This document shows, piece by piece, positions 1 through 64,000 of a DNA stretch of 64,000 nt. The position numbers and the translations under genes were made by a program. The stretch lies in IMG/VR virus record IMGVR_UViG_3300021400_000113, positions 40,932 through 104,931 of that record; one strand, given 5' to 3'. The DNA comes from a virus. Its lineage: Duplodnaviria; Heunggongvirae; Uroviricota; Caudoviricetes. The notes below the pieces were generated by a model, which was given only the letters and a program-made list of their open reading frames with translations, had not been told where the DNA came from and did no database searches. Every line of letters begins with the position of its first letter. Within the stretch, counting starts at the first letter, position 1.

Positions 1-2
1 TT

Positions 3-140
3 TTTACCTTTGAAGATTCCGACATCAAAAATAATGGATGCCAATGGGATTGGGAAGAATATATTTATTGTCCTGAATGCAAACAACAAAACATTATTCA
101 CTCCCGTAAAATTTATCAAACTTTAAACTTTAAAAAATAA
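3..140 (+). CDS. C-terminal fragment of hypothetical Cys-containing protein (partial at window start)
   Basis: Open frame 3 running from the window edge to TAA at 138-140. Contains a CxxW...CPEC zinc-ribbon-like spacing. Frame 1 is also open to 126. Confidence 0.25.
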   Translation, partial: FTFEDSDIKNNGCQWDWEEYIYCPECKQQNIIHSRKIYQTLNFKK

Positions 141-144
141 TTGT

Positions 145-173
145 TTGACTAAATGTTAAAATTATGTTATAAT
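145..173 (+). promoter_or_regulatory. conserved phage promoter copy (-35 TTGACT, 17 nt, -10 TATAAT)
   Basis: ttgact at 145-150 and tataat at 168-173, 17-nt spacer. Matches the repeated consensus. Confidence 0.5.
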
Positions 174-260
174 TTTAATGTAAGTAGGAAAGAAAAAACC
201 AAGAACGAAATCTTATTTCAAGACTAATATGATACCAGAATTAGGAGGAAGAAAATAAAG

Positions 261-401
261 ATGAACGAACTTGACGATTTTCTTTGTAATCCTAGCTATG
301 AAGAACTTGAAGAAGAATTTGAAGCTTGGCTTCAACTTCAAAATCAGGTAGAAGTTAAATACTTGACTCAAAATAAAAATTGTGATATAATAAATATGTA
401 A
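261..401 (+). CDS. small acidic hypothetical protein (46 aa)
   Basis: AGGAGG at 244-249, ATG at 261, TAA at 399-401. The 3' end overlaps a promoter copy. Confidence 0.3.
   Translation: MNELDDFLCNPSYEELEEEFEAWLQLQNQVEVKYLTQNKNCDIINM
363..391 (+). promoter_or_regulatory. conserved phage promoter copy
   Basis: ttgact at 363-368 and TGtgaTATAAT at 386-391, followed by aaatatgtaaag. Precedes tRNA-Ala. Confidence 0.55.
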
Positions 402-408
402 AGTGAAT

Positions 409-483
409 GGGGCATTCGTTCACTCGGTAGGACACGACCCTTGCAAGGTTGAAAAATCGGATCGTAACCGATATGCTCCACCA
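409..483 (+). tRNA. tRNA-Ala (anticodon TGC)
   Basis: Acceptor ggggcat pairs with atgctcc. Anticodon stem cgacc/ggttg, loop cttgcaa. T-arm atcgg-atcgtaa-ccgat. CCA is encoded. Confidence 0.5.
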
Positions 484-608
484 GAGGCCGCGAGGATGAC
501 TGGGCGACGGCAATAAGCGGAGTCATGACCGCATCGCTTTCCCGAGATACTAATAGCATCAACTCGTTAAAGGTTGAAATAGAACCGTAATATGGATGCT
601 ATACGCGT

Positions 609-681
609 GCGCGCTTAGCTCAGTTGGCAGAGCGCTTCGTTTACACCGAAGAAGTCAGCAGTTCAAATCTGTTAGTGCGCA
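609..681 (+). tRNA. tRNA-Val (anticodon TAC)
   Basis: Acceptor gcgcgct pairs with agtgcgc. D-arm tagctcagttggcagagc. Anticodon stem cttcg/cgaag, loop tttacac. T-loop ttcaaat. Confidence 0.6.
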
Positions 682-795
682 TTATAGACTCTCACAGCAA
701 ACAAACACATTCAGTGTCGTGGGTTCGATTCCCATCTTATGCGCAATAGCACGAGTAGCTCAGAGGGTAGAGTATGAAATTAGAGAGTCTAGTTA

Positions 796-825
796 TTTGA
801 CTTAAAATGAAAATTATGATATAAT
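796..825 (+). promoter_or_regulatory. conserved phage promoter copy
   Basis: ttgact at 796-801 and tgaTATAAT at 820-825, followed by aaatatgtaagaaag. Drives the tRNA-Met gene and the GC-rich island. Confidence 0.55.
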
Positions 826-858
826 AAATATGTAAGAAAGAGATAATATTTCCTTCAT

Positions 859-934
859 CGCGGACAGGACAAGCGGTTAAGTCATGGGCCTCATAAGCCT
901 CAAGGACTGGGTTCGACTCCCAGGCCCGCGACCA
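859..934 (+). tRNA. tRNA with CAT anticodon (Met, fMet or Ile-lysidine type)
   Basis: Acceptor cgcggac pairs with gcccgcg with one mismatch. Anticodon loop ctcataa. T-arm ctggg-ttcgact-cccag. CCA is encoded. Confidence 0.45.
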
Positions 935-2047
935 GCCTCTGCCGATGGGGCAATGAAACTAAATCGGTCGATTAAAGTGAAAGACGTTGGCGAACGAAAC
1001 GTTAGGGCGAAAAGGTAGGAACTGGTATGTTCGGGTTCGAATCCCGACGGAGGCAAGGGCGCATACTCCGAACCCTGATGCACTTAGAGTCTAGCCCGCT
1101 CGAAGGTGGCAACTGGAGAGCGTAACCGCACATCGTTCGCGGTATATAAATATGCGGTGTCGGCAAGCAGGGCCAAACTGCTGCAGCTCTGGTAGTCAGG
1201 CAGAGAACTAGAGGCTCCCTAGCATAAATAGAAGGAGTGACGAGGAAGTTACGCAGTTATGGCACTGCGTCTAATCCACCCAGACCAATTGGTCATGTTT
1301 TAAGACATAGAGGTAGGAGAAATTAAATGAGTCGCGCTAATAGACCGCAAGTTCGCAATAGTCTGTTTAGGAAACGCAGTTGAAAAGATACTAAGCGCCT
1401 ATTGGTGCCCAAATGCCGTAGTTAGCGTGTAAGTTTTGAAAGACTAAGACTGAGAAGCTTTAGGTCGCGCGCTAGGAAGAATGGGTTAAATGGAGTTTGA
1501 AGAACAGCCAAGTCCAAACAGTAAGGACATAAAAGAAGGAATGTGAGTTCCCGCCACGCTCAGAGTTGATGGTGCGCTACACTTCGGAAATGGGAAGTGG
1601 GGATGGACGAAGACCAGATTGAGATAGATATACAAACAATGCGCGAAAACAGGCTTGAATGTATGTAGGCCACCTCAAAAGTCATGGCTGAAAAACGGGA
1701 TGGAAGGAAACGAGTTCTCTTGTCCTTACCCAGGTTAAAACCTCGGAAAAGCGATTAATAGTAGTCGCACCCGTCACATTGCGTAGGCCAATTGAGCAGC
1801 AATGCGGTAATACCAGTGCACTGGTAGCAAAGTTACCCTGGCTCCCCAGAGTTTGGGCGCAACCTGGGTTATCAAACGCCTATATGCCCGCATCGAATAA
1901 TTGGTTAGTTCGTCACCCTTTCAAGGTGAAAATTCCGGATCGTTCCCGGATGTGGGTGCCATTACAGGCGGCACGAGTCTGTATAAAGAAACGTGTTCTT
2001 CTCTTCGGGACGACGAAGACCAGGTGAGGTAGTCAGGCTCGCCATAT

Positions 2048-2124
2048 GACCCCATAGTTCAGCTGGTTAGAATACGGCGCTGTCACCGCCGAGATCGCGG
2101 GATCATAACCCGCTGGGGCCGCCA
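2048..2124 (+). tRNA. tRNA-Asp (anticodon GTC)
   Basis: Anticodon stem cggcg/cgccg, loop ctgtcac. D-arm tagttcagctggttagaa. 3' end ctggggcc-g-cca. Acceptor has one mismatch and the T-loop is atypical. Confidence 0.5.
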
Positions 2125-2560
2125 TTCGCATCGCCTCCTTTACGATGCAAGTCTGCGGAAAATACGGATTCTCACTAACCTACGGGTAGCGCCCGCTTGC
2201 GGCTTAGCAGCAGACTATAATAAAAAGACAGGCGAAGTAAGTGACGCCCGACCCCAACAGCAGGGCGTTATAAGCGAGACACGAATCTATAAATATTGAG
2301 GCTAGCTTTATCAATATTATAGTGTTGGGACGTATGTGGCAACCAGTAAGCGCCCGAAATGCTTACGTGAGAGACATCTTATAGCTTATGGAGACGTCCC
2401 TATAATGATGTATAGCTTAGAGTGCTATTTGTCGCGCCATTTAGATGGGTCAGCAATGTTTCTTAATCGTCTGCAACACGAGAGATATGGGTTCGATTCC
2501 CGTCCAGGAAACTGGTAGCTTAATGGAAAAAGCGTTATTATAAGTCCATCTAGTTTTTAT

Positions 2561-2589
2561 TTGACTTTTTCCTAAATTTATAGTATAAT
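2561..2589 (+). promoter_or_regulatory. conserved phage promoter copy
   Basis: ttgact at 2561-2566 and tagTATAAT at 2584-2589, followed by taatacataagaaagg. Confidence 0.5.
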
Positions 2590-2621
2590 TAATACATAAG
2601 AAAGGAAAAATTCCTTTCTGT

Positions 2622-2744
2622 GGCCGATTCGCCAAGTGGTTTGGCAGGTGGCTGGTTGGATAGAATTAGTCCTAGCTAGGTGTAAGACCTAGATCCAGCA
2701 CAATTAACCACCCCAGGGGAGTTCAATTCTCTCATCGGCCGCCA
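2622..2744 (+). tRNA. tRNA-like gene with ~50-nt insert enclosed by the anticodon stem (candidate intron-containing tRNA)
   Basis: Perfect 7-bp acceptor ggccgat/atcggcc with encoded CCA. Class-II-like D-arm gccaagtggtttggc. ggtgg...ccacc encloses about 57 nt. T-arm gggag-ttcaatt-ctctc. Confidence 0.3.
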
Positions 2745-2820
2745 GCCTGAGCAAATGTGGAAAGTCGTATGTGCGGTTGGCTGACCTTAAAGCTAATTAC
2801 AATTTATGAGGTATACCGAA

Positions 2821-3354
2821 ATGATAAGACTAAAAATTCTACCCCCTTGGACAATTTTAGTCCGTAAATTAGAAGCTTTACTTGACGGTGATCCACAGAT
2901 TGCTTTTAATGTCAATTTTAGTGGGGAACATCCTACCGTTGCACTTTCTTGTAATAACGGAGATAAAGTTGCGGCTTTATAGCAAATTTTGCCTGAACAA
3001 ATTTTTTTTGGTAATGTAACATTGAAAATTATGATTGATGGTACTCCAAGTAATCGCGCTTTTACAAGTAAGGTTGAACTATTTGATACAGCGTTTAAGG
3101 GTAATCCAGCATATGCATATTCTGTATGTCCTGCTGAAGAAGGTTATCAGTGGATCGGCACAACTTATGTTGTATTTAATAATTGCGTAGTACAGTTCGC
3201 TGCGGACAACCTAAACGATTGTCATGGTATTATTAGTACTCTATATCAAGATATTGCGGATGAAATTCTAACTGGCCCAGCAACAGAAGGTGTTTTCTAT
3301 AATACTAATGTTGAGCGCGCGAATCTTGGTAAACCTCTTGGCGAATGGCCATAA
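2821..3354 (+). CDS. hypothetical protein; contains one in-frame TAG (2980-2982)
   Basis: ATG at 2821 is in the same frame as ORF 2989-3354 and separated from it only by TAG. Ends with TAA. Confidence 0.4.
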
Positions 3355-3487
3355 TTAATTAAAATTTAAGACCTGTCAGCTAATTTTCTTTTGCTTAGGG
3401 AGCACGGTGTCGATGGTTCGAGTCCATCTCTTCGCATAGCGAAGATAGCTCAGTCGGTAGAGCACGTATATAGCGGGTCTTGTATTC

Positions 3488-3565
3488 CGGGCAGTAGCGC
3501 AGTTGGTTAGTCGCGCGAACCTGATAAGTTCGAGGTCGGTGGTTCAAGTCCACCCTGCCCGACCA
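3488..3565 (+). tRNA. tRNA-Ile (anticodon GAT)
   Basis: Acceptor cgggcag/ctgcccg. Anticodon stem cgaac/gttcg, loop ctgataa. T-arm ggtgg-ttcaagt-ccacc. CCA is encoded. Confidence 0.6.
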
Positions 3566-3618
3566 CTCTCGTAAGAGACCACTTTCATGCCCTAGCCTAT
3601 TGGGTTAAGTAGGCAAAT

Positions 3619-3692
3619 GCGGTATTGGTATAGCGGCTGTGCCCTGGCCTTCCAAGCCGGTGACGCGGGTTCAAGCCCCGCATATCGCTCCA
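3619..3692 (+). tRNA. tRNA-Gly (anticodon TCC)
   Basis: Acceptor gcggtat/atatcgc. Anticodon stem ctggc/gccgg, loop cttccaa. T-arm gcggg-ttcaagc-cccgc. CCA is encoded. Confidence 0.55.
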
Positions 3693-4109
3693 TGGCCTTA
3701 GACGGGTCAAACGATGTAGGCTTTTTCCCAGCTCATTGGGTTAAGTGAGCATTAAGAGACTTGCCCACGCCTCTTAATAATGCGTACCAGGGAAGCACGT
3801 GGCTACAACGGTTAATAGTAGCAATATGGCGAGGTAGACCAATTTGGCAGAGTCAAGAGACTTTAGTAAAATTGAGCACTAAATAGGAAACTATTTATGT
3901 GAATCGCGTCAAATTCGGTGAAACTCCTTACAGGACAATACCGAGCGAAGCCTTTTAGGAACGTGTAGAGACTTGACGGCGCGCACCTAAACAGAAATGT
4001 ATGGTGAAGATAAAGTCCAGACTACAACGCTATTGCGGCCATAGTAATATGGAGTAGTAAGAAAATCTCTGTAGTGTGGGTTCGAATCCCATCCTCGCTA
4101 CCATTTATG

Positions 4110-4185
4110 TCCTCGTAACAGAATTGGCATATGTATTCGGCTCAAACCCGAAGTTCTGTGGGTCCGACTCCCACCGAGGATACCA
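4110..4185 (+). tRNA. class-I tRNA with CAA anticodon (Leu codon UUG; short variable loop)
   Basis: Acceptor gtcctcg/cgaggat with a G-U pair. Anticodon stem ttcgg/ccgaa, loop ctcaaac. T-arm gtggg-tccgact-cccac. CCA is encoded. Confidence 0.45.
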
Positions 4186-4186
4186 T

Positions 4187-4264
4187 GTCCAGTTGGCGCA
4201 ATTTGGCAGACGCGCATGGTTTAGGCCCATGTTTTTGAAGGTTCAAATCCTTTACTGGACACCA
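4187..4264 (+). tRNA. class-I tRNA with TAG anticodon (reads CUA; short variable loop)
   Basis: Perfect acceptor gtccagt/actggac. Anticodon stem catgg/ccatg, loop tttaggc. T-arm gaagg-ttcaaat-ccttt. CCA is encoded. Confidence 0.5.
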
Positions 4265-4420
4265 TTCAAATATTTAGTGGCGGAATATGTAGACGCAGAA
4301 AATACGAACAAGTCAGTCCAACATTCTAGTCATGAATAGAACCACGGTCTGCCGGACATAGGAAATACTTGCAGCTTAGTAATAGGCGAACCTGTGTGGT
4401 GAAAATCCACACCTAAATAT

Positions 4421-4446
4421 TTGACTTTCTTCAAAATTATATATAG
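4421..4446 (+). promoter_or_regulatory. variant promoter copy
   Basis: ttgactttcttcaaaattatatata. Weaker -10. Precedes the small ORF at 4458-4631. Confidence 0.3.
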
Positions 4447-4457
4447 AGGAAAGTAAA

Positions 4458-4631
4458 ATGAATAAAAAAGAAATTATTCAAAAAATTTATAAAGAGTATG
4501 GAAAAGAAAATATAAAATTTTTAACAATAGAAATAGATGAAGATAACCAAAAGGAATACTATGTTCATTATTTAGTCTTAGATGATATTAAATGGATAAG
4601 TCATACAGAATATTTTCCAATTAATATTTGA
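4458..4631 (+). CDS. small hypothetical protein (57 aa)
   Basis: RBS agagga, ATG at 4458, TGA at 4629-4631. Confidence 0.4.
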   Translation: MNKKEIIQKIYKEYGKENIKFLTIEIDEDNQKEYYVHYLVLDDIKWISHTEYFPINI

Positions 4632-4656
4632 CTTTTCTTCAAAATTATTGTATAAT
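4628..4656 (+). promoter_or_regulatory. conserved phage promoter copy
   Basis: ttgact at 4628-4633 and tgtataat at 4649-4656, followed by aattatgtaagaaag. Confidence 0.5.
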
Positions 4657-4683
4657 AATTATGTAAGAAAGAAAGAAGGGAGA

Positions 4684-4905
4684 ATGAAAATGAACCCATT
4701 AAGTTATAAACTTGGCACAAAATTCTCCGGAAAAATTCTTAATGATTGGTTATCTGAACAGATTACTAATCATGGTAGTCATGAAAAAATAGCTCAAAAA
4801 ATTGATAAACATTTTATCCTAAAAAATGATAGAAATTATCAATTAGTACAAATGTCATATCGTGATCGTGAAGAAAAAAGTTTAGGATTTATGAAGGTGG
4901 AATAA
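4684..4905 (+). CDS. hypothetical protein
   Basis: RBS aagggag then ATG at 4684 (MKMNPL...). Stop TAA. Confidence 0.45.
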   Translation: MKMNPLSYKLGTKFSGKILNDWLSEQITNHGSHEKIAQKIDKHFILKNDRNYQLVQMSYRDREEKSLGFMKVE

Positions 4906-4906
4906 A

Positions 4907-5092
4907 ATGGCAATTTTAATTAAAGGCGTATCTAAATATAATAAAGATTGTTATAATTGTCCTTTTAATGATTCAAATTGCTGGTGTAATATCACTAAAA
5001 GTGAAATAGATCGTGATGATTATACCACAGAAGCTCCATGTCCAATTATTGAAATACCAGATTCAATACTTGACTTTTTCCAAAATTCATGA
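4907..5092 (+). CDS. small Cys-rich hypothetical protein
   Basis: ORF with multiple Cys residues (CYNCPF...CWC). The 3' end runs into a promoter copy. Confidence 0.45.
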   Translation: MAILIKGVSKYNKDCYNCPFNDSNCWCNITKSEIDRDDYTTEAPCPIIEIPDSILDFFQNS

Positions 5093-5098
5093 TATAAT
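5070..5098 (+). promoter_or_regulatory. conserved phage promoter copy
   Basis: ttgact at 5070-5075 and tgatataat at 5090-5098, followed by aaatatgtaagaaagg. Drives GC-rich non-coding island 5116-5700. Confidence 0.55.
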
Positions 5099-5732
5099 AA
5101 ATATGTAAGAAAGGAAAACGAAATGTAAAAGACATTTTGTTTAGCAATTATGAACCAAGTGAAGATGTGCTAACCACACAGCTTGGGATACTTGAATAAC
5201 AGCCATACACTACGGCCCGGGATACTAGGCAAGTGCGGCCGCGAAACTAGTAATAGTTAGCGATAGTGGAGAAACTCCAAATGTTAAGAGTATGCGCCAA
5301 GTAATTTGCTTGAAAATGCACGATTCCTTACGGCGACATAATAGGAAGCCAGGTTAAGAGCCAGGCCAAATCCAGATAAGGTATTGGGGTGGTAGCCAAT
5401 ACAAACTCTGGAAAAACCACAAGTCGCTATGTCGATGAAAGCCAGAAATGGCATATAAGTAAGGTTTGCGGTTGGAGTAGCCCAATTTGACAGTAATTCT
5501 AATAATATTTGATACAGATATTGAAGATGCTGAATGGTTTGGGTGAAACTTAGAGGTAAGCAATCCTCTCTATTCTCGGCGCTTGGCGTGGGAATCGGAT
5601 GGTATAAGGTCGCTACTTATACCACAGCCCGGTTTTCAATAGTAGCATAATATTCAAGAAGAATTATGAGGTACGGCGAAGGTCGCAGTAATTGTTAAAC
5701 AAAGTGTCTTTTATATTGAAAAAGGATATAAA

Positions 5733-5948
5733 ATGAAAGCTAAATGTATCAAATGTAAAACAGTTTGGGAATATGAAGCAAATGAAATGAAAGTTGAACT
5801 AAATGGAACAGGATTAATTATAGCTTTATATTGTCCGAAATGTCATAAACAGTTTTATGGATGCAATCCAAATGAACTTGCTTTAAGTGTAACGCCTGTT
5901 TCTGTTGATCATAAAATTGAACGTAAGGCAAAGTATGATTGGGAGTAA
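5733..5948 (+). CDS. small zinc-ribbon protein (CxxC...CxxC)
   Basis: ORF with CIKCK and CPKCH motifs. RBS aaaggatataaaatg. Confidence 0.5.
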   Translation: MKAKCIKCKTVWEYEANEMKVELNGTGLIIALYCPKCHKQFYGCNPNELALSVTPVSVDHKIERKAKYDWE

Positions 5949-5963
5949 ATATAATATTGATAT

Positions 5964-5992
5964 TTGACTTCATTCTAAAATTATGATATAAT
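5964..5992 (+). promoter_or_regulatory. conserved phage promoter copy
   Basis: ttgact at 5964-5969 and tgatataat at 5984-5992, followed by aaatatgt. Sits upstream of a tRNA cluster. Confidence 0.55.
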
Positions 5993-6179
5993 AAATATGT
6001 TGAGAACGTGGGACATATAAGTTATATGGAGTTAAGGCGCCACCACGAACAGTACTATATGCGGCGATTCTCAACATTAACTAAACGTGAAGGGAACAAG
6101 TTACCTTAGAAGACTTGCGCGTCAAGTGGACCTGTAACGGGAGGAGAAGGTCGTAAATATTCTCCCTCCGCCATTTAAT

Positions 6180-6258
6180 GCCCTATTAGCTCAGCGGAAT
6201 AGAGCACCGCGCTACGGACGCGGGTTTGTCAGGCGTTCAAATCGTCTATAGGGCACCA
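6180..6258 (+). tRNA. tRNA-Arg (anticodon ACG)
   Basis: Perfect acceptor gccctat/atagggc. D-arm gctcagcggaatagagc. Anticodon stem ccgcg/cgcgg, loop ctacgga. T-loop ttcaaat. CCA is encoded. Confidence 0.65.
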
Positions 6259-6332
6259 TTAACGACGATTACAGCAATAGTTTTAACAATAAATTAGGGA
6301 TTTATTTAGTTAGAAATCGTCGTGTTATTTAT

Positions 6333-6423
6333 GCGTCGGTGTGGCTAGTGGCGAAGCCAGCAGACTGTAAATCTGCTCCCCTCAGGGTAAACATCGTAGG
6401 TTCAACTCCTACTCGGCGCACCA
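6333..6423 (+). tRNA. tRNA-Tyr (anticodon GTA), class II with long variable arm
   Basis: Acceptor gcgtcgg/tcggcgc. Anticodon stem gcaga/tctgc, loop ctgtaaa. Variable arm cccctcaggg. T-arm gtagg-ttcaact-cctac. CCA is encoded. Confidence 0.55.
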
Positions 6424-6504
6424 ATAGTGTTGCGAGCTTAGTCGCAGGAAAGTTACTACCCTAAGGCAACCGTTGTGAGTTTGGTGTTCAAAACTCTCAT
6501 ATGG

Positions 6505-6632
6505 GCGAGTAGCCAAGTGGTCAAAGGCATTGGAACCATAAATGAATCTAGTGACTAAGGTTCTAACAGCTACTTAATGGACTGTAAATCCAAGGCGAAA
6601 GCTACGCAGGTTCAAATCCTGTCCTCGCCCAT
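6505..6632 (+). tRNA. tRNA-like gene with ~50-nt insert inside the anticodon stem (terminal loop ctgtaaa, GTA)
   Basis: Perfect acceptor gggcgag/ctcgccc. Class-II D-arm gccaagtggtcaaaggc. ttgga...tccaa encloses about 58 nt. T-arm has ttcaaat. Confidence 0.35.
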
Positions 6633-6637
6633 TACAA

Positions 6638-6727
6638 AGGGGAGTGGTGTAACGGCAACACGCAGGTCTCTAAAACCTGGGCCTTCTGAGGGCGTCATTC
6701 TCGGTTCAAATCCGAGCTCCCCCGCCA
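6638..6727 (+). tRNA. amber suppressor tRNA (anticodon CTA, reads UAG), with a long variable region
   Basis: Perfect anticodon stem caggt/acctg with 7-nt loop ctctaaa, giving U33-CUA-A37. D-stem gtgt/acac. T-arm ctcgg-ttcaaat-ccgag. 3' end ctccccc-g-cca. Variable region is about 20 nt. Confidence 0.6.
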
Positions 6728-6826
6728 ATTATAGACCATTTCTGCAAATAATTAATGGATAAAGAAAATTTCTGTAAAAAATTTTTGAATAGGTTCGATT
6801 CCTATAAATTTCAAATGGTCTAGTTC

Positions 6827-6899
<73 letters not shown>

Positions 6900-7034
6900 T
6901 TAAATCACATTAGATAAAAGTACGATCAATAAAATAGTCTATATCCTTCGTTGACGCTATAAGGGTAATTAATGAAAAGTCAATTACTGTGGATAGGTTC
7001 CATTTGGAGAATCGGGAGAATGGATGTGATTTAT

Positions 7035-7107
7035 GCGCGTGTAGCTCAGTTGGTAGAGCACGTGACTTTTAATCACGGTGTCGAGAGTTCAATTCTCTCC
7101 ACGCGCA
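7035..7107 (+). tRNA. tRNA-Lys (anticodon TTT)
   Basis: Perfect acceptor gcgcgtg/cacgcgc. D-arm tagctcagttggtagagc. Anticodon stem cgtga/tcacg, loop cttttaa. T-arm gagag-ttcaatt-ctctc. Confidence 0.7.
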
Positions 7108-7129
7108 CTAATTTGAAAGGAGTATTAAA

Positions 7130-7456
7130 ATGAATACTATACTAGGTAAAATTACTAATGTAAGATTTGGTTTTATTCCGGACTATCCGTTTCTTTTTGG
7201 AATTGATTTTGATTTTTCTCTTGGAGACGGTAGTGGTATTGGCTCTGGCGGAAAATATACTGTTAATATCAGTAAAGACTGTAAATGGAGCGCGGAAGAA
7301 CGTAAAGAAGCGATTGAAAGTTCAATTGACTTCATCGTTAAAATTTTAAAAGATGCTAAAGTAGATAATGTATATGATCTTAAAAATAAGCCAGTAGAAG
7401 TATATATTCAAGATAATACTTTTGTCAATTTTAGAATTTTAACAGAAGTTCTATAA
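7130..7456 (+). CDS. hypothetical protein
   Basis: ORF with RBS aaaggag. Gly-rich segment GDGSGIGSGG. Confidence 0.5.
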   Translation: MNTILGKITNVRFGFIPDYPFLFGIDFDFSLGDGSGIGSGGKYTVNISKDCKWSAEERKEAIESSIDFIVKILKDAKVDNVYDLKNKPVEVYIQDNTFVNFRILTEVL

Positions 7457-7474
7457 CATAAAGGAGTATATGAT

Positions 7475-7843
7475 ATGACTGTTCAGGAAGTAGTTTGGTT
7501 CATGAATCATAAATACGGTGAACAAGCATATGTTGTAGAAACAAAGGAAGAAATTTTATTGTTCTCATTAAAATCAAAATGGATTATTAAAAAATCTGAT
7601 TTTAAACACTTTCATACTTATACTCTATTTCATTTTAACGATATTGAACGTGAACATTATCATGTTCAATTAAAATCTCAAAATTTAGATTATCTCGTAT
7701 ACCAAGCAATCGCACACGATAATGAAAAAATTCCATATTCTAATAATGATTGGAAACAATTTAATGAAATGTGGAATATGTATTTATTAGGTAGAGAAAT
7801 TGAAGGACGTGCGGCAGCTTGGGATTGGTTATGTGGTCGGTAG
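7475..7843 (+). CDS. hypothetical protein (terminates at TAG; see rejected notes)
   Basis: ORF with RBS aaggag. The only stop before the tRNA cluster is TAG at 7841-7843. Confidence 0.45.
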   Translation: MTVQEVVWFMNHKYGEQAYVVETKEEILLFSLKSKWIIKKSDFKHFHTYTLFHFNDIEREHYHVQLKSQNLDYLVYQAIAHDNEKIPYSNNDWKQFNEMWNMYLLGREIEGRAAAWDWLCGR

Positions 7844-7904
7844 TTTAACGGTAAAACCTCGGATTGTGGCTCCGAAGACGCAGGTTCAACTCCTGTCCTT
7901 CCAA
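7833..7904 (+). tRNA. tRNA-His (anticodon GTG) with G-1; imperfect acceptor
   Basis: Perfect anticodon stem tcgga/tccga with loop ttgtggc. D-stem gttt/aaac. T-arm gcagg-ttcaact-cctgt. Acceptor tggtcgg/ccttcca has 2 central mismatches. Confidence 0.45.
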
Positions 7905-7905
7905 T

Positions 7906-7976
7906 GCAGGTATAGTATAGTGGTAATACATCACCTTGCCAAGGTGAAATCGCGGGTTCAAATCCCGCTACTTGCT
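7906..7976 (+). tRNA. tRNA-Gly (anticodon GCC)
   Basis: Acceptor gcaggta/tacttgc. Anticodon stem tcacc/ggtga, loop ttgccaa. T-arm gcggg-ttcaaat-cccgc. Confidence 0.6.
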
Positions 7977-7982
7977 TATTAT

Positions 7983-8057
7983 GGCATGGTAGCTGAGATG
8001 GATTAGCACTTGACTGAAAATCAAGATAGGTTGGATCGTTACCAACCCATGCCACCA
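7983..8057 (+). tRNA. tRNA-Phe (anticodon GAA)
   Basis: Perfect acceptor ggcatgg/ccatgcc. Anticodon stem cttga/tcaag, loop ctgaaaa. CCA is encoded. T-loop is atypical. Confidence 0.5.
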
Positions 8058-8060
8058 TAT

Positions 8061-8132
8061 AGGTCGGTGGTGCAATTGGTAGCATAGCGGTCTCCAAAAC
8101 CGTTGATTGGGGTTCGAGTCCCTGCCTTCCTG
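8061..8132 (+). tRNA. tRNA-Trp (anticodon CCA); imperfect acceptor
   Basis: Anticodon stem gcggt/accgt, loop ctccaaa. T-arm tgggg-ttcgagt-ccctg. Acceptor aggtcgg/ccttcct has 2 mismatches, the same pattern as tRNA-His. Confidence 0.45.
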
Positions 8133-8136
8133 CTAT

Positions 8137-8208
8137 GCGTCCAATTCTCGTCGGTCGGGAGAGGGTCTGCAAAATCCTTGTTAGTTGGTTCAACTCCAAC
8201 TGGACGCT
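8137..8208 (+). tRNA. tRNA-Cys (anticodon GCA)
   Basis: Perfect acceptor gcgtcca/tggacgc. Anticodon stem agggt/atcct, loop ctgcaaa. T-arm gttgg-ttcaact-ccaac. Confidence 0.55.
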
Positions 8209-8215
8209 TTATTAC

Positions 8216-8244
8216 TTGACTTTTAGTTAAAATTATAGTATAAT
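8216..8244 (+). promoter_or_regulatory. conserved phage promoter copy
   Basis: ttgact at 8216-8221 and tagtataat at 8236-8244, followed by aaatatgtaaagaac. Confidence 0.55.
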
Positions 8245-8263
8245 AAATATGTAAAGAACATGG

Positions 8264-8420
8264 GGTGTGATTAAAGCATCAGGGTAGTTTTCGCTGTACT
8301 TAGAAATAAGTACCGGTTCCGGGCAAACAGGAGCAAGCGTAAGGGTATGAAGCATTTTAATTGCACGCACCGAAGTGGGTCCGCACATCCACTGGGGTTC
8401 AATTCCCCCACACTCCACCA
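8264..8420 (+). ncRNA. ~157-nt RNA with tRNA-like termini (GGGG 5' end, T-arm plus CCA 3' end); long tRNA-like or intron-containing tRNA
   Basis: 5' ggggtgt pairs with 3' acactcc-a-cca. T-arm ctgggg-ttcaatt-cccc. About 85 extra nt in between. Lies directly downstream of a promoter copy. Confidence 0.3.
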
Positions 8421-8484
8421 GGTTCGTCTATGATGCCTTACGTAGACCGTGGGGTACAGACCACGTTAAAATTGCTGTACGTTA

Positions 8485-8560
8485 CGGGGTGTAGCGCAGT
8501 TGGTAGCGTGCTTGATTTGGGATCAAGAAGTCGTGGGTTCAAGTCCCACCACTCCGACCA
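8485..8560 (+). tRNA. tRNA-Pro (anticodon TGG)
   Basis: Acceptor cggggtg/cactccg. D-arm tagcgcagttggtagcg. Anticodon stem cttga/tcaag, loop tttggga. T-arm gtggg-ttcaagt-cccac. CCA is encoded. Confidence 0.6.
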
Positions 8561-8736
8561 GTAACCTTTGAGAATGGGAATATATAAAGGTGTTGCCGCC
8601 GAAGCGGGTCGCGAACCAAATCGGAAAGGAAAATTCTCGTATCCCGGACGAACCACTAGGGAATCTTAAGGAGGTGGCCGCCGTAAGCCCGGTCGTTAAA
8701 GATATACAAATGTTATTGGTATATCTGGCTTATTTT

Positions 8737-8806
8737 GCTTCATTGATGTAATGGCAACATAAGTGTTTCGTAAGCACCATATAGAGGTTCGACTCCCTAT
8801 GAAGCT
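8737..8806 (+). tRNA. tRNA-Thr (anticodon CGT)
   Basis: Perfect acceptor gcttcat/atgaagc. Anticodon stem gtgt/gcac, loop ttcgtaa. T-arm gagg-ttcgact-ccct. Confidence 0.45.
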
Positions 8807-8823
8807 TCAAGAAAGGTGATAAT

Positions 8824-9147
8824 ATGAAAGAAGATCGAAAACCAATCTATCGTATCCTCTTATTTTCAAAAATTCCTACATTAGATAAACTTGGATGGCC
8901 TGATTGTGGTACTCAGGATGACGTAGGTTTTTACTATGAATATGAAACCGCAGTTCGCGCGATGCATGAAAATTGGTGTGATATTCAAGACGGCGGATTA
9001 TTTAAAGCAGGATTTATTTTAACTTCATATCCAGGTTGTTATGATAACGCGACAAAAGATCGTCGTACTTATTTTGAATGGGATGAAGAACGCGGCGGGT
9101 TTTTTGAAAAAGAAGAACCAGAATGTTTTGAACATTTTTCTTATTAA
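8824..9147 (+). CDS. hypothetical protein
   Basis: ORF with RBS aaaggtgataatatg. Confidence 0.5.
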   Translation: MKEDRKPIYRILLFSKIPTLDKLGWPDCGTQDDVGFYYEYETAVRAMHENWCDIQDGGLFKAGFILTSYPGCYDNATKDRRTYFEWDEERGGFFEKEEPECFEHFSY

Positions 9148-9158
9148 GGAGAATTAAT

Positions 9159-9329
9159 ATGATGTATTTATCAGAATTACTAGACCGCCTAGAAGATTTA
9201 CGCATTTCTGACAGCGATTTTTTTGGAAAAGATTATGCTACTCAATGTGCCTATGAAAAAGCAAACGATATGCTTGATGAATGTTTACAAATAGTACAAG
9301 ATTATTTTGGAGAGCATACGTTTGAATGA
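9159..9329 (+). CDS. small hypothetical protein (56 aa)
   Basis: RBS aaggag, ATG at 9159. TGA overlaps the ATG of the next gene. Confidence 0.4.
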   Translation: MMYLSELLDRLEDLRISDSDFFGKDYATQCAYEKANDMLDECLQIVQDYFGEHTFE

Positions 9330-9760
9330 AATTATATACTTCATATTTCGCGCAATTGCGTAATTTTCCACCAAATCTCGTAGGGCTTTCAACTGCGATT
9401 TGGAATCCTAAATGGCTTCAATCTGGACGAGATAAAAATGGAGCAATATGGTTAGATGTGCCTCCTTTAAAACCTGGCCGCGAATGTGATGGCCTTTGCG
9501 CGGGAAAATGTAATCCAAAGCATCCACAAGACTGCGCCTTTCTTAAAGTTTATTATGAACAATTAAAGAAAATAGATTATTTTAAATTTATGAATAAACT
9601 ATTTGATTTACATGATAAAATTTGTGAAAGTGAAGGAATGACTGAATTAGATTTTGCTTTTCTTGTATATGAAACGCCGCAAAATCCTTGTAGTGAACGC
9701 GCAATAATTCAAAAATGGTTTTATGAAAATGGAATGGAAATTGAAGAATGGCATAAATAA
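9326..9760 (+). CDS. hypothetical Cys-containing protein
   Basis: ORF of 144 aa. Start overlaps the upstream stop (ATGA). Confidence 0.5.
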   Translation: MKLYTSYFAQLRNFPPNLVGLSTAIWNPKWLQSGRDKNGAIWLDVPPLKPGRECDGLCAGKCNPKHPQDCAFLKVYYEQLKKIDYFKFMNKLFDLHDKICESEGMTELDFAFLVYETPQNPCSERAIIQKWFYENGMEIEEWHK

Positions 9761-9789
9761 TTGACTTTATTTTAAAATTATGTTATAAT
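9761..9789 (+). promoter_or_regulatory. conserved phage promoter copy
   Basis: ttgact at 9761-9766 and tgttataat at 9781-9789, followed by atatatgtaaaaaag. Confidence 0.55.
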
Positions 9790-9822
9790 ATATATGTAAA
9801 AAAGAAGAGGAGAAAAAAGAAG

Positions 9823-10011
9823 ATGGATGAAAACAAAAACGCTACTTTAAATTTTAATTTTTACCCTGACGACTATCCCGATGTAGATCTAAGTTTTCAT
9901 TGCAGTGAGGACCTAGATATGGCTGAACTGGTAGACTACTTTAAGCGATTTGTTTATGCAATAGGCTTTGCGCCCGGTACTGTTGAGAAATATCTTAGCG
10001 AGGATTATTAA
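9823..10011 (+). CDS. small acidic hypothetical protein
   Basis: ORF with RBS aagaggag. Confidence 0.4.
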   Translation: MDENKNATLNFNFYPDDYPDVDLSFHCSEDLDMAELVDYFKRFVYAIGFAPGTVEKYLSEDY

Positions 10012-10022
10012 TCCTCCTATAT

Positions 10023-10099
10023 CGGGCATTCGTATATTGGTATGATTACGCCAGTCTTATAAACTGGTCAGGGTGGTCCGATTCCACCATGCCCGACCA
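10023..10099 (+). tRNA. tRNA-Ile (anticodon TAT, AUA-reading type)
   Basis: Perfect acceptor cgggcat/atgcccg. Anticodon stem ccagt/actgg, loop cttataa. T-arm ggtgg-tccgatt-ccacc. CCA is encoded. Confidence 0.5.
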
Positions 10100-10114
10100 T
10101 TAAAGGAGAATACT

Positions 10115-10582
10115 ATGTGGTTTTTAAAGAAAAAAGAAGAACCAATTCAAACCTATGAAGAAAGACCAAAAGAATGCCAACATAAATGGCGTGATTTTGA
10201 TCCAATTATGAAATTTAGTTTTTATCCATATCATGAGAATGAGGATAAAAATAAAAAGGGACAATTAAAAATCAGCATGAAAGAAAGTTATGTTTGCTGT
10301 TTATGCTTAGATCGTGAAGATAGAACTTTGTGCTCTTGGGTTTTTGAAAATTTAACTCAAGAGGAAGCATATAAAAAAGTTCAAGACTTCAAAAAAGAAT
10401 ATGAAGGATTTTATAAGCCAGAAGCTAAAATTGAGGATGAAATTCTTGATATGCAATATAATATTGATCGTGAATTTTTACGCAATTTAGCTTTATATCA
10501 TCCCGAAAAGGTTGGTTCTAGTTTTCAATCTATCACTCGTGTTCCTACACTTTCTGAATTTAAAGGTGATAAAAATGCTTAA
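10115..10582 (+). CDS. hypothetical protein
   Basis: RBS aaaggag then ATG at 10115 (MWFLKKKEE...). The upstream part of ORF 10073 overlaps a tRNA. Confidence 0.5.
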   Translation: MWFLKKKEEPIQTYEERPKECQHKWRDFDPIMKFSFYPYHENEDKNKKGQLKISMKESYVCCLCLDREDRTLCSWVFENLTQEEAYKKVQDFKKEYEGFYKPEAKIEDEILDMQYNIDREFLRNLALYHPEKVGSSFQSITRVPTLSEFKGDKNA

Positions 10583-10889
10583 TTATAATTATAATAGCGC
10601 AGAAGGATGGCGGTGTCCCCATTGTGGCGCAGTAATGGCTCCTTGGTAGCCTTCTTGTATTAATTGTACTGGCAAGAGTTAGAGACCAATAGAATATCAT
10701 ACTGCTGCTCCAAATATTACTATTCAATCTGGTAAAACTAACGCAACTCCTAACACTATTACTTGGGCTAGTTCATTAGATAATTGTATTACCACTGATA
10801 AAACTATAAATTGTACTTTAACTTCAAACACTATAACTGCTCAAGATAAATTACGTACAACTTTAAAATCTGCTGGAATTGATATTTGA
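10575..10889 (+). CDS. zinc-ribbon protein (CPHCG...CINCTG) with two in-frame TAGs
   Basis: ATG at 10575 overlaps the upstream stop. Frame stays open through 2 TAG codons to TGA at 10887-10889. Confidence 0.35.
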
Positions 10890-10914
10890 CTTTTATAAAA
10901 AATTATATTATAAT
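10886..10914 (+). promoter_or_regulatory. conserved phage promoter copy
   Basis: ttgact at 10886-10891 and attataat at 10907-10914, followed by atatatgtaaagaaaag. Drives GC-rich island 11040-11640 and downstream tRNAs. Confidence 0.5.
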
Positions 10915-11650
10915 ATATATGTAAAGAAAAGAGAAAGGAAAGGTGATTGATATGCGTAAAACTCGTCGTATTGTGTTTTCTTCCTCTTGGAGTCGTGCTC
11001 GTCAGGCTAAAGAAATTGATGAGTGGCAGATTTAAGCGCTTCATCTCAGATAGATGAGATGCGAAATTGCGGCCAATCGCTATACGGCGCTACCGTTAAT
11101 ACCCTTCTAACGCCTCTCGTAGAAGCGCACCACTAGAAGGTTTATCACCCGGGTATTGTGATGTAGGACATAGGGCCTACGGTTGTATGAAACAACGATA
11201 AAAATTCATAGCGAGAAGATGTCATCAGTAAATGAACTTGATGTGCATCCTCACAAATTGCGGCCAAATTGCATCGCTACCGTATCTTGCCTATTAAGTA
11301 GGTCGGCCGCTGAAAGATAGGAAGAAACCGCTAATTGATTATGTTCCTGCGGTATATAAAAAGAACGTAATTCGCGAAGAGAAGATTCTTAGAACGGAAC
11401 ACTTCATACCCCGAGCGTGGTAAAATAAAGTCCTCTAAGACGTAGCGCGGTATATAGCGGTCGCAACAGCGTGAGAGTAAAATAAAAACGCTAACAACAT
11501 GTTGGGGTTTACGGTGTAAAAATCCCCGCTATGGCGAAAAACCGTTTCCTTTGTAAGTGGCTAAGCCGATAGCCCATACATTGTGCGGTTTGTATAATAG
11601 TTATATAGATAAAGTATAGTGTCGCCGCAACATTATACATCGGCTTATAT

Positions 11651-11741
11651 GGGGAGGTACCCAAGTGGTTTAAGGGGGCTGCCTACTAAGCAGTTAGGCT
11701 AGGTAACTAGCGCGTGGGTTCAAATCCCACCCTCCCCGCCA
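11651..11741 (+). tRNA. class-II (Ser-like) tRNA with ACT anticodon
   Basis: Perfect acceptor ggggagg/cctcccc. D-arm cccaagtggtttaaggg. Anticodon stem gctgc/gcagt, loop ctactaa. Variable arm gctaggtaactagc. T-loop ttcaaat. CCA is encoded. Confidence 0.45.
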
Positions 11742-11742
11742 T

Positions 11743-11816
11743 GGGCGAGTAACCGAATTGGCATAGGTACCAGACTAAGAATCTGGGTTTTGAGGGTTCA
11801 ACTCCCTCTTTGCCCA
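11743..11816 (+). tRNA. tRNA with AAG anticodon (reads CUU; short variable loop)
   Basis: Acceptor gggcgag/tttgccc with G-U pairs. Anticodon stem ccaga/tctgg, loop ctaagaa. T-arm gaggg-ttcaact-ccctc. Confidence 0.4.
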
Positions 11817-11821
11817 TTTAT

Positions 11822-11896
11822 AGGCGAGTAGTCTAACGGTTTATTGGACATGCGGCTTTGACCCGCAGTGAGGTGGTTCGACTCCACCCTCGCCTG
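11822..11896 (+). tRNA. tRNA-Gln (anticodon TTG)
   Basis: Perfect acceptor aggcgag/ctcgcct. Anticodon stem tgcgg/ccgca, loop ctttgac. T-arm ggtgg-ttcgact-ccacc. Confidence 0.6.
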
Positions 11897-11971
11897 CTAA
11901 CGACTCTTACAGCAATTATTATAACCGCCATTTAATTTATATACAAGGTTAAGTATAGAGAGTCTAGATAT

Positions 11972-12161
11972 GCCGCCGTGGCTCAATGGTAGAGCAGCGC
12001 ACTTGTCAAGTTAGTTTAAGAGTAAAACACCCGAATCACAGGGATAAGACCGTATTAACTAATTAATTGACGAATTAATTAGGCGAAGATATGTAAGCTC
12101 AATACTTACACTTGGCTCCAGTAATGCGCAGGTTACAGGTTCAAGTCCTGCCGGCGGCTCC
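11972..12161 (+). tRNA. tRNA gene interrupted by a ~115-nt insertion in the anticodon loop (candidate intron-containing tRNA, possible TGT anticodon)
   Basis: Perfect acceptor gccgccg/cggcggc with CCA. D-arm gctcaatggtagagc. Anticodon stem 5' gcgca and loop start cttgtca at 11997-12008. Matching tgcgc lies at 12124-12128. T-arm cagg-ttcaagt-cctg follows. Confidence 0.45.
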
Positions 12162-12431
12162 AAGCGTTTAGGCGATATCGCTCTGAGAACAACCACCCAG
12201 GCAGTGAGGGGAGATAAGATATTCGCGAACAAGAGCTCCTTAGCCCTCACAATTAAGACAGGCTTTTCGGGTTAACACAGCAAATTATTTCCGAAGTAGT
12301 ATAAAGGTAGTACACTGTGAATAAAACCTCAGAGATTTCGGTTCGAATCCGAACCCCCTGTCTGTCTTGGAATTGCGGTTGAAATCTTCGGATGAAACCT
12401 GTCCCGGAGGATGCGTCCAAAGGGATTTTAT

Positions 12432-12517
12432 GGGCAGATGGCCGAGTGGCTTAAGGCGGCGGTCTTGAAAACCGTTGACGTGATGAACGTCCGTGGGTTC
12501 AAATCCTACTCTGCCCG
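12432..12517 (+). tRNA. tRNA-Ser (anticodon TGA), class II
   Basis: Perfect acceptor gggcaga/tctgccc. D-arm gccgagtggcttaaggc. Anticodon stem gcggt/accgt, loop cttgaaa. Variable arm gacgtgatgaacgtc. T-loop ttcaaat. Confidence 0.65.
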
Positions 12518-12536
12518 CTAATTATATATAAAGGAA

Positions 12537-12815
12537 GTGTTATCTATGAGGACAATGGCAGAAAAACGACACAATGATTACGTTAAGGCAATTCGTAAGC
12601 GTAGAATCGATCGTGAAACTTCTCCTTTATGTTGGAATCACGACTGGTATGATAACCTTCATCAATATAGTAAAAATAAAATTCACTGTTCTTGTCCAAT
12701 GTGCTCTGCTAAAACGAATAATCGCGGCAGAAAAGGTAGTTGGGAACCAAATACTACTTGGAGCATTACAGATCAGAAAAAATTAAATGCGTTAGCCTAT
12801 CAGGAGGATGAATAA
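12537..12815 (+). CDS. hypothetical Cys/His-containing protein
   Basis: ORF of 92 aa ending TAA. A hairpin terminator follows. Confidence 0.4.
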   Translation: MLSMRTMAEKRHNDYVKAIRKRRIDRETSPLCWNHDWYDNLHQYSKNKIHCSCPMCSAKTNNRGRKGSWEPNTTWSITDQKKLNALAYQEDE

Positions 12816-12831
12816 TCCTCCTCTTTTTTTT
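12802..12831 (+). terminator. rho-independent terminator
   Basis: Hairpin aggaggatgaataatcctcct followed by a T-run. Confidence 0.5.
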
Positions 12832-12833
12832 AT

Positions 12834-12862
12834 TTGACTTTTTTTATAATTTATTATATAAT
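12834..12862 (+). promoter_or_regulatory. conserved phage promoter copy
   Basis: ttgact at 12834-12839 and tatataat ending at 12862, 17-nt spacer. Confidence 0.45.
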
Positions 12863-12889
12863 ATAAATATAAAAGAAAGGAGATTAAAT

Positions 12890-13360
12890 ATGAAACCTAC
12901 ATTATATATTTTATGCGGGGCGCCAGGGAGTGGCAAATCAACCTTCGCCGCGAATTTAGTCCCTAATATTCATTGGGTCTCCCGCGATGCTACTCGATTT
13001 GAATTGGTTAAAGAAGAGGAAGAATATTTCTCTCATGAAAAAGAAGTATTTAATCGTTTTGTAGAACGAATTGTAATTTCACTACAAACTGGAGCAGATA
13101 CTATCGCAGACGCTACCCATTTAAACACCGCTTCCCGTAAAAAACTTACTAACGCGATTGATTCTTATTTTGAACTATATAATATTATTTATGTAATTTT
13201 TACTGCTTCCGCCGATTTATGCATCAAAAGAAATATTAATCGCGTGGGGCGCGAAAAGGTGCCAGAAGATGTAATTCGTAAAATGCGCGCTTCTCTTACT
13301 ATTCCTTATAATGAAGATGCCCGTGAAATTGGAAAATGGATTATTGAAGGAGAGGTTTAA
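12890..13360 (+). CDS. P-loop kinase, polynucleotide kinase (Pnk)-like
   Basis: N-terminal LYILCGAPGSGKSTFA Walker A resembles the T4 Pnk kinase domain. RBS aaaggag. Confidence 0.5.
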   Translation: MKPTLYILCGAPGSGKSTFAANLVPNIHWVSRDATRFELVKEEEEYFSHEKEVFNRFVERIVISLQTGADTIADATHLNTASRKKLTNAIDSYFELYNIIYVIFTASADLCIKRNINRVGREKVPEDVIRKMRASLTIPYNEDAREIGKWIIEGEV

Positions 13361-13365
13361 TTAAA

Positions 13366-13611
13366 ATGAGCTGGGAAGAAGAAGTAGAATTTAATAAACA
13401 ATTTGTTGATAGTCTTCCATTACGTGTTCCATTAGCAGGAGAAGATTTAGATGATTATATAGGTGAAATGGAAGAAGCTTTTAAAAATCAATTTCCACCA
13501 GAATTAGAGGGTTGTTTATTTAATTTTCTGTCTTTTGAAGAAAGTATTGAATATTTAGCAAAACGCTTTCATAAACGCATTTATGAAGTTACTAAATACT
13601 ATTTATATTGA
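13366..13611 (+). CDS. hypothetical acidic protein
   Basis: ORF of 81 aa. Confidence 0.4.
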   Translation: MSWEEEVEFNKQFVDSLPLRVPLAGEDLDDYIGEMEEAFKNQFPPELEGCLFNFLSFEESIEYLAKRFHKRIYEVTKYYLY

Positions 13612-13620
13612 GGAAATAAA

Positions 13621-14244
13621 ATGAGCGAATATTTTATAACTAGTGACCTTCATATTAATCATGAACAAGAGTTTTTATATGGACCACGTGGCTTTACTTC
13701 TGTTAAAGAAATGAATGAAGCCATCGTTGAAAAATGGAACTCAATAGTTAAACCAGAAGATATAATTTATAATCTTGGCGATATAGCAATGAATGATATT
13801 TCAGGCGCGATTCCATATCTTAAACAACTTAATGGCTTTCAATGGTGGATTCGTGGCAATCATTGTACCTTAAATAAAGTAAAAAGAATTTGCGAAGAGT
13901 GTAAAAATATTTCACTCATTAGTAATCCAGAAGCCTCTTGGGCAACAATGTTTAAATACGGAAAAATTTATTGCTATCTTTCCCATTATCCAACTATAAC
14001 CGCAAATTATGATGAAAAACATTTTAACCAGCATGTACTAGCATTACATGGGCATACGCATCAGCAAGCAAATTTTATGTATCCAAATAATCCTTTTTGT
14101 TATCATGTAGGAATGGATAGTCATAATTGTACTCCGGTTTCATTAGATGAAATTATTTGCGAAGTGCGACAGCGCTGGCTTGATTTACAAGCTTTAAAAA
14201 TTCCAGTTGAAGATTTATATACTTATCCAATGAGAGGAGAATAA
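13621..14244 (+). CDS. calcineurin-like metallophosphoesterase
   Basis: Motifs DLHINH, GDIAMND, GNHC and HGHTH match the metallophosphatase signature. Confidence 0.7.
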   Translation: MSEYFITSDLHINHEQEFLYGPRGFTSVKEMNEAIVEKWNSIVKPEDIIYNLGDIAMNDISGAIPYLKQLNGFQWWIRGNHCTLNKVKRICEECKNISLISNPEASWATMFKYGKIYCYLSHYPTITANYDEKHFNQHVLALHGHTHQQANFMYPNNPFCYHVGMDSHNCTPVSLDEIICEVRQRWLDLQALKIPVEDLYTYPMRGE

Positions 14245-14245
14245 T

Positions 14246-14629
14246 ATGAAAGAAGAAACTCGAATTCGTCAGCAAGAATATAAAGTTTATGTTACTAACG
14301 ACGGAAAAGAATTTACAAGTAAACGAGACGCAGAAAAACATGAAGTAGAACTTATGCCAGAAAAACAAATTCCAAACTTCCCTATCACTTTAAGAGCAAT
14401 GGAAGAATGCGGACGCTGCTATAAAATAGAATCCGAAGCAGATTTAAATTATTTGACATACAAAGAATGGAAAATTGCTTATTATGATTATATAGGGCCC
14501 GGATGGTATATCGTAATTTCACGCGATGGTGGCGATTCAGAAGATTACTATACGATATTTCCTGCAAGTAATTATATTCAAGATCTTCAGCATGATTTAA
14601 ATGAATTAAAGGAGTTGGATACTAAATGA
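14246..14629 (+). CDS. hypothetical protein
   Basis: ORF of 127 aa. Confidence 0.5.
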   Translation: MKEETRIRQQEYKVYVTNDGKEFTSKRDAEKHEVELMPEKQIPNFPITLRAMEECGRCYKIESEADLNYLTYKEWKIAYYDYIGPGWYIVISRDGGDSEDYYTIFPASNYIQDLQHDLNELKELDTK

Positions 14630-15189
14630 AATCATTTCTTGCTGGTGCCTTTATTGCCTTAGGATGTTGTTTATATATAAGTATTCCAGATAAAATTATT
14701 GGCGCTATTTGTTTTTCAATGGGACTTCTAGGTATTAGAATATTAGGTTTAAACTTATTTACAGGAAAAACACAATTTTTCTTAAAAAAAAATTCTCCTT
14801 ATAAACCACAAGATATATTAATGATATTTGTTGATAATTGTTTCGGTGTAGCGTTTATTTTATTTCTTACTCGCTGGACTCCAATCTATACCGCCGCACA
14901 GACAATTGGGTTAGCTAAAAACGCAATTCCAATTTATACATTATTTTTCAACAGTATAATGTGTGGCATCTTAATGACTATTGCTACCTATAAAGATACT
15001 CCATTATGGGTAAGTTCTCTTGCGGTTTTAGCTTTTATCACGGCGGGATTTAATCACTCAGTAGCAGATACATTTTATTTTATAGCAATGGGTGGTTGGG
15101 TTGCTCCATTAAAAATATTAATTATAGCCTTGGGCAACTTAATTGGTGGTCGTCTCGCGGCCTTAACTATTAGATTAAAAGAAAATTAA
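14626..15189 (+). CDS. integral membrane protein (multi-pass)
   Basis: Several hydrophobic segments. Confidence 0.5.
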   Translation: MKSFLAGAFIALGCCLYISIPDKIIGAICFSMGLLGIRILGLNLFTGKTQFFLKKNSPYKPQDILMIFVDNCFGVAFILFLTRWTPIYTAAQTIGLAKNAIPIYTLFFNSIMCGILMTIATYKDTPLWVSSLAVLAFITAGFNHSVADTFYFIAMGGWVAPLKILIIALGNLIGGRLAALTIRLKEN

Positions 15190-15201
15190 TAAAAAAAGGA
15201 G

Positions 15202-15230
15202 TTGAATTTTTTTTTATAAAATGCTATAAT
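15202..15230 (+). promoter_or_regulatory. variant promoter copy (TTGAAT -35) upstream of structural module
   Basis: ttgaat at 15202-15207 and tgctataat at 15222-15230, 17-nt spacer. Confidence 0.4.
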
Positions 15231-15299
15231 TCATCTATTAATTTACCACTTTATTTTTAGAAGTATTGGTGCAAAACTAATACATAAGGGGGGATAAAA

Positions 15300-15791
15300 A
15301 TGGCTATAAATAATTTAATACCTCCTAACCCACAACATGCGGTTTTAAAAAGAATTTATCCTTGGGATAAATATAATATTAATTTAATTCTCGAATGGTT
15401 ATATGAATAGGCATAGCAAACCGGATTCACTGGATCATTTGAAGAATTTAAATTACATTATGGGGAATATGTTGATTCTTTAGATATAGAAAAAATATAT
15501 GAAATTATCGGCCTTTATACCGAATCATATCATGTAACACCAACCGAAAATGAATAGGTTCTATTGACTAAAGATAAAATATTAAATCAAAATATAATAA
15601 TTAATCCCATTCCCTCAGAACTTATTCCGCAAGAATATTCTGGGGGATATTTAGTTACTCCTCTCCCTTATGTAGATCAAATTCTAAAAACAGAAAATAA
15701 AAAAATGACAGAAAATGTTGTGGTAGAGAAAATACCATACTATGAAACTAGTAATGCCGCTAATGGAAAAACAATTTATATTGGAAATTAA
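15300..15791 (+). CDS. hypothetical virion-associated protein with three in-frame TAGs
   Basis: RBS aagggggg then ATG at 15300. Frame is continuous with ORF 15564-15791 through 3 TAG codons. Ends TAA. Confidence 0.4.
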
Positions 15792-15803
15792 TGAGGTGAT
15801 TTT

Positions 15804-16412
15804 ATGGCTAATGAGTATATAAATAAAGTTATATACGGTGGAACTACTTTAATTGACTTAACTTCTGATGATATTACAGTATCTGACGTGCTAACAGGTA
15901 AAAAATTTCACTTACCTTCTGGTGCTCCAGCCACTGGTACATGCGCCTATGATGCTGACACATCTGACGCTACAGCTGTGGCAGCGGAAATTTTATCAAC
16001 AAAAACTGCTTATAAAAATGGTAGTAAATTAACTGGTACTATGCCAAATCGTGGTTCAGTAACTGGAACTATTTCAACCGTAAGTGGAGAATATACAATT
16101 CCACAAGGCTATCATGACGGATCAGGTAAGGTTAGTATCGCTTCTTCAGAGTAGGCTAAACTTATTGCAACTAATATTCGTGAAGGTGTAACTGTATTAG
16201 GGGTAACTGGTACTATGAATGGTAGTGAAAATGTTAAATCCACTGCCGCCTCAGTCACTCCTTATACGACCGCTCAAACAATTACTCCAACTGATTTAGG
16301 AGATTTTAACTCCATTACTCAAATTAATGTCGCAGCAATTGCGTACACAGAGACTGATAACGCAGCAGGCGGTAAAACTGTTACCATTGGTACAGTAAAT
16401 CCTAATAATTAA
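15804..16412 (+). CDS. tail fibre / receptor-binding-like protein, one in-frame TAG (16152-16154)
   Basis: ORFs 15804-16154 and 16215-16412 share a frame and are separated only by TAG. The N-terminal motif is paralogous to the next gene. Ser/Thr/Gly/Asn-rich. Confidence 0.5.
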
Positions 16413-16426
16413 TGGAGGAAAGGCCA

Positions 16427-16738
16427 ATGGCAAATAATCAATATATAAATAAAATAATATATGGAAATAATACCTTACTTGATTTATCTGAAGATACCGT
16501 TTCAGCAAATAAAGTATTTGTTGGAGAAAGTTTTCATTTGCCTACTGGCCAACGAACCATTGGAACGGCAACCTCAGATGCAACTGCGGCTGCCAATGAT
16601 ATAATAAGCGGTGAAACCGCGTATGTAAATGGATCAAAAATTACTGGTACTCTAGTAATTCAACATTATTATACGGGTTCCACCGCTCCGAGTTCATCTT
16701 TAGGTAATGATGGAGATATTTATTTACAACAAGATTAA
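16427..16738 (+). CDS. tail fibre-like paralog
   Basis: MANNQYINKIIYGNNTLLDLSEDTV... parallels MANEYINKVIYGGTTLIDLTSDDITV of the upstream gene. Confidence 0.5.
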   Translation: MANNQYINKIIYGNNTLLDLSEDTVSANKVFVGESFHLPTGQRTIGTATSDATAAANDIISGETAYVNGSKITGTLVIQHYYTGSTAPSSSLGNDGDIYLQQD

Positions 16739-16751
16739 GGAGGAATAAAAG

Positions 16752-19184
16752 ATGTCACAGGTAATTAATATTACTGATAGTAAAACTATTATTCCTTCTG
16801 GTTATGATAGTAATAACTCATCATATTCTAGTATTAATAGCAGTTATCCAGTAACCAACGGTTATACTGATGCCGATTCTACCTCTTATGCTTATATAAC
16901 TTGTAATACTGGCTCTCATGCTACTACGTATATTTCTTATACTTTTGATACTTCAGAAATTCCAGAAAACGCGGCAATAGATTCTATTACTTGTAAAGCT
17001 AAAGTACGCGTAAGTTCTACTTCTTATATTTCTACCGGAGTCACATAGCTGTACACCGGAAGTATAGCGAAAGGCAGTGCGACAACTACAAGAAGTACTA
17101 CAGCAACTACATATGATTTAACTACTGGAACTTGGACCCGTACAGAACTTAATGACGTTCAAGTACGTTTTACAGGCACGCGTGGTACAAGTAATACCAC
17201 CCGTGCCGCTTATTTATACTTTTATGGGGCTACTCTGACTATAAATTATTCTATTAATGGAACATAGTATAGTATTGTAGCAACCAGTAATGTTGAAAAT
17301 TATGAAATCTCTCCAAATCATCAAAATAAAATGGAAGGAGAGGAAGCAACGGTTACTATAACCGGAAATAATTTAGAAGATATTATCGTAACAGATAATG
17401 ATATAGATATAACAGAAAATTTAATATAGCATACAATTGAAAATACTGGAAGTGTATCCGCAATCCCAGGAGAAAATTTTGAAACAGGATTTAGTTCTTC
17501 TAATGCAAATTTTTATATGTCTTCAAGTTCAACCGGAACAACATGGTTAGAATATGCAATTGGGCACTCTGCTGAAAATCCATATACTTCTTCTAGCTCC
17601 CATAATACTTATGTTAAAGATAATGACAATAATACTGCAACTGGCTGGATTAGCTTCCCATTCGATTTTAGTGAAATTCCTTTTAATGCCGTAATAGATT
17701 TGGTTACAGTTAAAGTATATGGCGCACGTGAGAATTCAACCACTGATTCTACTCACGTAGCAAAATTTGGAGTCTATTGTAATGGAGTATTAAAAGGGGC
17801 AGAATAGCAATTTACTAGTACGACAAGTGGTATTGTTACTCTAACCTCCCCCGGAACCTGGACGCGCGAAGAATTACAATCAGCAGAACTTCGTTTTACA
17901 GTTGCGTATTATGGAGGACATTTAGATGGCGCTACTTGGACTGTAAATTACAGCGTTCCTAATACAGGAAATAATTATTATTGGACTTATGATTTAACTA
18001 ATATCAATGCAGACCATGTTATTTTAATAGATTAGCGTGGTGCTTTTATTCCTCCCGAAGAAAATCCAGAATATGAATATTATCCAATAACGATTTCTAG
18101 TATTAATGCTACTACAACCCCACATAATGGCTCTACCCGTATAATAGAAGGAAGCAATCAAACTATTACTATATCTCCTTCTGACCCACAATTAACACTT
18201 GCTTTAGATAATGGAGTAGACATTACAAGTCAATTGTAGGGAGGCACCCCTGAAAATACTTATACAATAACTACACAAGTCTCAGGAGCAAGTTATGGCT
18301 TTAATCTAAATGAATCAACTGGATATTATGTTTCAACTAATAGAGGAGTTTCAAATTCAGCAGCAGTTGCTAGACTTAATATGAATTTTGAAAGTAATTG
18401 TTTAGTAACAATACAATATATCAACTATGCTGAATCTGGATATGACTATGGACTATTTGGAAAATTGGACACGGTAGTATCAACAAGCGGTCTAACCGCT
18501 TCCAGTGGTAGTTCCTCCCCATCTGATAGTGATAACTATCAGTTAGCAATGGCATCTAATAATAGTGGCACACAAACAATAACTTATGAAGTACCCTATG
18601 GAGAACATTTTATTGATATTAAATATGGTAAAGATGCTGCGACCGATTCTAATAATGATACTTTATAGTGGAAAGTATTAAGTATAGAAGCCACCAGTGT
18701 CGGTGGAGATTATACATATACATTAACAAATATACAAGAAAAACATAGTTTAATTTTCATATTTGGTAATGTAAATTATTATTTTATAAATTCTTCCGGA
18801 ACAGAATGTAAATTATACCCGGATGGATAGATGGTTAAACTGGAAGGAGATAAATATAATTTAAGAATAATTCCAAATGATGTGAAAGCAACCGTAACCA
18901 TTGTAGATAATAATGTAAATGTTACAAATTTATTATCTATAGAAGAAGGAATAGATAAAAATAACAATCCAATTATTAATTATATATATACTTTAAATAA
19001 TATTATACAAACACATAATTTAGTTATTACATGCATTACTCATCATTAGATTTTATATACTAAAATTAATGGAAATTGGATTAATTTTAGTAAAGCTTAT
19101 GTTAAGATTAATGGCTCTTGGGCAGAGCAAACAGAACTAAGGTAGGTATTCGATAGCCGATTAAATTATGTAAAAGGAAATTAA
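16752..19184 (+). CDS. large tail fibre / adhesin-like protein (~811 codons) with ~10 in-frame TAG codons
   Basis: ORFs 16752-17048, 17517-17807, 18381-18668 and 18831-19049 all share frame 0. Only TAG codons interrupt them. First TAA is at 19182-19184. Composition is Thr/Ser/Asn/Gly-rich. Confidence 0.55.
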
Positions 19185-19187
19185 TAT

Positions 19188-19216
19188 TTGACTTTTCTCT
19201 AAATTTATATTATAAT
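19188..19216 (+). promoter_or_regulatory. conserved phage promoter copy
   Basis: ttgact at 19188-19193 and tataat at 19211-19216, followed by atatatgtaaaaaag. Confidence 0.55.
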
Positions 19217-19281
19217 ATATATGTAAAAAAGAAAACCTACGGTCGTGACAACGACTAAGATGAAAAGGAGAGAAAAGGAAT

Positions 19282-20790
19282 ATGAATACTTTACTAAATG
19301 CGATGAAAAATGCTACTAATTATACTCACACCGAAAATGGAGCTATTACTCATGTTACTTCTAATTCCGCTCTACTAGACATGTTTGGTATGGGCGGTTC
19401 TATGCGCAATCGCTCTGATAATGATGTAATTTTTATGTTTAAAAAGGCATATGATGAAAATCCTGAATATGCCCTAAAGTGCTTATTTTATCTTCGTGAC
19501 GTGCGCGGTGGTCAGGGAGAACGTCGTTTTTTCCGCACTGTAATTAATTAGCTTGCTAATGAAAACAAGGAAGCGGTTATTCGCAATCTTGAGGCTATTC
19601 CTGAAATGGGACGTTGGGATGATTTATATTCTCTAATTGGTACTTCTTGTGAAAAGGAAGCATTAAACTTTATGCTTCATCAAATCACCCTTGACGCCGC
19701 AAGTAAGACTCCCTCTCTACTTGCTAAGTGGCTGAAATCTGAAAATACTTCTTCTGCGGAAAGTCGTCGTTTAGCCACTAAGACTCGTGAATATTTTGGA
19801 CTAACTCCTCGTGAATATCGTAAAATGCTTTCTAGTCTACGTACCAAAATCAATGTTCTTGAAAAGCTAATGTCTCAAAATCGTTGGGATGAAATCGAAT
19901 TTGATAAGATTCCTTCTAAGGCTGGACTTATCTATAAGAATGTTTTTGCTACTAAAGATGTAACCAAAGCTCGCTATGCGGCTTTTATGGCAAATAAAGA
20001 GACCAAGGTAAATGCTAGCGTACTAAATCCCGTAGATATCGCCAAACAAATTTTTTCCTCTAACTATGCCTCTAAGGTAGACCGTCTTGCTTGGGATAAA
20101 TATTGGGCAAATTTAAAAGACTATTACAATGGTCGTGAAGAACGCGGCATTGCCGTAGTAGATGTCAGTGGTAGTATGTATGGTACACCTCTATACGCCG
20201 CAGTATCTATGGGTGCTTATATCGCAGAACGTGGTAAGGGGCCTTTCCAGAATCACTTTATCACTTTCTCTGATAAACCTGAACTTGTTGAGTTCAATGG
20301 TATCGACCTTTATGATAAGTTCCGTCGCGCGGAAACTGCGAACTGGCAAGGTAGTACTAATGTTGAAGCAGTGTTTGACTTGCTACTTGATACCGCTAAG
20401 AAAAATCATGTGACTCAGGAAGAAATGCCTGAAACACTTTATATCCTTTCTGATATGGAATTTAATAGTTGTATGACTGATAGCACAGTTACTTACGATT
20501 ATTGGGGTCGTCCTCGCCGTAAGATTCTTGAAAATTCCGCAGAAGTAAATACTCTAATCGAAAAGAAAGCTAAGGAATGGAAGGCCGCGGGATATAAAGT
20601 ACCTAATGTGGTATTCTGGAATCTTGATGCGCGGCAAGATAATATTCCTGCAATTGGGGAAGGATTCTTTTACGTATCTGGTAATTCTATGAACGTAATT
20701 GAAAGTATTCTTTCTCGTACTCCTCCTAAAACCGCGACAGAATTAATGATGGACGTTTTAAACCGTCCTAGATATAGCAATATTCATTAA
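19282..20790 (+). CDS. vWA-domain protein (DUF2828/TROVE-like), one in-frame TAG (19549-19551)
   Basis: ORFs 19282-19551 and 19606-20790 share a frame across TAG. Has a MIDAS-like VVDVSGSM motif. Confidence 0.5.
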
Positions 20791-20800
20791 TATAAAAATA

Positions 20801-20836
20801 GGGTTAGACGAAAGTCTAACCCTTGATTTTTTTTTA
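20801..20836 (+). terminator. rho-independent terminator
   Basis: Hairpin gggttagacgaaagtctaaccc followed by a T-run. Overlaps the -35 of the next promoter. Confidence 0.6.
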
Positions 20837-20851
20837 AATTTATGATATAAT
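20823..20851 (+). promoter_or_regulatory. conserved phage promoter copy (TTGATT variant)
   Basis: ttgatt at 20823-20828 and tgatataat at 20843-20851. Confidence 0.5.
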
Positions 20852-20884
20852 ATTTTTGTAAGAAAGAAAGAAAGGATTGATCTT

Positions 20885-21475
20885 ATGCTTCCGAATTTTC
20901 ACTTCTCTATTGAACGTTGGCGCAAGAATAAGGAATATGGAGTATGGGTTAGTACAGAAGGGCGCATTCGACTTATTCAAAATAAAGAATTTCTTAATGT
21001 TCGTATTGATAAAAGTGGATATTGTGTTGTCTTTACAGAGAAAGGACAACAATTCGTACATCGCCTTGTAGCTTACACTTGGCTTGGGGACAAACGAAAT
21101 GAGAAGTATAATATTGATCATATCAATAGCAATAAACGCGATAATTCTGTGAGAAATCTGCGTTGGGTAAAAATTGAAATTAATACCCAATATGCTCAAT
21201 ATACACGAACACAACTTGATTCAATAGAGTGTATTGAAAAAAAAGAAGATATAGAGACACGAAAACAGCTATTATATCAGCGCTTTCGTAATAAGGAAAT
21301 CTATATTGGTATTAATGACAATTACTTTTCCGATTATGTAGAAATTTGTAAATTTTTACATATCTCTAATACCCCTCCTCTTAAAGTATTTTGCGCAAAT
21401 GTATTAATGGCTATTGAAAAGAATACTACATATATGGGATATATATGGAATATTAAGGAGAAGGACGATGAATAA
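20885..21475 (+). CDS. HNH homing endonuclease
   Basis: HRLVAYTW...IDHINSNKRDNSVRNLRWV is an HNH_3 / NUMOD-type motif. Confidence 0.6.
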   Translation: MLPNFHFSIERWRKNKEYGVWVSTEGRIRLIQNKEFLNVRIDKSGYCVVFTEKGQQFVHRLVAYTWLGDKRNEKYNIDHINSNKRDNSVRNLRWVKIEINTQYAQYTRTQLDSIECIEKKEDIETRKQLLYQRFRNKEIYIGINDNYFSDYVEICKFLHISNTPPLKVFCANVLMAIEKNTTYMGYIWNIKEKDDE

Positions 21476-22262
21476 GACAGAGATTTTAGAAAAAGTTAAA
21501 AATCATACCACCTTAGTAAAAGAATTTGTTCATGATTTAGGCTATCAACACATTATGACTGTATTAGTAGGTTCTCAAAATTATGGGCTAGATTCAGAAA
21601 ATAGTGATATTGATACATATTCTTTTGTTGCACCAAAGTTATACGATTTAATGACAGGCAAAGAACCACTAAGTAAAGAATATGAAGTTGAAGATGGTAA
21701 ATGCGTAGTAAAAGATATTCGTTTAGCATTTAATCTTTTACGTAAGCCCTCTCCTAATAGTGTTGAATGCTTTGTTTCTAAATATAAATATTACGAACCT
21801 GCTTATGAATCAATTCTCAAATATTTCTTAGAAACCGAAGTTGTATTACGTGTTCTTGTTCATGCCAATTTTAAAAATATGCTAAATGCTATTGCTGGTA
21901 CAGCATTTGGACTACATGGTCGTAATATGACGGAAGGCAAAAAATATTCTCATTGTTTGCGACTTGAAGAAATGATGGCGCGTTATTTAAATTGGAATGT
22001 AAGTCCATTTCTTTATTTAGATTTACATACTAAAAATCTTGCTGAAGCACGCGCCGCAAAATTTGGAGAATTAAATCTAACTGATGAATATATGCAGCAA
22101 CAGTGTGAAGCAATCGCCGAGATTCTGACCATTAAAGCAAACAACTTTATTCCTTCTGAAGGACAAATAACATATGAACATTTTAGTTTAGTATTAATTG
22201 ATTCTTTCCAAGAATTATTATTTGATAAGTATCTTGAATTAAATGGATATAAAAAGGAGTAA
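21468..22262 (+). CDS. Pol-beta superfamily nucleotidyltransferase
   Basis: GSQNYGLDSENSDIDTY matches the GS-x-G...DxD nucleotidyltransferase signature. RBS aaggagaagg then ATG at 21468. Confidence 0.5.
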   Translation: MNKTEILEKVKNHTTLVKEFVHDLGYQHIMTVLVGSQNYGLDSENSDIDTYSFVAPKLYDLMTGKEPLSKEYEVEDGKCVVKDIRLAFNLLRKPSPNSVECFVSKYKYYEPAYESILKYFLETEVVLRVLVHANFKNMLNAIAGTAFGLHGRNMTEGKKYSHCLRLEEMMARYLNWNVSPFLYLDLHTKNLAEARAAKFGELNLTDEYMQQQCEAIAEILTIKANNFIPSEGQITYEHFSLVLIDSFQELLFDKYLELNGYKKE

Positions 22263-22265
22263 GTT

Positions 22266-22658
22266 ATGAATACATTACACAAAGGCGCGCGAGTGGCGTT
22301 TCGTCGTGATATTTTTAGTCCTTGGGAAATTGGCACTTTGGATGCTGCTACATTAAACAAGCACAATCTACTATTTGGTATCTGGAAAGATGATAATGAA
22401 TATGTCGGAGAAATTAAACTTAATGGCTTATTTTGGGATATTTATGAAATGAGTCCAGATAATCCTTGGTGTGGAGATATTGTATCTCGTGAAGAATTTG
22501 CCGAATGGGTATCAGATGGTTATGTATCTAGTTATGATGGGCAAGGATTTTATTATGATGGTAAATATGAATATATGCCAGTTGATGCCGATAACGCCGA
22601 AAATGTAATGTGCTCTGTTTATTCAAATTTTCCATACGTGATTTGGTATAATAAGTGA
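22266..22658 (+). CDS. hypothetical protein
   Basis: ORF of 130 aa. Confidence 0.45.
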   Translation: MNTLHKGARVAFRRDIFSPWEIGTLDAATLNKHNLLFGIWKDDNEYVGEIKLNGLFWDIYEMSPDNPWCGDIVSREEFAEWVSDGYVSSYDGQGFYYDGKYEYMPVDADNAENVMCSVYSNFPYVIWYNK

Positions 22659-22665
22659 GGTAAGT

Positions 22666-23280
22666 ATGAAGAATAAGATTACTTTTAAAAATGCCTGGGC
22701 ACATTTTCGCAAAATTCAAACACACCGTAAATGGGTTCGTCGTTATTGCTTTATGGCAGGTATTCCTTGGCGCGGTATTACACATGATTTATCTAAATAT
22801 AGCCCTACGGAGTTTTGGGAAAGCGTAAAATATTACGTTGGAACAAGTTCTCCTATTAATGAAGCTAAAAAACAACAGGGTTATTCTAATGCTTGGCTTC
22901 ATCATCGCGGACGTAATCGCCACCATTGGGCCTATTGGGCTGATAATTTTAGTGAAGGCATGACTGTATACATGATGCCTAAAAATGATTTTGTTGAAAT
23001 GGTCTGTGATTTTTTAGGCGCGGGACAGGCTTATTCTCCTAATAAATTTACATTTGCGGAAGAGCGCGAATGGTGGCTAAAAGAACGTGACCGAGATTGT
23101 AAGGCTATGCATCCAAAGAATAAATTAATGCTTGATATTATTTTTTCTGACTTAGAAAAGGCCGAAAGCCCTGAACTCATCGGGGAAGACGGGACATTCT
23201 TTATGAAAAGTTGGGTTCCAACACCAGAACAATTAATTAAATCTGGCTATATTCAACAGGTTTGGGAGGCTAATAAATGA
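22666..23280 (+). CDS. HD-motif protein (possible phosphohydrolase)
   Basis: ITHDLSKYSP is paralogous to the HDLAKLDTP motif of gene 25153-25620. His-rich downstream. Confidence 0.4.
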   Translation: MKNKITFKNAWAHFRKIQTHRKWVRRYCFMAGIPWRGITHDLSKYSPTEFWESVKYYVGTSSPINEAKKQQGYSNAWLHHRGRNRHHWAYWADNFSEGMTVYMMPKNDFVEMVCDFLGAGQAYSPNKFTFAEEREWWLKERDRDCKAMHPKNKLMLDIIFSDLEKAESPELIGEDGTFFMKSWVPTPEQLIKSGYIQQVWEANK

Positions 23281-23492
23281 ATTGGGAACGTGCAAATAGC
23301 CCGCGTACATTAGATCAAATTTATGAAAATTTTAGAGATATTATAGCCATTAATGCTGAACCGTATTTTATGACTACTTTTAAAAAAGATAATATTATAT
23401 ATATTGCTTCTCCAAATAATTTTGATCAATATCCCGATGAAATTTTAAAGTCGATTAAAGAATTTTATTTATGGAAATTAGAAAGTGATTAA
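23277..23492 (+). CDS. hypothetical protein
   Basis: ORF of 71 aa followed by a terminator. Confidence 0.4.
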   Translation: MNWERANSPRTLDQIYENFRDIIAINAEPYFMTTFKKDNIIYIASPNNFDQYPDEILKSIKEFYLWKLESD

Positions 23493-23519
23493 TTTAAAAA
23501 TTAATCACTTGATTTTTTT
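23485..23519 (+). terminator. rho-independent terminator
   Basis: Hairpin gtgattaatttaaaaattaatcac followed by a T-run. Confidence 0.55.
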
Positions 23520-23537
23520 CTAAAATTATGATATAAT
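23509..23537 (+). promoter_or_regulatory. conserved phage promoter copy (TTGATT variant)
   Basis: ttgatt at 23509-23514 and tgatataat at 23529-23537. Confidence 0.5.
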
Positions 23538-23569
23538 ATTTATAGAAAAGAGAAAGGAAAGTGATTTTA

Positions 23570-24415
23570 ATGGCAGTTGCTAAGTCTTATGAGAAGATGG
23601 AAATTGTCGGTGAGCCCTTCCAGCAGGACGGAAAAATGTATGTAAATGTAATCGGTCCATGTAAGCGTTGCGGCGGCAGCGGCCATTATTCTTACAATCC
23701 TAAGGATGGAACTGTTTGCTTTGGTTGCGGTGGCAGCGGCAAAGAAAAACTTTCTGTGCGCTGGTACACCGATGCTCAGCGCGCGGCTATGGATCGAGCC
23801 GCCGAAAAGCGTGCTGCGGTAAAGGCCGAAAAAGATGAAGAACGACGCATCAAATTTGCGGCCCGCAATGCTTTTGGCTTTGGAGAAGATGGATATATTT
23901 TCCTTGTCTATGGCGACAATGAACGCATTAAGAGCTGGCGCGAAGAACTTCCTCAACTTACTGTATGGTATAACGAAACCTTTGGTTGGTATATTCCTTC
24001 TACTCGTGAATATGACGGACTAGAATTTCCCGAAGATATTCATTTTACTAAACTGGATTGGGAAACCGTTCGCGACAAGGAAGATAAAGAAAATCTTCAA
24101 ATGATGGATCACGCTACCGTGCGCGAAATCGTTGAGAAAATTATTTATGAGCCTAGTAAAAGTGAGTTCCAAGGTGAAGTAAATACTTGGCTAGAAAAGG
24201 AAGTAAAGATTACTAAAAATATTGCGCTTGATTCTCATTATGGCGAATCCCATATGCACATTATGGAAGATGCCGAAGGTAATGTATATGTATGGACTAC
24301 CGCCTCTAAAAATCTTGAAGAAGGAAAAACCTTTGTAATCAAAATGAAGGTTAAAGAACATAAAGAATATCGCGGTACAAAGCAAACCGTAGTTTATTAC
24401 TGTAAGATTAAATAA
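23570..24415 (+). CDS. hypothetical protein with CxxCGGSG zinc-binding repeats
   Basis: CKRCGGSGHY...CFGCGGSGKE motifs. RBS aaaggaaag. Confidence 0.45.
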   Translation: MAVAKSYEKMEIVGEPFQQDGKMYVNVIGPCKRCGGSGHYSYNPKDGTVCFGCGGSGKEKLSVRWYTDAQRAAMDRAAEKRAAVKAEKDEERRIKFAARNAFGFGEDGYIFLVYGDNERIKSWREELPQLTVWYNETFGWYIPSTREYDGLEFPEDIHFTKLDWETVRDKEDKENLQMMDHATVREIVEKIIYEPSKSEFQGEVNTWLEKEVKITKNIALDSHYGESHMHIMEDAEGNVYVWTTASKNLEEGKTFVIKMKVKEHKEYRGTKQTVVYYCKIK

Positions 24416-24426
24416 GGAGAGTAAAT

Positions 24427-24651
24427 ATGAAACTGTATTTTGAAAATTCTAATGGCGACGCGCGACAAATTGCCACTTGTAAAAATGAAACCGAAGTAAT
24501 TCAGAATATTCATAAGTTTATTAAAACTTGTAATGAACATAAACCTAAGAGTAAGCAATTTAAATCATTTTATACTCGTACCTGGACTGAAAACGGCAAA
24601 ACTTGGTATGATGTTGGCTCCCACACCGAATTTTTCTATACGGAGGAATAA
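24427..24651 (+). CDS. hypothetical protein
   Basis: ORF with RBS aaggagag. Confidence 0.4.
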   Translation: MKLYFENSNGDARQIATCKNETEVIQNIHKFIKTCNEHKPKSKQFKSFYTRTWTENGKTWYDVGSHTEFFYTEE

Positions 24652-24653
24652 TT

Positions 24654-24923
24654 ATGGTAACTAAAGCCGCAGTCGTTATTTTTGATAAACGACAGAACAA
24701 AAATATTACCATTCCTGTACATCGACATTGCGATGCTTTTTATATCTTAAAAGAATTTGGTTATAAGCTAAATAAAGATTATACTATTTTACAGCAAGGC
24801 TTTCTAAATGAACATGATGAATTTATGACACGAGTGCAGGCATATAATGAAGCTAAAAATTGTAATCAAATTATTCCTGAATCAGATTTGCCTACAGAAT
24901 TATTTTCGGAGGATTTATATTAA
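24654..24923 (+). CDS. hypothetical protein
   Basis: ORF of 89 aa. Confidence 0.4.
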   Translation: MVTKAAVVIFDKRQNKNITIPVHRHCDAFYILKEFGYKLNKDYTILQQGFLNEHDEFMTRVQAYNEAKNCNQIIPESDLPTELFSEDLY

Positions 24924-25156
24924 TGGTTGAAAAATATACAGATGACTATGTTGAAGGATATACAAAAGCAAAAGAAGAAGATAAGGAAGAAATAAATAAA
25001 GCCTATGAAATTTCTCATAAATATGAACATGAGTATGCTATTTTAAAAGAGGAAAACGCGAAAAACTCTAATTTTATTCGTGAGAATATTCAATATGTAG
25101 AATTAGGCAAAGCGCTTAAAACTATTTTAGATTATATGAAAGAAGGGGTAGAATGA
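24923..25156 (+). CDS. hypothetical protein
   Basis: ORF of 77 aa. Confidence 0.4.
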   Translation: MVEKYTDDYVEGYTKAKEEDKEEINKAYEISHKYEHEYAILKEENAKNSNFIRENIQYVELGKALKTILDYMKEGVE

Positions 25157-25620
25157 CTATTAATGATTGTCGTGTAGAAACTTACAAGCATATTGAAAAA
25201 GTACGAAAATATATTCGTTTCTTTACTGATAAACTAACTACACGCGCGGTTAAACATGACTTAGCTAAACTAGATACTCCAGAGGTAGAAATTTTTACTG
25301 AGCATACCGAAGCTTTAAAAGAAACGACTTATAATTCACCTGAATATCAGGAACACCTCGCTGCAATGAAAGTAGCATTAGATCATCATTATGCTACTTA
25401 TCGTCATCATCCTGAACATTTTCAGAATGGTATTAATGATATGAATTTAGTAGACCTGGTTGAAATGATTGCAGACTGGAAAGCAGCCAGCGAACGTCAA
25501 CATGACGGTAATCTACTTACTTCTATTGAACAAAACGCTATTCGTTTTAAGATGTCTGACCAGTTAAAACAAATTTTAATTAATACAGCTAAAATGTTAG
25601 ATGAAAGTGAGAACGAATAA
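25153..25620 (+). CDS. HD-domain phosphohydrolase-like protein
   Basis: VKHDLAKLD HD motif and DHHYATYRHH His cluster. Confidence 0.45.
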   Translation: MTINDCRVETYKHIEKVRKYIRFFTDKLTTRAVKHDLAKLDTPEVEIFTEHTEALKETTYNSPEYQEHLAAMKVALDHHYATYRHHPEHFQNGINDMNLVDLVEMIADWKAASERQHDGNLLTSIEQNAIRFKMSDQLKQILINTAKMLDESENE

Positions 25621-25823
25621 TGAGTAATGAATATAAGGATTGGCTTTGGAATACTGCCCAAGAACATGTATTAGATAATGAATGCGTACAATCTATTGAT
25701 TACTTCACCGTGTGGGAAGATGGATATTTAGCACTTTGTACTGGAGTGTATGGAGATAAAATAATGTATTTTATTTGGCTAGATGATATTGACGGATGGA
25801 GCTGCCGATTAATTGAAGTTTAA
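25620..25823 (+). CDS. hypothetical protein
   Basis: ORF of 67 aa. Confidence 0.4.
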   Translation: MSNEYKDWLWNTAQEHVLDNECVQSIDYFTVWEDGYLALCTGVYGDKIMYFIWLDDIDGWSCRLIEV

Positions 25824-25835
25824 TAAGGAGAAAAA

Positions 25836-26201
25836 ATGAAATTAAATTTTAAACATTCTGATATTGATTGGCCATGGGTTATTTTTATAATTATAGCAAT
25901 TTTAGCCGTCATATTAATTATAGGCGCGATTGGATATGGGATTCATAATCATAATGAACAACTTTTAATTACAGATGGATATGTAACTGATAAAGTTTAT
26001 CATGCACCATGGACCGGCTATCACACTACTGGCACCGAAAAAAATAAAATTAGTGTTCCAGTTTATCATGAAGCCCATTATTATATTTATGTTAAAAGCC
26101 CAGATGGAAAACATACCGCTCAATATGAAGTAACCCCTACTAAATATGAACAAATTAAAATTGGTGATTATTTAAGTAACGTAAATAGAGAATTAAAATA
26201 A
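25836..26201 (+). CDS. membrane-anchored hypothetical protein
   Basis: N-terminal TM segment WPWVIFIIIAILAVILIIGAIGY. Confidence 0.45.
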   Translation: MKLNFKHSDIDWPWVIFIIIAILAVILIIGAIGYGIHNHNEQLLITDGYVTDKVYHAPWTGYHTTGTEKNKISVPVYHEAHYYIYVKSPDGKHTAQYEVTPTKYEQIKIGDYLSNVNRELK

Positions 26202-26218
26202 GAAAGGAATGATAAATT

Positions 26219-27445
26219 ATGCTAAATGCTAAACAAGAACGCGAACTAGCTTATGTAGTCATTGTAGATGGAATTGAACCTATTCCTGGTTATGATCGCG
26301 TAGAACATGCTATTATTGGTGGTTGGCGAGTAATTGTTCAGAAAGACCAGTTTAAAGTGGGTGATCCCGCTATTTACTTTGAAATTGATTCTCGTGTGCC
26401 CGCAGATAGAGAATGCTTTGCTTTCCTTGAAAAGCGTAATTATAAAGTAAAAACTTTAAAGATGTGCAAAACTATTTCTCAGGGATTACTAATGCATGCC
26501 GCTGATTTTGGATGGCATATTGAAAATCTTGCAGAAGATGTAAATATTTGCATTGTTGATGATAAAGGCGTTCGTCATTATCCTCATGACGAATCTCGTT
26601 TCTTAACTAAGCAACTTGGTATAACCTATGCCGACGAAGAAGATAACCAACGGAAAACCCCTTCTGTAGATAAGTATAAGAAAATGGCTGGACGCCATCC
26701 TAAATTATTTAAAAAGCCTTTTATTCGTTGGTTAATGAAGTATTCTTGGGGTCGTAAAATCATGTTCTTTTTCTTCGGTAAAAAGAAGGACAAGAAGAAC
26801 GGATGGCCTGCTTGGGTTCAAAAAACAGATGAAGAAAGAATAGAAAATATGCCTTTTGTGCTTCAGAACAAGAATCCTTGGATTGTAACCGAGAAAGTGG
26901 ATGGTTCTTCCACTAGCTTTACTATGAAACGCGGAAAATTCGGTAAAAAAGAGTTCTATGTTTGCTCTCGTAATGTGTGTTTTGACAGCGTAGATAAACC
27001 TTGCTATTACGATACAAATATTTATTGGGAAATGGCACAGAAATATCATATGTTTGAGGCATTATCTAAACTTCTTGATTCTATGCCCGCGGTTGAATGG
27101 GTAACTATTCAGGGCGAAACCTATGGTGAGGGAGTTCAGCGTAACACTTATGGACTTAATTACCATGATTTTATGGCTTTTAACCTTATTACTTCTGATA
27201 AGGGCCGTTGGAATAGTTGCGACATGAAGGAGATTCTTGAAAAAGATTATAATATCCCTTGTGTGCCTATTCTTAATGATAATTATATCCTCCCTGATAC
27301 TGTAGAAGAACTTCGTGAGTATGTAAATAGTCAGCCCTCAGTTATTGATGGCAAGATGAAAGAGGGCATTGTATGTCGCTCTCCCGATGGTATTCATTCA
27401 TTCAAATGTGTTTCACCTGAATATCTTCTAAAATATCATAGTTAA
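26219..27445 (+). CDS. ATP-dependent polynucleotide ligase-like protein (KxDG nucleotidyltransferase; RNA-ligase-like)
   Basis: IVTEKVDGSS is the motif I lysine-adenylate signature of the ligase family. Confidence 0.45.
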   Translation: MLNAKQERELAYVVIVDGIEPIPGYDRVEHAIIGGWRVIVQKDQFKVGDPAIYFEIDSRVPADRECFAFLEKRNYKVKTLKMCKTISQGLLMHAADFGWHIENLAEDVNICIVDDKGVRHYPHDESRFLTKQLGITYADEEDNQRKTPSVDKYKKMAGRHPKLFKKPFIRWLMKYSWGRKIMFFFFGKKKDKKNGWPAWVQKTDEERIENMPFVLQNKNPWIVTEKVDGSSTSFTMKRGKFGKKEFYVCSRNVCFDSVDKPCYYDTNIYWEMAQKYHMFEALSKLLDSMPAVEWVTIQGETYGEGVQRNTYGLNYHDFMAFNLITSDKGRWNSCDMKEILEKDYNIPCVPILNDNYILPDTVEELREYVNSQPSVIDGKMKEGIVCRSPDGIHSFKCVSPEYLLKYHS

Positions 27446-27456
27446 AAGGAGAAAAT

Positions 27457-27642
27457 ATGAAAATTTGGCAAGATGAAAGTAAAAATATCAATATCATTAT
27501 GTCTCCAATAGAATATGAACGTATATTCGCTGCACTTGAAGATCATGGATGTGAATATTACAATAAACATGATATATTAAATACGATACTTGACCAAATG
27601 GAAAAGTTTGATGAACAAAAATATGACACAAACAACTTATGA
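27457..27642 (+). CDS. hypothetical protein
   Basis: ORF of 61 aa with RBS aaaggag. Confidence 0.35.
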   Translation: MKIWQDESKNINIIMSPIEYERIFAALEDHGCEYYNKHDILNTILDQMEKFDEQKYDTNNL

Positions 27643-27841
27643 TTTTCCTCTTCCCAATAACGGGGAGAGATATGATTTATCACTACAGGAATTAGATGAA
27701 TTATTAAGTAAAGCTTATTACAAAGGATTTAAAGATGGACAAGATTCAATTCCCGCCTATACAACAACTTCTTTAGATGATGATGATTGGTGGGATAGGC
27801 CACTAACTATGAGCAATGATCAATGGAGGTTTAATGACTGA
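27590..27841 (+). CDS. hypothetical protein (start uncertain; overlaps upstream ORF)
   Basis: ORF of 83 aa. Alternative ATGs at 27608 and 27623. Confidence 0.3.
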   Translation: MTKWKSLMNKNMTQTTYDFPLPNNGERYDLSLQELDELLSKAYYKGFKDGQDSIPAYTTTSLDDDDWWDRPLTMSNDQWRFND

Positions 27842-28106
27842 AATTTCTTGGTATAACTTTACACATCCAAATCAGGACGCTATTAAAAAAAGGGACAAAT
27901 TTTTAGAAGAGCCAGTTAAGAGTTGTATCAATTGTACGCATTTTTATTTTAATAATGATGGAAGTGCAGGTTGCGATGCCCCTTATGAATATACTTGTTT
28001 AAAACTAAAACATAAATTCTTTGAATTAATTGCTCAAAAAACCAGTGAAGAATATTTAAAAACAGTAGAAGAAGAAATTCAACATTACGGAGAATTAGAA
28101 AAATGA
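27834..28106 (+). CDS. Cys-rich hypothetical protein
   Basis: RBS ggagg then ATG at 27834. Carries a CINCTHF...GCDAPYEYTC motif. Confidence 0.4.
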   Translation: MTEISWYNFTHPNQDAIKKRDKFLEEPVKSCINCTHFYFNNDGSAGCDAPYEYTCLKLKHKFFELIAQKTSEEYLKTVEEEIQHYGELEK

Positions 28107-28564
28107 AAATGATTCATGGATTTGATAATAAATACTCCTTTCTAAGCAACTTTTATGCTTGCCAGGTAGAATATGAAGGAATCATATATCCTACTTCTGA
28201 ACATGCTTTTCAAGCCGCAAAATCTCTCGACCCAGATGTACGCAAATGGGTCGCGGCCGCGCCTACTCCTGGGCAAGCTAAACGACGCGGGCACACGATT
28301 GAATTGCGGCCCGATTGGGAAGAAGTAAAAGACAAAGTTATGCTTGATATTGTGCGTGAAAAATTCAGAAATGAAGATATGCGCGCCCGTTTAATTGCTA
28401 CAATTAATGAAGGATATAGCGGTTTCTGTGAAGATAATTATTGGCATGACAATTATTGGGGTAATTGTAATTGTTCTAAATGCGCAAACATTGAGGGTAA
28501 AAATATGTTAGGTAAAGTTTTAATGGAAGTCGCGCGCGAAGTTATTAGTGAAATTATTAATTGA
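28103..28564 (+). CDS. NADAR-domain protein (YbiA/DUF1768 family)
   Basis: FLSNFYACQVEYEGIIYPTSEHAFQAAK matches the N-terminal NADAR signature. Confidence 0.6.
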   Translation: MKMIHGFDNKYSFLSNFYACQVEYEGIIYPTSEHAFQAAKSLDPDVRKWVAAAPTPGQAKRRGHTIELRPDWEEVKDKVMLDIVREKFRNEDMRARLIATINEGYSGFCEDNYWHDNYWGNCNCSKCANIEGKNMLGKVLMEVAREVISEIIN

Positions 28565-28589
28565 CTTTTTTATAAATTTGCGATATAAT
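28561..28589 (+). promoter_or_regulatory. conserved phage promoter copy
   Basis: ttgact at 28561-28566 and gcgatataat at 28580-28589, followed by atatatgtaagaaaaag. Confidence 0.55.
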
Positions 28590-28623
28590 ATATATGTAAG
28601 AAAAAGAAAAGGAGAATGATTTT

Positions 28624-29193
28624 ATGAATAGTAATGTATTTAATGGAATGTTTGGTAAGGTAGCTCCAGGCCAGTGTCGAGTATCTATTAATGGTGAAAT
28701 CGCAATTAAAACCTCAAATGGCTACAAGACTTATAATGTTAAAACCGGAACACTAACAAACTGTGATAACTTTGCTTTTGATATTGGTGAAGATTGGTTT
28801 TTCGTTATTCCTACCAATAAGGTTGTTAAGGGCGATATTATTCTCGCCGCAGGAAAGCCACGCTGTGTAATTGAAGTTGGAAATAATGAAATTAAGACTT
28901 TCTGTTATGAAGATGGCACTATTGGAACTATTGTTCCAGAGCATCATGTATTTATGGGTAAGCAATACTTCTATGGAAAGATTGTTTCTATGTTTGGTAA
29001 TATGATGTCCGAAAAGGGCGGCATGAACAACATGATGAAGTACATGATGATGGCAGAAATGATGAAGGGCAGCGGTAATAACAACTCTATGGCAAGTATG
29101 ATGCCCATGATGTTTATGATGAACGGCGGTGGGTTCAACTTTATGGAAGGTATGTTTGATACTGACGACGACGAGAAAGAGGAGGATAAGTAA
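28624..29193 (+). CDS. hypothetical protein with Met-rich C-terminal low-complexity tail
   Basis: C-terminus MMSEKGGMNNMMKYMMMAEMMKGSG...MMPMMFMMNGGG followed by an acidic DTDDDEKEEDK end. Confidence 0.45.
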   Translation: MNSNVFNGMFGKVAPGQCRVSINGEIAIKTSNGYKTYNVKTGTLTNCDNFAFDIGEDWFFVIPTNKVVKGDIILAAGKPRCVIEVGNNEIKTFCYEDGTIGTIVPEHHVFMGKQYFYGKIVSMFGNMMSEKGGMNNMMKYMMMAEMMKGSGNNNSMASMMPMMFMMNGGGFNFMEGMFDTDDDEKEEDK

Positions 29194-29195
29194 TT

Positions 29196-30047
29196 ATGGG
29201 ATGGGGAGGTTGGGACTCTCAAACTTATTGTTCTACGGTGCGGTCTATGGGCTTTTCCAGTACAACCACTATGGCAAATGCTAGTGTACAAACAGTTTAT
29301 CGTGAAAGTCGATTACATCCATTACTTAATCCTTGTGGTGTAGTACGTGAATGCTGCGATACAGAAGAGCATCCCGAAACAATTCCAGTAATTCTCGCAC
29401 TAGATGTTACTGGAAGTATGGGCGCGGCTGCTACTATGTGCGCAAGTAAGCTTGACGAAATTATGGAAGAACTTTATGGCAAGGTTAAAGATGTAGAGTT
29501 CTTAATGATGGGTATTGGAGACCTAGCTTGTGATGATGCACCAATTCAAGCTTCTCAGTTTGAAAGCGATATTCGCATTTTAGACCAGACTACAAAAGTT
29601 TATTTTGAAGCAGGTGGCGGTGGGAACTCTTACGAATCTTATACCGCTGCTTGGTACTTTGGTCTTCATAATACCAGACTTGATTGTTGGAAACGCGGTA
29701 AGAAAGGTATTATTATCACAATGGGTGATGAGCCTTTGAATCCTTATTTGCCTGGAAAGCGTCTTAGTGAAGTACTAGGACAGCCTACCCAGGATGTTGA
29801 CACGGATACTCTTTATAAAGAAGTTTGTGAAAAATATGATGTATATCATATTGCTATTACAAACAATAGCAGTTATAATTATTATGCTGATGGTATTAAA
29901 AACACCTGGGGAAAATTACTAAATCAGCATCTAATTACTGCTTCAAGTGAAGATTTACCAGAAGTTATTAGTAATATCATTGTAGAACACGAAAATAATT
30001 TTACTGGTAATACTGTTACTGTAACAGAGGAAGGAATTAGTTGGTAA
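29196..30047 (+). CDS. von Willebrand factor A (vWA) domain protein
   Basis: VILALDVTGSMG is a MIDAS-type motif. Confidence 0.55.
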   Translation: MGWGGWDSQTYCSTVRSMGFSSTTTMANASVQTVYRESRLHPLLNPCGVVRECCDTEEHPETIPVILALDVTGSMGAAATMCASKLDEIMEELYGKVKDVEFLMMGIGDLACDDAPIQASQFESDIRILDQTTKVYFEAGGGGNSYESYTAAWYFGLHNTRLDCWKRGKKGIIITMGDEPLNPYLPGKRLSEVLGQPTQDVDTDTLYKEVCEKYDVYHIAITNNSSYNYYADGIKNTWGKLLNQHLITASSEDLPEVISNIIVEHENNFTGNTVTVTEEGISW

Positions 30048-30048
30048 T

Positions 30049-31131
30049 ATGGAAGTTAAAGTTGTAATTGGAGCTAACTACGGCGATGAAGGAAAAGGTT
30101 TGGTTTCTGGTAATCTGGCAAGAGAAGCGCAAAAAGAACAGAAAAAAACACTAACAGTATTTTATAATGGAACTGCGCAACGCGCCCATAGTTTTGGTAA
30201 TACTGTACAGCATTGGCTCGCTGCGGGAGAAATTTTTGGTAGCGATACCTTTTATCATTCAATGTTTGTAGTTGATCCAATTACACTTTGGCTTTCTAAT
30301 TCTCCTGTTTATATTGATCCACGGTGTCGTGTTATTCTTCCATGTGATGTATTTTCTAATCGTAAATTAGAAACTAGTCGTGGAGATAAACGACATGGCT
30401 CTTGTGGATTTGGACTTTTTGCCGCGGTTCAACGTAGTAAATATCCTGAATATTGTATAACTGTTAATGACTTTCAAGATCCATATAATTTATATTTTAA
30501 ATTAAAAGAAATTAATGAAAAACATTATCCCATGAATTTTGATGATATATATAATATAGATAATTTTATGAAAGCCGTTGCCCACATCACAAGCAAATGT
30601 AAAATTATTACTTTTGAAGATTTAATTCAAGAAAAAAATTATGATACTATTATCTATGAAGGCGGGCAAGGTTTGCTTCTTGATCAGACTAATATGGATT
30701 GCTTTCCGCACTTAACTCCTTCTAGTGTTGGCATGTATAATATTGCTAATGATATTAAAAGCTTAAATTGTTCAGTAGATTTATTTTATGTATCTCGTAC
30801 ATATATGACTCGTCACGGAGCTGGACCCATGGAAAGTGAATGTTTAAAACGGCATATTAATCCAAATATTGTAGACCTTGTAAATCAACCTAATAAATGG
30901 CAAGGAGAATTGCGGTTTGGACATATTAATTTAGATACTCTATATGCTCGTATTAAAAAAGATGCTAATATCTATTCAGACAATGCCAATATCAATTTAG
31001 TATTTACACAATTAAATTATACAAACAATAAAATTGATACAATTGAAGGTAAAAAAGAAATTGTAAAGCCCGGCTTTTGTTCTAAACTCTATGTTTCAGA
31101 TAATAAACTATATATTGAAAGGAAGGAATAA
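30049..31131 (+). CDS. adenylosuccinate synthetase (PurA)-like enzyme, short form (PurZ candidate)
   Basis: N-terminal VVIGANYGDEGKG matches the PurA GDEGKGK P-loop. At 360 aa it is shorter than bacterial PurA. Confidence 0.6.
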   Translation: MEVKVVIGANYGDEGKGLVSGNLAREAQKEQKKTLTVFYNGTAQRAHSFGNTVQHWLAAGEIFGSDTFYHSMFVVDPITLWLSNSPVYIDPRCRVILPCDVFSNRKLETSRGDKRHGSCGFGLFAAVQRSKYPEYCITVNDFQDPYNLYFKLKEINEKHYPMNFDDIYNIDNFMKAVAHITSKCKIITFEDLIQEKNYDTIIYEGGQGLLLDQTNMDCFPHLTPSSVGMYNIANDIKSLNCSVDLFYVSRTYMTRHGAGPMESECLKRHINPNIVDLVNQPNKWQGELRFGHINLDTLYARIKKDANIYSDNANINLVFTQLNYTNNKIDTIEGKKEIVKPGFCSKLYVSDNKLYIERKE

Positions 31132-31137
31132 TAAATT

Positions 31138-31530
31138 ATGGCTAAATATCTAATTGTTGCATATGACTCTATGTATAGTGGATTACATGGTATGGTAGAT
31201 TGGGCTTGTATTGAGGGAGATTATGAAGAAGCCTGTGAATTAGGACATGAGATGGGCTACTCTGTAATTGAATCTTATGGTACTATTATGGATTCTCTGC
31301 ACGAAGAAGCAGAAGAGATATATCGTGAAGAACTTGATGATTCTACTAAAGAACTAAATGAAGAAGATATGGATAGAGTTGATAATATTCTTGATGAATT
31401 AATTGAAGAAGATATTGAATTTTCTATCTATACATTGAAAAATGATACTCCAATTTATGAACTAAATCAAAATTCTACTATTGATTGGGAAACAATTGTT
31501 GAAGAATATCAAAAGGAGGACAATGAATAA
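31138..31530 (+). CDS. acidic hypothetical protein
   Basis: ORF of 130 aa, very Glu/Asp-rich. Confidence 0.45.
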   Translation: MAKYLIVAYDSMYSGLHGMVDWACIEGDYEEACELGHEMGYSVIESYGTIMDSLHEEAEEIYREELDDSTKELNEEDMDRVDNILDELIEEDIEFSIYTLKNDTPIYELNQNSTIDWETIVEEYQKEDNE

Positions 31531-32477
31531 TGATTCTATTTATTTTAGCTATTGTCGCGCTTATTGTGGGCTTAATTCTTGCTATTGTATCAGATGAATA
31601 TAAAGGGTTATGCGCCGCTATTGGTGTCATTTGCTCCGTTGTATTAATAATTCTTGCTAGTGTATCATATGTGCCTACTGGACACACTGGTATTGTAACA
31701 ACCTTTGGTAAAGTACATGATGAAACCCTTGAAGCTGGTCTGGCTTGGCACGCCCCATGGGATAATGTAATTAAAATGGATAATCGAGAACAGCGTGTTG
31801 CTTTTAATCTACAAGCTTTCTCCAAAGATATTCAACAAGTAGACATTCAAGGTTCCATTAATATTAATATTAATAAATCAACTGCAATGATTTTATATCG
31901 CGAAGTTGGTACAGATTATGTTAATATTTTTGTAACTCCTCGTATTCAAGAAGATGTAAAAATTGTAATTGCGGGTTATACCGCGGAAAATCTAATTAGT
32001 AATCGACAAGCCGCCTCTGATGCCATTTATGAATTAATTAAAGACGAGCTAACAGAAAAGGGAATTAATGTAATTTCTCTTGCGCTTGAAAATGTAGATT
32101 TTACCGATGCTTTTGAAGCTGCGGTTGAGGCTAAGCAAGTGGCTACTCAGGAAAAACAGCGCGCTCAAACAGAACAAGAACGTATGACTATGGAAGAAGA
32201 AGCAAAGGCCAAACGGTCTGTGATTGTGGCAAATGCCGAAGCAGAAAAAGCTAAGATTGCCGCTCAAGCAGACTTAGAAGTTGTAAAGATTCAGGCCGAA
32301 GCGGCTCTATATGCAGGTGAAAAAGAAGCAGAAATGAATAAACGTATTTCGGAAGCCTTAACCAATGAACTAATTCAATACTATTGGATTAAACAATGGA
32401 ATGGCAAACTGCCTACTGTAACTACTGACACTTCTATGCCTATCTTTGATATGGGAGGACTAAATTATGACGAATGA
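31530..32477 (+). CDS. SPFH/band-7 (prohibitin/stomatin-like) membrane protein
   Basis: N-terminal TM segment, then an SPFH-like core (VPTGHTGIVTTFGKV...) and an Ala/Glu/Lys-rich coiled coil. Confidence 0.6.
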   Translation: MILFILAIVALIVGLILAIVSDEYKGLCAAIGVICSVVLIILASVSYVPTGHTGIVTTFGKVHDETLEAGLAWHAPWDNVIKMDNREQRVAFNLQAFSKDIQQVDIQGSINININKSTAMILYREVGTDYVNIFVTPRIQEDVKIVIAGYTAENLISNRQAASDAIYELIKDELTEKGINVISLALENVDFTDAFEAAVEAKQVATQEKQRAQTEQERMTMEEEAKAKRSVIVANAEAEKAKIAAQADLEVVKIQAEAALYAGEKEAEMNKRISEALTNELIQYYWIKQWNGKLPTVTTDTSMPIFDMGGLNYDE

Positions 32478-32584
32478 AGCTAAGATTGCCATTTTAAATG
32501 CTCGAAGGCAACTACTCTTAACTCGCGGTTTTCACAATGCGAAAATCGCCGCAAAAATCGCGCGAAAAATTCGGCAGCTTGGTG

Positions 32585-32614
32585 GAACCGTTATAGAATA
32601 ACGGTTCTTTTTTT
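32585..32614 (+). terminator. rho-independent terminator
   Basis: Hairpin gaaccgttatagaataacggttc followed by T7, directly abutting the next promoter. Confidence 0.55.
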
Positions 32615-32615
32615 A

Positions 32616-32644
32616 TTGACTTTTTTAAAATTTTATGATATAAT
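32616..32644 (+). promoter_or_regulatory. conserved phage promoter copy
   Basis: ttgact at 32616-32621 and tgatataat at 32636-32644. Confidence 0.55.
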
Positions 32645-32660
32645 TATAATATGAAAGGGG

Positions 32661-33578
32661 ATGAAAATGATGCACGATGTATTTTACTTTACTGATATTC
32701 ATGGGGAATGGCGCCTATATCGTACTATGGTAGATTATTGTAAAAAACAGGATTCAGAATGCACCATAATTTTTGGCGGTGATGCTTGTGATCGCGGCCA
32801 GGACGGATATAAAATTATGAAAGATATTATTGCTGATCCTCAAATTATCTATCTTACCGGGAATCATGAATATCTTTTTGTTCGCGCTTGTGACGCTATC
32901 ATCGGTCATCATGCCCAAAGCGATGAACTTTATAATAAGCTACATTCTTATACGAAAGAACAGGCAGAATCTTTTATTCAAGAATTTGCTTTTAAAAACG
33001 TAGATGTAAATATTTCATGTGGAAATGGTGGCTTACCTACTCTGGTTGATTGGATTCTTGATGGAGCAGATGAAGAATTTGTAGATACAATTCGTATGCT
33101 TCCTTATACTTTTTCATATGAAAATTATGATTTTTGTCATGCAGGCTCAACATATTCTTATTTTAAAGAAGTAGCAGACGAGGAATATGAAAATATGCAG
33201 GCTCATTTTATCGCAGAACAAAAGATACTTTGGGATAGGGATTGTATTCCTCTTGGATGGGAAAATGGTCGTATTTGCGTTCATGGCCATACTCCTACAA
33301 TATATTTGCCTTCTCGCGCATATGGCAGCCGCGATAAAAGTCCATTACGTATCCACCCCGCAGTATGGGGAGAAATGATGGGTGGAGAAGCCAAACGGGG
33401 CGGAAAGAAAATAGATATGGATACCGGCGCTTGTTTTACTGGTCGTGCCTATTTAATGAATGTGCTTACAAAAGAAGTTATTGGATTTTATGATTCCAAA
33501 GTAACCAATGGAGATATTGATGTAATTTACATTTTTGAAAAATATACCATTGAAGAAAAAACTTTAAACGAAGATTAA
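32661..33578 (+). CDS. Ser/Thr protein phosphatase-family metallophosphoesterase
   Basis: Motifs DIHG, GGDACDRG and GNHE. The true start may be ATG at 32667 or 32670. Confidence 0.6.
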   Translation: MKMMHDVFYFTDIHGEWRLYRTMVDYCKKQDSECTIIFGGDACDRGQDGYKIMKDIIADPQIIYLTGNHEYLFVRACDAIIGHHAQSDELYNKLHSYTKEQAESFIQEFAFKNVDVNISCGNGGLPTLVDWILDGADEEFVDTIRMLPYTFSYENYDFCHAGSTYSYFKEVADEEYENMQAHFIAEQKILWDRDCIPLGWENGRICVHGHTPTIYLPSRAYGSRDKSPLRIHPAVWGEMMGGEAKRGGKKIDMDTGACFTGRAYLMNVLTKEVIGFYDSKVTNGDIDVIYIFEKYTIEEKTLNED

Positions 33579-33600
33579 TTTTATTACAAATAAATGAGGA

Positions 33601-33909
33601 ATGATAATGCGGGAAGAAATACTTGAATTTATTTATCGTCGATTTAATAATGACTGTCATTGGACAGACGGTAATTGTTATTACTTCGCAGTCATTTTAA
33701 AAGCTCGTTTTCCCAAAGGTGAAATTTGGTATGACGCAGTTGATGATCATTTCATATGTAAAATAGAAGATTTATTTTATGATTGGAATGGAACCTGTAC
33801 ACAATATCAAATTGATGAGCGATTATTAAAACATGTTTATAAATGGGATGATTACAGAAAAATTGATCCTATACATTATGAAAGAATAGTTAAAGATGTA
33901 ATAAGGTAA
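33601..33909 (+). CDS. hypothetical protein
   Basis: ORF of 102 aa followed by a terminator hairpin. Confidence 0.45.
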   Translation: MIMREEILEFIYRRFNNDCHWTDGNCYYFAVILKARFPKGEIWYDAVDDHFICKIEDLFYDWNGTCTQYQIDERLLKHVYKWDDYRKIDPIHYERIVKDVIR

Positions 33910-33932
33910 GCAAAAGCTTACCTTATTTTTTT
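33904..33932 (+). terminator. rho-independent terminator
   Basis: Hairpin aaggtaagcaaaagcttacctt followed by a T-run. Confidence 0.5.
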
Positions 33933-33947
33933 ATTGGTGGTGATAGA

Positions 33948-36821
33948 ATGGCAATAAAAAGTAAACCTCATAAATCCCCAAATTTAAATTGGCATAATAT
34001 GGGCAATTTAATTTTTTATAATGGACTAGAACCTTTTAATTTTTATTTTGATCTATTGTTAGAGGACTATGAAAAGCGTCCTCCTGAATATAATAGCTTT
34101 GCTAACGCTATTGGAGAAGCCGCGAAAAGTAAATTTAATTCAACTATAAACTCATTAAAAAATAATAAAGACGACGAAGGAATGACAAAATTAGAATCAA
34201 TACCCGCTTATTTAGAAAAAGCTATTTAGAAAGAATCAAATAATGAATTAGCTTTTTTTAAACAAAAATATGAATGGTTTAAATCAAATTTTTCTGAAGA
34301 AGAATTAAATAATTTACCAGAATTAAAATTTTTATTCGATTTTTTTTCCAATCCAACCACTCAAAGTGGAACTATTGATTATCCTCGCTTTTTAGCCGCA
34401 ATAAATATATTAATACAAGGATATGATAATGCAAAAGAAATAGTAAAATATGAGCGAAAGCGTCTAGAAGATTTAGAAAAACGATTCGCAGAAGCGAGAA
34501 AGGCCGCGGGAAGACGTGCAGTCGGATTAGCGAAAAAAAAATATGGATATGACGATATTGAAAAATAGGAATAGTGGCGAGAAACCGCAAAAATGAAAAA
34601 TCGTCGAAAAGTAGAAATTCATTATTTAAAAAATAAAAATTTCAATGATGAAAAAAAAATAAAAGGCTTAGGGTTAAAAACACGACTAGAAGGATTAGCG
34701 AAAACTGCCGATGTTGAAGTCGCAGATTGGATTACTAAAACATTATAGAATATGTTAGAATAGCCAGCAATACGTAATAAAATAGAAACATTAATTATTA
34801 AAAATAAAAACTTAGTATTTACAAATCCATAGCAATTAGCGCAAAAAGTCAAAAGCTCTTTAGTACAAAATATAACTAGTTATGGCGTTAAAAATATAGG
34901 AAAAATATTATCAAATCAAATTACTACAAAAAATCTCGATGAAATTATTTCAGAAGTTGAAAAAGATTTTACATATGATTATGAAATAGAAGGATTTTAC
35001 GAAAATTTTGGATAGTATGGTATTGAATTGGATTTTTTTAGAAATCCTAATAACTTAAATAAAGATGGCACTAAATCCGCGGAAAGACTATATGAAGCAT
35101 TAAAGCGCCTACAACATTTGCTTTCTTTATCACGACAAAAAAATAGTAGAATAAAACTTACCGACGAACAAAAATTTGTTGCTTCTGTTTTTTTTAAAGA
35201 TGAAGGAATTATTAATATAATGAGCATGATTTCTACTATTGAAAAATAGATGAAAGAAGTAGAGAAGGCAATTGAAGAAGTAAAAAAAACAGGACAGGCG
35301 CGAGATAAAACCTTAAGACTTACATATAAAGAATATATTCCCAATCAGCTCAGAGGTGAAAAAAATGATGGTAAAATTAAACTTCATATTGACGCAAATG
35401 GGAATATAGATTTAACCTCTCTTAATAGAATATATGGTAAATATACTAAAGAATTAGGATTTGGCTCTGACCGCATAAGAGCAAATACTTTATAGGGATT
35501 AGTATCAGGATTAAAATCTCGTCTAAGTTAGAAAATGCGAAATCAATTAGAAGATTTAATTTCTGGAAATACAAAAATTAAACGCAATAAAAAATTTTCT
35601 ACTTAGTCACAAATTAATCAAGCATTATAGGAAGGACTTGAAGGAATAACCGTATTTATAAGCGCCCCAGATCTCTCAGAAATTGCGCAAGGACTTCAGT
35701 TTCATATGGATGGAGATAACGTTTCTTTAATATGGACAGGACCACATAAAACAAAAAATGACTTCGTTACTATTACTATTAATACCCCAATAGCAGAAAT
35801 AAAAACAGAAGTTTCTTCTATATTAAATACTGATATTGAAAATCTTGGAGAAGATATAGAACAATTAATTTAGAATAGCAGAAAAGAAACTGCGAAACTT
35901 TTAGGAGAAGGACTAGCACACTATTCAACTAGCTTATCAGATAAAAAACAATATAATAAACAAAATGAAATTATGAAAGAATATGAAAATTCATAGAAAG
36001 AATACTTTGAACTATCTGAAAAAAATAATGAATTATTAGAAAATATGCCAAATCTTAAAGAATTATTAGAACGTGTAGAACGCACAAATAAAGGGCAATC
36101 CCCAGAACAAATTTCCGCGAAGAAAAAACAACTTCTTACAATGTTAACAGATTTCTTTTACGAATCTTCTACAATGAAAACCTTTAATCATTATGTTAAT
36201 GATGTTGGATTTGTAGGAGGAGGAATAGGAGGAGACGTCATAGCCCAAATGAATAAAATTGAAGAAATGTTTTTAAATGCAGGAATTTAGCTTGGAACTG
36301 ATAAAGATTGGTTAATAGGAGCTATTATTAACTGTTCTTCTCATAGTGTTATAGGAACTGAATATTAGAGTACTATTGAGCAATATTTAGGAGCTATAGC
36401 GGTTTTTGCAATGTTTGATGAAGGAGCCGTCGAATAGAGTGTAATAAATAATACCGCCAATATAAAAGGTAATACTAAATTTTTACATTTATACAGATTA
36501 AACGGAGGATATTATTTAGGTTCATATGTACTAACAAGAGTATTAGAATAGTTTAATGAATATATTTCTAAAATAGAAGAAGTTTCTACTAAATATTCTA
36601 ACATACACGGAGGAATTGCTATTCTAGGAGGTGGAATGACTCCACAAGATATACCAAATAGAGGACTTTATTCTTCAGAACCACAAAATCGTTCTCCTTG
36701 GCAAACTGTATCTGCTACTGCAAAAGGACGCGCATCAATATAGGTAGTATTTTTAGCAGGATTATTACAGACATTAAATTAGATTGAGGCCGCATTAAAT
36801 AATATTGAATATCCCGCCTAA
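33948..36821 (+). CDS. large (~958 codon) protein with ~21 in-frame TAGs; possible tape-measure or internal virion protein
   Basis: ORFs 33948-34229, 35028-35249, 35250-35495 and 36045-36290 all lie in frame 0. The frame is unbroken by TAA or TGA until TAA at 36819-36821. Gly-rich GFVGGGIGGDV segment and coiled-coil-like regions. Confidence 0.45.
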
Positions 36822-36904
36822 AGATTTTACCAAACTTTTTCTCCTTTTTCCCTACTTATAAATGATGAATACGGATACTTTCTGTATTCTAGGAGGGATA
36901 AAGT

Positions 36905-37360
36905 ATGCTTGCAAAAATATGGGGGTTCTTTAAAAAGATTCCCAACGCTTATTACAATTGGAAAAAACGTAACGAAGCCCTTTCAGAATTTTTAGGACGT
37001 TGTGATCAAACACAAAACGCACTTAGAAAAATTGACAATTCCGTTAATAACATTACGACTTCTGTTGGAGAAATTAAAGAACAGGTTAATGCAATTGAAG
37101 GGCAAGTAGATCAAATTAATACTAAAATTGAAACCATTAGTGAAGGGACAAAAATTGAATTATTTGAAACCTTACATAATTGGCGCGTAAGATTGGTTTG
37201 TGATAAACGATGGGCCTCTGTAGAAGAAAAAAAAGAAGTAAAAGATATTTATAATCTTTATACCGCTTTAGAAGGTAATGGACAGGGTACTCATTATTAT
37301 GAAGAAATTATGAATTTACCTGAAAGTGAAGAAGAATTAAAAAGAAAGGAGGGCAAATAA
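36905..37360 (+). CDS. coiled-coil hypothetical protein
   Basis: ORF of 151 aa with heptad-like repeats. Confidence 0.45.
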   Translation: MLAKIWGFFKKIPNAYYNWKKRNEALSEFLGRCDQTQNALRKIDNSVNNITTSVGEIKEQVNAIEGQVDQINTKIETISEGTKIELFETLHNWRVRLVCDKRWASVEEKKEVKDIYNLYTALEGNGQGTHYYEEIMNLPESEEELKRKEGK

Positions 37361-37361
37361 T

Positions 37362-37583
37362 ATGAAATATAGTTTTAAAGAATGGATTAAAGCCGCGGGT
37401 ATGCGTGCTTTAAAAACTGTGGCTTAGACAGCAATTGCTACAATAGGAACTACTGCTGTACTATCTGATGTAAATTGGGCAATAGTAGGATCTTCAGCCG
37501 CATTAGCAGGTATTTTAAGTTTATTAACAAGCATAGCTGGACTTCCAGAACTTAAAGAACCACAAGAAGAAATAAAGGAATAA
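37362..37583 (+). CDS. holin-like small membrane protein with one in-frame TAG (37425-37427)
   Basis: RBS aaaggaggg. Sequence MKYSFKEWIKAAGMRALKTVA-[TAG]-TAIATIGTTAVLSD...SSAALAGILSLLTSIAGLP has two hydrophobic segments. Confidence 0.5.
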
Positions 37584-37592
37584 ATTAAATTC

Positions 37593-37621
37593 TTGACTTT
37601 TTTATAGTTTTATAGTATAAT
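37593..37621 (+). promoter_or_regulatory. conserved phage promoter copy
   Basis: ttgact at 37593-37598 and agtataat at 37614-37621. Confidence 0.55.
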
Positions 37622-37651
37622 ATTTATAGAAAAGAAAAGGAGATTTAATTA

Positions 37652-38149
37652 ATGGAAAGACGCAGTAAGGAGCGAGTATTAAATTTAGAAATTTATACTG
37701 ACGGCTCATTAAAAAAATCTGGTAAAAGTACATTCGGTGGCTGGGCCTTTCTGGTAGTTAAAGATAGTCAACAAATTCATGACGCGGCGGGTAGTGAAAA
37801 AAATACAACTAATCAACGAATGGAATTACAGGCAATTGTAAATGCCCTTGAATACGCGACAACTGCCCGCCGCGAAAATGAAAAGGTGATTATTTATAGT
37901 GATTCTGCCTATGCTATTAACTGCTATCTAAACGATTGGTATGTCACTTGGATGAGTAATGGCTGGGTTAATAGCAAGGGCCAACCAGTGGCTAATCAAG
38001 ATTTATGGTATAAAATTATTCCTTATTTTGATAATTTCTGGTATGAATTTAAAAAAGTGCCAGGCCATGCAGGTAACTACTGGAATGAACGTTGTGATGA
38101 AGCCGCACAAGCGCAAGCGGATAACTTAAAGAAACAATGGCGAGGTTAA
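37652..38149 (+). CDS. ribonuclease H (RNase HI family)
   Basis: LEIYTDGS...TNQRMELQA...IYSDSAYAIN... matches the RNase H catalytic D-E-D motifs. Confidence 0.75.
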   Translation: MERRSKERVLNLEIYTDGSLKKSGKSTFGGWAFLVVKDSQQIHDAAGSEKNTTNQRMELQAIVNALEYATTARRENEKVIIYSDSAYAINCYLNDWYVTWMSNGWVNSKGQPVANQDLWYKIIPYFDNFWYEFKKVPGHAGNYWNERCDEAAQAQADNLKKQWRG

Positions 38150-38150
38150 T

Positions 38151-38471
38151 ATGGATAATGATATTTATGAAGTAACAAGAGATGAATATGTAGGGTTTGT
38201 AAGTGAAATTAAACAAGAATGTAGAGACGTTGAAGTTTCACATTTAGAAGATTGTACAATTATGAAAATTTTAAGTAAAAAAACCGGAACCCATTTTTGT
38301 ACTCGTATCGTTTCAGAAAATGGAGAAGAACATTACTTTATTTTTAATATGCCGTTAGATGAAGAACGACAAGCAGGAAAACCAATTTTAAAAATAAGAT
38401 TAGAATCAAGAGAAGAAGTACAAGCATTTTTAAATGCTTTATCTAAAATCTCTAAGGAGAAAAAAGAATGA
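38151..38471 (+). CDS. hypothetical protein
   Basis: ORF of 106 aa. Confidence 0.45.
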   Translation: MDNDIYEVTRDEYVGFVSEIKQECRDVEVSHLEDCTIMKILSKKTGTHFCTRIVSENGEEHYFIFNMPLDEERQAGKPILKIRLESREEVQAFLNALSKISKEKKE

Positions 38472-38686
38472 TTGAAATTTTTCCCAATATACCACAAGAA
38501 GTAAGAAATTCCGCCGCAATGATGTTTGATTTAGCTTCAATGCAACACAATCCTCTTAAAATGGTACAAATGTTAAATGAATATACCAATACTTGTGAAA
38601 ACGAAGAGGAAATAGAATTCCTTCGTTTTTATTTCAATTTAAGAATGGAGCAGATGAAAAATGAAAGTGATAATGATAAGCGGTAA
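38468..38686 (+). CDS. hypothetical protein
   Basis: ORF of 72 aa. Confidence 0.4.
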   Translation: MIEIFPNIPQEVRNSAAMMFDLASMQHNPLKMVQMLNEYTNTCENEEEIEFLRFYFNLRMEQMKNESDNDKR

Positions 38687-39227
38687 AAGCGGACATGGTA
38701 AAGATGCTTTTTCTAATGCTTTTGAACAATACGGAAAAGAAAAAGGAAATAAAATTATTGTAATTCATTTCGCTGATTTAGTTAAATATTATGCTAAACA
38801 ATATTATAATTGGAACGGCGAAAAGGATAATGATGGACGCCATTTGCTTCAATATATCGGAACCACATTAATGCGCGGGTATCGTTCTGAATATTGGGCA
38901 CAGATTGTAGCCGAATTTCTCGCTGCCGCAAGTAAAGATTTTGATATTGCCTTAATTCCAGATTGGCGTTTTGCGAATGAATTTTACACTGTATCAGAAT
39001 ACAATCCTGAAACTTATACAATTCGTGTTGAAAGACATGATGAAGAAGGAAACTTATACAAAAATCCTAATATGACAGAAGAACAATTAAATCATATAAG
39101 TGAAACTGAATTGGATCATTTTCCTTTTGACTGGAAAGTTATTAATCAAGATACTTTGGAATTTTTAGAAGGCTCAGCCCAAACATTATTTGATGTAATT
39201 ATAAATGGAGAAGATACAAATGATTGA
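38661..39227 (+). CDS. deoxynucleoside monophosphate kinase-like P-loop protein
   Basis: MKVIMISGKSGHGKD N-terminus resembles T4 Dnk (LSGVKRSGKD). Confidence 0.55.
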   Translation: MKVIMISGKSGHGKDAFSNAFEQYGKEKGNKIIVIHFADLVKYYAKQYYNWNGEKDNDGRHLLQYIGTTLMRGYRSEYWAQIVAEFLAAASKDFDIALIPDWRFANEFYTVSEYNPETYTIRVERHDEEGNLYKNPNMTEEQLNHISETELDHFPFDWKVINQDTLEFLEGSAQTLFDVIINGEDTND

Positions 39228-40338
39228 TTATTTTACTAGCGAGCCAATGAAATATTGGTCTATGCCTTCTACAATGTCTTCTTCTGCCCGTAGATTAAAA
39301 TTAGAACAAATGGCAGAAAGTGGAGAATATTTATTCGGACTAAAAACTGATGGCAATTGGTCTCGCGCCATTATCACTAATGAACGTTGCGCCTTACAGA
39401 CCCGCGGAATTTCTAAAACAACTGGAACCTATGGTGAAATTCAAGAAAAAGTTTTATTTTGGAATGAAGTATGTAAAGCCTTTCCTTATGGTACAACTGT
39501 TATACTTGGAGAAATATACCGCGAAGGCGATATTGACAAAGATATTGGCTCTGTCCTAAGATGCTTACCTCCTAAGGCATTAGCGCGACAAAAAGATAAT
39601 CCACTAAGATGGAGAATTTTTGATGTTCTTTGTATTGATGGAAAAGATTTAATGAATATTCCATTTGAAGAACGCATTGGATATATTCCAGAAGTTGTTT
39701 CTCGTATTCATTCCAATTTAGTAGAAGGGGTATCCTATTTTCCTATGGATGAAAATTTCTTTGAAAATATGGGTACAATATTCGCAAACGGCGGTGAGGG
39801 TGCGGTATGCTACAAGCGTAGTGCTTTATATGAACCTGGCAAACGCGGTCCTCATTCTTGGGATAGCGTTAAAGTAAAACAAGAAATTTCCTCTGACATA
39901 GACTGCTTTATTATTTCTACCGTACCCTGTGAAAGAAATTACTATGGTATGGATGTTCCACACTGGCAATTTTGGGAAAATGTAAGAACTGGCGAAAAAT
40001 TATATGGTAATTATTTTGGAGAGTATCAACAAGGTAAAACTTTAATTCCGGTTACAAAAAATTATTATTATAATTGGCCAGCAAGTATTATGGTTGGGGT
40101 ATATAATAATGAAGGTGAAATTGTTGAACTATGTAAGGTGGCGGGCTTAACTGAAGATTTTAAGACTGAGTTACGCGACCATTTTGAGGAATGGTATATG
40201 TGCCCTGTAAGTATTAACGGCATGATGGTCTCTACCGCGCGCGAAAATATTTCTATTCGTCATCCAGTTTTAAAATCAATTAGAAAAGAAGATATAGATG
40301 TACATGATTGTACTCTTGAAAAGATAATGGGAGCATAA
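39205..40338 (+). CDS. ATP-dependent DNA ligase-like protein
   Basis: GLKTDGNWSRAI is a KxDG motif I. Confidence 0.5.
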   Translation: MEKIQMIDYFTSEPMKYWSMPSTMSSSARRLKLEQMAESGEYLFGLKTDGNWSRAIITNERCALQTRGISKTTGTYGEIQEKVLFWNEVCKAFPYGTTVILGEIYREGDIDKDIGSVLRCLPPKALARQKDNPLRWRIFDVLCIDGKDLMNIPFEERIGYIPEVVSRIHSNLVEGVSYFPMDENFFENMGTIFANGGEGAVCYKRSALYEPGKRGPHSWDSVKVKQEISSDIDCFIISTVPCERNYYGMDVPHWQFWENVRTGEKLYGNYFGEYQQGKTLIPVTKNYYYNWPASIMVGVYNNEGEIVELCKVAGLTEDFKTELRDHFEEWYMCPVSINGMMVSTARENISIRHPVLKSIRKEDIDVHDCTLEKIMGA

Positions 40339-40356
40339 GCTCCCACTTTTCTTTTT
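40329..40356 (+). terminator. rho-independent terminator
   Basis: Hairpin gggagcataagctccc followed by a T-rich run. Confidence 0.5.
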
Positions 40357-40368
40357 ATCTATAAACAC

Positions 40369-40397
40369 TTGACAATAATTTAAATTTATGATATAAT
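40369..40397 (+). promoter_or_regulatory. conserved phage promoter copy (TTGACA)
   Basis: ttgaca at 40369-40374 and tgatataat at 40389-40397. Confidence 0.5.
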
Positions 40398-40419
40398 AAA
40401 AGAAAAAGGAGAACATAAT

Positions 40420-40722
40420 ATGGAATTTGAAAAAAGTAAAAAGAATTTTTGGGCAATCTATGAAGGGCTAGAACAACTAGATTTTAATATTGAGGATTGG
40501 ACAGAAATAATTTATGAAGCATCATCAGAAGATGTTTATGCTATGGCAGCGCTAGTAACCGTTCTAAATCATAGATGCTGGTATTGGTATGAAAAAAATA
40601 ATCAAGAACTTTCAGATCTTTATTCAGAATTATATTATAAATATAATGAAATAGAATGGGATTGGTTAGAAGCGAACGGCACAGCTGAAGAAAAAAATTG
40701 GTATTTTGAAACATTGGATTAA
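40420..40722 (+). CDS. hypothetical protein
   Basis: ORF of 100 aa with RBS aaaggag. Confidence 0.45.
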   Translation: MEFEKSKKNFWAIYEGLEQLDFNIEDWTEIIYEASSEDVYAMAALVTVLNHRCWYWYEKNNQELSDLYSELYYKYNEIEWDWLEANGTAEEKNWYFETLD

Positions 40723-40737
40723 TTTTGGAGGTGTAAA

Positions 40738-41607
40738 ATGGATAAATCCCCATTTAATTATGTTGGTAATAAATTTAAATAGTTACCGCAACTATTTTAG
40801 ATTTTCCCTACAGATATAAATAATTTTGTAGATTTATTTACAGGAGGAGCAGACGTAGCTACTAATATGATTTCACACGCTAATATCATATATGCTAATG
40901 ATATAAATAAATTTACAATAGATATAATGAAAGTTTTTTAGGAGAAATCAATTAATGAAATATTAAGGTTTATAGATAATCGTATAGCAGAATTTCAATT
41001 AAGTAAAACCAATAAAGAAGGATATTTAAAATATAGAGAATTATATAATAATGGAACTTATTCAACTCCATTAGATTTATTTACTTTAACACGATTTAGC
41101 TTTAATAATAATTTACGTTTTAATAATAATTGTTAGATGAACCAAGCCTTTGGAGCTAATCGTTCTTCATTTAATCCAGCTATGAGAAAAAATACAATTA
41201 AATTTCATAAAAATATTCAATCAATTATTTTATCATGTCAAAGTTTTGAACTATTTTCAATAAATAATTTAAATTCAAAAGATTTTATATATGTAGATCC
41301 TCCTTATTTAATTTCAGACGCTTATTATAACGTCGGCGCGAAAAATGCTGAATTAAGATGGGAACAAAAAGATGATTTAAAATTATTTGATTTTTTAAAT
41401 AAAATCAATGACAAACAAATTCCTTTTGCTATGTCAAACTTTATTCATCATAAAGGAAAAACAAATGAAAAGCTTATAGAATGGATAAATGATATGAAAT
41501 TGAATACTTATGATATTAATTCTGATTATTCTCATTGCATAGCAAATATAAATAAAAATGATAATCCTACACTTGAAGTAGTAGTGACTAATTATAAAAA
41601 GGAGTAA
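40738..41607 (+). CDS. Dam-like N6-adenine DNA methyltransferase with four in-frame TAGs
   Basis: ATG at 40738 is in frame with ORF 41137-41607. N-terminus FNYVGNKFK-[TAG]-LPQLF...FVDLFTGGADVA is a Dam SAM-binding motif. DPPY catalytic motif at YVDPPYLISD. Confidence 0.65.
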
Positions 41608-41613
41608 AATTAT

Positions 41614-41802
41614 ATGAATAAACAAAAATATGATAAGGCACAAGTATGGGAAGATATAATAACAGAATATTTCAATCGTCATCCTGATGCTGGCCTTGCT
41701 TGGTGGCAGCTTCCACTAGAAGAACAGCCCGAAGAATTTAAGGTACATATGTATGATATTATTTGGACATTTTTAAATAATAAGGAGGAAAATAATAAAT
41801 GA
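41614..41802 (+). CDS. hypothetical protein
   Basis: ORF of 62 aa with RBS aaaggag. Confidence 0.4.
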   Translation: MNKQKYDKAQVWEDIITEYFNRHPDAGLAWWQLPLEEQPEEFKVHMYDIIWTFLNNKEENNK

Positions 41803-42353
41803 AAATTTATTTAGCTGGTTCAATTTTTTATTATGGTGATGTACTTCGTAACACAGAATGGGCTAAAAAAATCCGTGAAGCAATTCCAAATGTAGATTTA
41901 TATAGCCCTATTGAAAATACAGCTATAAATGGAACTGAGGGGAAAAAGAAATTTGCGGGCTCACAAGAGATTGCGAATGGAGATAATATTCGTCTAAATA
42001 ATACAGATATTCTTGTGGCTTGTATTGATGGCGATATTCTTCCAGCAGGCACTTGCGCTGAAATTGGGAAATTTCACGAAAAAATTGAACGCGGCGATCA
42101 TAAATATATTGTTGGAATTTGTACTGATAATAGGCAAATGTTCTTAACTCACAGTGAAGCAAAAGATCAAGGCGGTGCGGCGGCACTTGGAGAACAGCAA
42201 TATAGTTATCAAAATTTATATGTTACAGGATTAATTAAACAAGGTGGTATTTTAGTATCAAATATTGATGAGGCTATCGAATTTATTAAAGGTAAAGAAT
42301 ATGAATTTAATACTGAAAACCCATTAACATATTGCGATCCAATAATTTTATAG
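41799..42353 (+). CDS. nucleoside 2-deoxyribosyltransferase-family protein
   Basis: MKIYLAGSIFY N-terminus is typical of the NDT/Rcl fold. RBS aaggagg. Confidence 0.55.
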   Translation: MKIYLAGSIFYYGDVLRNTEWAKKIREAIPNVDLYSPIENTAINGTEGKKKFAGSQEIANGDNIRLNNTDILVACIDGDILPAGTCAEIGKFHEKIERGDHKYIVGICTDNRQMFLTHSEAKDQGGAAALGEQQYSYQNLYVTGLIKQGGILVSNIDEAIEFIKGKEYEFNTENPLTYCDPIIL

Positions 42354-42371
42354 AAAATTTGTTTAAAAACT

Positions 42372-42602
42372 ATGGCAAAAGGAAAACCTATAATTTATTG
42401 TAATCAATTTTTTGCTAATAAACTAATTAATTCAATATTTAAATATACAACAACTAATAAAATAGAAGAAAAAGAAGAAGAAGAAGAAGAATTAGTAGAA
42501 GAAGGATACATAGGAAAATTTAGAGGAACTCCTGTTTATTTAATAAAACATTTTCCACAAGAAACTCCTTATGCTATTGTATTGCCAATGCTAAAGGAAT
42601 AA
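42372..42602 (+). CDS. hypothetical protein
   Basis: ORF of 76 aa with a Glu-rich stretch. Confidence 0.35.
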   Translation: MAKGKPIIYCNQFFANKLINSIFKYTTTNKIEEKEEEEEELVEEGYIGKFRGTPVYLIKHFPQETPYAIVLPMLKE

Positions 42603-42646
42603 TTCATTTGATGAAATTTTACCAATTTTGAAGGAGCAATATAAAA

Positions 42647-43951
42647 ATGAATAATATGTTATATAATATAAATGATAAACCACAAACTCTAAAAGAATGG
42701 ATTGGTTATTCTTTACAAGTTGTCTTATCTTGTATTACCGCAACACTTTTAATTTGTTTGATTGCAGGTACTAATTTAACCGCAGGTATGTGCGCGGCAG
42801 GTATTTCAACGATATTTTTTCTATTTATTACAAGATTTAGAGCCCCTATTGTAATTTCAAATAGCGGGGCAACAGTCTCCGCGGTCATTGGAGCAATTGC
42901 TCTTACAGAACCCATTCAAAAAAATTTTGCTGGGGTAATTTTAGGTGGTATAGTTATTGCCATTATTTACTGTGTCGCGGCATTATTTATTAAACGATTT
43001 GGCGTGGATTGGATAACCAAATTAATTACACCAGTAATGTCAGGAGCAATTATATTAATTATTTCTATTCAATTAGGATTCTTTATTCCTACTTATGCAC
43101 AAATTAATGGTTCTTATTCTTTACTTGGCGTCGGGATAGCATTATTTGATATGCTAATTACTTTACTTTGTGCTTTTTATGGTAAAGGAATTATTAAACG
43201 TTGGCCTATTCTTTTTGGAGTTTTAGGAGGTTATATTTTAAGTTTAATCTTAACATTAACTAATTTTGCTCCATTAGTAGATTTAACACGTTTTCAAAAT
43301 ATGAAATTAATTACCATTCCTGATTTTGCCTTTTTACACGTTTCATTTAAAAATTTTAATTGGAGTGTTTTACCACAGATTATTATTAGTTTTGCATTAG
43401 TTTCCGCTGCGGCATTAGCCGAACATCTTGGGGATATGATAAATGCTTCTAATATTTGTGGAAGAGATTTCCTGAAAGATCCTAGCTTATCTCGAACACT
43501 CTGCGGCGATGGCTTAGGCTCTTTAATTGGAACGATTATTGGTGCTCAACCAAATACGACCTATACAGAAAACCTTTCTGCTATTCTTATTAGTAAATGT
43601 GCTAGCGTATATATTACATTACTCGCGGCAATAGAACTAATTTTATTAGCATTTTTAGGACCTTTTAACGCAGTACTTCAAGCAATGCCTAATGCAGTAT
43701 TTGCGGGTGCTTCTATTTGCTGTTACGGTATGATTGGCGCGAGCGCAATGAAATATTTAAAACAAGCAAATATTAACTTTGAAAATCAAAAAACCATGTG
43801 GATTTTTGCCATTATGTTAATGGTAGGAACCTCTGGTTTAGCAATTTCTACTGGTCGTCTAAACATTAGTGGTATTTGTCTAGCTATTATAGTTGGTATT
43901 ATTTTGAATGTAGTTTTAAAAGATAAATCTACTGATTTAGAAAATAAATAA
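42647..43951 (+). CDS. NCS2-family nucleobase permease (xanthine/uracil permease-like)
   Basis: 434-aa polytopic membrane protein. N-terminal region ...LKEWIGYSLQVVLSC... resembles uracil/xanthine permeases. Confidence 0.55.
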   Translation: MNNMLYNINDKPQTLKEWIGYSLQVVLSCITATLLICLIAGTNLTAGMCAAGISTIFFLFITRFRAPIVISNSGATVSAVIGAIALTEPIQKNFAGVILGGIVIAIIYCVAALFIKRFGVDWITKLITPVMSGAIILIISIQLGFFIPTYAQINGSYSLLGVGIALFDMLITLLCAFYGKGIIKRWPILFGVLGGYILSLILTLTNFAPLVDLTRFQNMKLITIPDFAFLHVSFKNFNWSVLPQIIISFALVSAAALAEHLGDMINASNICGRDFLKDPSLSRTLCGDGLGSLIGTIIGAQPNTTYTENLSAILISKCASVYITLLAAIELILLAFLGPFNAVLQAMPNAVFAGASICCYGMIGASAMKYLKQANINFENQKTMWIFAIMLMVGTSGLAISTGRLNISGICLAIIVGIILNVVLKDKSTDLENK

Positions 43952-43965
43952 AGGAGATTAAAATT

Positions 43966-45276
43966 ATGGAATTTTTAGAAAAACATTTTCACATTAAGGA
44001 ACGCGGTTCAACAGTTTCTCGTGAAATAATGGGTGGTCTTGTTACTTTTATGGCTATGGCATATATAATCTTCGTTAATCCTTCAATTTTAGGAGCGACA
44101 GGAATGGATTATACTGCTCTAACCCTAGCGACTTGTATTAGCGCCGCAATTGGCACTCTATTAACTGCCTTTATGGCTAATGTGCCTTTCGCACAAGCTC
44201 CTGGTCTTGGTATCAATGCTCTATTTACTTATACTTTATGTATGAAGATGGGTTATACTTGGCAGCAATGTTTAGGTATGACTTTCATCAGTGGTTTAAT
44301 TTTTCTAATCATTACTCTTTCTCCACTTCGTAATAAAATTATTGAAGCCATTCCCGCACAGCTAAAGCGCGCGATTAGTGTTGGTATTGGTATGTTTATT
44401 GCTCTTATTGGTCTAATTAATGCTGGCATTGTAACTGCCAATAACAATCTACTTGACTTAGGAACTATTACTAGCGGCGCAGCTCTACTAGCAATTATTG
44501 GCCTTATTATTACTTCTATTCTACTTGTATTTAAAGTTCGTGGAGCAATTCTATATTCAATTATTGCGACAACTATTATTGGTATTCCTCTTGGAGTAAC
44601 AAATTTAAATGTAACCTTTAATTTCCAAAATCTTTCTCTTGCTCCAACCTTATTCAAGCTAACTTTCTCTGGTCTAGCTGCGTTCGGTATCTTTCCTCTA
44701 ATTACATCTATTCTAACTCTTAGTATGTGCGACTGTTTTGATACTGTTGGTACGCTAACTGGTTGCGCAGCAGGTTGTGATATGCTAGATGAAAATGGTG
44801 AAATGAAGAGCAAAGATATGACTAAGGCTCTAACCGCCGACGCTATTGCTACTTGCACTGGTTCTGTATTAGGCACAAGCACAGTTACTACATTCATTGA
44901 GTCTTCTACTGGTGTAGCTGCGGGTGCTCGCACAGGCTTTGCCTCAATAATTACAGGTGTTCTATTCTTACTTGCTTGTTTATTTGCGCCAATCGCAGGT
45001 ATTGTACCTTCCGCCGCAACTGCTCCTGCACTAATTATTGTTGGTATCTTTATGATGAAGAATGTTACTCAAATTGATTGGAGTGATATGGAAATTGCTA
45101 TTCCTGCTTTCTTAACTATCGCAATGATGCCATTTTCATATTCAATTAGTGACGGTATTGGATTTGGTCTAATTTCTTGGACGTTACTAAAAATGGTTCG
45201 TGGTAAGTTTAAAGAAATTCCAGTTCTAATGTATATACTTTCCGCATTATTTATTCTAATGTATATCGTAACATAA
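43966..45276 (+). CDS. NCS2/AzgA-family purine (adenine/guanine/hypoxanthine) permease
   Basis: FHIKERGSTVSREIMGGLVTFMAMAYIIFVNPSILG is the characteristic N-terminus of PbuG/AzgA-type permeases. Confidence 0.65.
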   Translation: MEFLEKHFHIKERGSTVSREIMGGLVTFMAMAYIIFVNPSILGATGMDYTALTLATCISAAIGTLLTAFMANVPFAQAPGLGINALFTYTLCMKMGYTWQQCLGMTFISGLIFLIITLSPLRNKIIEAIPAQLKRAISVGIGMFIALIGLINAGIVTANNNLLDLGTITSGAALLAIIGLIITSILLVFKVRGAILYSIIATTIIGIPLGVTNLNVTFNFQNLSLAPTLFKLTFSGLAAFGIFPLITSILTLSMCDCFDTVGTLTGCAAGCDMLDENGEMKSKDMTKALTADAIATCTGSVLGTSTVTTFIESSTGVAAGARTGFASIITGVLFLLACLFAPIAGIVPSAATAPALIIVGIFMMKNVTQIDWSDMEIAIPAFLTIAMMPFSYSISDGIGFGLISWTLLKMVRGKFKEIPVLMYILSALFILMYIVT

Positions 45277-45307
45277 GGGTTGAAAATTCAACCCTTTTAT
45301 TTTTTTT
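45277..45307 (+). terminator. rho-independent terminator
   Basis: Hairpin gggttgaaaattcaaccc followed by a T-run. Confidence 0.6.
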
Positions 45308-45334
45308 GACTATTTTTAAAAATTATGCTATAAT
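45306..45334 (+). promoter_or_regulatory. conserved phage promoter copy
   Basis: ttgact at 45306-45311 and tgctataat at 45326-45334. Confidence 0.5.
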
Positions 45335-45363
45335 ATAATTAGAAAGGTATAAGGAGAACGAAT

Positions 45364-45531
45364 ATGTCAATATATAGAATTTATACAAAACGAATTGCTT
45401 ATGAATTAAGAAAACAAGGTTTTAAATTTTTAGGAACAGATATAAATGAAAACTTCCCGCAATATTTAGTCTATTTATTTGAAGATACTCCTGAACTTCA
45501 TGCGGCATTAGTAAAACTCACGCATAAGTGA
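45364..45531 (+). CDS. small hypothetical protein (55 aa)
   Basis: RBS aaggag then ATG at 45364. Stop TGA. Confidence 0.35.
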   Translation: MSIYRIYTKRIAYELRKQGFKFLGTDINENFPQYLVYLFEDTPELHAALVKLTHK

Positions 45532-45544
45532 GGAGGTATCTAAT

Positions 45545-45877
45545 ATGGCAAATATTAATAATTCTCCGGCATTATATATTCGCGGGAAAAAGTGGAGAGA
45601 ACCAAACGAACAGCGCATAAGTGTGGCAGATAGATTATTGGTGGCAATAGGTCAAGAAAAGGGACTAACCGCGAATGATAGACTATTACTAATTTTACTT
45701 ATTGGTCAAACCGATGATCCAACCAAACCTTTTCATCCATCAGAGAAGTGGATTCGTGATAGAACTGGTATGTCACATGATACATATATTTCGCGGCGAA
45801 AAGCACTTGCTGAAAAAGGTATTATCAATTTTATAGAATATGATTCTATTACTGTGAATCTTGATTATTTTGAATAA
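45545..45877 (+). CDS. putative replication initiator / DNA-binding protein
   Basis: RBS gaggagg. HTH-like segment. Iteron array lies immediately downstream. Confidence 0.4.
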   Translation: MANINNSPALYIRGKKWREPNEQRISVADRLLVAIGQEKGLTANDRLLLILLIGQTDDPTKPFHPSEKWIRDRTGMSHDTYISRRKALAEKGIINFIEYDSITVNLDYFE

Positions 45878-45879
45878 GT

Positions 45880-46150
45880 CAGAAAATCCTACCTCTCAAG
45901 AGGTAGGATTTTTAGTCTATATTTTAAGTAGGATTTTCCTACCTGATATAGTAGGATTTTCCTACTTACGATATAGTAGGATTTTCCTACCCACGAGAAG
46001 CCTAAAAATCCTACCTATAACATAATATATAACATAATATATAAACATAATATAACATAAAAAATATTTATAGCACCGCCGAAAAATCCTACCTTCCTTC
46101 ATAATTAGCCGCTTCGCACTTCGTGCTTCGCCGCTAATTATGAAGGCGCA
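45880..46150. repeat. origin-like region: iterons, AT-rich direct repeats and a large palindrome
   Basis: Iteron gtaggattttcctac in at least 3 direct copies plus inverted copies (aaaatcctacct). AT-rich aacataatata repeats at 46015-46070. Near-perfect ~22-bp-stem palindrome at 46100-46150. Confidence 0.5.
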
Positions 46151-46159
46151 AGCGAACAT

Positions 46160-46188
46160 TTGACAAAAAGTAAATTTTATGTTATAAT
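46160..46188 (+). promoter_or_regulatory. conserved phage promoter copy (TTGACA)
   Basis: ttgaca at 46160-46165 and gttataat at 46181-46188. Confidence 0.5.
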
Positions 46189-46207
46189 AAAAGAAAAAGG
46201 TGAAAAT

Positions 46208-46612
46208 ATGAAACTAACTTTAAAAGATAGAATTAAATTTCTATTTCGTAAGCGTTATAGTAATAAATGTAAACTAAGTACGCGCGGCAACTATATGGTT
46301 TATTATTTAATTCGTAAATATATTAATGAAGAAAAAATTGATACCATTCAGGCTTATGAAGAACAAGTTGATAACTGCTTGAAAGAAATTAATGAAATGA
46401 AGTTTTTTGAAACAGTAACAAAAGAAAAACCTGAATATCCAGATACTCCTGAAATTCGTAGAGTTTTTGCCGCGACATTAGTTATAAATATAATACTTAA
46501 AACTGCTATTCCAGAGGATAAAGAAAAAATATTATCTTATATTTCTGAAGAAAAATATAAAAAAGATATATTAGAAATTCAACAAAAATCTGACTGGATA
46601 AAATTTATATAA
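46208..46612 (+). CDS. hypothetical protein
   Basis: RBS aaaggtg then ATG at 46208 (MKLTLKDRIKF...). Confidence 0.4.
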   Translation: MKLTLKDRIKFLFRKRYSNKCKLSTRGNYMVYYLIRKYINEEKIDTIQAYEEQVDNCLKEINEMKFFETVTKEKPEYPDTPEIRRVFAATLVINIILKTAIPEDKEKILSYISEEKYKKDILEIQQKSDWIKFI

Positions 46613-46625
46613 GAGGTGATATATT

Positions 46626-46913
46626 ATGAAAACTATTATTCGTGGCCGTGACAGCGGAAAAGCAAAAGAATTATTAGAATATGCTCAACAAAATGATGCT
46701 ATGATTATTACTCAAAATAAAAGAGCATTTAAAGTAAAAGCAGAATCATTAGGATTTAAAGATATTGAAATTATTGATTATGAAGATTTACAATATGATA
46801 ATTATGATGATAATAAACCAGTAGTAATTCACAATGGTGATAAAATGTTATATTGGCTTATTTCTCAAAAATATGGCCTTGAAACTATTGGTTTTACCGC
46901 GACGGAGGTTTAA
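46626..46913 (+). CDS. small P-loop-like protein (paralog of 48061-48354)
   Basis: MKTIIRGRDSGKAKELLEYAQQN parallels MLRIIGTRGSGKTTQLLRYAAEN. Confidence 0.45.
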   Translation: MKTIIRGRDSGKAKELLEYAQQNDAMIITQNKRAFKVKAESLGFKDIEIIDYEDLQYDNYDDNKPVVIHNGDKMLYWLISQKYGLETIGFTATEV

Positions 46914-46915
46914 AT

Positions 46916-47116
46916 ATGTTTGAAGTAGATGAATATGTAAAAATAGATAAACCATTTTTTAAAGATGGAAAAATCAGTATAAACGTAAACACAGATAAAG
47001 AAAAAATTGAAGAAGACGTAGATACATTAAAACATATTCTTTATAAATTATATAAATTATTTGGAAGAAAAATAATTCTTGTTATAGATGAAAATGGAGT
47101 AGAATTATATCAATAA
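46916..47116 (+). CDS. hypothetical protein
   Basis: ORF of 66 aa. Confidence 0.4.
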   Translation: MFEVDEYVKIDKPFFKDGKISINVNTDKEKIEEDVDTLKHILYKLYKLFGRKIILVIDENGVELYQ

Positions 47117-47117
47117 C

Positions 47118-47146
47118 TTGACTTTTTATTAAAGTTAAAATATAAT
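47118..47146 (+). promoter_or_regulatory. conserved phage promoter copy
   Basis: ttgact at 47118-47123 and tataat at 47141-47146. Confidence 0.5.
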
Positions 47147-47177
47147 ATATATAGAAAAAAGAAAGGAAGTAGGAGTT

Positions 47178-47642
47178 ATGAGAATTTATCTTGCTGGTCC
47201 TTGTGATAGTGAAAATCGTTCTATGATGGTAATGGTCGCAAAAGAGCTTCGTAATTATGACAGTGATATTGAAGTTTATTGCCCGTTTGAATTAAAAATT
47301 GAAAATGCCTGGGACTATTCTCAGGAAGATTGGGCACAAATGGTATTTGATAAAGACGTAGAAGCAATTGATAATTGTGACGTTATGTTTATGATTAGTC
47401 TTGGTCGCATTTCTAGCGCGGGAACCAACTGGGAACAGGGCTATGCTTATGCCAAGGGAAAGCAAGTTATTGTATTCCAGATTACAGAAGTTCCTACTTC
47501 CTTGATGACGTATTGCGGATGCAAGTATTTTATTAATACTACAAAAAAAGAACTAATTCATGAGTTATATTGGACTCTTGAAAAGCTATATGACAATACA
47601 CTTTGTTACTATACCGATAAATGTAGGACGGTGCTTACTTAA
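47178..47642 (+). CDS. nucleoside 2-deoxyribosyltransferase-like protein (second copy)
   Basis: MRIYLAGPCDS N-terminus. RBS aaaggaag. Confidence 0.5.
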   Translation: MRIYLAGPCDSENRSMMVMVAKELRNYDSDIEVYCPFELKIENAWDYSQEDWAQMVFDKDVEAIDNCDVMFMISLGRISSAGTNWEQGYAYAKGKQVIVFQITEVPTSLMTYCGCKYFINTTKKELIHELYWTLEKLYDNTLCYYTDKCRTVLT

Positions 47643-47893
47643 TGAAAATTAAATATATATTAACTTATGAATGGGAAGAAGATGAAGCTTCTATTTTAGA
47701 TTACATGGCGAGTAATGAATGTACGTTCGAAGAAGCTATTGAAGAATTAAAAAAATGGAATAAAGAGCAGCTTGCCGATAGGGTGGATACTCGCGCGGCA
47801 AACATTTTAGATAATTATACTTCTACTTTTAATTGTAAAGTAATACAAGAGCAAACAGGAGAAGAAAGTAATGACAGTTCAACAATTAATTAA
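47642..47893 (+). CDS. hypothetical protein
   Basis: ORF of 83 aa. Confidence 0.4.
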   Translation: MKIKYILTYEWEEDEASILDYMASNECTFEEAIEELKKWNKEQLADRVDTRAANILDNYTSTFNCKVIQEQTGEESNDSSTIN

Positions 47894-48056
47894 TGAACTG
47901 CAAAAATATCCAAAAGATATGCCAATTGCAATTTATGATGATATTAATTGGAAAAATAAAGATATACCTGATATAATACAAATACAAAAACGAGTATGGA
48001 CAGATAGTAATTATCCATATGATAAACCTGATTTTTTATATATAAATTTGGAGTGA
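47871..48056 (+). CDS. hypothetical protein
   Basis: ORF of 61 aa. Confidence 0.35.
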   Translation: MTVQQLINELQKYPKDMPIAIYDDINWKNKDIPDIIQIQKRVWTDSNYPYDKPDFLYINLE

Positions 48057-48060
48057 TAAA

Positions 48061-48354
48061 ATGCTAAGAATTATTGGAACACGCGGAAGCGGAAAAACTA
48101 CGCAATTATTACGTTATGCGGCAGAAAATAATGCAATATTTGTTTGCTCCTATCCGCCATATGCTAAGCAATTAGCAAAAAGATTAAATATTCCAAATTA
48201 TGAAAATATGGAATTTATATCCTATCATGATTTTCATAATTTTAATTATGATAAAAATCGTTTTGTTGTTATTGACAAACTTAGCGGCCTTATAAATTAT
48301 GAATATGGAGCAAAAATCATTGGTTATACAGAAGGACAAGATTGGAATGACTAA
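48061..48354 (+). CDS. small P-loop-like protein (paralog of 46626-46913)
   Basis: GTRGSGKTTQLL Walker-A-like motif. Confidence 0.45.
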   Translation: MLRIIGTRGSGKTTQLLRYAAENNAIFVCSYPPYAKQLAKRLNIPNYENMEFISYHDFHNFNYDKNRFVVIDKLSGLINYEYGAKIIGYTEGQDWND

Positions 48355-48616
48355 TAGAGAAAAATTTGAGGAAACTTTTAATTTATACGCTATAGAAGTA
48401 TGGAGTAAATCAATGAAAGAATTTTTAGAATGGGCAGACTCGGAGTATAAAGAAGTTTTAACTAATTCTAAAAAATTTAAGTGCGATAAATGTGGATATG
48501 AATATTTGACAGAAGTAGAACCGCAATGGGATGAAAATTATTGTTTTACATATTGGGAATCAAATTGTCCTAAATGTAATAATTTAAATGAAATAAATGA
48601 TTGCTATTGGAGATAA
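48347..48616 (+). CDS. zinc-ribbon hypothetical protein
   Basis: ATG at 48347 (MTNREKFEE...). Motifs CDKCGYEY and CPKCNN. Confidence 0.4.
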   Translation: MTNREKFEETFNLYAIEVWSKSMKEFLEWADSEYKEVLTNSKKFKCDKCGYEYLTEVEPQWDENYCFTYWESNCPKCNNLNEINDCYWR

Positions 48617-48621
48617 GCAAA

Positions 48622-48867
48622 ATGTTCGATGAAGAAAGAGTTATGAAAATTATTTAGAAATTAAATCAACAAATTTAGCAAGAATTAAGTGACTATAATA
48701 ATGATTATCGTCCTTTAATTTTAGCTTTTATTTTATATTGCAACCCAAATAAATAGAATAATGATAAATATAATTATGAAACATTTTGTAAAGTTTCTAA
48801 AATTATTAAAAGCAACAAAGAATTACAAGAAATTTTTATGATACGTATAGGTGAAATAAATGATTAA
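48622..48867 (+). CDS. hypothetical protein with three in-frame TAGs
   Basis: ATG at 48622. Frame is open through TAGs to TAA at 48865. Confidence 0.3.
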
Positions 48868-49171
48868 AAGTGAAGCACTTGAAAATTTAGATTGGTATTT
48901 TTCAGTTGGTGATGGATTTAACGCTGAAATTGTATCAGAAAGTTATTAGTTCATAAAAAAACGACTTGAAGACTCAGAGCAATTAACCGATACATTAATA
49001 AAAATTTTAATTTATTTATTTAATCATTATAAATAGGATTTATTTAAAAATTTTAATTGTAATGGTGATAATTGGATTGATTTATTAACTATTTATAATA
49101 AAATTGTAGATGAAATGAAAAAAGAAATGCCTGAACCTTGGTATAATTATGGAATAAAATTAAAAGATTGA
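48860..49171 (+). CDS. hypothetical protein with two in-frame TAGs
   Basis: ATG at 48860. Frame is open to TGA at 49169-49171. Confidence 0.3.
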
Positions 49172-49196
49172 CTTTTTCTTAAAATTATATTATAAT
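49168..49196 (+). promoter_or_regulatory. conserved phage promoter copy
   Basis: ttgact at 49168-49173 and tataat at 49191-49196, followed by taatatgtaaaagag. Confidence 0.55.
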
Positions 49197-49228
49197 TAAT
49201 ATGTAAAAGAGAAAGGAGAATAATAATA

Positions 49229-49468
49229 ATGGCTCGTTATTATTATCATGCATATTGTCATCATCATTCTGTATTAAAGAAAAATTTTAATGAGGAATAT
49301 CAACGATTAATGAATGTGTATGGCAAAGAAAATATTGAATTAGAGAAAGAACTTACTTTTGCATATTTGTATAAATGTTGGGTAAATGAAGCGATTGGTG
49401 AATATATTTTTGATCCTCTAATTAATGAATATGTATTTATTTTAGATGCTGAAGAAAGGAATATATAA
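49229..49468 (+). CDS. hypothetical protein
   Basis: ORF of 79 aa with RBS aaaggag. Confidence 0.4.
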   Translation: MARYYYHAYCHHHSVLKKNFNEEYQRLMNVYGKENIELEKELTFAYLYKCWVNEAIGEYIFDPLINEYVFILDAEERNI

Positions 49469-49668
49469 TGAATAAAACCATTGATAAATTTATTTGTCCC
49501 AAGTGCGGTAGTAATGATTGTTATTCATATGATACAGATGAAATTGATTTTTCTTCTGATGGCACCGGACATTATTATGTTTATTGTCATTGTAAAAATT
49601 GCAATAAAGACTTTAAACAATGCTACGAATTTAAATATGAAATCACTAAAGAATGGAGTAGATATTAA
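49468..49668 (+). CDS. zinc-ribbon hypothetical protein
   Basis: Motifs CPKCGSNDC and CHCKNCNK. Confidence 0.4.
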   Translation: MNKTIDKFICPKCGSNDCYSYDTDEIDFSSDGTGHYYVYCHCKNCNKDFKQCYEFKYEITKEWSRY

Positions 49669-50081
49669 TGCGTTTATGGCATACTCAACTTATTAATGTA
49701 TTACCACGAGAACAACTAGTAGCACAATGGCGCGAACTAAGTAGCATTGCGGGCGCAATTCAAAAGAATGGAACTCCTAATCATATTCTTGTAAATTTTG
49801 TTCTTGATTATGATTATGACCATTTCATTTCTTATGCATATTATGTGCGCGAAGAAATGACGAAACGCGGCTACCGGACAATGAATAGTGTTTGGGATAA
49901 AATTGTTTCATTGAAGAAAGATTGGACATTACTACCATTGCATGAAGTTTATAAAGAAAAAATGAATGAAGTTTATATGGAAATTTGTTCTTGGAATCTA
50001 TATGAGAAATATTTATGCGGTGGAATCGCTGAAGAAGATATGAAAAAGATAGAAGAAAAATATATTAATATTAATCAATAA
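49668..50081 (+). CDS. pyrimidine-dimer DNA glycosylase (endonuclease V / Pyr_excise)-like protein
   Basis: N-terminus MRLWHTQLINVLPREQLVAQWRE resembles the conserved start of the DenV/Pyr_excise family. Confidence 0.45.
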   Translation: MRLWHTQLINVLPREQLVAQWRELSSIAGAIQKNGTPNHILVNFVLDYDYDHFISYAYYVREEMTKRGYRTMNSVWDKIVSLKKDWTLLPLHEVYKEKMNEVYMEICSWNLYEKYLCGGIAEEDMKKIEEKYININQ

Positions 50082-50107
50082 AATATTTAAGTCAGCTAAT
50101 TAAAAAG

Positions 50108-50136
50108 TTGACTTTTTATTAAAATTATGATATAAT
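50108..50136 (+). promoter_or_regulatory. conserved phage promoter copy
   Basis: ttgact at 50108-50113 and tgatataat at 50128-50136. Confidence 0.55.
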
Positions 50137-50167
50137 AAATTATAAACAAGAAAGGAAGTATTTATTA

Positions 50168-50767
50168 ATGAATTATCTTGAACATTTTGGAAATCAACTT
50201 AAAAAAGTTGCAATGGACCCTAATGCAACTCGTAGTTCTGCACTTATTGAGCCTATGCATACAGAAATTGCAAAACAAGTAGAATCATATGGTTTTCAAA
50301 CACGAAGTTTGCAAAATAAAGAATATGAATTTATTGGGCCTTATGGTAGTAAAAAATTAGATATTGGTATTTTTAAAAATGGAAAATTAGTTGGTGCAAT
50401 TATGTTTAAAGGAATTAGAAGTGAATATAATAAAAATGCTAATAATTATTTTGAAGGAATGCGTGGAGAAAGTCAATTACTAATTGATGGGGGCGTTCCA
50501 GTATATCAGCTTCTTTTAATTCCTACCAAAGTAAAACATAAAAAAAATAAAGAAACAGTATTTGAAATTCCGTCTGAAAAACACACAATTGATTATAGTA
50601 ATTATATTAATAGTAAATATAAGCCAAATAAATTAAAAGTTGGTGTATATTACGTAGATGTAGATTATAATACATATAAAGTAAATTATTCTGATAAAAA
50701 AATTTTAAATGTTGAAGACACCATAGAAGAAGGTATTAAAAATTTTATATCCTCACTTGGAGTGTGA
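50168..50767 (+). CDS. putative restriction endonuclease (by context with adjacent methyltransferase)
   Basis: 199-aa ORF immediately upstream of a gamma-class N6A methyltransferase. No motif confidently recognised. Confidence 0.3.
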   Translation: MNYLEHFGNQLKKVAMDPNATRSSALIEPMHTEIAKQVESYGFQTRSLQNKEYEFIGPYGSKKLDIGIFKNGKLVGAIMFKGIRSEYNKNANNYFEGMRGESQLLIDGGVPVYQLLLIPTKVKHKKNKETVFEIPSEKHTIDYSNYINSKYKPNKLKVGVYYVDVDYNTYKVNYSDKKILNVEDTIEEGIKNFISSLGV

Positions 50768-50803
50768 TATAATATGGATAAAATTAAACAATTGGGTTAG
50801 GTT

Positions 50804-51952
50804 ATGACACCAATAAATATTGTCAATCATATGATTGACATTCTTTGTTTATCAGAAGAAGAAATAAAAAATAAGTTATTTTTAGATAATAGTTGTGGAA
50901 ATGGAAATTTTATTAAGGTATTAATAGATATAGGAGTACCTCCTACTCATATATATGCTTGTGATATAGATGAAGAAATCAGTCAATTAATTACCACTTT
51001 AATTCCACAAAATAACTTTTATCTAGGATCAGCGTTTAATAAAACTGATTGGTTTAATAAATTTGATTATGTTATAGGAAATCCTCCATATGTACGTATA
51101 CATAATTTAGATATTACTTTAAAAAATTTTTTAAAAACAAATTATAATACTTGTATAGGAATGTTTGATTTATATTATGGATTTTATGAATTAGGATTAA
51201 AATTTTTAAATGATAAAGGTACTTTATTATATATTACTCCTAATAGTTTTATTAAAAATGTTTCTGGGAAAAATTTAAGAGATCTTATAAAAAATAAAAT
51301 TAATCTTTGGTATTTTGAAGATTTTGAGCATCAGAATAATTTTAATAATTACTCAACTTATACATGTATTGTAGGATTAAGTAAAATAAAAAATAAAATT
51401 CCAATTCCTTGGGATACAGTACGTAATAAAATTGGATTAAGTTTTTCTTCTTTACAAAATGGTATTGCAACATTAGCAGATAAAATTTTTATACAAGATG
51501 ATTTTTCTTTTCTTGAACCTAATTTGATTCATCCAATATTAAAAGCCTCCACTGGTGAAAAAAAATATGTAATTGTCCCACCCAAAACAGAAGAAGAATT
51601 AAAAAAATTTCCTAAAACTTATGAATATTTAAATAATAATAAAAATAAGTTACTAGCTCGTGCAATTACGGGAAAGACTCAATGGTTTGAGTTTGGGCGT
51701 TCACAAGGATTAATTAATATGAATAATGAAAAAATTGCAATTCCAACTACTGTTTCATTTGATGAATTAAAAATTTATAGATTACCAAAAGATTATTATG
51801 TATATTCAGGATTATATGCAACAGCAAAAGATTTAGATAAATTAGAAAATGAATTACACAGTGAAAATTTATTAAATTATTTAATAGAAAATGGTAAGCC
51901 GATGCAAGGTAATTATGTACAAATTAGTTCAACTTTATTAAAAAATTATTAA
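50804..51952 (+). CDS. N6-adenine DNA methyltransferase (NPPY gamma-class, Eco57I/TaqI-like)
   Basis: DYVIGNPPYVRIH catalytic motif. FLDNSCGNGNF SAM-binding motif. Confidence 0.6.
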   Translation: MTPINIVNHMIDILCLSEEEIKNKLFLDNSCGNGNFIKVLIDIGVPPTHIYACDIDEEISQLITTLIPQNNFYLGSAFNKTDWFNKFDYVIGNPPYVRIHNLDITLKNFLKTNYNTCIGMFDLYYGFYELGLKFLNDKGTLLYITPNSFIKNVSGKNLRDLIKNKINLWYFEDFEHQNNFNNYSTYTCIVGLSKIKNKIPIPWDTVRNKIGLSFSSLQNGIATLADKIFIQDDFSFLEPNLIHPILKASTGEKKYVIVPPKTEEELKKFPKTYEYLNNNKNKLLARAITGKTQWFEFGRSQGLINMNNEKIAIPTTVSFDELKIYRLPKDYYVYSGLYATAKDLDKLENELHSENLLNYLIENGKPMQGNYVQISSTLLKNY

Positions 51953-51978
51953 GTCAAGTTAAATAACTTGACTTTTTC
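51952..51978 (+). terminator. terminator hairpin overlapping next promoter -35
   Basis: agtcaagttaaataacttgact palindrome followed by ttttt. Its 3' arm is the -35 TTGACT. Confidence 0.45.
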
Positions 51979-51996
51979 TTTAATTTATGTTATAAT
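51968..51996 (+). promoter_or_regulatory. conserved phage promoter copy
   Basis: ttgact at 51968-51973 and tgttataat at 51988-51996. Confidence 0.55.
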
Positions 51997-52025
51997 TAAA
52001 TGTAAAGAAAAGGAGGATTGATATA

Positions 52026-53882
52026 GTGGCTTATGATATTAATTCAATTGAAAGTTTAAGTTTTAGAGAAGGCGTCCGCACTCGTATTCAAATGTATTTA
52101 GGTTCGGATGATATAGAAGGCACCTATCAAGCCTTAAAAGAAATTATAAACAATAGCACAGATGAAGCTCTTGCTGGATATGGTAAGAAAATTCAAATAG
52201 CATTAAATGAACAAACTAATACAATTACTGTACGTGATTATGGCCGCGGAGTTCCTTTTGGAAAACGCGAAGATGGTGAAAATGTTCTGGTATCTATCTT
52301 TACTAAGCCCCATACAGGTGGCAAATTTTCTCATGATGCTTATAAAAATGCATCAGGTCTTAATGGAATCGGCGGTAGTTGTGTATGCCTTTCTTCCAAA
52401 ACTTTTACAGTACAGAGTTTTCGTGATGGAAAAAGAGCCGCGGCAATATTTGAAAAAGGAATTCTAAAGGAATATATTGAAGAAAAATGTAATAATCCTA
52501 ATGGAACTAGAATAGATTTTAGTCCTGATCCTGAAGTATTTCGTAATGGTGAAATAGGATATGAATATTCACGTATTTGTCAGGATATTCAAGATATTTC
52601 ATATTTATATCCCGGTATTGAATTTATAGTTTCTAATGATAATGAACGGCATGTCTATTGCGCGAAAAATGGTATTGTAGATTTTATTACCGATAATTTA
52701 GAAAAGCCACTTCAAAAGCATATTATTACTAGTTATGCAAGTGATGGAACCGATAGTGTAGAAATTGCTTTTCAATGGGGTACTAAACATGAAACTGGTT
52801 ATGTTTTTGTAAATGGTCTGCGCTGCCCAGAGGGCGGCTCCCCGATTACCGGTGCTCGCGCGGCCCTAACGAAAACATTTAATTCATTAGCAAATGAAGC
52901 ATTTGATGGAGAAAAGATCCGACAAAACTTGTTCTATGTAATCAATTGTAAGGTAGAAAATCCTTCATTTGCTAATCAAACAAAAACAAAAATTAATAAT
53001 CCATCTCTGCGCACGTTAGCCTCTAATGCCTTTACTGCGGCTTTAAAGGATATGAATACAAAGTATAATACAGAGTTTAATACTATTGTAGAATTACTTC
53101 GTAAGGTTGAGAAAGCAGAAGCCGCCGCAGAGAAAGCTAGAAACGCAGTTCTAAATATGGAACGCAAAGAAACTGAACAGAAGAAAAAGAAAATTACTTC
53201 TTCTGATAAGTTTAAGGATTGTGAAAAGCATGGGCAGGATTCAATGTTAATTATTTGTGAAGGCAATAGTGCTCTTGGTGGTCTTATGCCCGCGCGTGAC
53301 GTAAATAAAGAGGCGTTGTACGCGGTACGTGGCAAAGTAAAAAATTTATTAAAGCATCCACTAGATGAATGTCTTGAAAATCAAGAAGTCTCTGACATTA
53401 TTCTTGCCCTTGGATGCGGTATTCAAAATCGCTATAATAGTAAAAAATTAAATTATGGTAAAGTCGCTATTGCAGTCGATGCTGATGTTGATGGCTATAA
53501 CATTATGTGTCTAATTGCTACAATGTTTTATGTACTTATGCCTGACTTTATTAAAGAAGGACGCTTATGTTGGCTGCGTGCTCCACTATATCGTTTAACA
53601 AAAGGTGATAAGCGTGTATTTGCTTATGATGACAATGAACTTGCCGAGCTTCGTAAGAAATATCCTAATTGGGAGCAAGGACGCCAAAAAGGTCTTGGTG
53701 AAATGACAGCAGAAGATATGGAAAACTCTATGCTTCATCCTACCGAACGCCATCTTGAAGTACTTACTATTAAAGATATGGAAGCCGCGGCTGAAAGTCT
53801 TAAAATGTTAATGGGTGAAGATGTTGAACCCCGTCGTGATTTCTTGTTTGAGAATGTTGATTTTAGTATTTTGAATAATTAA
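52026..53882 (+). CDS. type II DNA topoisomerase, ATPase/Toprim subunit (GyrB/T4 gp39-like)
   Basis: GHKL motif EIINNSTDEALAGYG. Toprim motif ICEGNSALGG. Confidence 0.75.
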   Translation: MAYDINSIESLSFREGVRTRIQMYLGSDDIEGTYQALKEIINNSTDEALAGYGKKIQIALNEQTNTITVRDYGRGVPFGKREDGENVLVSIFTKPHTGGKFSHDAYKNASGLNGIGGSCVCLSSKTFTVQSFRDGKRAAAIFEKGILKEYIEEKCNNPNGTRIDFSPDPEVFRNGEIGYEYSRICQDIQDISYLYPGIEFIVSNDNERHVYCAKNGIVDFITDNLEKPLQKHIITSYASDGTDSVEIAFQWGTKHETGYVFVNGLRCPEGGSPITGARAALTKTFNSLANEAFDGEKIRQNLFYVINCKVENPSFANQTKTKINNPSLRTLASNAFTAALKDMNTKYNTEFNTIVELLRKVEKAEAAAEKARNAVLNMERKETEQKKKKITSSDKFKDCEKHGQDSMLIICEGNSALGGLMPARDVNKEALYAVRGKVKNLLKHPLDECLENQEVSDIILALGCGIQNRYNSKKLNYGKVAIAVDADVDGYNIMCLIATMFYVLMPDFIKEGRLCWLRAPLYRLTKGDKRVFAYDDNELAELRKKYPNWEQGRQKGLGEMTAEDMENSMLHPTERHLEVLTIKDMEAAAESLKMLMGEDVEPRRDFLFENVDFSILNN

Positions 53883-53897
53883 GGAGTTATAAGAATA

Positions 53898-54053
53898 ATG
53901 ATTAATGAAAACAATTTAACTATAAATGACATAGAAAATTTAATTGATTATTATTGTAGTGATTGCTGCCGCAGTTGTGATGAATGTTCTTTAAGAGATT
54001 TTAGTAATGAACTTTATTATACAATAGAATCCTATAATAAGATGAATAATTGA
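53898..54053 (+). CDS. small Cys-rich hypothetical protein (51 aa)
   Basis: RBS aaggag then ATG at 53898. Stop overlaps the next promoter. Confidence 0.3.
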   Translation: MINENNLTINDIENLIDYYCSDCCRSCDECSLRDFSNELYYTIESYNKMNN

Positions 54054-54078
54054 CTTCTCTTTAAAATCATGATATAAT
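54050..54078 (+). promoter_or_regulatory. conserved phage promoter copy
   Basis: ttgact at 54050-54055 and tgatataat at 54070-54078. Confidence 0.55.
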
Positions 54079-54109
54079 ATAATAAATAAGAAAAGGAAGT
54101 GAAACCAAT

Positions 54110-56485
54110 TTGATTTACGAAACTGATTTTCAAAAACAAATTGAAAATGCTTTCTTGACCTATGGAGCATCCGTGGCGCAAGAACGTGCCATTCCCGATG
54201 TTCGGGATATGCTCAAAATCGGCTTACGTCAAGGATTGTATGCTCAATTTACAAATAAGCTAACTCATAAAGATAAGATGCAAAAGGCACAAAAATCTGT
54301 CGCCGCAGCAATGGCTCAGTCATATGTTCACGGTGACGTAGCGATGTATGATACCTTTATTCGCGCTGCTCGTCCTTGGTCTTATCGTTATCCAGTAGAA
54401 GATGTTCAAGGTAGTTTTGGTAATCCATCTTCTCCCGATAGTCACGCGGCTGCACGTTATGTAGAAATGCGTGCAGGAGAAATTGCAGATTTCTTCTTTG
54501 CTGGGTTAAAAAAGAACGCAGTAAATGAATGGTATTGGAACTATGATGATACAGAACAAATTCCTTCTGTATTACCTTCAATTGGATTTTGGAATATTGT
54601 AAATGGATGTTCCGGTATTGCTGTTGCCATGGCAACCTCTGTGCCGCAATTCAATTTAAAAGAAGTAAATGAAGCACTTATTAAAATTATTCAAAACCCA
54701 GCAGTAGATTTTAATGATATTTATTGTGCGCCGGATTTTGCTTGTGGTGGAACAATTATCAATGCACACGCCGTAAAAGAGAGTTTAAAGGTTGGCAAGG
54801 GAGAATCGGTTCGTCTACAAGCTAAGCTTACTTATTATCCTGATCAAAATATGATTCAGGCAACTGAGTTACCTTATGGCGTATTTACAAATACTGTAAT
54901 TGACCAACTTGCAGGACTTACAGAAGAAAATCCGGATTATGGGATTGAAAAAGTTGTAGATCATACAAAGAAAGTAGCAGATATTCGTATTTATTTATCT
55001 AAGGGAATTAACCCCAAGCGAATGATTGCGAAACTTTATAAAGATACTTCCTTAGAGAATTGGTTTTCCATTAATATGATTCTTCTCGATCGGGGTCGTT
55101 TTCCTCGGGTCTTTGGCTGGCGCGAAGCTTGTGATGCTTATATTGAACATATTCGTCAATGTGAAAGAAATATTATTCAATTTGATTTAGATAAGGCCCT
55201 CGCGCGAAAAAATGCAGTTGATGGATTGATTAAAGCATATTCAATTATTGATGAAGTTGTTGCTTTAATTCGCGGTTCTAATAGTCCATCAGAAGCTTCA
55301 ACAAAACTAATCAATACTTATGATTTTAATGAGGAGCAAGCTAAGGCTATTCTGGCAATGAAATTATCCAGTCTAACTAAATTGGATATTGTAAAGTTAA
55401 ATGAGGAATGCGAAGAACTTGCTAGAAAAATTGAGGAGTATCGTCACTTATTAAATGATTCTACGGCATTAGATAATGAACTTATTAAAATTTTACGCGA
55501 AGTAATTAATAAATATGGCGACGAGCGACGCACCAAAGTATTAAATCTTACTGATTCAGAAAATGAAACAGAAGCTCCAAAAGAAGAAGAAATTGGTATT
55601 ATGTTATTTGATAATAACATGCTTCGTTTGGTGAAGAAAGAAGATTTACAAGGCGGTAAGCGAGGCAAGAAGGGAGTAAATGTTAAGCCTCCGAAGAATG
55701 CGAACTTAATTAATACTCTTTATACTACAAATCTTGGAATCGCGGCCGCATTTACAAATCTCGGTCGTATGTATAACTTCTCTTTATCTGATTTAGATTA
55801 TGATAAAGATTATTCAGTATATGAAGTAATTACTTTACAAGATAATGAAAAAGTAATGTTATTAATTGATACGACTTCATTCAATGCTTATAAGAATCTT
55901 ATTACTGTAAGTAAAAATGGTTATATTAAAAAGACTGCCACGGTTGAATATGGTTCCCGCGCGAAGAAAGGAACCGCAGCGGTAAAATTAGAGCCAGAAG
56001 ATTCACTTGTTGGAGTTTATCTTTCTATGAGTGATGAAGATAAGATTTTTGTTACTAGCAGTAGTGGATATTATAATTTTTATAAATTAAGCGAAATCTC
56101 TTCTACTGGGCGCGTAACAAAGGGCGTAAAGGCAATTAAATTAAATGACAAAGAACAGATTTGTTCCGCTACTATCGTAAAAGATAATATAAACTATCGT
56201 GGCATTTTAACTATTACAAGTGGCGGCCGCGGGAAAATTACATCAGTTGAAGATTTTAATGAAACCTCTCGTGCAGTTCGCGGTAATCAAGTAATGATAT
56301 TAAAGGATGAAAAACTTGCTGTGGTATATGCCGTACCAGAAGAGCAAGAAAAAATCTTCATTTCCGCTAATAATAAAGCGGTATTAATTGAAGTAAATAA
56401 TATTCCATTACAGAATAGAGCGACTGCTGGAGTTCGTATTATTGATGCGCGTAATGGAGAAACCAATAAAATTGAAATCATGTGA
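54110..56485 (+). CDS. type II DNA topoisomerase, DNA-cleavage subunit (GyrA/T4 gp52-like)
   Basis: Active-site region HAAARYVEMR with the catalytic Tyr. TTG start; GyrA-like N-terminus ...ERAIPDVRDMLKIGLRQ. Confidence 0.75.
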   Translation: MIYETDFQKQIENAFLTYGASVAQERAIPDVRDMLKIGLRQGLYAQFTNKLTHKDKMQKAQKSVAAAMAQSYVHGDVAMYDTFIRAARPWSYRYPVEDVQGSFGNPSSPDSHAAARYVEMRAGEIADFFFAGLKKNAVNEWYWNYDDTEQIPSVLPSIGFWNIVNGCSGIAVAMATSVPQFNLKEVNEALIKIIQNPAVDFNDIYCAPDFACGGTIINAHAVKESLKVGKGESVRLQAKLTYYPDQNMIQATELPYGVFTNTVIDQLAGLTEENPDYGIEKVVDHTKKVADIRIYLSKGINPKRMIAKLYKDTSLENWFSINMILLDRGRFPRVFGWREACDAYIEHIRQCERNIIQFDLDKALARKNAVDGLIKAYSIIDEVVALIRGSNSPSEASTKLINTYDFNEEQAKAILAMKLSSLTKLDIVKLNEECEELARKIEEYRHLLNDSTALDNELIKILREVINKYGDERRTKVLNLTDSENETEAPKEEEIGIMLFDNNMLRLVKKEDLQGGKRGKKGVNVKPPKNANLINTLYTTNLGIAAAFTNLGRMYNFSLSDLDYDKDYSVYEVITLQDNEKVMLLIDTTSFNAYKNLITVSKNGYIKKTATVEYGSRAKKGTAAVKLEPEDSLVGVYLSMSDEDKIFVTSSSGYYNFYKLSEISSTGRVTKGVKAIKLNDKEQICSATIVKDNINYRGILTITSGGRGKITSVEDFNETSRAVRGNQVMILKDEKLAVVYAVPEEQEKIFISANNKAVLIEVNNIPLQNRATAGVRIIDARNGETNKIEIM

Positions 56486-56494
56486 GGTATGGTT

Positions 56495-56875
56495 ATGGAT
56501 GAAGGATATAGAAATTTAATGATTGAAATGTGTCGTAGCGCACAAGTCGCAGCTGAGCAAGTTATGGAATATGATAGAAAACATAACGATGAAAAGGGAG
56601 AAAAAGTTGCGGAGACAATGCGCGCAGATTATTAGAAATTAGAAGATAAATTATCTAATAAAGAAGTAATCACTAAAAATGATTATCTAAAATTAATGGC
56701 GGCGGCCTATATTGTAAGTAATAATCTTCAAGATAGAGTTAATACTTATAATAAAGTAATTCAAATGTATAAAATTGATATTATTCCAAAGTTAGGCCGC
56801 ATTACTGCTGAATCTTCTAATGATGAAGGGTGTGAAAAATTAGCTCATGAATTATTACAAACTGAAAAAGTTTAA
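56495..56875 (+). CDS. hypothetical protein with one in-frame TAG
   Basis: RBS gtgaggt then ATG at 56489 or 56495. Frame is open through TAG at 56633 to TAA at 56873-56875. Confidence 0.35.
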
Positions 56876-56878
56876 TAT

Positions 56879-56907
56879 TTGACAAAAATTAAAATTCATG
56901 ATATAAT
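56879..56907 (+). promoter_or_regulatory. conserved phage promoter copy (TTGACA), first of tandem pair
   Basis: ttgaca at 56879-56884 and tgatataat at 56899-56907. Confidence 0.5.
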
Positions 56908-56979
56908 ATATACAGAAAGAGAGAAAAAAGAAAATCTCTGAAAGCCCTATTCAAAAGGGAAAAAATAATAGATAAATAC

Positions 56980-57008
56980 TTGACAATTGAATAAAAATCT
57001 GATATAAT
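56980..57008 (+). promoter_or_regulatory. conserved phage promoter copy (TTGACA), second of tandem pair
   Basis: ttgaca at 56980-56985 and tgatataat at 57000-57008. Confidence 0.5.
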
Positions 57009-57105
57009 ATGTATATAAAGTGGAGCGGAAAAACTGAATAATGAAACGCACTACTTTGATATAAAAATTAATTAATTAAATGAATTTTAAGGAGAATGAT
57101 GTATT

Positions 57106-57465
57106 ATGACAGCAAATAGTGAATTAGTTCTAAACTTTCTAAAGAAGAATTATGGTAAGGAATTTACTAAGAAGGAAATTTCAGAAGCAGTTGGTGTTTC
57201 CGTTCCCGCAGTTACTGGTAGTCTAAATGGTTTAATTAAGAAGGGTTATGCTGAAACTACTCGCACTGAGGAAGTAGTAGTATCCGAAGCGACTGAAACC
57301 CGTAAGGCTCAGGTTAAGAATGTTCTATATCATCGTCTAACCGAAGCTGGCCTAACTTATGATCCCGTAGCCGAAGAAGCCGCCGCGAAGGAAGCGAAGG
57401 AAGCCGCTAAGGCTGCTCGCGCCGCAGAACGTGCTGCTGCTAAGGCCGCAAAGGAAAACGCCTAA
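57106..57465 (+). CDS. winged-helix DNA-binding protein with Ala/Lys/Glu-rich histone-H1-like tail
   Basis: N-terminal HTH-like region (...ISEAVGVSVPAVTGSLNGLIKKGY...). C-terminus AEEAAAKEAKEAAKAARAAERAAAKAAKE. RBS aaggag. Confidence 0.5.
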   Translation: MTANSELVLNFLKKNYGKEFTKKEISEAVGVSVPAVTGSLNGLIKKGYAETTRTEEVVVSEATETRKAQVKNVLYHRLTEAGLTYDPVAEEAAAKEAKEAAKAARAAERAAAKAAKENA

Positions 57466-57542
57466 TTTAAATTATAAATGGGCGATTCATGAAAATGGGT
57501 CGCCCATTAATCTTATCACTGAAATATAAGGAGAAATAAATA

Positions 57543-58442
57543 ATGAAGACGATTAATGATATTGGAAATAACAAAGTAAATATTACAGGTAAATTACTAG
57601 ACGCAACGTTTAATAGTGGTAAGACTAAAACTGGTGCTCCATATGATAGAGCAAATTTAACGATTCGTGTAGTTCAAACTTTTGGTGGACATGAAGAAGT
57701 AAGCGAGATTCCAGTAAGTATGTTTGCTTCTAAGTTTAAGTCTGACGGCGGCCCTAATCCCGCTTTCCAGAGTATTCAAGACCTACGTGAAATGAAGACT
57801 GCGCAGAATGTTGGTATTGACAATGCAGATTCACTTCGTATGACTGGTGCGACTCTTCGTGAAAATAACTTTGTAGCAAAGAGTGGTCAGCTTATTAATG
57901 GATGGCAAATTAATGGCTCATTTATTAATAGTGCTTCAACTGCGGATGTAGCTTCATTCAACCTTGATATTTTCATTATGGATATGACTGATGAAGTAGA
58001 TCGTGATGGTGATGAAACCGGTCGTTTACTTATCAAGGGCGCACTTGTACAATATGGCGGGAAGCTAGATGTACTACAATTCATTGTTGAAAATCCAGAT
58101 ACAGTAGACTATATTCGTTCTCACTGGGAAGTAAATAGTACAGTATCTGTACGTGGACGTATTCGTGTAAATGTAATTGAAGAAAAATCTTCTGGCTCTG
58201 ATAATTCTTGGGGCGAAGAAATTCCAGAAACTACAACTCGTACAGTTCGTGAACTTATTATCACTAAGGGTGATGATGAACCCAAGGAAGAAGAATTTGC
58301 TTATGATCCCGCTGAAATTAAGAAAGGATTTAATGTAAGAAAGGCTCTAATTGAACAGATGCAGTTAGACGCTCGTAATAAGAGCACCGCTAAGCCCGCT
58401 ACGGCTACTGCTTCTGCCTCTAAGTTTGACTGGGAAGAATAA
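57543..58442 (+). CDS. putative single-stranded DNA-binding protein (OB-fold) with acidic C-terminus
   Basis: 299-aa protein. Position in the replication module and acidic/aromatic tail ...SKFDWEE. Confidence 0.35.
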   Translation: MKTINDIGNNKVNITGKLLDATFNSGKTKTGAPYDRANLTIRVVQTFGGHEEVSEIPVSMFASKFKSDGGPNPAFQSIQDLREMKTAQNVGIDNADSLRMTGATLRENNFVAKSGQLINGWQINGSFINSASTADVASFNLDIFIMDMTDEVDRDGDETGRLLIKGALVQYGGKLDVLQFIVENPDTVDYIRSHWEVNSTVSVRGRIRVNVIEEKSSGSDNSWGEEIPETTTRTVRELIITKGDDEPKEEEFAYDPAEIKKGFNVRKALIEQMQLDARNKSTAKPATATASASKFDWEE

Positions 58443-58472
58443 TCCAGTCAAACTTTTAGGAGGAATTAAGTT

Positions 58473-59471
58473 ATGGCTAATATTGATATATTTACTCTTG
58501 AGCCAAGTAAAATTTCAAGAGATTTAAAAGGTAAGTTTTTACTTATTTATGGTTTGCCAAAATCCGGTAAATCAACTTTTGGATCTTAGTTACCTCGTTC
58601 GTTGTTCCTTAATTTTGAACAAGGTACAAACGCATTAGCTGGTATTCGTAGCGTACCTATTCTTCGTTGGACAGATTTTAAAAAGGTATTAAGTTAGTTA
58701 AGAAAACCGCAAGCACGCGAAATGTATGATAGTATAGTTGTTGACACTGCTTCGATTGCTTGGCAACTATGCGAAGAATATATTAAACAGCGTGAGGGAG
58801 TAGATTCAATTCGGGATATTCCTTGGGGCCAAGGATGGAATATGCTAAAAACAGAATTTTCAGAGTGTTGGCGCGAAATTACCCTACTCGGTTTTGGCAT
58901 ATTATTTATTGCTCATAGTAAGGAAAAGCCCACAGAAATGCGCGATGAAGAAGGCAATCCTATTACAGCAGTCGCTCCCGATCTACCAAATAATGCCTAT
59001 ACAATCATTAATTCCATTGTAGACATTATTGGATACTTACAAGTTCAGATGAATCCGGACGGTACTTCTCAACGCTACCTATATACTCGTTCTACTCCAA
59101 CAGTATTCGCCGGTTCTCGTTATCAATATTTAGCGCCAAAAATTAAGTTTGGTTATAAAGAACTTGTAGAAGCAATTGGTGATGCAATTGATAAAGCGGT
59201 TGAACTTGATGGAGCAGAAGTAACAGATCATACTGAAATGGCACATATTGTAGATAGACCTTTCCAAGAAGTAATGGAAGAAGCAAAACGAATTTGGATC
59301 GGATATATAGAAAGTGCTGAAACAGAAGAAGAAAAAGAACGGCACTTAATGATTATGAAGGATATTATAAAGAAAGTATTTGGAACAGAAGATTTCAAAT
59401 TAAGTCAAGCCGTTCCTTCACAATCTAGTTTGGTCGAGTTGTTTATTGATGAAATGAAAAATCTTTCCTAA
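58473..59471 (+). CDS. Sak4-like / AAA_24 RecA-fold ATPase with two in-frame TAGs
   Basis: RBS aggagg then ATG at 58473. Walker A YGLPKSGKSTFGS. Frame is continuous with ORF 58722-59471 across 2 TAG codons. Confidence 0.55.
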
Positions 59472-59474
59472 ATA

Positions 59475-59499
59475 AAAAGAGCTATAAGCTCTTTTTTTA
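59475..59499 (+). terminator. rho-independent terminator
   Basis: Hairpin aaaagagctataagctctttt followed by a T-run. Confidence 0.55.
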
Positions 59500-59500
59500 T

Positions 59501-59529
59501 TTGACTTTCTTTTGAGTTTATGATATACT
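59501..59529 (+). promoter_or_regulatory. conserved promoter copy (-10 TATACT variant)
   Basis: ttgact at 59501-59506 and tgatatact at 59521-59529. Confidence 0.45.
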
Positions 59530-59559
59530 AATTATAGAGAAAAATAAGGAGATAATAAT

Positions 59560-60051
59560 ATGGGTGGATTACGAAAGGTTTTATTATGTCATGGTTGTCA
59601 TGATAAATTTTTAAGAGAAGAGCTGGTTTATTATACAACCGCTAGGGCACAAAAAGGATATTATTATTGTCAGAAATGCTTAAAGGAAAAGAAAGATAGA
59701 GAATTATTTTTAGAAAAAGTATGCGAAATTTTTGGTATAAAGTCTCCTGGCCAGCGCATATGGAAAGAGCGGGAACGAATTATAAATAAATATGGATTTA
59801 CTGATAAAGTAATTGTTGACTGTTTAGATTATCTTTATAACGAAGTAAAAGTGAAAAAATTAGTTGAAACAATTGTTTTAGTTAATCCTGTTAATGTACA
59901 AAAAATGCGTCAATTTCAACATGACCAGACGGCACAAGCCAATCAGATTGTAAACGCATTTAAGACAGAAGTACGCGAGTATAATATCAAGCCACGCGAA
60001 AATACAGAAGAGAAAAAAGAAGAATGGAATCCAGATGACTGGTTAGATTAA
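59560..60051 (+). CDS. zinc-finger hypothetical protein
   Basis: CHGCHD...CQKC motifs. RBS aaggag. Confidence 0.45.
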   Translation: MGGLRKVLLCHGCHDKFLREELVYYTTARAQKGYYYCQKCLKEKKDRELFLEKVCEIFGIKSPGQRIWKERERIINKYGFTDKVIVDCLDYLYNEVKVKKLVETIVLVNPVNVQKMRQFQHDQTAQANQIVNAFKTEVREYNIKPRENTEEKKEEWNPDDWLD

Positions 60052-60071
60052 GGTAAGAGAGGGGATTAATA

Positions 60072-61331
60072 TTGACATTATCAGATAAAGCTGCTTATCG
60101 TAGCGTTATCGGCAGTCTTATGCATAATCCACTTTTTTTTATAGAATATCCAGATATGGTGCCGACTGATTTTGATCAGGAAATAGCCCGTATTTGTTTT
60201 TTAATTATTAAAAAATTATATAATGAAGGCGCTGTAGTTATTACGCCAATAGAAGTAGATCAAGAAGTAGAAAGACATGAACGAACAGCAATAATATATA
60301 AAAGAGAACATGGTCTGGATTATATAAAAGATGCTTATGAGATTGCTGAACCGGGAAATTTCCCGTTATTTTATTCACGAGTAAAAAAGTGCGCATTATT
60401 ACGTCGCTTAAAAAAAGATAAATATGATATTAGTGAATTTTATATAGATGAAAAAGAAGCGGAGAATCCTTTACAGGAAGTAAAAGCACAAGAGCGATTC
60501 GAAGGTGCAACAATAGAAGAAATTTTAAATTCTGTTGAAGGAAAATACAATATTATAAGAAATGAGTTCTTAGCGGGTGGAAAAACAAAAGGAGATCCCG
60601 CAGAAGGTATATTTACATTAATTGAAGATTTAAAACAATCTCCAAGTATTGGCCCCGCATTAGAAGGAGATATTTTTAGTATGGCGTGTCGCGGAGCAAG
60701 AGCTGGATGTTTTTATTTAAAATCCGCCTCAACCAGTGCCGGTAAGACAAGAACTGCGGTATTTGATGCCTGTAAATTAGCATATCCAACAAGATGGTCT
60801 CATGAACTTGGAACTTTTGCCCAAGATGCATTTAAAACAACGGGGGAATTTGTTGAGCCACGAAAAGTTTTATTCATCGTTACAGAAATGGATAAAGTAG
60901 AATTACAAACAATTATGTTAGCGTATTTATCAGGAGTAGATGAAGATCATATTCTTAGAGGAGATTATGATATGGGAGAAGAAAGTAGAGTTAAATACGC
61001 GGCAAGAATTATTGAAAAATATAAGGGAAATTTTATTGTTGAAGAAATTAGTGATCCGAACTTAACAAATGTTGAAGCAACAATAAAAAAATATGCGACT
61101 ATTGATAAAGTAAAATATGTATTTTTTGATTATATACATTCAACCGCAAGTATGATTGGACAATTTGCTAAAAATAATATTCGTGAAGATAGTATTTTGA
61201 TGATGATGGCTAATCAATTAAAGCAATTAGCAAAAGATTATAATATTTTTATTTTTTCCGCAACACAGGTAAATGCTAATGCTATGATGGATGATGCAGA
61301 ATTTAAAAATGAAACCTGTATAAGGGGTTCC
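60072..61331 (+). CDS. DnaB-like replicative helicase, exon 1 (interrupted by intron)
   Basis: TTG start. DnaB N-terminal motif YRSVIGSLMHNP. Walker A SAGKT. ATQVNAN (DnaB SQLNR-like). Ends ...ETCIRGS immediately before TGA. Confidence 0.55.
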
Positions 61332-62319
61332 TGATAGTTGTGCCCCAAAAAACCCTAACCGCTTACCGGCGGGGTCGCAATAGCGGCTAACGAGGAAGTC
61401 CTAAAAATTTTTAGGATAATCTCGTGTCATGTAAGAAAATATCATAAATTAATTGTCGGAAAAATACTTATCTTATGACAGTAAGATAAGGAGGGATGCT
61501 TTATGGATAAAGTATCAGGAATATATGTAATAACAAATTTAATTAATAATAAACAATATGTTGGTTTATCAAAAGACTGCCATAAACGTTGGGCTGATCA
61601 TTATAATAAAAGTTATACTTCTAATAGAAAAGATGATTTAGAAAAGGCATTATACAAGGCAATGAAAAAATATGGCAGAGATAATTTTTCTTTTTAGATA
61701 ATCGAAGAATGTTCAGAAGATAAATTAGCAGAAAGAGAAATTTATTGGATTGAATAGCTTAATAGCTATGAAAAAGGATATAATGAAACTCGCGGAGGAG
61801 ATATATCAGGTCCAAATAATATTCACCTCGGAGAAGAACATGGAATGGCTAAATTAACAGAAGAAGAAGTTATTCAATGTAGAAATTGGTATAAAGAAGG
61901 AAAACGTAGTAAGGAGATATGGGAAAAATATTTTCAAAATAAAATTCAATATAGCGGATTTTAGAGAATGTGGCATGGAAAGACATGGAAACATATAATG
62001 CCAGAAGTTTTTGAAAATAATCCTCATCCGCGGAAAAAAGTAACTCCTGAAATAATATAGCAAATAAAAGATATGTATAATATTCAAAATATGAGTTGTG
62101 CTGAAATATACCATTATTTTGATGAAACAATTAGTAGAACTAGTATAAACGATTACTGTCATAATCGTAGATGATATTTTCTTAAGCGATGTATCGACTA
62201 TTCCCTTAATCGGGAAGTACAATAACTATTGGTACGTTATTGGAAACGGGTTTTCTTATCTAATTAGATAAGTAAGAAATAGTCAGTGCCATTGGTAACA
62301 ATGGAATAAACGGCAAAAG
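61332..62319 (+). mobile_element. putative group I intron in the helicase gene, carrying a GIY-YIG homing-endonuclease ORF
   Basis: ~1-kb insertion between helicase segments. Joining exon 1 (...CIRGS) to 62320 (IADKADMGFVM...) restores the conserved DnaB region (RESGSIEQDADvvmf). The insertion ends in G at 62319 and exon 1 ends in U. Confidence 0.45.
61503..62174 (+). CDS. GIY-YIG homing endonuclease with four in-frame TAGs
   Basis: RBS aaggaggg. GIYVITNLINNKQYVGLS GIY-YIG motif. Further YWIE-[TAG]-LNSYEKGYNETRGG. Frame is open to TGA at 62172-62174. Confidence 0.55.
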
Positions 62320-62660
62320 CCATAGCAGATAAGGCAGATATGGGTTTCGTTATGACGCGAATAAGTGAAAAAACTTGGAATAGCGTTGTTGGAAAATTTC
62401 GTATGGCGGCGCTGGAAGGAATAATAGATAAAGAAATAATTGATAATCCAGATAAGCGTCCAACACATATACTTGATATATATAAAATGAGACGCGGTCG
62501 TTATAAAAATGTAAGAATTTGGATTAGCTTACATCTTGGAACTGGTTATAGAAAAGATCTTATTATGACAACCGCGGATAATCAACCTATTGATAGAATA
62601 GATAAATTTAATACAACAGTTCCAATTCAGATTTCTAACTGGGCGGAGGAAATTAAGTGA
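62320..62660 (+). CDS. DnaB-like replicative helicase, exon 2
   Basis: Frame of ORF 62340-62660 extended upstream to 62320. ...IADKADMGFVM... and ...KMRRGRYKNVRIWISLHLGTG... match the DnaB C-terminal motifs. Confidence 0.5.
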
Positions 62661-63784
62661 TTTACAGTTTAAATGAGCAAGATAATGAATTAGATTTATT
62701 AGAAGCCAGTAAAATGGATATAATAAATTCAATTACATTAAATGACGTAAAAACTTTTTTAGAAAGCCTAGGAGTAGATCAAATAAGTGTTAATGAAGAA
62801 AAACAATATTTAATCTGTCCAACAATATGCCATAATCCATTACATGAAGCAGAATCAATGAAATTGTATTGGTATCAAAATAATAAAATATTTAGATGTT
62901 ATACTGAATGTAATGAAGCAATGTCTATATTCACTTTGTATAAAAAATTTATCGCGCAGAATGAAGATAGAGATATAACAGATGAAGAAGCAGAAGATTA
63001 TGTAAAGCATTGCTTAAAACAAGTTATTAAAGTAAATCAGCAAAAGGTTTCTGGGATTACATTAGATAGAGAAAAATATAAATTTACAAAAAATATTCCA
63101 GTATTAGATGAATATTCACCTAATATTTTATCATATTTTACCCATTATTATCATCCATTATGGCTGCGAGATGGAATAACAAAAGAGTCTATGGATCATT
63201 TTCAGATTGGGTTTTCCATAGCGCAAAATAAAATTATAATTCCACATTTTGATATAAATGGTCGCTTAGTAGGTATTCGCGCGCGAACTATTGATCCGCA
63301 GGAAGCCGAAGAATTTGGTAAATATAGACCAGTACAAATAGGGAATACAATATATACACATCAACTTCAATTTAATTTATATGGTATTTATGAACATCAA
63401 ATTAGTATCCAGCATCGTCGTTCCGCTATTATCGTAGAAGGAGAAAAATCAGTTTTATTAGATGACGGATATTATGGAGAATTAAGTAATACAGTGGCTT
63501 GTTGTGGTTCAACATTTAACAAATATCATATAAGTCTTTTAACTAATGTTTTAGGCGCAAATGAAATTATTGTAGCACTTGATAAGGAATATGATGATTA
63601 TAGAAGCGACAAAGCTAAAAAATATAAAGAAAAGATTGAAGGTATGTGCCGTAAATACTTAAATCAAGCTAATTTTTCATATATATGGGATAAAGAAAAC
63701 TTATTAAGAGAGAAAGATTCTCCATTTGATAGAGGAAAAGAAGTATTTGAATATTTATATAAACATAGAATAAAAGTTAAATAA
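62657..63784 (+). CDS. DnaG-like DNA primase (zinc-binding plus Toprim)
   Basis: GTG start with RBS ggagg. Zinc-ribbon CPTICHNPLHEAESMKLYWYQNNKIFRCYTEC. Toprim IIVEGEKSVLLDD and ALDKEYDD. Confidence 0.6.
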   Translation: MIYSLNEQDNELDLLEASKMDIINSITLNDVKTFLESLGVDQISVNEEKQYLICPTICHNPLHEAESMKLYWYQNNKIFRCYTECNEAMSIFTLYKKFIAQNEDRDITDEEAEDYVKHCLKQVIKVNQQKVSGITLDREKYKFTKNIPVLDEYSPNILSYFTHYYHPLWLRDGITKESMDHFQIGFSIAQNKIIIPHFDINGRLVGIRARTIDPQEAEEFGKYRPVQIGNTIYTHQLQFNLYGIYEHQISIQHRRSAIIVEGEKSVLLDDGYYGELSNTVACCGSTFNKYHISLLTNVLGANEIIVALDKEYDDYRSDKAKKYKEKIEGMCRKYLNQANFSYIWDKENLLREKDSPFDRGKEVFEYLYKHRIKVK

Positions 63785-63801
63785 AGGGGACTGATGAGCA
63801 A

Positions 63802-64000
63802 ATGAAATACCGACTAAAAAAGAATTATCCTACCAATCCAGATGAAGCCTTACCTGCAATTTTAGCTGATCGCGGCGTGAAAGAAATAGAAAAATTTTTA
63901 AATCCATCTTTTGCCTGTGAATTAAATCCATATGATTTAGAAAACATTGAAGCAGGCGTAGAAATGCTATTAAGACATTTGCGTGCGAATAGTAGCATAC
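63802..64000 (+). CDS. RecJ-like ssDNA exonuclease (DHH family), N-terminal fragment (partial)
   Basis: PAILADRGVKEIEKFLNPSFACELNPYDLENIEAGVEMLLRHL resembles the RecJ N-terminus. Runs off the window end. Confidence 0.4.
   Translation, partial: MKYRLKKNYPTNPDEALPAILADRGVKEIEKFLNPSFACELNPYDLENIEAGVEMLLRHLRANSSI

Follow-up and report, generated by a model that had tools for sequence, protein, structure and literature searches.

Two adjacent genes of a large phage, each coding for a polytopic protein of about 435 residues, raise the question of whether a virus may carry its own nucleobase importers and what it would gain from them. To our knowledge, the auxiliary metabolic genes of phages are nearly always enzymes, and genes that alter import are uncommon. 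An initial annotation of the whole 64-kb stretch of DNA analysed here (the window) described the pair as tandem nucleobase permeases, the first of the NCS2 xanthine/uracil type and the second of the AzgA/PbuG type, which together with salvage enzymes would boost the uptake of bases by the host. The two proteins are likely to be functional nucleobase:cation symporters of a TAG-recoding phage, importing bases for nucleotide salvage. Family, fold, binding-site carboxylates, purifying selection, residence in a phage genome and linkage to a nucleoside 2-deoxyribosyltransferase (NDT)-like gene are the observations on which this reading is built.

Gene Organization and Expression Signals

Both open reading frames are found exactly where the initial annotation had placed them and are separated by 14 nt (Table 1). 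They contain no internal stop and no in-frame TAG, and each is preceded by an AAGGAG Shine-Dalgarno sequence 8-9 nt 5' of its ATG; with both frames intact and provided with ribosome-binding sites, the objection that they might be frameshifted falls. Since no TAG codon occurs in either gene, both permeases could be made before the phage suppressor tRNA acts. A 226-residue antisense ORF within permease 2 (44253-44933, minus strand) is treated as a shadow ORF.

The permeases are the last two genes of a predicted 4.9-kb operon comprising a small ORF, a Dam-like methylase gene, a second small ORF, NDT1, permease 1 and permease 2. Its putative promoter, a perfect host-type sigma-70 sequence, lies just 3' of another terminator (40328-40345), and no second promoter of like quality occurs between it and permease 1. 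The strong terminator noticed initially after the permeases is borne out by folding: its hairpin, which shares nucleotides with the permease 2 stop codon, has a free energy of -12.1 kcal/mol at a z-score of -3.5; 0 of 200 shuffled sequences are equally stable. The promoter of the next transcription unit marks the operon boundary. No riboswitch or other RNA element was found near the permeases or 5' of their bacterial homologues.

Table 1. Permease genes, expression signals and salvage-related genes of the window.
Feature	Position	Strand	Description
Divergent adenylosuccinate-synthetase-like protein	30049-31131	+	PF00709 69.7 bits; phrog_1211 (labelled PurZ)
Deoxynucleoside monophosphate kinase	38661-39227	+	phrog_139 E 3e-28; PF21448 30.6 bits (cutoff 27.1)
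Operon promoter, predicted	40369-40397	+	TTGACA-17-TATAAT, extended TG; 12/12 consensus
NDT1, nucleoside 2-deoxyribosyltransferase-like	41799-42602	+	PF05014, phrog_1817, PDB 7M5H
Permease 1	42647-43951	+	434 aa ORF
Permease 2	43966-45276	+	436 aa ORF
Intrinsic terminator	45275-45296	+	9-bp stem, 4-nt loop, T-run
Promoter, next transcription unit	45306-45334	+	TTGACT-17-TATAAT, extended TG; 11/12
NDT2, second nucleoside 2-deoxyribosyltransferase-like	47178-47642	+	1.9 kb downstream; PF05014, PF15891

Permease 1, a Divergent UraA-Like Transporter

Permease 1 matches PF00860 (Xan_ur_permease) with 186.6 bits (E 7.5e-55; profile positions 2-384 of 389), the curated cutoff being 27 bits. It aligns with residues 7-407 of the 429 of UraA (PDB ID: 3QE7, E 8e-45), and its identity to UraA/RutG is 27-30%. 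An AlphaFold2 model (pLDDT 75.8, pTM 0.76) was compared with the PDB by Foldseek, which ranks the UraA structures first (TM-score 0.80-0.85), ahead of UapA and SVCT1; solved structures of UraA include 3QE7, 5XLS and 8OMZ. The NCS2 fold of solved members comprises 14 transmembrane (TM) helices in a 7+7 inverted repeat. The model of permease 1, compared as a whole, displays a UraA-type multi-helix transporter fold.

The binding site combines conserved and altered positions. The equivalents of UraA E241 and E290, the TM8 and TM10 glutamates that take part in pyrimidine binding and proton coupling, are invariant in all aligned phage homologues, and those of Y288 and Y342 are kept across the permease 1 phage family down to 36% identity. 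Relative to UraA/RutG, the pocket shows the replacements F73G, H245D and G289T; the glycine at F73 and the aspartate at H245 are invariant in the phage family, and the residue at N291 is variable. XanQ and UapA, both xanthine permeases, likewise have an aspartate at the H245 position. The NAT signature of TM10, which we take to be [Q/E/P]-N-x-G-x-x-x-x-T-[R/K/G], reads ENLSAILISK in permease 1: positions 1, 2 and 10 fit, and G4 and T9 are both replaced by serine. The glutamate at position 1 is of the pyrimidine type, as in UraA/RutG, and position 2 varies among the phage homologues (N, Y, S, A or G). The dN/dS ratio of permease 1, 0.04-0.15, indicates strong purifying selection.

These sequence features place permease 1 in the NCS2/NAT family (COG2233) as a divergent UraA-like, putative nucleobase:cation symporter of a phage-specific lineage. 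It scores 217.3 bits against the NCBIfam uracil permease equivalog NF007995 (cutoff 477) and 200.5 bits against the ncs2 superfamily model TIGR00801 (cutoff 291.8). At less than the equivalog cutoff, UraA orthology and a UraA or PyrP label are rejected. The xanthine/uracil designation given initially therefore stands for the family only, since the binding pocket differs. Moreover, despite its full-length homology to UraA/RutG, permease 1 is encoded by a phage and linked to an NDT-like gene, and not to upp or a rut operon. The substrate is probably a pyrimidine base, uracil or thymine; given the sub-cutoff UraA score and a pocket unlike that of UraA/RutG, it could be a base other than these two.

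Permease 2, an AzgA-Like Purine Permease

Permease 2 matches PF00860 with 131.2 bits (E 5.2e-38; profile positions 3-384 of 389). Its PDB matches are AZG1 (8IRL, E 8e-61) and AZG2 (E 6e-45) only, the best-scoring aligned stretches spanning residues 119-409 and 51-409, respectively. Both permeases are thus NCS2 transporters aligning near end to end with solved structures, and their PF00860 scores dispose of the objection that they might be unrelated membrane proteins.

Comparison with Arabidopsis AZG1/AZG2 (8IRL, 9J12), the Aspergillus nidulans AzgA protein and Escherichia coli AdeP/AdeQ reveals shared motifs: APGxGxNAxF in TM3, DxFDT/SxGT in TM8, IESSxG in TM10, and MPFSYSIxxG. The GINALF, CDCFDT and IESSTG segments of permease 2 align with those of AZG1 and AdeP/AdeQ, and so do its TM3 asparagine, TM8 D-x-x-D and TM10 glutamate. 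We take these three elements to be the functional residues of the AzgA mutagenesis literature. The dN/dS ratio of permease 2 is 0.14.

On sequence grounds, permease 2 is assigned to the AzgA-like (COG2252) purine permeases of the NCS2 group, following the subfamily definition of PMC6308229. The AzgA half of the initial AzgA/PbuG label is thereby retained; the PbuG half appears less apt, as identity is 37-39% to E. coli AdeQ/AdeP versus 31% to GhxP/GhxQ. The adenine-type AdeP/AdeQ appear to be its nearest relatives, at an identity too low to assign specificity. In contrast to the AdeP/AdeQ/AzgA group, permease 2 is phage-encoded and has neither a riboswitch nor a PurR-type context.

Residence in a Phage Genome

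The DNA belongs to a true phage of large size (roughly 167-181 kb) in which TAG is reassigned: it encodes a CTA suppressor tRNA and TAG is recoded as an amino acid. Its other genes include gyrase, helicase, primase, ligases, a holin and at least 25 tRNAs, as well as two N6-adenine methyltransferases and a pyrimidine-dimer glycosylase. The window stops short of the structural region, and capsid and terminase genes are not seen therein. The location of the permeases among replication genes, as first described, is confirmed, with RNase H, a dNMP kinase and DNA ligase upstream and gyrB, gyrA, DnaB helicase and primase downstream. Phage replication genes and the holin flank them on both sides; lying inside a bona fide phage between phage genes, they are candidate phage auxiliary metabolic genes.

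The GC content of the phage is 34%, and the permease genes have a GC3 of 0.19-0.23, like phage core genes, versus 0.73-0.88 in bacterial homologues. The same gene order is present in at least five independent assemblies (ENA, NCBI, JGI, Logan and IMG/VR), and UViGs of 169 kb and 181 kb share the arrangement with many contigs 120-186 kb in length. Between permease homologues dS is 0.6 even at 96% amino-acid identity. The phage-like base composition and the dN/dS values of 0.04-0.15 argue that the permeases are not assembly artefacts. One phage contig with conserved synteny was assigned to the bin of an Acutalibacteraceae metagenome-assembled genome (MAG), and the hosts are probably Clostridia-type bacteria of the gut or rumen.

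Distribution and Origin

A nucleotide search of 50,697 phage records with the 7-kb region 41000-48000 gave no match, and protein searches of the same records matched the permeases in 39 and 38 of them only. Most of these look like host contigs or prophage flanks that carry a phage label, and Clostridium botulinum phage c-st and its relatives stand out as the clear true-phage matches. The rarity of such transporters in phages, put forward in the initial annotation, holds in broad terms. Discounted matches include Listeria, Staphylococcus, Salmonella and VT2-Sakai records.

Permease 1 forms more than 100 sequence clusters at 55% identity or above, and permease 2 forms 71. An NDT-like gene lies at most two genes from the UraA-like permease in the window and in eight related loci (L007, L008, L014, L016, L020, L023, L024 and L027). 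By sequence comparison, permease 1 represents a phage-specific lineage nearly always accompanied by an NDT-like gene, and this link, not the permease tandem, is the tightest one conserved. Examination of synteny in related phages accordingly gives a divided answer: the NDT-permease 1 linkage is kept, but the pairing varies. Permease 1 occurs without permease 2 in L007, L008 and L014, and L016 and L023 carry a different second permease, 37-38% identical to permease 2, with an adenine deaminase gene directly 3' of the pair. The latter arrangement recalls E. coli adeQ-adeD, in that an AzgA-like permease stands beside adenine deaminase. L020 harbors a PRPP-synthetase-like gene. The lack of conservation of the tandem in these five loci (L007, L008, L014, L016 and L023) counts against the reading of import for salvage.

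The c-st genome (NC_007581) offers a distant parallel, with a module made of CST091 (uracil permease), CST093 (nucleoside 2-deoxyribosyltransferase) and CST095 (thymidine kinase). It is likewise a large phage (186 kb) with a Clostridia host, and its UraA-like permease lies near the NDT gene, upstream of gyrB/gyrA. In contrast, its permease is only 26-27% identical and its gyrB 26%, pointing to a very distant relationship; it has a single permease with no AzgA-type partner, and thymidine kinase is present. By analogy, the c-st module would follow the same logic of base import, then deoxyribosyl transfer. For its permease and NDT genes, the literature search returned annotation only and no functional study; it yielded no relevant paper on NCS2 or nucleobase permeases of phages or other viruses, nor on an NDT-permease module. 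A paper on Bacillus thuringiensis pBtic235 mentions a phage NDT and no nucleobase permease.

Permease 2 is 67-69% identical over its full length to chromosomal Clostridia genes known from MAGs (Ca. Limiplasma, "Clostridiales bacterium"). The Ca. Limiplasma homologue is paired with an adenine-PRTase-type gene. These bacterial genes differ from permease 2 by their housekeeping chromosomal context and their GC3 (0.73-0.88 versus 0.23), and they cluster apart from the phage group of 71 clusters. A single capture from Clostridia appears to be the origin of permease 2; its nearest bacterial donors would be Christensenellales-like, with 54-60% GC versus 34% in the phage.

Nucleotide Salvage Neighbours

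The salvage enzymes invoked in the initial annotation are indeed close by: two NDT-like genes, a dNMP kinase gene and a PurA-like gene in the window, with NrdD encoded just outside it. NDT1 is 184 residues long by the standard code (stop at 42353) and 267 residues when its single in-frame TAG is read, the latter being also the length of the public gene call. It matches PF05014 (39.7 bits, cutoff 28.8) and phrog_1817 (E 1e-20), and aligns with the NDT of PDB ID 7M5H (E 2e-20), including the region of the catalytic-Glu motif GTxAEIG. Its position beside permease 1 is kept in L008, L016 and L024. NDT2 scores 57.3 bits with PF05014 and 42.6 bits with PF15891, and matches the N-deoxyribosyltransferase 6EVS (E 2e-8) with the GTxWExG motif aligned; it is kept in L007 and L008 at 60-62%. 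Members of PF05014 can be nucleotide N-glycosidases rather than transferases. A deoxynucleoside or thymidine kinase like that of c-st was found neither in the window nor in the related loci compared.

The PurA-like ORF, whose product would act in purine interconversion, is divergent. NCBIfam PurA models score 58 bits (cutoffs 395-445), and the PurZ model NF038379 scores 27.9 bits (cutoff 300), over the N-terminal 30 residues only. Its PDB matches are ordinary PurA proteins only (E 2e-10), with no PurZ among them, and its P-loop, GDEGKG, is PurA-like. As neither curated cutoff is reached, both a PurA and a PurZ assignment are rejected.

Proposed Role and Alternative Readings

From this setting we infer the direction of transport, the substrates, the timing of expression and the metabolic coupling of the permeases. 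Inserted in the host membrane, they would let the cell take up more free bases from surroundings in which products of nucleic-acid degradation abound. Permease 1 would import a pyrimidine, most likely uracil or thymine, and permease 2 most likely adenine, possibly with other salvageable purines. The phage NDT-like enzymes might then put the imported bases on deoxyribose by exchange with existing deoxynucleosides. Along a second route, host phosphoribosyltransferases could make ribonucleotides from the bases, to be reduced by the phage NrdD. The phage dNMP kinase would push the products towards dNTPs for replication of the ~170-kb, AT-rich genome. Since no deoxynucleoside or thymidine kinase is found in the window or the loci compared, the host would have to supply the step that leads from NDT product to dNMP. 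The adenine deaminase of relatives would destroy adenine instead of channelling it into dA, and general purine salvage fits better than a specific need for adenine.

Alternatively, the phage could be a plasmid-like or integrated prophage in which the permeases mainly help the host scavenge bases, and do not serve lytic replication. Such lysogenic conversion would suit an operon that has both a consensus promoter of host type and a terminator of its own, and whose permease genes require no suppressor tRNA; c-st, the only isolated phage with an analogous module, is maintained as a plasmid prophage. However, the genes are embedded in a run of replication and nucleotide-metabolism genes that all point the same way, and they share their operon with the Dam-like methylase and NDT1, and no integrase, partition or repressor genes are seen in the window or its flanks. 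We consider this unlikely. It is compatible with the salvage reading set out above.

A further reading, speculative and of comparably low probability, regards the NDT-permease pair as a self-contained "base-swap" pathway of the phage, in which the permeases would import chosen bases and the NDTs add host-derived deoxyribose. The bases concerned may be thymine or uracil, adenine and perhaps even a non-canonical base that the altered pocket of permease 1 could accommodate. If true, an AT-rich phage could rebuild the deoxynucleoside pool of a host that differs from it in base composition, or make modified DNA, without de novo synthesis, a mode of nucleotide acquisition not described before that would extend from TAG-recoded rumen phages to c-st.

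More narrowly, NDT and permease 1 might form a dedicated route for one particular or non-canonical base, serving DNA modification or deoxynucleoside pools shifted to A/T. Their linkage holds to 36% identity and is found in c-st too, the glycine and aspartate of the altered pocket are invariant and the N291 position varies, and the phage is much poorer in GC than the nearest donors of permease 2. Yet both carboxylates by which pyrimidine-type NAT members are defined have been retained, no other base-modification genes are recognised, and the two N6-adenine methyltransferases and the pyrimidine-dimer glycosylase suggest ordinary A and T, which makes this route improbable.

It is very improbable that the genes stem from contamination or a chimera, are decaying passengers, or serve some purpose other than transport, for example superinfection exclusion or base efflux. 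Suspicion arises from the mislabelled host DNA that accounts for most NCS2 matches in the phage collection, and from a "tail protein" label attached to the AzgA-type family in PHROGs. Host contamination and decay are refuted by the recurrence of the arrangement in independent assemblies, the phage genes on both sides, the phage-like composition, strong purifying selection, invariant substrate-site residues and intact ORFs with ribosome-binding sites. Lastly, the idea that permease 2 supplies guanine or adenine for PurZ-made 2-aminoadenine DNA, prompted by the phrog_1211 match, is hardly credible and largely refuted by the model scores (higher for PurA than for PurZ, and sub-cutoff for both), the PDB matches and P-loop of ordinary PurA, the two adenine methyltransferases, and the fact that DatZ and MazZ are not recognised.

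Significance and Annotation

Under the preferred reading of import for salvage, an abundant clade of phages of ~170-185 kb from gut and rumen apparently keeps nucleobase importers under strong selection. That these are nearly always tied to a deoxyribosyltransferase suggests that external free bases may limit phage replication in anaerobic habitats rich in nucleic acids, and infection may change nucleobase fluxes in the rumen or gut. The NDT-permease module constitutes a simple, testable unit. The permeases are fairly widespread, yet they belong to ordinary, well-understood transporter families; the advance is therefore ecological and contextual, not mechanistic. The annotations of the corresponding protein families need correction: the AzgA-type permeases of PHROG 27398 are called "tail protein", and the entry for PHROG 20031 reads "unknown function".

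The permease pair and its predicted operon

Two adjacent NCS2 permease genes separated by 14 nt, both intact, are present where the initial annotation had described two ORFs of ~435 residues (see the table). Each has an AAGGAG 8-9 nt 5' of its ATG and covers nearly the entire PF00860 (Xan_ur_permease) profile, with 186.6 bits for permease 1 and 131.2 bits for permease 2 (cutoff, 27 bits). The strong terminator said to follow the pair has a free energy of -12.1 kcal/mol (z = -3.5), a stability equalled by 0/200 shuffles. The observation made in that annotation is confirmed in all details. From the predicted operon promoter, the order is a 100-aa ORF, a Dam-like methylase, a 62-aa ORF, the nucleoside 2-deoxyribosyltransferase-like NDT1, permease 1, permease 2 and the terminator. 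In-frame TAG codons number four in the methylase, one in NDT1 and none in either permease.

Features of the window
Feature	Position	Strand	Remarks
tRNA genes (25)	409-12518		one with anticodon CTA
Weak tRNA matches	859-931; 12296-12354
Group I intron match (RF00028)	3854-4038		tRNA region; 58 bits vs 50
ROOL RNA (RF03087), full-length	5131-5705		within tRNA array; 323 bits vs gathering score 99
tRNA-like match	6504-6630		127 nt; may contain an intron
CTA-anticodon suppressor tRNA	6638-6727		class II, long variable arm; acceptor stem like Ser tRNAs
RNA-repair-type cluster	12890-13360; 19282-20790; 21414-22262; 26219-27445
FNT (PF01226) protein	14626-15189		187 aa; 69 bits vs cutoff 34.6
TAG-as-sense frame	16749-19184		811 codons, 10 TAGs
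Homing endonucleases (HNH, GIY-YIG)	20885-21475; 61503-62174		replication region
NADAR-domain protein	28103-28564
Adenylosuccinate-synthetase-like protein	30049-31131		360 aa, divergent; GDEGKG P-loop kept
SPFH/Band-7 membrane protein	31530-32477
TAG-as-sense frame	33894-36821		975 codons, 20 TAGs
Upstream terminator	40328-40345		precedes operon promoter
Operon promoter, predicted	40369-40397	+	perfect extended -10 sigma-70 match
TAG-as-sense frame	40723-41607		long only with TAG read through
Dam-like methylase	40738-41607		four TAGs
NDT1	41799-42602		long only with TAG read through; TAG at codon 185
Permease 1	42647-43951	+	434 aa, intact ORF
Permease 2	43966-45276	+	436 aa, intact ORF
Intrinsic terminator	45275-45296	+	9-bp stem then T-run; overlaps permease 2 stop codon
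Near-consensus promoter of next transcription unit	45306-45334	+	3' of permease terminator
NDT2	47178-47642
Eco57I-type N6-adenine methylase	50774-51952

A large phage reassigning TAG

These genes are carried by a large phage in which TAG is reassigned; the names of the records point to a ruminant or gut metagenome as its source. All large ORFs of the window lie on a single strand and include gyrB, gyrA, a DnaB-type helicase, a primase, an ATP-dependent DNA ligase, an RNA ligase, RNase H, a dNMP kinase and a holin; directly beyond its right end follow a RecJ-like exonuclease, a DnaE-type polymerase and the anaerobic ribonucleotide reductase NrdD. Fragmented frames merge when TAG is read as sense, and public gene calls for the same contig show the same read-through; the replication genes and both permeases are TAG-free. 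Independent ENA, NCBI, JGI and Logan assemblies contain contigs of up to 166,865 bp that encode identical permease proteins, and IMG/VR viral genomes (169 and 181 kb) carry permease 1 copies of 94-95% identity.

By the standard code, NDT1 comprises a complete NDT domain of 184 aa; read-through adds an acidic C-terminal stretch of 82 residues (267 aa), and two isoforms could exist according to suppressor tRNA expression. In the related loci L008 and L016, the NDT1-type genes (~170-172 aa) lack this extension.

Family and putative substrates of the permeases

Residues 7-425 of permease 1 align with residues 7-407 of E. coli UraA (E 8e-45). UraA structures are the best PDB matches of its AlphaFold2 model (pLDDT 76, pTM 0.76), at a TM-score of 0.80-0.85; UapA and SVCT1 come next. 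The top NCBIfam model, a uracil permease equivalog, scores 217 bits (cutoff, 477), which rules out a UraA orthologue and leaves permease 1, by homology, as a member of the NAT/COG2233 family. Its pocket residues were read from an alignment with UraA, RutG and XanQ. The uracil-binding glutamates E241 and E290 of UraA, plus Y288/Y342, are kept; F73 is replaced by G and H245 by D in all members of the phage family. UraA G289 is T in the window permease and T, S or G elsewhere in this family, the residue following E290 is variable, and the TM10 motif reads ENLSAILISK. The pyrimidine-type Glu at motif position 1 favours uracil or thymine, a tentative assignment given the altered pocket. The proposed "xanthine/uracil-type" therefore holds at the family level only, the protein falling into a divergent NAT branch specific to phages, with an uncertain substrate.

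Permease 2 is classified by similarity as an AzgA-like (COG2252) purine permease. Its PDB matches are limited to the plant AzgA-type AZG1 (E 8e-61) and AZG2 (E 6e-45). Of the four characterised E. coli paralogues, it shares 37-39% identity with AdeQ/AdeP versus 31% with GhxP/GhxQ, which are adenine and guanine/hypoxanthine permeases, respectively (PMC6308229), and its TM3, TM8 and TM10 motifs resemble those of AdeP/AdeQ. The AzgA part of the suggested "AzgA/PbuG-type" stands, the PbuG part is less apt, and adenine is the best guess for the substrate. A Limiplasma orthologue is paired with an adenine-phosphoribosyltransferase-type gene (222 bits vs cutoff 143). PHROGs already includes both permease families: phrog_27398, labelled "tail protein", is the AzgA-type one (E 7e-135 to permease 2), and the other is labelled "unknown function". 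The mislabel probably originates from Moraxella phage Mcat12, in which a contig-end permease was annotated as a tail protein.

A conserved NDT-permease linkage with a variable second slot

The most conserved feature among the homologous loci compared is the linkage between an NDT and the UraA-like permease. NDT1 matches the solved NDT 7M5H (E 2e-20). For NDT2, encoded 1.9 kb downstream, the match is 6EVS (E 2e-8), and the catalytic-Glu motif region is aligned in both. An NDT1-type gene lies immediately upstream of permease 1 in L008, L016 and L024. In L007 and L014 this position is taken by another type of protein with weak similarity to PF05014 (24 bits vs cutoff 28.8), which in L020 and L023 is separated from the permease by one gene. 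Even a representative 36-37% identical to permease 1 retains the order PF05014, small ORF, permease. Permease 1 has no second permease next to it in L007, L008 and L014; in L020 the second permease lies four small genes away, and this locus also carries a PRPP-synthetase-like gene. L016 and L023 have another AzgA-like gene in this slot (37-38% identical), and an adenine deaminase gene (TIGR01178, E 8e-128) comes directly after it, as in the E. coli adeQ-adeD neighbourhood. NDT and permease 1 together make up the conserved functional unit; the purine-permease slot beside them is swappable.

Such a pairing is not unprecedented, at least as annotation: in the isolated Clostridium botulinum phage c-st (NC_007581, 186 kb), genes annotated as uracil permease, NDT and thymidine kinase form a cluster upstream of gyrB and gyrA. 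Identity to the window phage is just 26-27% for the permease and 26% for gyrB. A literature search found no paper on a phage UraA-like permease paired with an NDT, nor one treating viral NCS2 permeases as auxiliary metabolic genes.

Evolution of the two permeases

The permease 1 lineage is known almost exclusively from phage-like contigs. Its best 120 clusters (55-100% identity) are unnamed metagenomic proteins, ~18 of them on 120-180 kb contigs, and in an exhaustive search of 1.84 billion representatives identity drops from 59% to 48-50%, 40% and then <=37%. A search of 185,579 species-representative genomes gave matches at only two loci, of which one, on a 112-kb contig placed in an Acutalibacteraceae MAG, is itself syntenic with the phage. 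Chromosomal genes in Clostridia MAGs share 67-69% identity with permease 2 and have clearly bacterial surroundings, one lying amid ABC transporters, threonine synthase and a sigma factor, another by a glycogen operon. Its family splits cleanly into a 71-cluster group with both verified phage copies and a 41-cluster group with 4/4 verified bacterial copies (~69% identity between groups), which fits a single capture followed by diversification among phages. GC3 is 0.23 for phage permease 2 and 0.22-0.25 for phage core genes, versus 0.73-0.88 for the bacterial homologues. Pairwise comparisons give dN/dS values of 0.04-0.15 (permease 1) and 0.14 (permease 2), and dS is 0.6 even between proteins 96% identical. 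Taken together, these data rule out contamination, chimerism and decay.

The window permease 1 shares 95-96% identity with that of L007 (UViG_3300021399_000003, 10001-11299), while neighbouring core genes are just 62-84% identical (RNase H 63%, ligase 62%, gyrB 79%). The dS of 0.6 shows that constraint is strong; exchange between phages is also possible. Homing endonucleases also occur in L007 (11577-12272) and L025 (250-1104), and in some relatives one directly adjoins permease 1, where it could help the module move between phages.

Proposed role

The proposal that the phage boosts host nucleobase uptake is supported at the level of family and context by homology, phage setting and flanking salvage genes. 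The NDT linkage, the deaminase and phosphoribosyltransferase neighbours of homologous permeases, the phage dNMP kinase and NrdD support nucleobase import feeding salvage; the transport direction, substrates, timing and coupling are all inferences. Imported bases would be exchanged onto deoxyribose by NDT, or pass through host phosphoribosyltransferases before reduction by phage NrdD. A dedicated base-swap pathway, or uptake of non-canonical bases, seems unlikely.

Other features of the window

The adenylosuccinate-synthetase-like protein fails the curated PurA and PurZ models, and its PHROG is labelled PurZ-type; a Z-genome, suggested by this label, is unsupported by PurZ/PurA model and PDB comparisons. 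The FNT (formate/nitrite transporter) gene is a third transporter-like gene, and L014 likewise carries one (2569-3159). The RNA-repair-type genes encode a PNK-like AAA_33 kinase, a DUF2828/DUF7788 protein ("RNA-binding protein" in PHROGs), an RlaP nucleotidyltransferase and an RNA ligase, and may counter host tRNA-cleaving defences. The NADAR, SPFH/Band-7, Dam-like and Eco57I-type proteins could have anti-defence or DNA-modification functions.

Follow-up and report, generated by a model that had tools for sequence, protein, structure and literature searches.

A putative iteron-type replication origin beside a stand-alone winged-helix gene in a large uncultivated rumen phage

The lambda initiator O binds the iterons of its origin with an N-terminal winged-helix domain and recruits the helicase through its C-terminal domain; a palindrome lies on the far side of the AT-rich tract. 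In iteron plasmids (pPS10, R6K, F and P1), a winged-helix Rep binds iterons set at a period of about two turns beside an AT-rich DNA-unwinding element (DUE), and the classical Reps carry a pair of winged-helix domains and recognise asymmetric iterons in monomeric form. Ori-lambda is made up of four 18-bp iterons and a 38-bp AT-rich sequence, all inside gene O (PMC3349717). At SaPI and PICI origins, the iterons are found immediately 3' of the rep open reading frame (ORF), and the AT-rich region has iterons on both sides (PMC9371898). The d(GCGNAGC) or 'mini-hairpin DNA' motif has exceptional stability whatever the base N and is a poor ligand of SSB; there are reports of mini-hairpins at the primase-dependent origins of G4, St-1 and alpha3, at ssiA of the RSF1010 oriV and in the promoters of the N4 virion RNA polymerase (PMC13037366). 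The ssiA signal has CCGAAGG and that of G4 has GCGAAAGC, and such hairpins are associated with primase start sites (PMC13037366).

The window examined here (the whole stretch of DNA that was analysed, 64 kb) contains a compact locus at 45876-46146, in a 280-base gap, which we read, with a probability of about 70%, as a theta-type, initiator-dependent replication origin built on the lambda plan and belonging to a phage of about 180 kb. To our knowledge, the origins of large uncultivated phages have almost never been mapped. The original prediction of an iteron-type origin at this place is supported by the initiator homology of the adjacent protein, by the intragenic iterons of distant relatives, by conservation at about 14 loci and by the AT tract, which is the least stable 60-bp duplex of the window; in addition, the dyad site is not dispersed to promoters elsewhere.

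Like lambda O with ori-lambda and other siphovirus O-like origins, the locus joins dyadic tandem iterons to an AT-rich putative unwinding tract. The protein family matches O-like PHROGs and, as in lambda, distant homologues (loci L144 and L149) carry the array inside the gene. Unlike the lambda gene, the window gene stops (TAA, 45877) before the iterons, so that the putative origin is intergenic, and its product corresponds to the N-terminal domain only. Further differences from lambda are that no P/DnaC-type partner is evident, that there are six plus one sites instead of four, that the hairpin is bulged and carries conserved GNA triplets, and that the genome is about 180 kb long with its own helicase, primase and gyrase.

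The locus resembles the SaPI/PICI origins in that its iterons lie downstream of the gene, with units on both sides of the AT tract. In SaPIs, however, Rep is a helicase that loads itself and carries its winged helix at the C-terminus, and the iterons measure 5-6 bp, whereas the locus has a 110-aa protein that is a winged helix only and 15-bp dyads placed asymmetrically (6 and 1) about the AT tract. With iteron plasmids it shares the two-turn period beside an AT-rich tract and the HTH_36 domain, which also occurs in plasmid Reps; in contrast to the classical Reps, it has one domain and dyadic sites. A strand-specific GNA-loop hairpin beside an unwinding region is common to the locus, the RSF1010 oriV and G4/St-1/alpha3; the RSF1010 oriV combines iterons and an AT-rich region with the hairpins ssiA and ssiB. 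The motifs of the locus lie on one strand only, unlike in RSF1010, which has a signal on each strand; recognition by a primase is putative, and neither the proteins nor the hairpin sequences of RSF1010, G4, St-1 or alpha3 are homologous to those of the locus. The elements are of a recognisable kind in a new arrangement and imply no new replication principle. Going by the sequence, what is new is the joining of three parts: an initiator cut down to its DNA-binding domain, an origin outside the gene and a strand-specific GNA-motif hairpin. This split design raises the question of how a helicase would be recruited in the absence of a lambda-type initiator C-terminal domain.

Genomic setting and elements of the locus

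Every gene of the window is encoded on the + strand, and 25 tRNA genes span positions 409-12518. Family searches placed the locus among genes of nucleotide metabolism and replication: an ATP-dependent DNA ligase, RNase H, two nucleobase permeases, nucleoside deoxyribosyltransferases, gyrase B, gyrase A, an AAA_24 protein, a DnaB-like helicase and a primase. Relatives were found on IMG/VR and rumen-metagenome contigs of 157-190 kb, and neither the locus (by blastn) nor the protein (by tblastn) had a match among 50,697 GenBank phage records. From these two results, the source of the window is assigned to a large (about 180 kb) uncultivated rumen phage.

GC skew, the check attached to the original prediction, did not mark the locus: neither GC skew nor cumulative skew switched anywhere in the window, and the cumulative curve rose steadily through the locus without an inflection, a weak test with little power because all the genes of the window lie on one strand.

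The elements of the locus, with the helicase and primase genes, were as follows (U1-U7 are the units of the iteron array):

45306-45334, + strand: sigma-70-type promoter, TTGACT-17-TATAAT, with TG (11 of 12 matches)
45364-45531, + strand: ORF of 55 aa, weakly matching DUF5659 (PF18903, E 1.1e-3, under the curated cut-off)
45545-45877, + strand: winged-helix ORF of 110 aa, putative origin-binding protein, TAA stop
45876-45894: U1 (AAGTCAGAAAATCCTACCT), dyad site with a good right half
45901-45918: U2 (AGGTAGGATTTTTAGTCT), left half-site only
45926-45944: U3 (AAGTAGGATTTTCCTACCT), full dyad
45949-45967: U4 (TAGTAGGATTTTCCTACTT), full dyad
45974-45992: U5 (TAGTAGGATTTTCCTACCC), full dyad
45998-46016: U6 (AAGCCTAAAAATCCTACCT), right half-site abutting the AT-rich tract
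46016-46075: AT-rich tract (90% AT), putative DNA-unwinding element
46076-46094: U7 (CCGCCGAAAAATCCTACCT), half-site beyond the AT tract
46096-46146, - strand: 51-nt bulged GC-cored hairpin
46160-46188, + strand: consensus promoter, TTGACA-17-TATAAT, with TG (12 of 12 matches)
60072-61334: DnaB-like helicase gene
62657-63784: primase gene (PHROG search)

The promoter at 45306-45334 serves a two-gene operon that consists of the DUF5659 ORF and the winged-helix ORF. The second promoter (46160-46188), which accounts for the promoter copy expected at the end of the hairpin, points away from the putative origin and into a gene that varies between relatives. By tblastn, the DUF5659 ORF was located directly upstream of the initiator-like gene in 21 of 23 loci (the exceptions were L129 and L148), in close and distant relatives alike; at L149 it was present twice, once before each of two initiator-like genes. 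Because of this position, the DUF5659 protein is a possible partner of the 110-aa protein. No literature on the DUF5659 family was found.

The winged-helix protein and the conserved module

The ORF at 45545-45877 had a Pfam HTH_36 match (E 8.4e-6), confirming the small HTH protein that had been proposed there. Its only PHROG match was to the N-terminal region of phrog_270, 'replication initiation protein' (E 1.6e-5), a modest replication-family match for the window protein itself (E about 1e-5). HTH_36 is the DNA-binding domain of some plasmid Rep proteins (PMC3832669) and is also present in proteins of Stx-phage replication modules (PMC8951638).

The AlphaFold (AF2) model of the protein (pLDDT 72) contained a single winged helix after about 25 disordered residues, with helices at residues 29-37, 43-53, 67-74 and 78-90 followed by a beta hairpin; the second tandem domain of a classical WH1-WH2 Rep was absent from the model. 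A sequence-profile search of the PDB gave a weak match to the winged helix of a metal-dependent regulator, and Foldseek against the PDB returned generic winged-helix domains only (E > 0.04). The structural neighbours were winged-helix repressors such as the LexA N-terminal domain and MarR and, being generic, they do not discriminate between an initiator and a repressor.

A profile search of 1.84 billion representative proteins retrieved 293 relatives, in which the domain was almost always N-terminal and mostly part of proteins of 180-350 aa. Ten long relatives were scanned against PHROGs: nine had matches, all to replication families, the tenth had no match, and none of the ten matched a transcription-regulator family. 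The families matched were O-like (phrog_678, 345, 2365), DnaD-like helicase loader (phrog_186) and 'replication initiation protein' (phrog_270, 428, 19658). From the family architecture and these replication matches, we infer that the window protein is the stand-alone origin-binding N-terminal domain of O-like/DnaD-like initiators: the homologous domain covers the whole of the 110 aa, and the C-terminal domain that recruits the helicase or loader is absent. The gene downstream of the locus was considered as a source of the missing C-terminal half and was ruled out, as it differs and is unrelated between relatives.

The close relatives comprised about 14 distinct loci, with proteins 56-92% identical to that of the window. 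Their elements follow the same order: the gene stop, an inverted pair of units, further units, a half-site abutting the ATAACATAATA repeats, usually one more unit, the GC-cored hairpin and a TTGACA/TATAAT promoter. Within these loci, the half-sites were GTAGGA or GTCGGA only, while the spacers and the hairpin stems diverged. The first gene after the promoter was not constant, being one of several unrelated small ORFs or a candidate GIY-YIG homing endonuclease (recognised by eye). Since the downstream gene varies between loci, conservation, as judged from these alignments, attaches to the gene with its array, AT tract and hairpin rather than to a promoter-operator pair for a particular gene.

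The distant relatives (L144, L148 and L149, from human-gut contigs) had proteins of 32-37% identity. Their arrays consisted of three 24-bp iterons (L144; GTAATAC-GG-TATTAC, also dyadic), four 24-bp iterons (L148) and six 23-bp iterons (L149; GAGTCAACACC), which begin right after the winged-helix coding region and run into an AT-rich tract. The ORFs of L144 (176 aa) and L149 (227 aa) stay open across the iterons and the AT tract. The iteron sequence shifts as the protein diverges (GTAGGA to GGTAATAC to GAGTCAACACC), without a change in the period (23-25 bp) or in element order; this is the pattern expected of a cognate pair of protein and site.

Loss of the C-terminal half, which is present in most family members, could also mean that the protein is a truncated O-like initiator retained for negative regulation or for the exclusion of competing phages, with an array that titrates or handcuffs initiator and does not fire. 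N-terminal initiator fragments can be competitive inhibitors. Iteron arrays can silence replication, and there is a lambda precedent in a plasmid carrying oop and the iterons ITN3-4, which inhibits the replication of lambda-type phages (PMC3349717). This decoy or remnant is nevertheless quite improbable: relatives spanning 56-92% protein identity keep the 110-aa form together with the full array, the AT tract and the hairpin, and such conservation of the whole module argues for a complete working unit and against a decoy. No full-length initiator paralogue was seen within the 64-kb part of the genome.

Centromeres and pac/cosB sites are likewise arrays of short repeats bound by small HTH proteins, so the array could be a parS/parC-like centromere or a pac/cos site, with the 110-aa protein as its centromere-binding or small terminase-like partner. 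We regard a segregation or packaging site as very improbable. The protein family matches initiators and not terminase small subunits or ParB/ParG, and the neighbours tested included no recognisable ParA/ParM-type or terminase gene. L144 possesses a separate candidate terminase-small-subunit-like gene (4757-5131; N-terminus by eye) besides its initiator homologue. On long contigs, the locus is well internal (e.g. at 137-148 kb of 180,932 bp) and not at the contig ends.

Dyad iterons and the AT-rich tract

Under the origin reading, the units are the binding sites of the initiator-like protein. The sequence GTAGGATTTT was found in seven exact copies within 45883-46092 and nowhere else in the 64 kb, starting at 45903, 45928, 45951 and 45976 on the + strand and at 45883, 46005 and 46083 on the - strand. 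When one mismatch was allowed, there were 23 matches, compared with 7.5 +/- 2.6 in dinucleotide shuffles, and none of 100 shuffles reached 23. The repeat unit is a 15-bp dyad, GTAGGA-TTT-TCCTAC; with up to two mismatches, this 15-mer had six sites in the window (five of them in the array), against 0.78 expected.

Given the dyad symmetry of the unit, direct repeats and inverted copies alike are full or half sites of a single site. The direct repeats first described (at least three copies at 45911-45990) were present to within a few bases, and the inverted partial copies were present at 45883, 46005 and 46083 but do not form a class of their own. The array was the best Tandem Repeats Finder (TRF) match of the window (score 107), and its units were the sole short-range direct-repeat families with at least three copies in the window. 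An exact scan of IMG/VR for the 15-mer gave mostly single chance matches, and two copies at one locus were obtained only from a contig that had already been found through the protein.

Six units (U1-U6, 23-26 bp from centre to centre) are followed by the 90% AT tract and then by the seventh unit. The junction of U6 with the AT tract (CCTATAAC) was kept even in distant relatives. U7 was a full dyad in several relatives and was absent in the L142/L143/L126 lineage.

In the AT tract, TATAACATAATA recurs at a 12-bp period (three to four repeats), with three copies of AACATAATA at 46019-46052 (period 12), in agreement with the AT-rich tandem units predicted for 46015-46070. With nearest-neighbour energies, the 60-bp duplex of lowest stability in the 64 kb started at 46012 (dG -55.6 kcal/mol). 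The core sequence of the tract was nearly invariant among relatives. A PurA/PurZ-like gene (30049-31131) matched phrog_1211 (PurZ-like, E 1.6e-36), and its best PDB matches were ordinary PurA. If this gene leads to a genome containing 2-aminoadenine, the argument from the low stability of the AT tract would be weaker, whereas the argument from its conservation would be unaffected.

Sites of 15 bp with dyad symmetry are typical of dimeric HTH repressors, and the closest structural matches of the protein are repressor DNA-binding domains. The 110-aa protein might accordingly be a transcription factor and the dyads its operators, used for autoregulation, as a roadblock, or for control of read-through from the upstream operon and/or of the 46160 promoter; strong promoters are present on both flanks. 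U1 and U2 together form a 14-bp hairpin followed by T5 (45882-45913), which resembles an intrinsic terminator, is canonical in the window and would be the terminator of the operon. An RNA-level role for part of the array is therefore plausible. In L136, L139 and L140, however, AAAATCGTTCT replaces the T-run and the inverted units persist, so that termination is at most a secondary use.

Other features of the locus also disagree with an operator array, which we consider unlikely. The units stay clear of both promoters: U7, which comes closest and is absent in one lineage, stops at 46094, at a distance of 66 bp from the -35 element downstream (46160), and the promoter at 45306-45334 has no unit at all. 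The gene supposed to be regulated differs between relatives, and the homologues match replication-initiator families only. In the distant homologues the repeats are intragenic and are followed by an AT-rich run, unlike operators, and the conserved AACATAATA tract and the bulged hairpin would be left unexplained.

The bulged hairpin and the proposed mode of initiation

On the far side of U7, a perfect hairpin of about 50 nt had been proposed at 46100-46150. A hairpin was indeed found, at 46096-46146, but it is not perfect, as 20 of 24 positions are complementary: it is built of 14 bp, a C:C mismatch, 2 bp, a 3x3 TTC/TTC internal loop, 4 bp and a 3-nt TTC loop. The fold z-score was -5.5 on either strand, and the bottom strand was more stable by 2.6 kcal/mol. 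Read on the bottom strand, GAA makes up the apical loop as well as each internal-loop triplet: there are two copies of GCGAAGC (the complement of 46111-46117 and 46125-46131) and ACGAAGT at the apex, where the loop is closed as C-GAA-G. Three occurrences of GCGNAGC were counted on the bottom strand of the 64 kb, two of them within the hairpin.

Covariation was assessed on ten distinct hairpins in an ungapped alignment centred on the apex. Paired cells made up 88.8% of the alignment, against 73% in shuffled alignments and 26-43% with slid partners, and 8 of 16 pairs had changed on both sides. The unpaired positions were the most conserved part of the hairpin. Across the 10 loci, the internal-loop triplets of the bottom strand were G-N-A in 19 of 20 cases (GAA, GGA, GTA and GCA were all seen) and were flanked on both sides by an invariant GC, giving GC-GNA-GC; half of the loci also had a GNA apical loop with a closing C:G. 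Mismatches of the type C:A on the top strand (G:T on the bottom strand) outnumbered the converse by 6 to 1. At 10 of 14 close-relative loci (11 of 15 with the window), GCGNAGC was present in 2-4 copies at +228 to +290 from the stop, and only one copy was found elsewhere in those loci. In most lineages the AT tract is followed by a significant hairpin, which was also detected in L129, L126 and L137 and, inside the ORF, in L144; the fold test gave no significant hairpin after the AT tract in L148 or L149.

Two roles at the RNA level were considered for the hairpin. An Rfam search of 45000-47000 returned nothing near the gathering score, which rules out a known RNA element at the locus. A terminator is unlikely, because no T-run follows the hairpin in the window and the comparable hairpin of L144 lies in coding sequence. 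A promoter-like site on the minus strand (46166-46137) overlaps the hairpin, the arm sequence of which is not conserved. From its strand-specific motifs, the hairpin is proposed as a candidate single-strand initiation signal, that is, an entry signal for a primase or a helicase.

For the putative origin as a whole, we propose the following sequence of events. Dimers of the 110-aa protein would bind the 15-bp dyads, GT(A/C)GGA-www-TCC(T/G)AC, which flank the AT tract with six sites on one side (23-26-bp period) and one on the other. The resulting nucleoprotein array would strain and open the adjacent tract of AACATAATA repeats. The bubble would then spread rightward, and the bottom strand of 46096-46146 would fold into an SSB-resistant hairpin of GNA loops (GCGNAGC), marking where the DnaB-like helicase (60072-61334) and the primase (62657-63784) encoded by the phage itself would enter or start. 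With priming on the bottom strand, synthesis would proceed to the right, as does all transcription in the window. As the 110-aa protein has no equivalent of the lambda O C-terminal domain, recruitment of the helicase would fall to another factor, for which the DUF5659 protein is a candidate, or to the DNA structure.

The most specific part of this scheme, in which the hairpin is a GCGNAGC bottom-strand ssi signal that directs the phage primase/helicase at an AT tract opened by an initiator consisting of an N-terminal domain only, is tentative, and we would hold it as possible but doubtful. If it were true, a large dsDNA phage would join an iteron origin of the lambda type to a priming signal of the G4/RSF1010 type, and a DNA structure or the adjacent DUF5659 protein would take the place of the protein-recruitment domain of the initiator. 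The locus is in any case a natural test case for the role proposed for mini-hairpin DNA at priming sites. More than one origin may exist in a large phage, or its replication may depend mainly on recombination.

The locus represents a concrete candidate origin, together with its predicted cognate binding protein, for a rumen phage clade of roughly 160-190 kb, and the module could be used as a replicon or as a marker for this phage group. The same clade also recodes TAG.

Nucleobase genes around the putative replication origin

The putative iteron-type origin (window 45876-46146) is flanked on its two sides (window 41799-45276 and 47178-47642) by genes for nucleobase import and salvage, as follows:

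41799-42353: nucleoside 2-deoxyribosyltransferase gene
42647-43951: xanthine/uracil-family permease gene, first of a tandem pair
43966-45276: xanthine/uracil-family permease gene, second of the pair
47178-47642: nucleoside 2-deoxyribosyltransferase gene

Permease and deoxyribosyltransferase genes were also found at the corresponding position in relatives, and such a set for nucleobase import and salvage is unusual for a phage.

A short adenylosuccinate-synthetase homologue (360 aa) is encoded at window 30049-31131 and was matched to phrog_1211 (PurZ-type family, E 1.6e-36) and to Pfam Adenylsucc_synt (E 2.7e-19). In the PDB sequence search, the top matches of its product were ordinary bacterial PurA, and no DatZ- or MazZ-like gene was recognised among its neighbours. 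The gene is a tentative hint that the DNA may contain 2-aminoadenine.

The ORF upstream of the initiator-like gene

Of the 23 loci searched, 21 have a small ORF (55-62 aa) with a weak match to DUF5659 directly 5' of the initiator-like gene, the exceptions being L129 and the distant relative L148. In L149, another distant relative, two such ORFs are present, each preceding an O-like/HTH gene. Representative positions are:

Window 45364-45531, + strand: DUF5659 ORF (weak match)
L126 (related locus) 4795-4983: DUF5659 ORF
L144 (distant relative) 2822-2971: DUF5659 ORF
L149 2774-2905 and 3896-4060: DUF5659 ORFs, two copies

No literature on the DUF5659 family was found; its protein may act together with the initiator as a partner.

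L144 is a locus on a human-gut contig, carrying a distant initiator homologue with in-gene iterons (3082-3612), between a 5' ORF that is tyrosine integrase-like by eye (683-1747) and a 3' ORF that is small terminase subunit-like by eye (4757-5131). If these by-eye readings are true, the layout resembles that of a small temperate phage or a PICI-like satellite.

Promoters, tRNA genes and TAG codons

The promoter copies noted in the original prediction match a set of seven near-consensus promoters (TTGAC(A/T)-17-TATAAT), all of them on the + strand of a 12-kb stretch:

40369-40397, +: promoter
45306-45334, +: promoter
46160-46188, +: promoter
47118-47146, +: promoter
49168-49196, +: promoter
50108-50136, +: promoter
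51968-51996, +: promoter

Several are located immediately 3' of terminator-like hairpins, and the set looks like a dense early-gene promoter array. The tRNA genes (n=25, covering most amino acids) are clustered at window 409-12518, all on the + strand.

Stop-codon recoding is already known in gut and rumen phages. In some of the window's genes TAG seems to be a sense codon, and several long + strand frames stay open only on this reading:

6638-6727, +: tRNA with anticodon CTA (tRNA gene search)
16749-19181, +: 811 codons, 10 in-frame TAGs, open only with TAG as sense
33894-36818, +: 975 codons, 20 in-frame TAGs, open only with TAG as sense
19264-20787, 48640-48860, 58470-59468 and 61485-62171: further regions of apparent TAG-sense reading

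The origin-flanking genes contain no in-frame TAG, including the HTH ORF (the initiator-like gene, window 45545-45877), which ends with TAA.

Possible homing-endonuclease-type genes

Genes of this type are possibly present at variable positions in the window and a relative. In L139 (identical to L006), a related locus, the gene 3' of the origin is replaced by an ORF that is GIY-YIG-like by eye (3620 onward), and this slot may be an insertion hot spot. By eye, the N-terminus of that ORF is resembled by that of the TAG-containing frame between the helicase and primase genes (window 61485-62171). An HNH_3 ORF is located at window 20885-21475 (Pfam E 2.2e-9).

Follow-up and report, generated by a model that had tools for sequence, protein, structure and literature searches.

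In phage T4, expression of the homing endonuclease I-TevI is delayed by means of a late promoter and by sequestration of the ribosome-binding site. The orf142 introns of Staphylococcus phage Twort belong to subgroup IA2, and the ribozyme was crystallised as PDB 1Y0Q. Another way of delaying such a nuclease was put forward by Borges et al. (bioRxiv 10.1101/2021.08.26.457843, published 2022), who reported, in a short account of the 'Agate' gut phages, an endonuclease of a group I intron recoded with TGA, and proposed that the in-frame stops hold back the nuclease until late infection.

Here, we analyzed a stretch of 64,000 nt (the window) from a caudoviricete genome (IMGVR_UViG_3300021400_000113, positions 40,932 to 104,931), for which an initial annotation, made from the sequence alone, had proposed a helicase gene split by an intron with a TAG-recoded endonuclease. 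We consider it quite likely that the locus is a mobile group I intron in a helicase gene whose endonuclease depends on TAG suppression. The same design has been reported once before, for phages in which another stop codon is recoded.

Helicase gene and predicted splice sites

The ORF list contains a frame of 420 aa (60072-61334) with the C-terminus NETCIRGS followed by TGA, and the helicase frame reopens at 62310 (TAKAIADKADMGFVM...) and runs to the stop at 62658-62660, both as had been described. When U61328 is joined to G62313, the predicted spliced product is a DnaB-like helicase of 534 aa (...NETCIRG|AKAIADKAD...) and the predicted RNA junction is ...AGGGGU|GCAAAAGCC...; in the joined protein, Pfam recognizes DnaB_C (4.2e-14). 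Among the best 120 homologues, with about 535 aa and fully covering the N-terminus of exon 1, 119 are uninterrupted and align without gaps across IRG|AKAIADKAD, their consensus at the junction being IRG[AS]K[AS][IV]ADK[AC]D. An intron-less allele is also found at the DNA level (contig L132, ...CGC GGG|GCG AAA...), and both results agree with the proposed interruption of the gene. In the alignment to solved DnaB structures, netcirgakaiadkad stands opposite nsdlresgsieqdad, placing the exon junction within a conserved DnaB motif, the RESGSIEQDAD motif that splicing had been expected to rebuild. In public gene calls the helicase appears as a 404/420-aa fragment and an orphan of 106 aa. An intein was rejected, given the stops in the helicase frame within the insert.

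We place the splice sites at U61328|U61329 and G62312|G62313, with a residual uncertainty of about 1 nt, and the predicted ligation of the exons restores the helicase reading frame. The boundaries suggested in the initial annotation (U61332 and G62319) would give IRGSSIADKAD, one residue short and with the conserved Lys lost; its observation and interpretation hold in essence, and only the splice sites have to be shifted by a few bases. At the predicted 5' site, the last exon base forms a wobble pair with the internal guide sequence (U61328·G61342), as required of group I introns. Directly 5' of the guide, UUGU (61338-61341) can form P10 with the exon-2 GCAA (62313-62316), and the last intron base is G62312, so both the terminal G and the P10 expected for this class are present. 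Sites one base downstream, after U61329 and G62313 (IRGS|KAIADKAD), fit the protein consensus too; they were rejected since U61329 has no wobble with the guide and the exon-2 CAAA is unable to form P10. The same P1 design is found with other exon sequences in related introns (GAGGAU/GUCCUC in L067, CUGGU/GCCAG in L123, and GUGU/GCAC in L092). Read on in the frame of exon 1, the intron begins with UCC UGA UAG, so that ribosomes arriving from this exon would stop 4-9 nt into the intron.

Table 1. Predicted features of the helicase locus and the tRNA gene, in window positions.
Feature	Position	Strand	Description and basis
tRNA, anticodon CUA	6638-6727	+	ARAGORN; Rfam tRNA, 52 bits
Helicase exon 1	60072-61328	+	419 codons, TTG start, end ...AGG GGT; ORF list, junction alignment
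P1 helix	61324-61346	+	exon GGGGU 61324-61328 with internal guide GCCCC 61342-61346; read from sequence
Group I intron (predicted limits)	61329-62312	+	984 nt; homologue junction, P1/P10 pairings, L132 allele, L008 ORF-less intron
5' half of intron core	61342-61428	+	model R2 match, covariation on A2
P3 5' strand	61349-61355	+	intron core 5' half
Hairpin A	61359-63/61368-72	+	intron core 5' half
Hairpin B	61376-78/61383-85	+	intron core 5' half
P4	61390-94/61421-25	+	intron core 5' half
P5	61398-61405/61410-61417	+	intron core 5' half
P6 and P6a 5' strands	61428-61445	+	read from sequence
GIY-YIG homing endonuclease gene (predicted)	61503-62174	+	223 codons and TGA stop; Pfam, I-TevI alignment, codon statistics
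P6a and P6 3' strands	62171-62191	+	complement of 61432-61445
3' half of intron core	62188-62314	+	model R1 match, covariation on A1
P7	62196-62201/62279-62284	+	intron core 3' half
P7.1	62202-05/62212-15	+	intron core 3' half
P7.2	62220-26/62236-42	+	intron core 3' half
P3 3' strand	62248-54	+	intron core 3' half
P8	62255-61/62266-72	+	intron core 3' half
P9	62289-94/62299-62304	+	intron core 3' half
Helicase exon 2	62313-62660	+	115 codons and stop; start GCA AAA GCC ATA GCA GAT AAG GCA GAT

Intron core and related introns

Relatives of the intron were fetched with DNA patterns from its core, a motif common to more than 120 viral contigs, while the spliced protein, as sole query in a search of viral contigs for related loci, retrieved none. 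Covariance models were built from other family members, leaving the window out, for the 3' half (R1, 35 members) and the 5' half (R2, 28 members) of the core. Each has a single match in the window (R1: 111.2 bits, E 2.3e-24, with all modelled pairs standard; R2: 66 bits, E 3.6e-17), the two matches flank the endonuclease ORF, and the R1 match ends at the predicted 3' splice site. Covariation is evident in both halves. For the 3' half (A1), 88.4% of the cells are paired, against 66.6% in shuffles and 35-46% with slid partners; for the 5' half (A2), the values are 94.9%, 72% and 30-43%, and in neither case did any of 500 shuffles match the observed level of pairing. Support for P3 comes from 60 non-redundant members, and in many of these the strands are perfect 7/7 complements of differing sequences. 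P7 (GACUAU/AUAGUC) agrees with the Rfam consensus AGACUA...AUAGUC, although its invariance makes it uninformative for covariation. In P6, CAU (61428-30) pairs with AUG (62189-91), and the 5' strand of P6a, UAAGAAAAUAUCAU (61432-45), is a perfect 14-bp complement of 62171-62184.

The order of the helices is atypical, with the P3 5' strand followed by two covarying hairpins and then by P4. The canonical order P1-P2-P3-P4, which occurs in Twort and in a minority of the family members, is not found here; the departure lies in the periphery of the intron and leaves the core unaffected. Two other pairings were considered for P3. The strand adjoining P4 was rejected as a partner since it lies in a hairpin paired in 99% of the cells, and a pairing of the P3 strand with the conserved GGU after hairpin A was rejected because it is not kept in L034 and L123.

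A check with the Rfam group I model, recommended in the initial annotation, gave no match in 61000-62700 even at E<=1, and the window intron does not reach the RF00028 gathering score (50 bits). Since P6a holds an insert of 725 nt, such a result is no surprise, and it says little about the window, since most ORF-less relatives are negative too; on the Lactococcus relatives described below, nothing was found by Rfam at a permissive threshold. Group I identity was tested with the family-specific covariance models in place of Rfam. The covarying catalytic core, together with correct pairings at the splice sites, supports the earlier assignment of the intervening sequence to group I introns, and suggests that it is spliced.

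Two family members do pass the RF00028 threshold of 50 bits (L008, 4224-4440, 57.8 bits; L049, 404-705, 58.8 bits). L008 carries, at the identical helicase site, a 237-nt ORF-less copy of the intron with compensatory P3 changes, GCGA as the P10 counterpart of UUGU, and a short hairpin (GAAGAAAAAUUUUCUUU) where P6a of the window carries the endonuclease ORF. The helicase-site intron is seen in this phage and in L008, and its absence from 119 of the 120 best homologues makes the distribution sporadic. This distribution is indirect support for a mobile intron that would spread by homing. The family may be a structural variant with the helix order P1-P3-hairpin-hairpin-P4, mostly missed by current Rfam models.

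Endonuclease and TAG recoding

The inner ORF sits in the P6a loop, with its stop codon inside the P6a 3' strand, and a Shine-Dalgarno sequence (AAGGAGG, 61488-94) upstream of it. It is complete in the way first noted, needing four TAG readthroughs (61695-97, 61755-57, 61962-64, and 62058-60), with no in-frame TAA or TGA. Pfam identified the GIY-YIG domain (PF01541, 2.2e-12, 47.5 bits with a cut-off of 22.6) and had no match for the C-terminal DNA-binding part. The catalytic domain is homologous to that of I-TevI (1MK0/1LN0, E ~9e-12), with GIY, YVG, KRW, H, ERE, and GYN all aligned and the equivalents of the catalytic Tyr, Tyr, Arg, His, Glu, and Asn conserved. There are 386 homologues, mostly of 223 aa, including full-length relatives at 70-85% identity. 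The identification as an I-TevI-like GIY-YIG homing endonuclease is thus supported with catalytic residues intact, and nuclease activity would be expected.

Judging by the open frames, TAG is demonstrably read as sense in a defined subset of genes in this phage ('code 15'-like recoding), as had been suspected. The window has ORFs with 10, 20, 4, 3, and 1 TAG codons and no internal TAA or TGA, and it encodes a tRNA-CUA, which presumably decodes the four TAG codons of the endonuclease. One of the recoded genes is a DNA methyltransferase; PHROGs gave no family or annotation for the two large recoded ORFs, so they are not labelled here as late or structural. The use of TAG is strictly bimodal. The proportion TAG/(TAG+CAA+CAG) is 0.40 in the endonuclease gene and 0.36-0.41 in the other clearly recoded genes, while it is 0.00 in the helicase (codon counts give no TAG in exon 1), primase and topoisomerase genes.

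The amino acid inserted at TAG would most likely be Gln. At position 154 of the endonuclease, 81 of 120 homologues have Q, with CAA as the codon at 19 of about 60 loci; at the three other TAG positions the homologue residues are variable, and Gln is clearly favoured only at 154. The acceptor end of the tRNA-CUA (A1·C72, G2-C71, G3-C70, G73) resembles that of the phage's own tRNA-Gln, although its long variable arm is unlike a typical tRNA-Gln.

In endonuclease homologues on the contigs fetched via the intron core, in-frame stops occur in 39 of 85 alignments (79 TAG, 13 TGA, and 0 TAA), always of a single kind per locus. The joint proposition that the intron family generally adopts the code of its host phage and that it is an undescribed structural variant of IA-type introns is a tentative one, and we would rather doubt it than assume it.

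Proposed mechanism and alternative explanations

In the mechanism that we propose, the transcribed intron (61329-62312) would fold and excise itself via two transesterifications, with P1 presenting U61328 and the terminal G62312 marking the 3' site. The joining of GGU|GCA would then produce a single replicative helicase, DnaB-like and 534 aa long, whereas ribosomes from exon 1 would be released at UGA-UAG, four bases inside the intron. As the helicase exons carry no TAG, the helicase would be translatable from the start of infection. The nuclease would be completed only while TAG suppression is active, since its ORF has four TAG codons to be read as amino acid, and this suppression may be restricted in time. 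By analogy with its relatives, the endonuclease would cut intron-less helicase alleles of co-infecting phages, and repair of the cut allele would bring in a copy of the intron. This arrangement suggests that expression of the endonuclease is tied to the suppressor tRNA, an idea that is not new.

A different reading accepts both the intron and the read-through, and sees no regulatory role in the TAG codons: the endonuclease would have drifted to the codon usage of the genome, in which TAG would serve as a normal Gln codon in all genes that are not required until suppression starts. It is a possible explanation, which we hold to be the less probable one, and several observations suit it. The TAG share of the endonuclease equals, and does not exceed, that of other recoded genes, and the recoded genes include the methyltransferase. 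The helicase/intron locus yielded no independent timing signal and no late-type promoter; a scan for sigma-70 promoters and terminators in 59900-62800 returned fewer sites than in shuffles, and therefore provides no evidence for an internal promoter. On the other hand, Borges et al. found significant enrichment of recoded codons in an intron endonuclease family. The bimodal use of TAG (0 or about 0.4) also argues against mere drift, as it implies selection against TAG in one class of genes, and the endonuclease, although the gene that houses it is of the TAG-free class, is itself of the TAG-rich one.

It is improbable that the intron splices around a dead endonuclease whose TAG codons are true stops, with only a 64-aa N-terminal fragment being made. 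Homing endonuclease genes often decay after fixation, and L008 carries the intron with no ORF. Against this, the frame has 223 codons without TAA, TGA or frameshift, which is not a product of chance (P ~2e-6 from the trinucleotide frequencies of the window, and not one of 20,000 shuffled versions of the ORF gave such a frame). The preserved catalytic residues and the closely related 223-aa proteins point in the same direction, as do the sense reading of TAG elsewhere in the phage and the homologues on other contigs, which carry TAG alone or TGA alone and never TAA.

We give hardly any weight to a permanently split helicase (subunits of 420 and 106 aa) in which no splicing occurs and the endonuclease gene stands free between the two parts, as mobE does in the split nrdA of Aeromonas phage Aeh1. 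In its favour, an ATG at 62340 opens the 106-aa ORF, and Rfam found no intron. Against it, the conserved and covarying group I core is found precisely between the two parts, and the splice sites indicated by P1, P10 and the terminal G restore the frame to the residue. The insertion of a free-standing gene leaves the ORF-less intron of L008, at the identical position, unexplained, and a protein begun at M62340 would be missing AKAIADKAD and with it a portion of the conserved motif.

With the mobile intron and its TAG-dependent endonuclease as the preferred reading, the locus is a concrete case, with TAG and mapped in full, of a proposal made until now only in brief and for phages that recode TGA, namely that a selfish nuclease within an essential early gene would be kept silent by the genetic code until the decoding switch. 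Its anatomy makes the idea testable, as it offers exact splice sites, the positions of four TAG codons, an intron-less allele, and an ORF-less sister intron. If the adoption of the host code is general in the family, the reassigned codon would act as a timer for the nuclease and also as a barrier between codes, since a recoded endonuclease would be inert in a standard-code phage and such introns could spread only among phages sharing a code. Intron endonucleases can act as weapons between co-infecting phages, as outlined by Birkholz et al. 2024 (PMC11620839), and therefore the timing of their expression may matter for phage competition. There is also a consequence for annotation. In cultured Lactococcus phages, genes split by introns of this family have been annotated as two CDSs each and, as Rfam misses most members, a covariance model made for the family would put right the gene models of many phages.

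Comparison with known systems

Like the td intron of T4, the present one has the group I features P7.1 and P7.2, interrupts a phage gene of DNA metabolism, has a stop codon just inside the intron, and loops a GIY-YIG endonuclease out of P6a. The interrupted gene is a helicase here and thymidylate synthase in T4 td, the order of the helices on the 5' side is different, and the delay would come from codon reassignment instead of a late promoter and a sequestered site.

The architecture P7-P7.1-P7.2-P3'-P8-P7'-P9 and sequence motifs are common to the orf142 introns of Twort, in which R1 scores 47.4, 25.9, and 13.6 bits (three introns) and R2 31.8 bits (intron 1). These introns have no ORF and a short P7.2 loop, and their P3 5' strand comes after P2, adjoining J3/4-P4, whereas in our phage it comes before two hairpins.

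In the Lactococcus 949-group phages (LW81, AM1-AM12, and P1048), an unannotated intervening sequence of the same intron family is found in the topoisomerase/gyrase B gene, which is annotated as two CDSs 288 nt apart. It has ~75% identity over 62190-62290 and a homologous 5' half as well, differing from the window intron in its host gene and in having no ORF and no P9 hairpin. These phages are annotated with the standard code.

The closest parallel is that of the Agate phages. The short account by Borges et al. gives no structural dissection, splice sites or identity of the host gene, and the phages come from the gut, while ours is from a sheep rumen metagenome. As described there, the intron homing endonuclease of the Agate phages lies within an early gene and is rich in the reassigned stop codon, as in the present phage, and the codon involved is TGA (Trp) in their case and TAG (probably Gln) in ours.

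Helicase gene and exon junction

In this phage, a DnaB-like helicase gene lying in the replication module (order: topoisomerase II subunits, Sak4-like annealing protein, helicase, primase, RecJ, DNA polymerase III alpha subunit) is interrupted by a putative group I intron. As read in the initial annotation, the 420-aa ORF at 60072-61334 ends in NETCIRGS followed by TGA, and the frame reopens at 62310 (TAKAIADKADMGFVM...), remaining open through 62660. The joined protein contains DnaB_C (Pfam, 4.2e-14) and retrieved 826 relatives when used as query. Among the best 120 of these, 119 are uninterrupted (~535 aa, 63-72% identity), the other being the phage's own exon-1 product. All 119 cross the junction without a gap, with the consensus FKNETCIRG[AS]K[AS][IV]ADK[AC]D. 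Intron-less alleles exist in relatives, and the viral contig L132 shows one at the DNA level (...TGT ATT CGC GGG|GCG AAA AGT...).

Ligation of U61328 to G62313 would give ...IRG|AKAIADKAD..., gap-free against the homologues. The junction segment pairs with LRESGSIEQDAD in the alignment to solved DnaB structures, which agrees with the proposed insertion within a conserved DnaB motif. The boundaries first predicted, 61332 and 62319, give IRGSSIADKAD, with one residue missing and the conserved Lys lost, and were replaced by 61328/62313, which fit the homologue consensus. Once the splice sites are corrected, our results support the original reading and the feature as real.

In the 165-kb contig L008, a helicase homologue is interrupted at the identical position (...NETSIRG|AKSIADKCD...) by a copy of this same intron that is 237 nt long and lacks the ORF. 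In both copies the exon-1 frame ends at UGA-UAG, 4-9 nt into the intron. The Arg-Gly preceding the insertion is encoded by AGG GGT in these two intron-bearing genes (61323-61328 in the window), giving the P1 strand GGGGU, but by CGC GGG in the intron-less L132. Judging from these codons, the difference is consistent with the intron constraining the exon bases or having been co-converted with them.

Coordinates of the helicase gene, the predicted intron helices and the features related to TAG recoding (window positions)
Feature	Position or 5' strand	3' strand	Remarks
Helicase exon 1	60072-61328
Putative intron	61329-62312		terminal G 62312
Helicase exon 2	62313-62660
Endonuclease ORF	61503-62174		4 TAG, 0 TAA, 0 TGA
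P1	61324-28	61342-46	GGGGU/GCCCC; wobble U61328·G61342
P10	62313-16	61338-41
P3	61349-55	62248-54
P4	61390-94	61421-25
P5	61398-405	61410-17
P6	61428-30	62189-91
P6a	61432-45	62171-84	14 perfect pairs
P7	62196-201	62279-84
P7.1	62202-05	62212-15
P7.2	62220-26	62236-42
P8	62255-61	62266-72
P9	62289-94	62299-304
ORF	16752-19184		10 TAG; very large unannotated protein
ORF	33948-36821		20 TAG; very large unannotated protein
ORF	40735-41607		4 TAG; DNA methyltransferase
tRNA, anticodon CUA	6638-6727		90 nt, long variable arm

Group I core

The assignment to group I rests on family covariance models, covariation, P1, P10 and the terminal G, while Rfam model RF00028 found no match over 61000-62700 even at E<=1. 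This negative result is weak evidence because RF00028 cannot bridge the 725-nt insert and also misses ORF-less relatives. Most family members have the order P1-P3-hairpin-hairpin-P4, with the P3'-pairing strand lying 5' of two covarying hairpins (window 61349-61390; L001, L008, L049, L055, L067 and other loci fetched by intron-core patterns). The usual order, with P3 adjoining P4, is present in a minority (L020, L039, L052, L061, L115) and in the introns of phage Twort. The unusual placement of P3 may explain why Rfam misses most members.

Neither the window nor the sister intron in L008 contributed to the two covariance models built from the family. R1 (3' half, 35 family sequences) matches the window once, at 62188-62314 (111.2 bits, E 2.3e-24), over its full length and with all modelled pairs standard; R2 (5' half, 28 family sequences) also matches once, at 61342-61428 (66 bits, E 3.6e-17). 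In the corresponding alignments, paired cells reach 88.4% for the 3' half and 94.9% for the 5' half, against 66.6% and 72.2% in shuffles and 35-46% and 30-43% with slid partners, the observed value being reached by 0 of 500 shuffles in each case. Two-sided changes occur in hairpins A and B as well as in P7.1, P7.2 and P9, and P4 shows them at two of its five pairs. The long-range P3 pairing is 76% paired versus at most 51% with shifted partners (60 non-redundant sequences). The best complement of each member's own P3 3' strand clusters at one alignment position, far above any other, and many of these complements are perfect 7-mers that differ in sequence among members.

Intron family

By blastn against phage genomes, 62190-62290 is ~75% identical to a non-coding gap in Lactococcus 949-group phages, where it separates the two CDSs annotated for the topoisomerase/gyrase B gene. 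In LW81 this 288-nt gap (L001 2814-3101; KY554777 58339-58626) is an ORF-less family member not annotated as an intron, and the same split gene is found in P1048 (L002), both being cultured phages of this group. Shared-motif patterns fetched first 8 and later more than 120 viral contigs, and 118 of 130 matches have the P7 strands at the expected spacing, with GACUA upstream and UAGUC downstream. Two members exceed the Rfam gathering score of 50 (L008 4224-4440, 57.8 bits; L049 404-705, 58.8 bits). A sheep rumen metagenome also contains the phage sequence (NCBI GCA_001684375.1; ENA ERZ28612966 scaffold_749, 72 kb), and a 167-kb record is listed too.

R1 matches all three introns of Twort orf142 (47, 26 and 14 bits), which groups the core with phage introns that bear P7.1 and P7.2 (IA-type). 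The P3 5' strand adjoins P4 in Twort, whereas in the window it precedes two hairpins, an atypical arrangement.

Selfish elements are drawn to the helicase gene and its surroundings. A few kb further downstream, L008 contains two more group I introns (4224-4440 and 4960-5192, minus strand), the helicase homologue of L067 has a family intron at a different site, after ...NLRED (56-335, minus strand), and the 898-aa helicase homologue P0017 contains an intein that encodes a LAGLIDADG endonuclease.

Endonuclease and TAG recoding

The GIY-YIG ORF with four TAG codons reported between the exons was recovered (Pfam, 2.2e-12), beginning MDKVSGIYVITNLINNKQYVGLS. In this 34% G+C sequence, the chance of a frame running for 223 codons with neither TAA nor TGA is P ~2e-6, and 0 of 20,000 shuffles gave one. 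The N-terminal 95 residues match the I-TevI catalytic domain (1MK0/1LN0, E ~9e-12), with GIY, YVG and the Arg, His, Glu and Asn residues conserved, and the closest of 386 homologues are mostly exactly 223 aa. The ORF fills the P6a loop and its TGA stop lies within the P6a 3' strand; therefore, translation would open P6a and spare the catalytic core. At 61467-61516, two stable local hairpins (-18.5 kcal/mol, z -4.9) bracket the Shine-Dalgarno, with the AUG atop the second stem, and by analogy with I-TevI they could exert translational control.

With TAA and TGA as the only stops, the window has several long TAG-containing ORFs, three of which are listed in the table. TAG/(TAG+CAA+CAG) is 0.36-0.41 in these three, 0.40 in the endonuclease and 0.00 in the helicase exons, the primase and both topoisomerase II subunits; two ORFs with a single TAG have 0.25 (15795-16412) and 0.11 (19264-20790). 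TAG use between genes is largely bimodal. The TAG-free replication genes occupy 51996-56485 and 60072-63784.

A phage-encoded tRNA reading TAG, as initially supposed, is present. It has a long variable arm, but its acceptor end (A1·C72, G2-C71, G3-C70, G73) resembles that of the phage tRNA-Gln (11822-11897). At position 154 of the endonuclease, 81 of 120 homologues have Q and 19 of ~60 viral loci have the codon CAA, the remaining three TAG positions being variable. From these comparisons TAG most likely, if not conclusively, encodes Gln.

Around 25 phage tRNA genes form a cluster that includes a full-length ROOL RNA (5131-5705; RF03087, 323 bits). Three tRNAs with Leu anticodons (4109-4264, 11742-11817) measure only 76-78 nt, without the long variable arm expected of bacterial tRNA-Leu. 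In a tRNA gene missed by ARAGORN (3830-4099), a further group I intron, different in type from the helicase one, splits the anticodon loop (~3866-4057). The predicted spliced loop is CUUAAAA (anticodon UAA). The insertion falls between positions 34 and 35, the site also occupied by the classic tRNA-Leu(UAA) intron of cyanobacteria and plastids. RF00028 matches at 3854-4038 (58.3 bits).

Comparison with other recoded phages

In tblastn of the endonuclease against the intron-core loci, in-frame stops were 79 TAG, 13 TGA and 0 TAA, with one kind per locus, so recoded intron endonucleases are common among recoded phages. TAG-only or TGA-only homologues lie inside related introns in L003, L012, L023, L052, L061 and L065, and further such loci include L109, L111, L115 and L129. 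Our literature search found recoded intron endonucleases treated nowhere besides Borges et al. In that preprint (bioRxiv 10.1101/2021.08.26.457843), the endonuclease of a group I intron in an early gene is one of three families preferentially recoded in the TGA-recoded Agate phages, and the in-frame stops are proposed to block its production until late infection. The idea of a recoding-gated endonuclease is already published, and the present intron, with its predicted splicing, homing and suppressor-gated timing, is a well-resolved further example.
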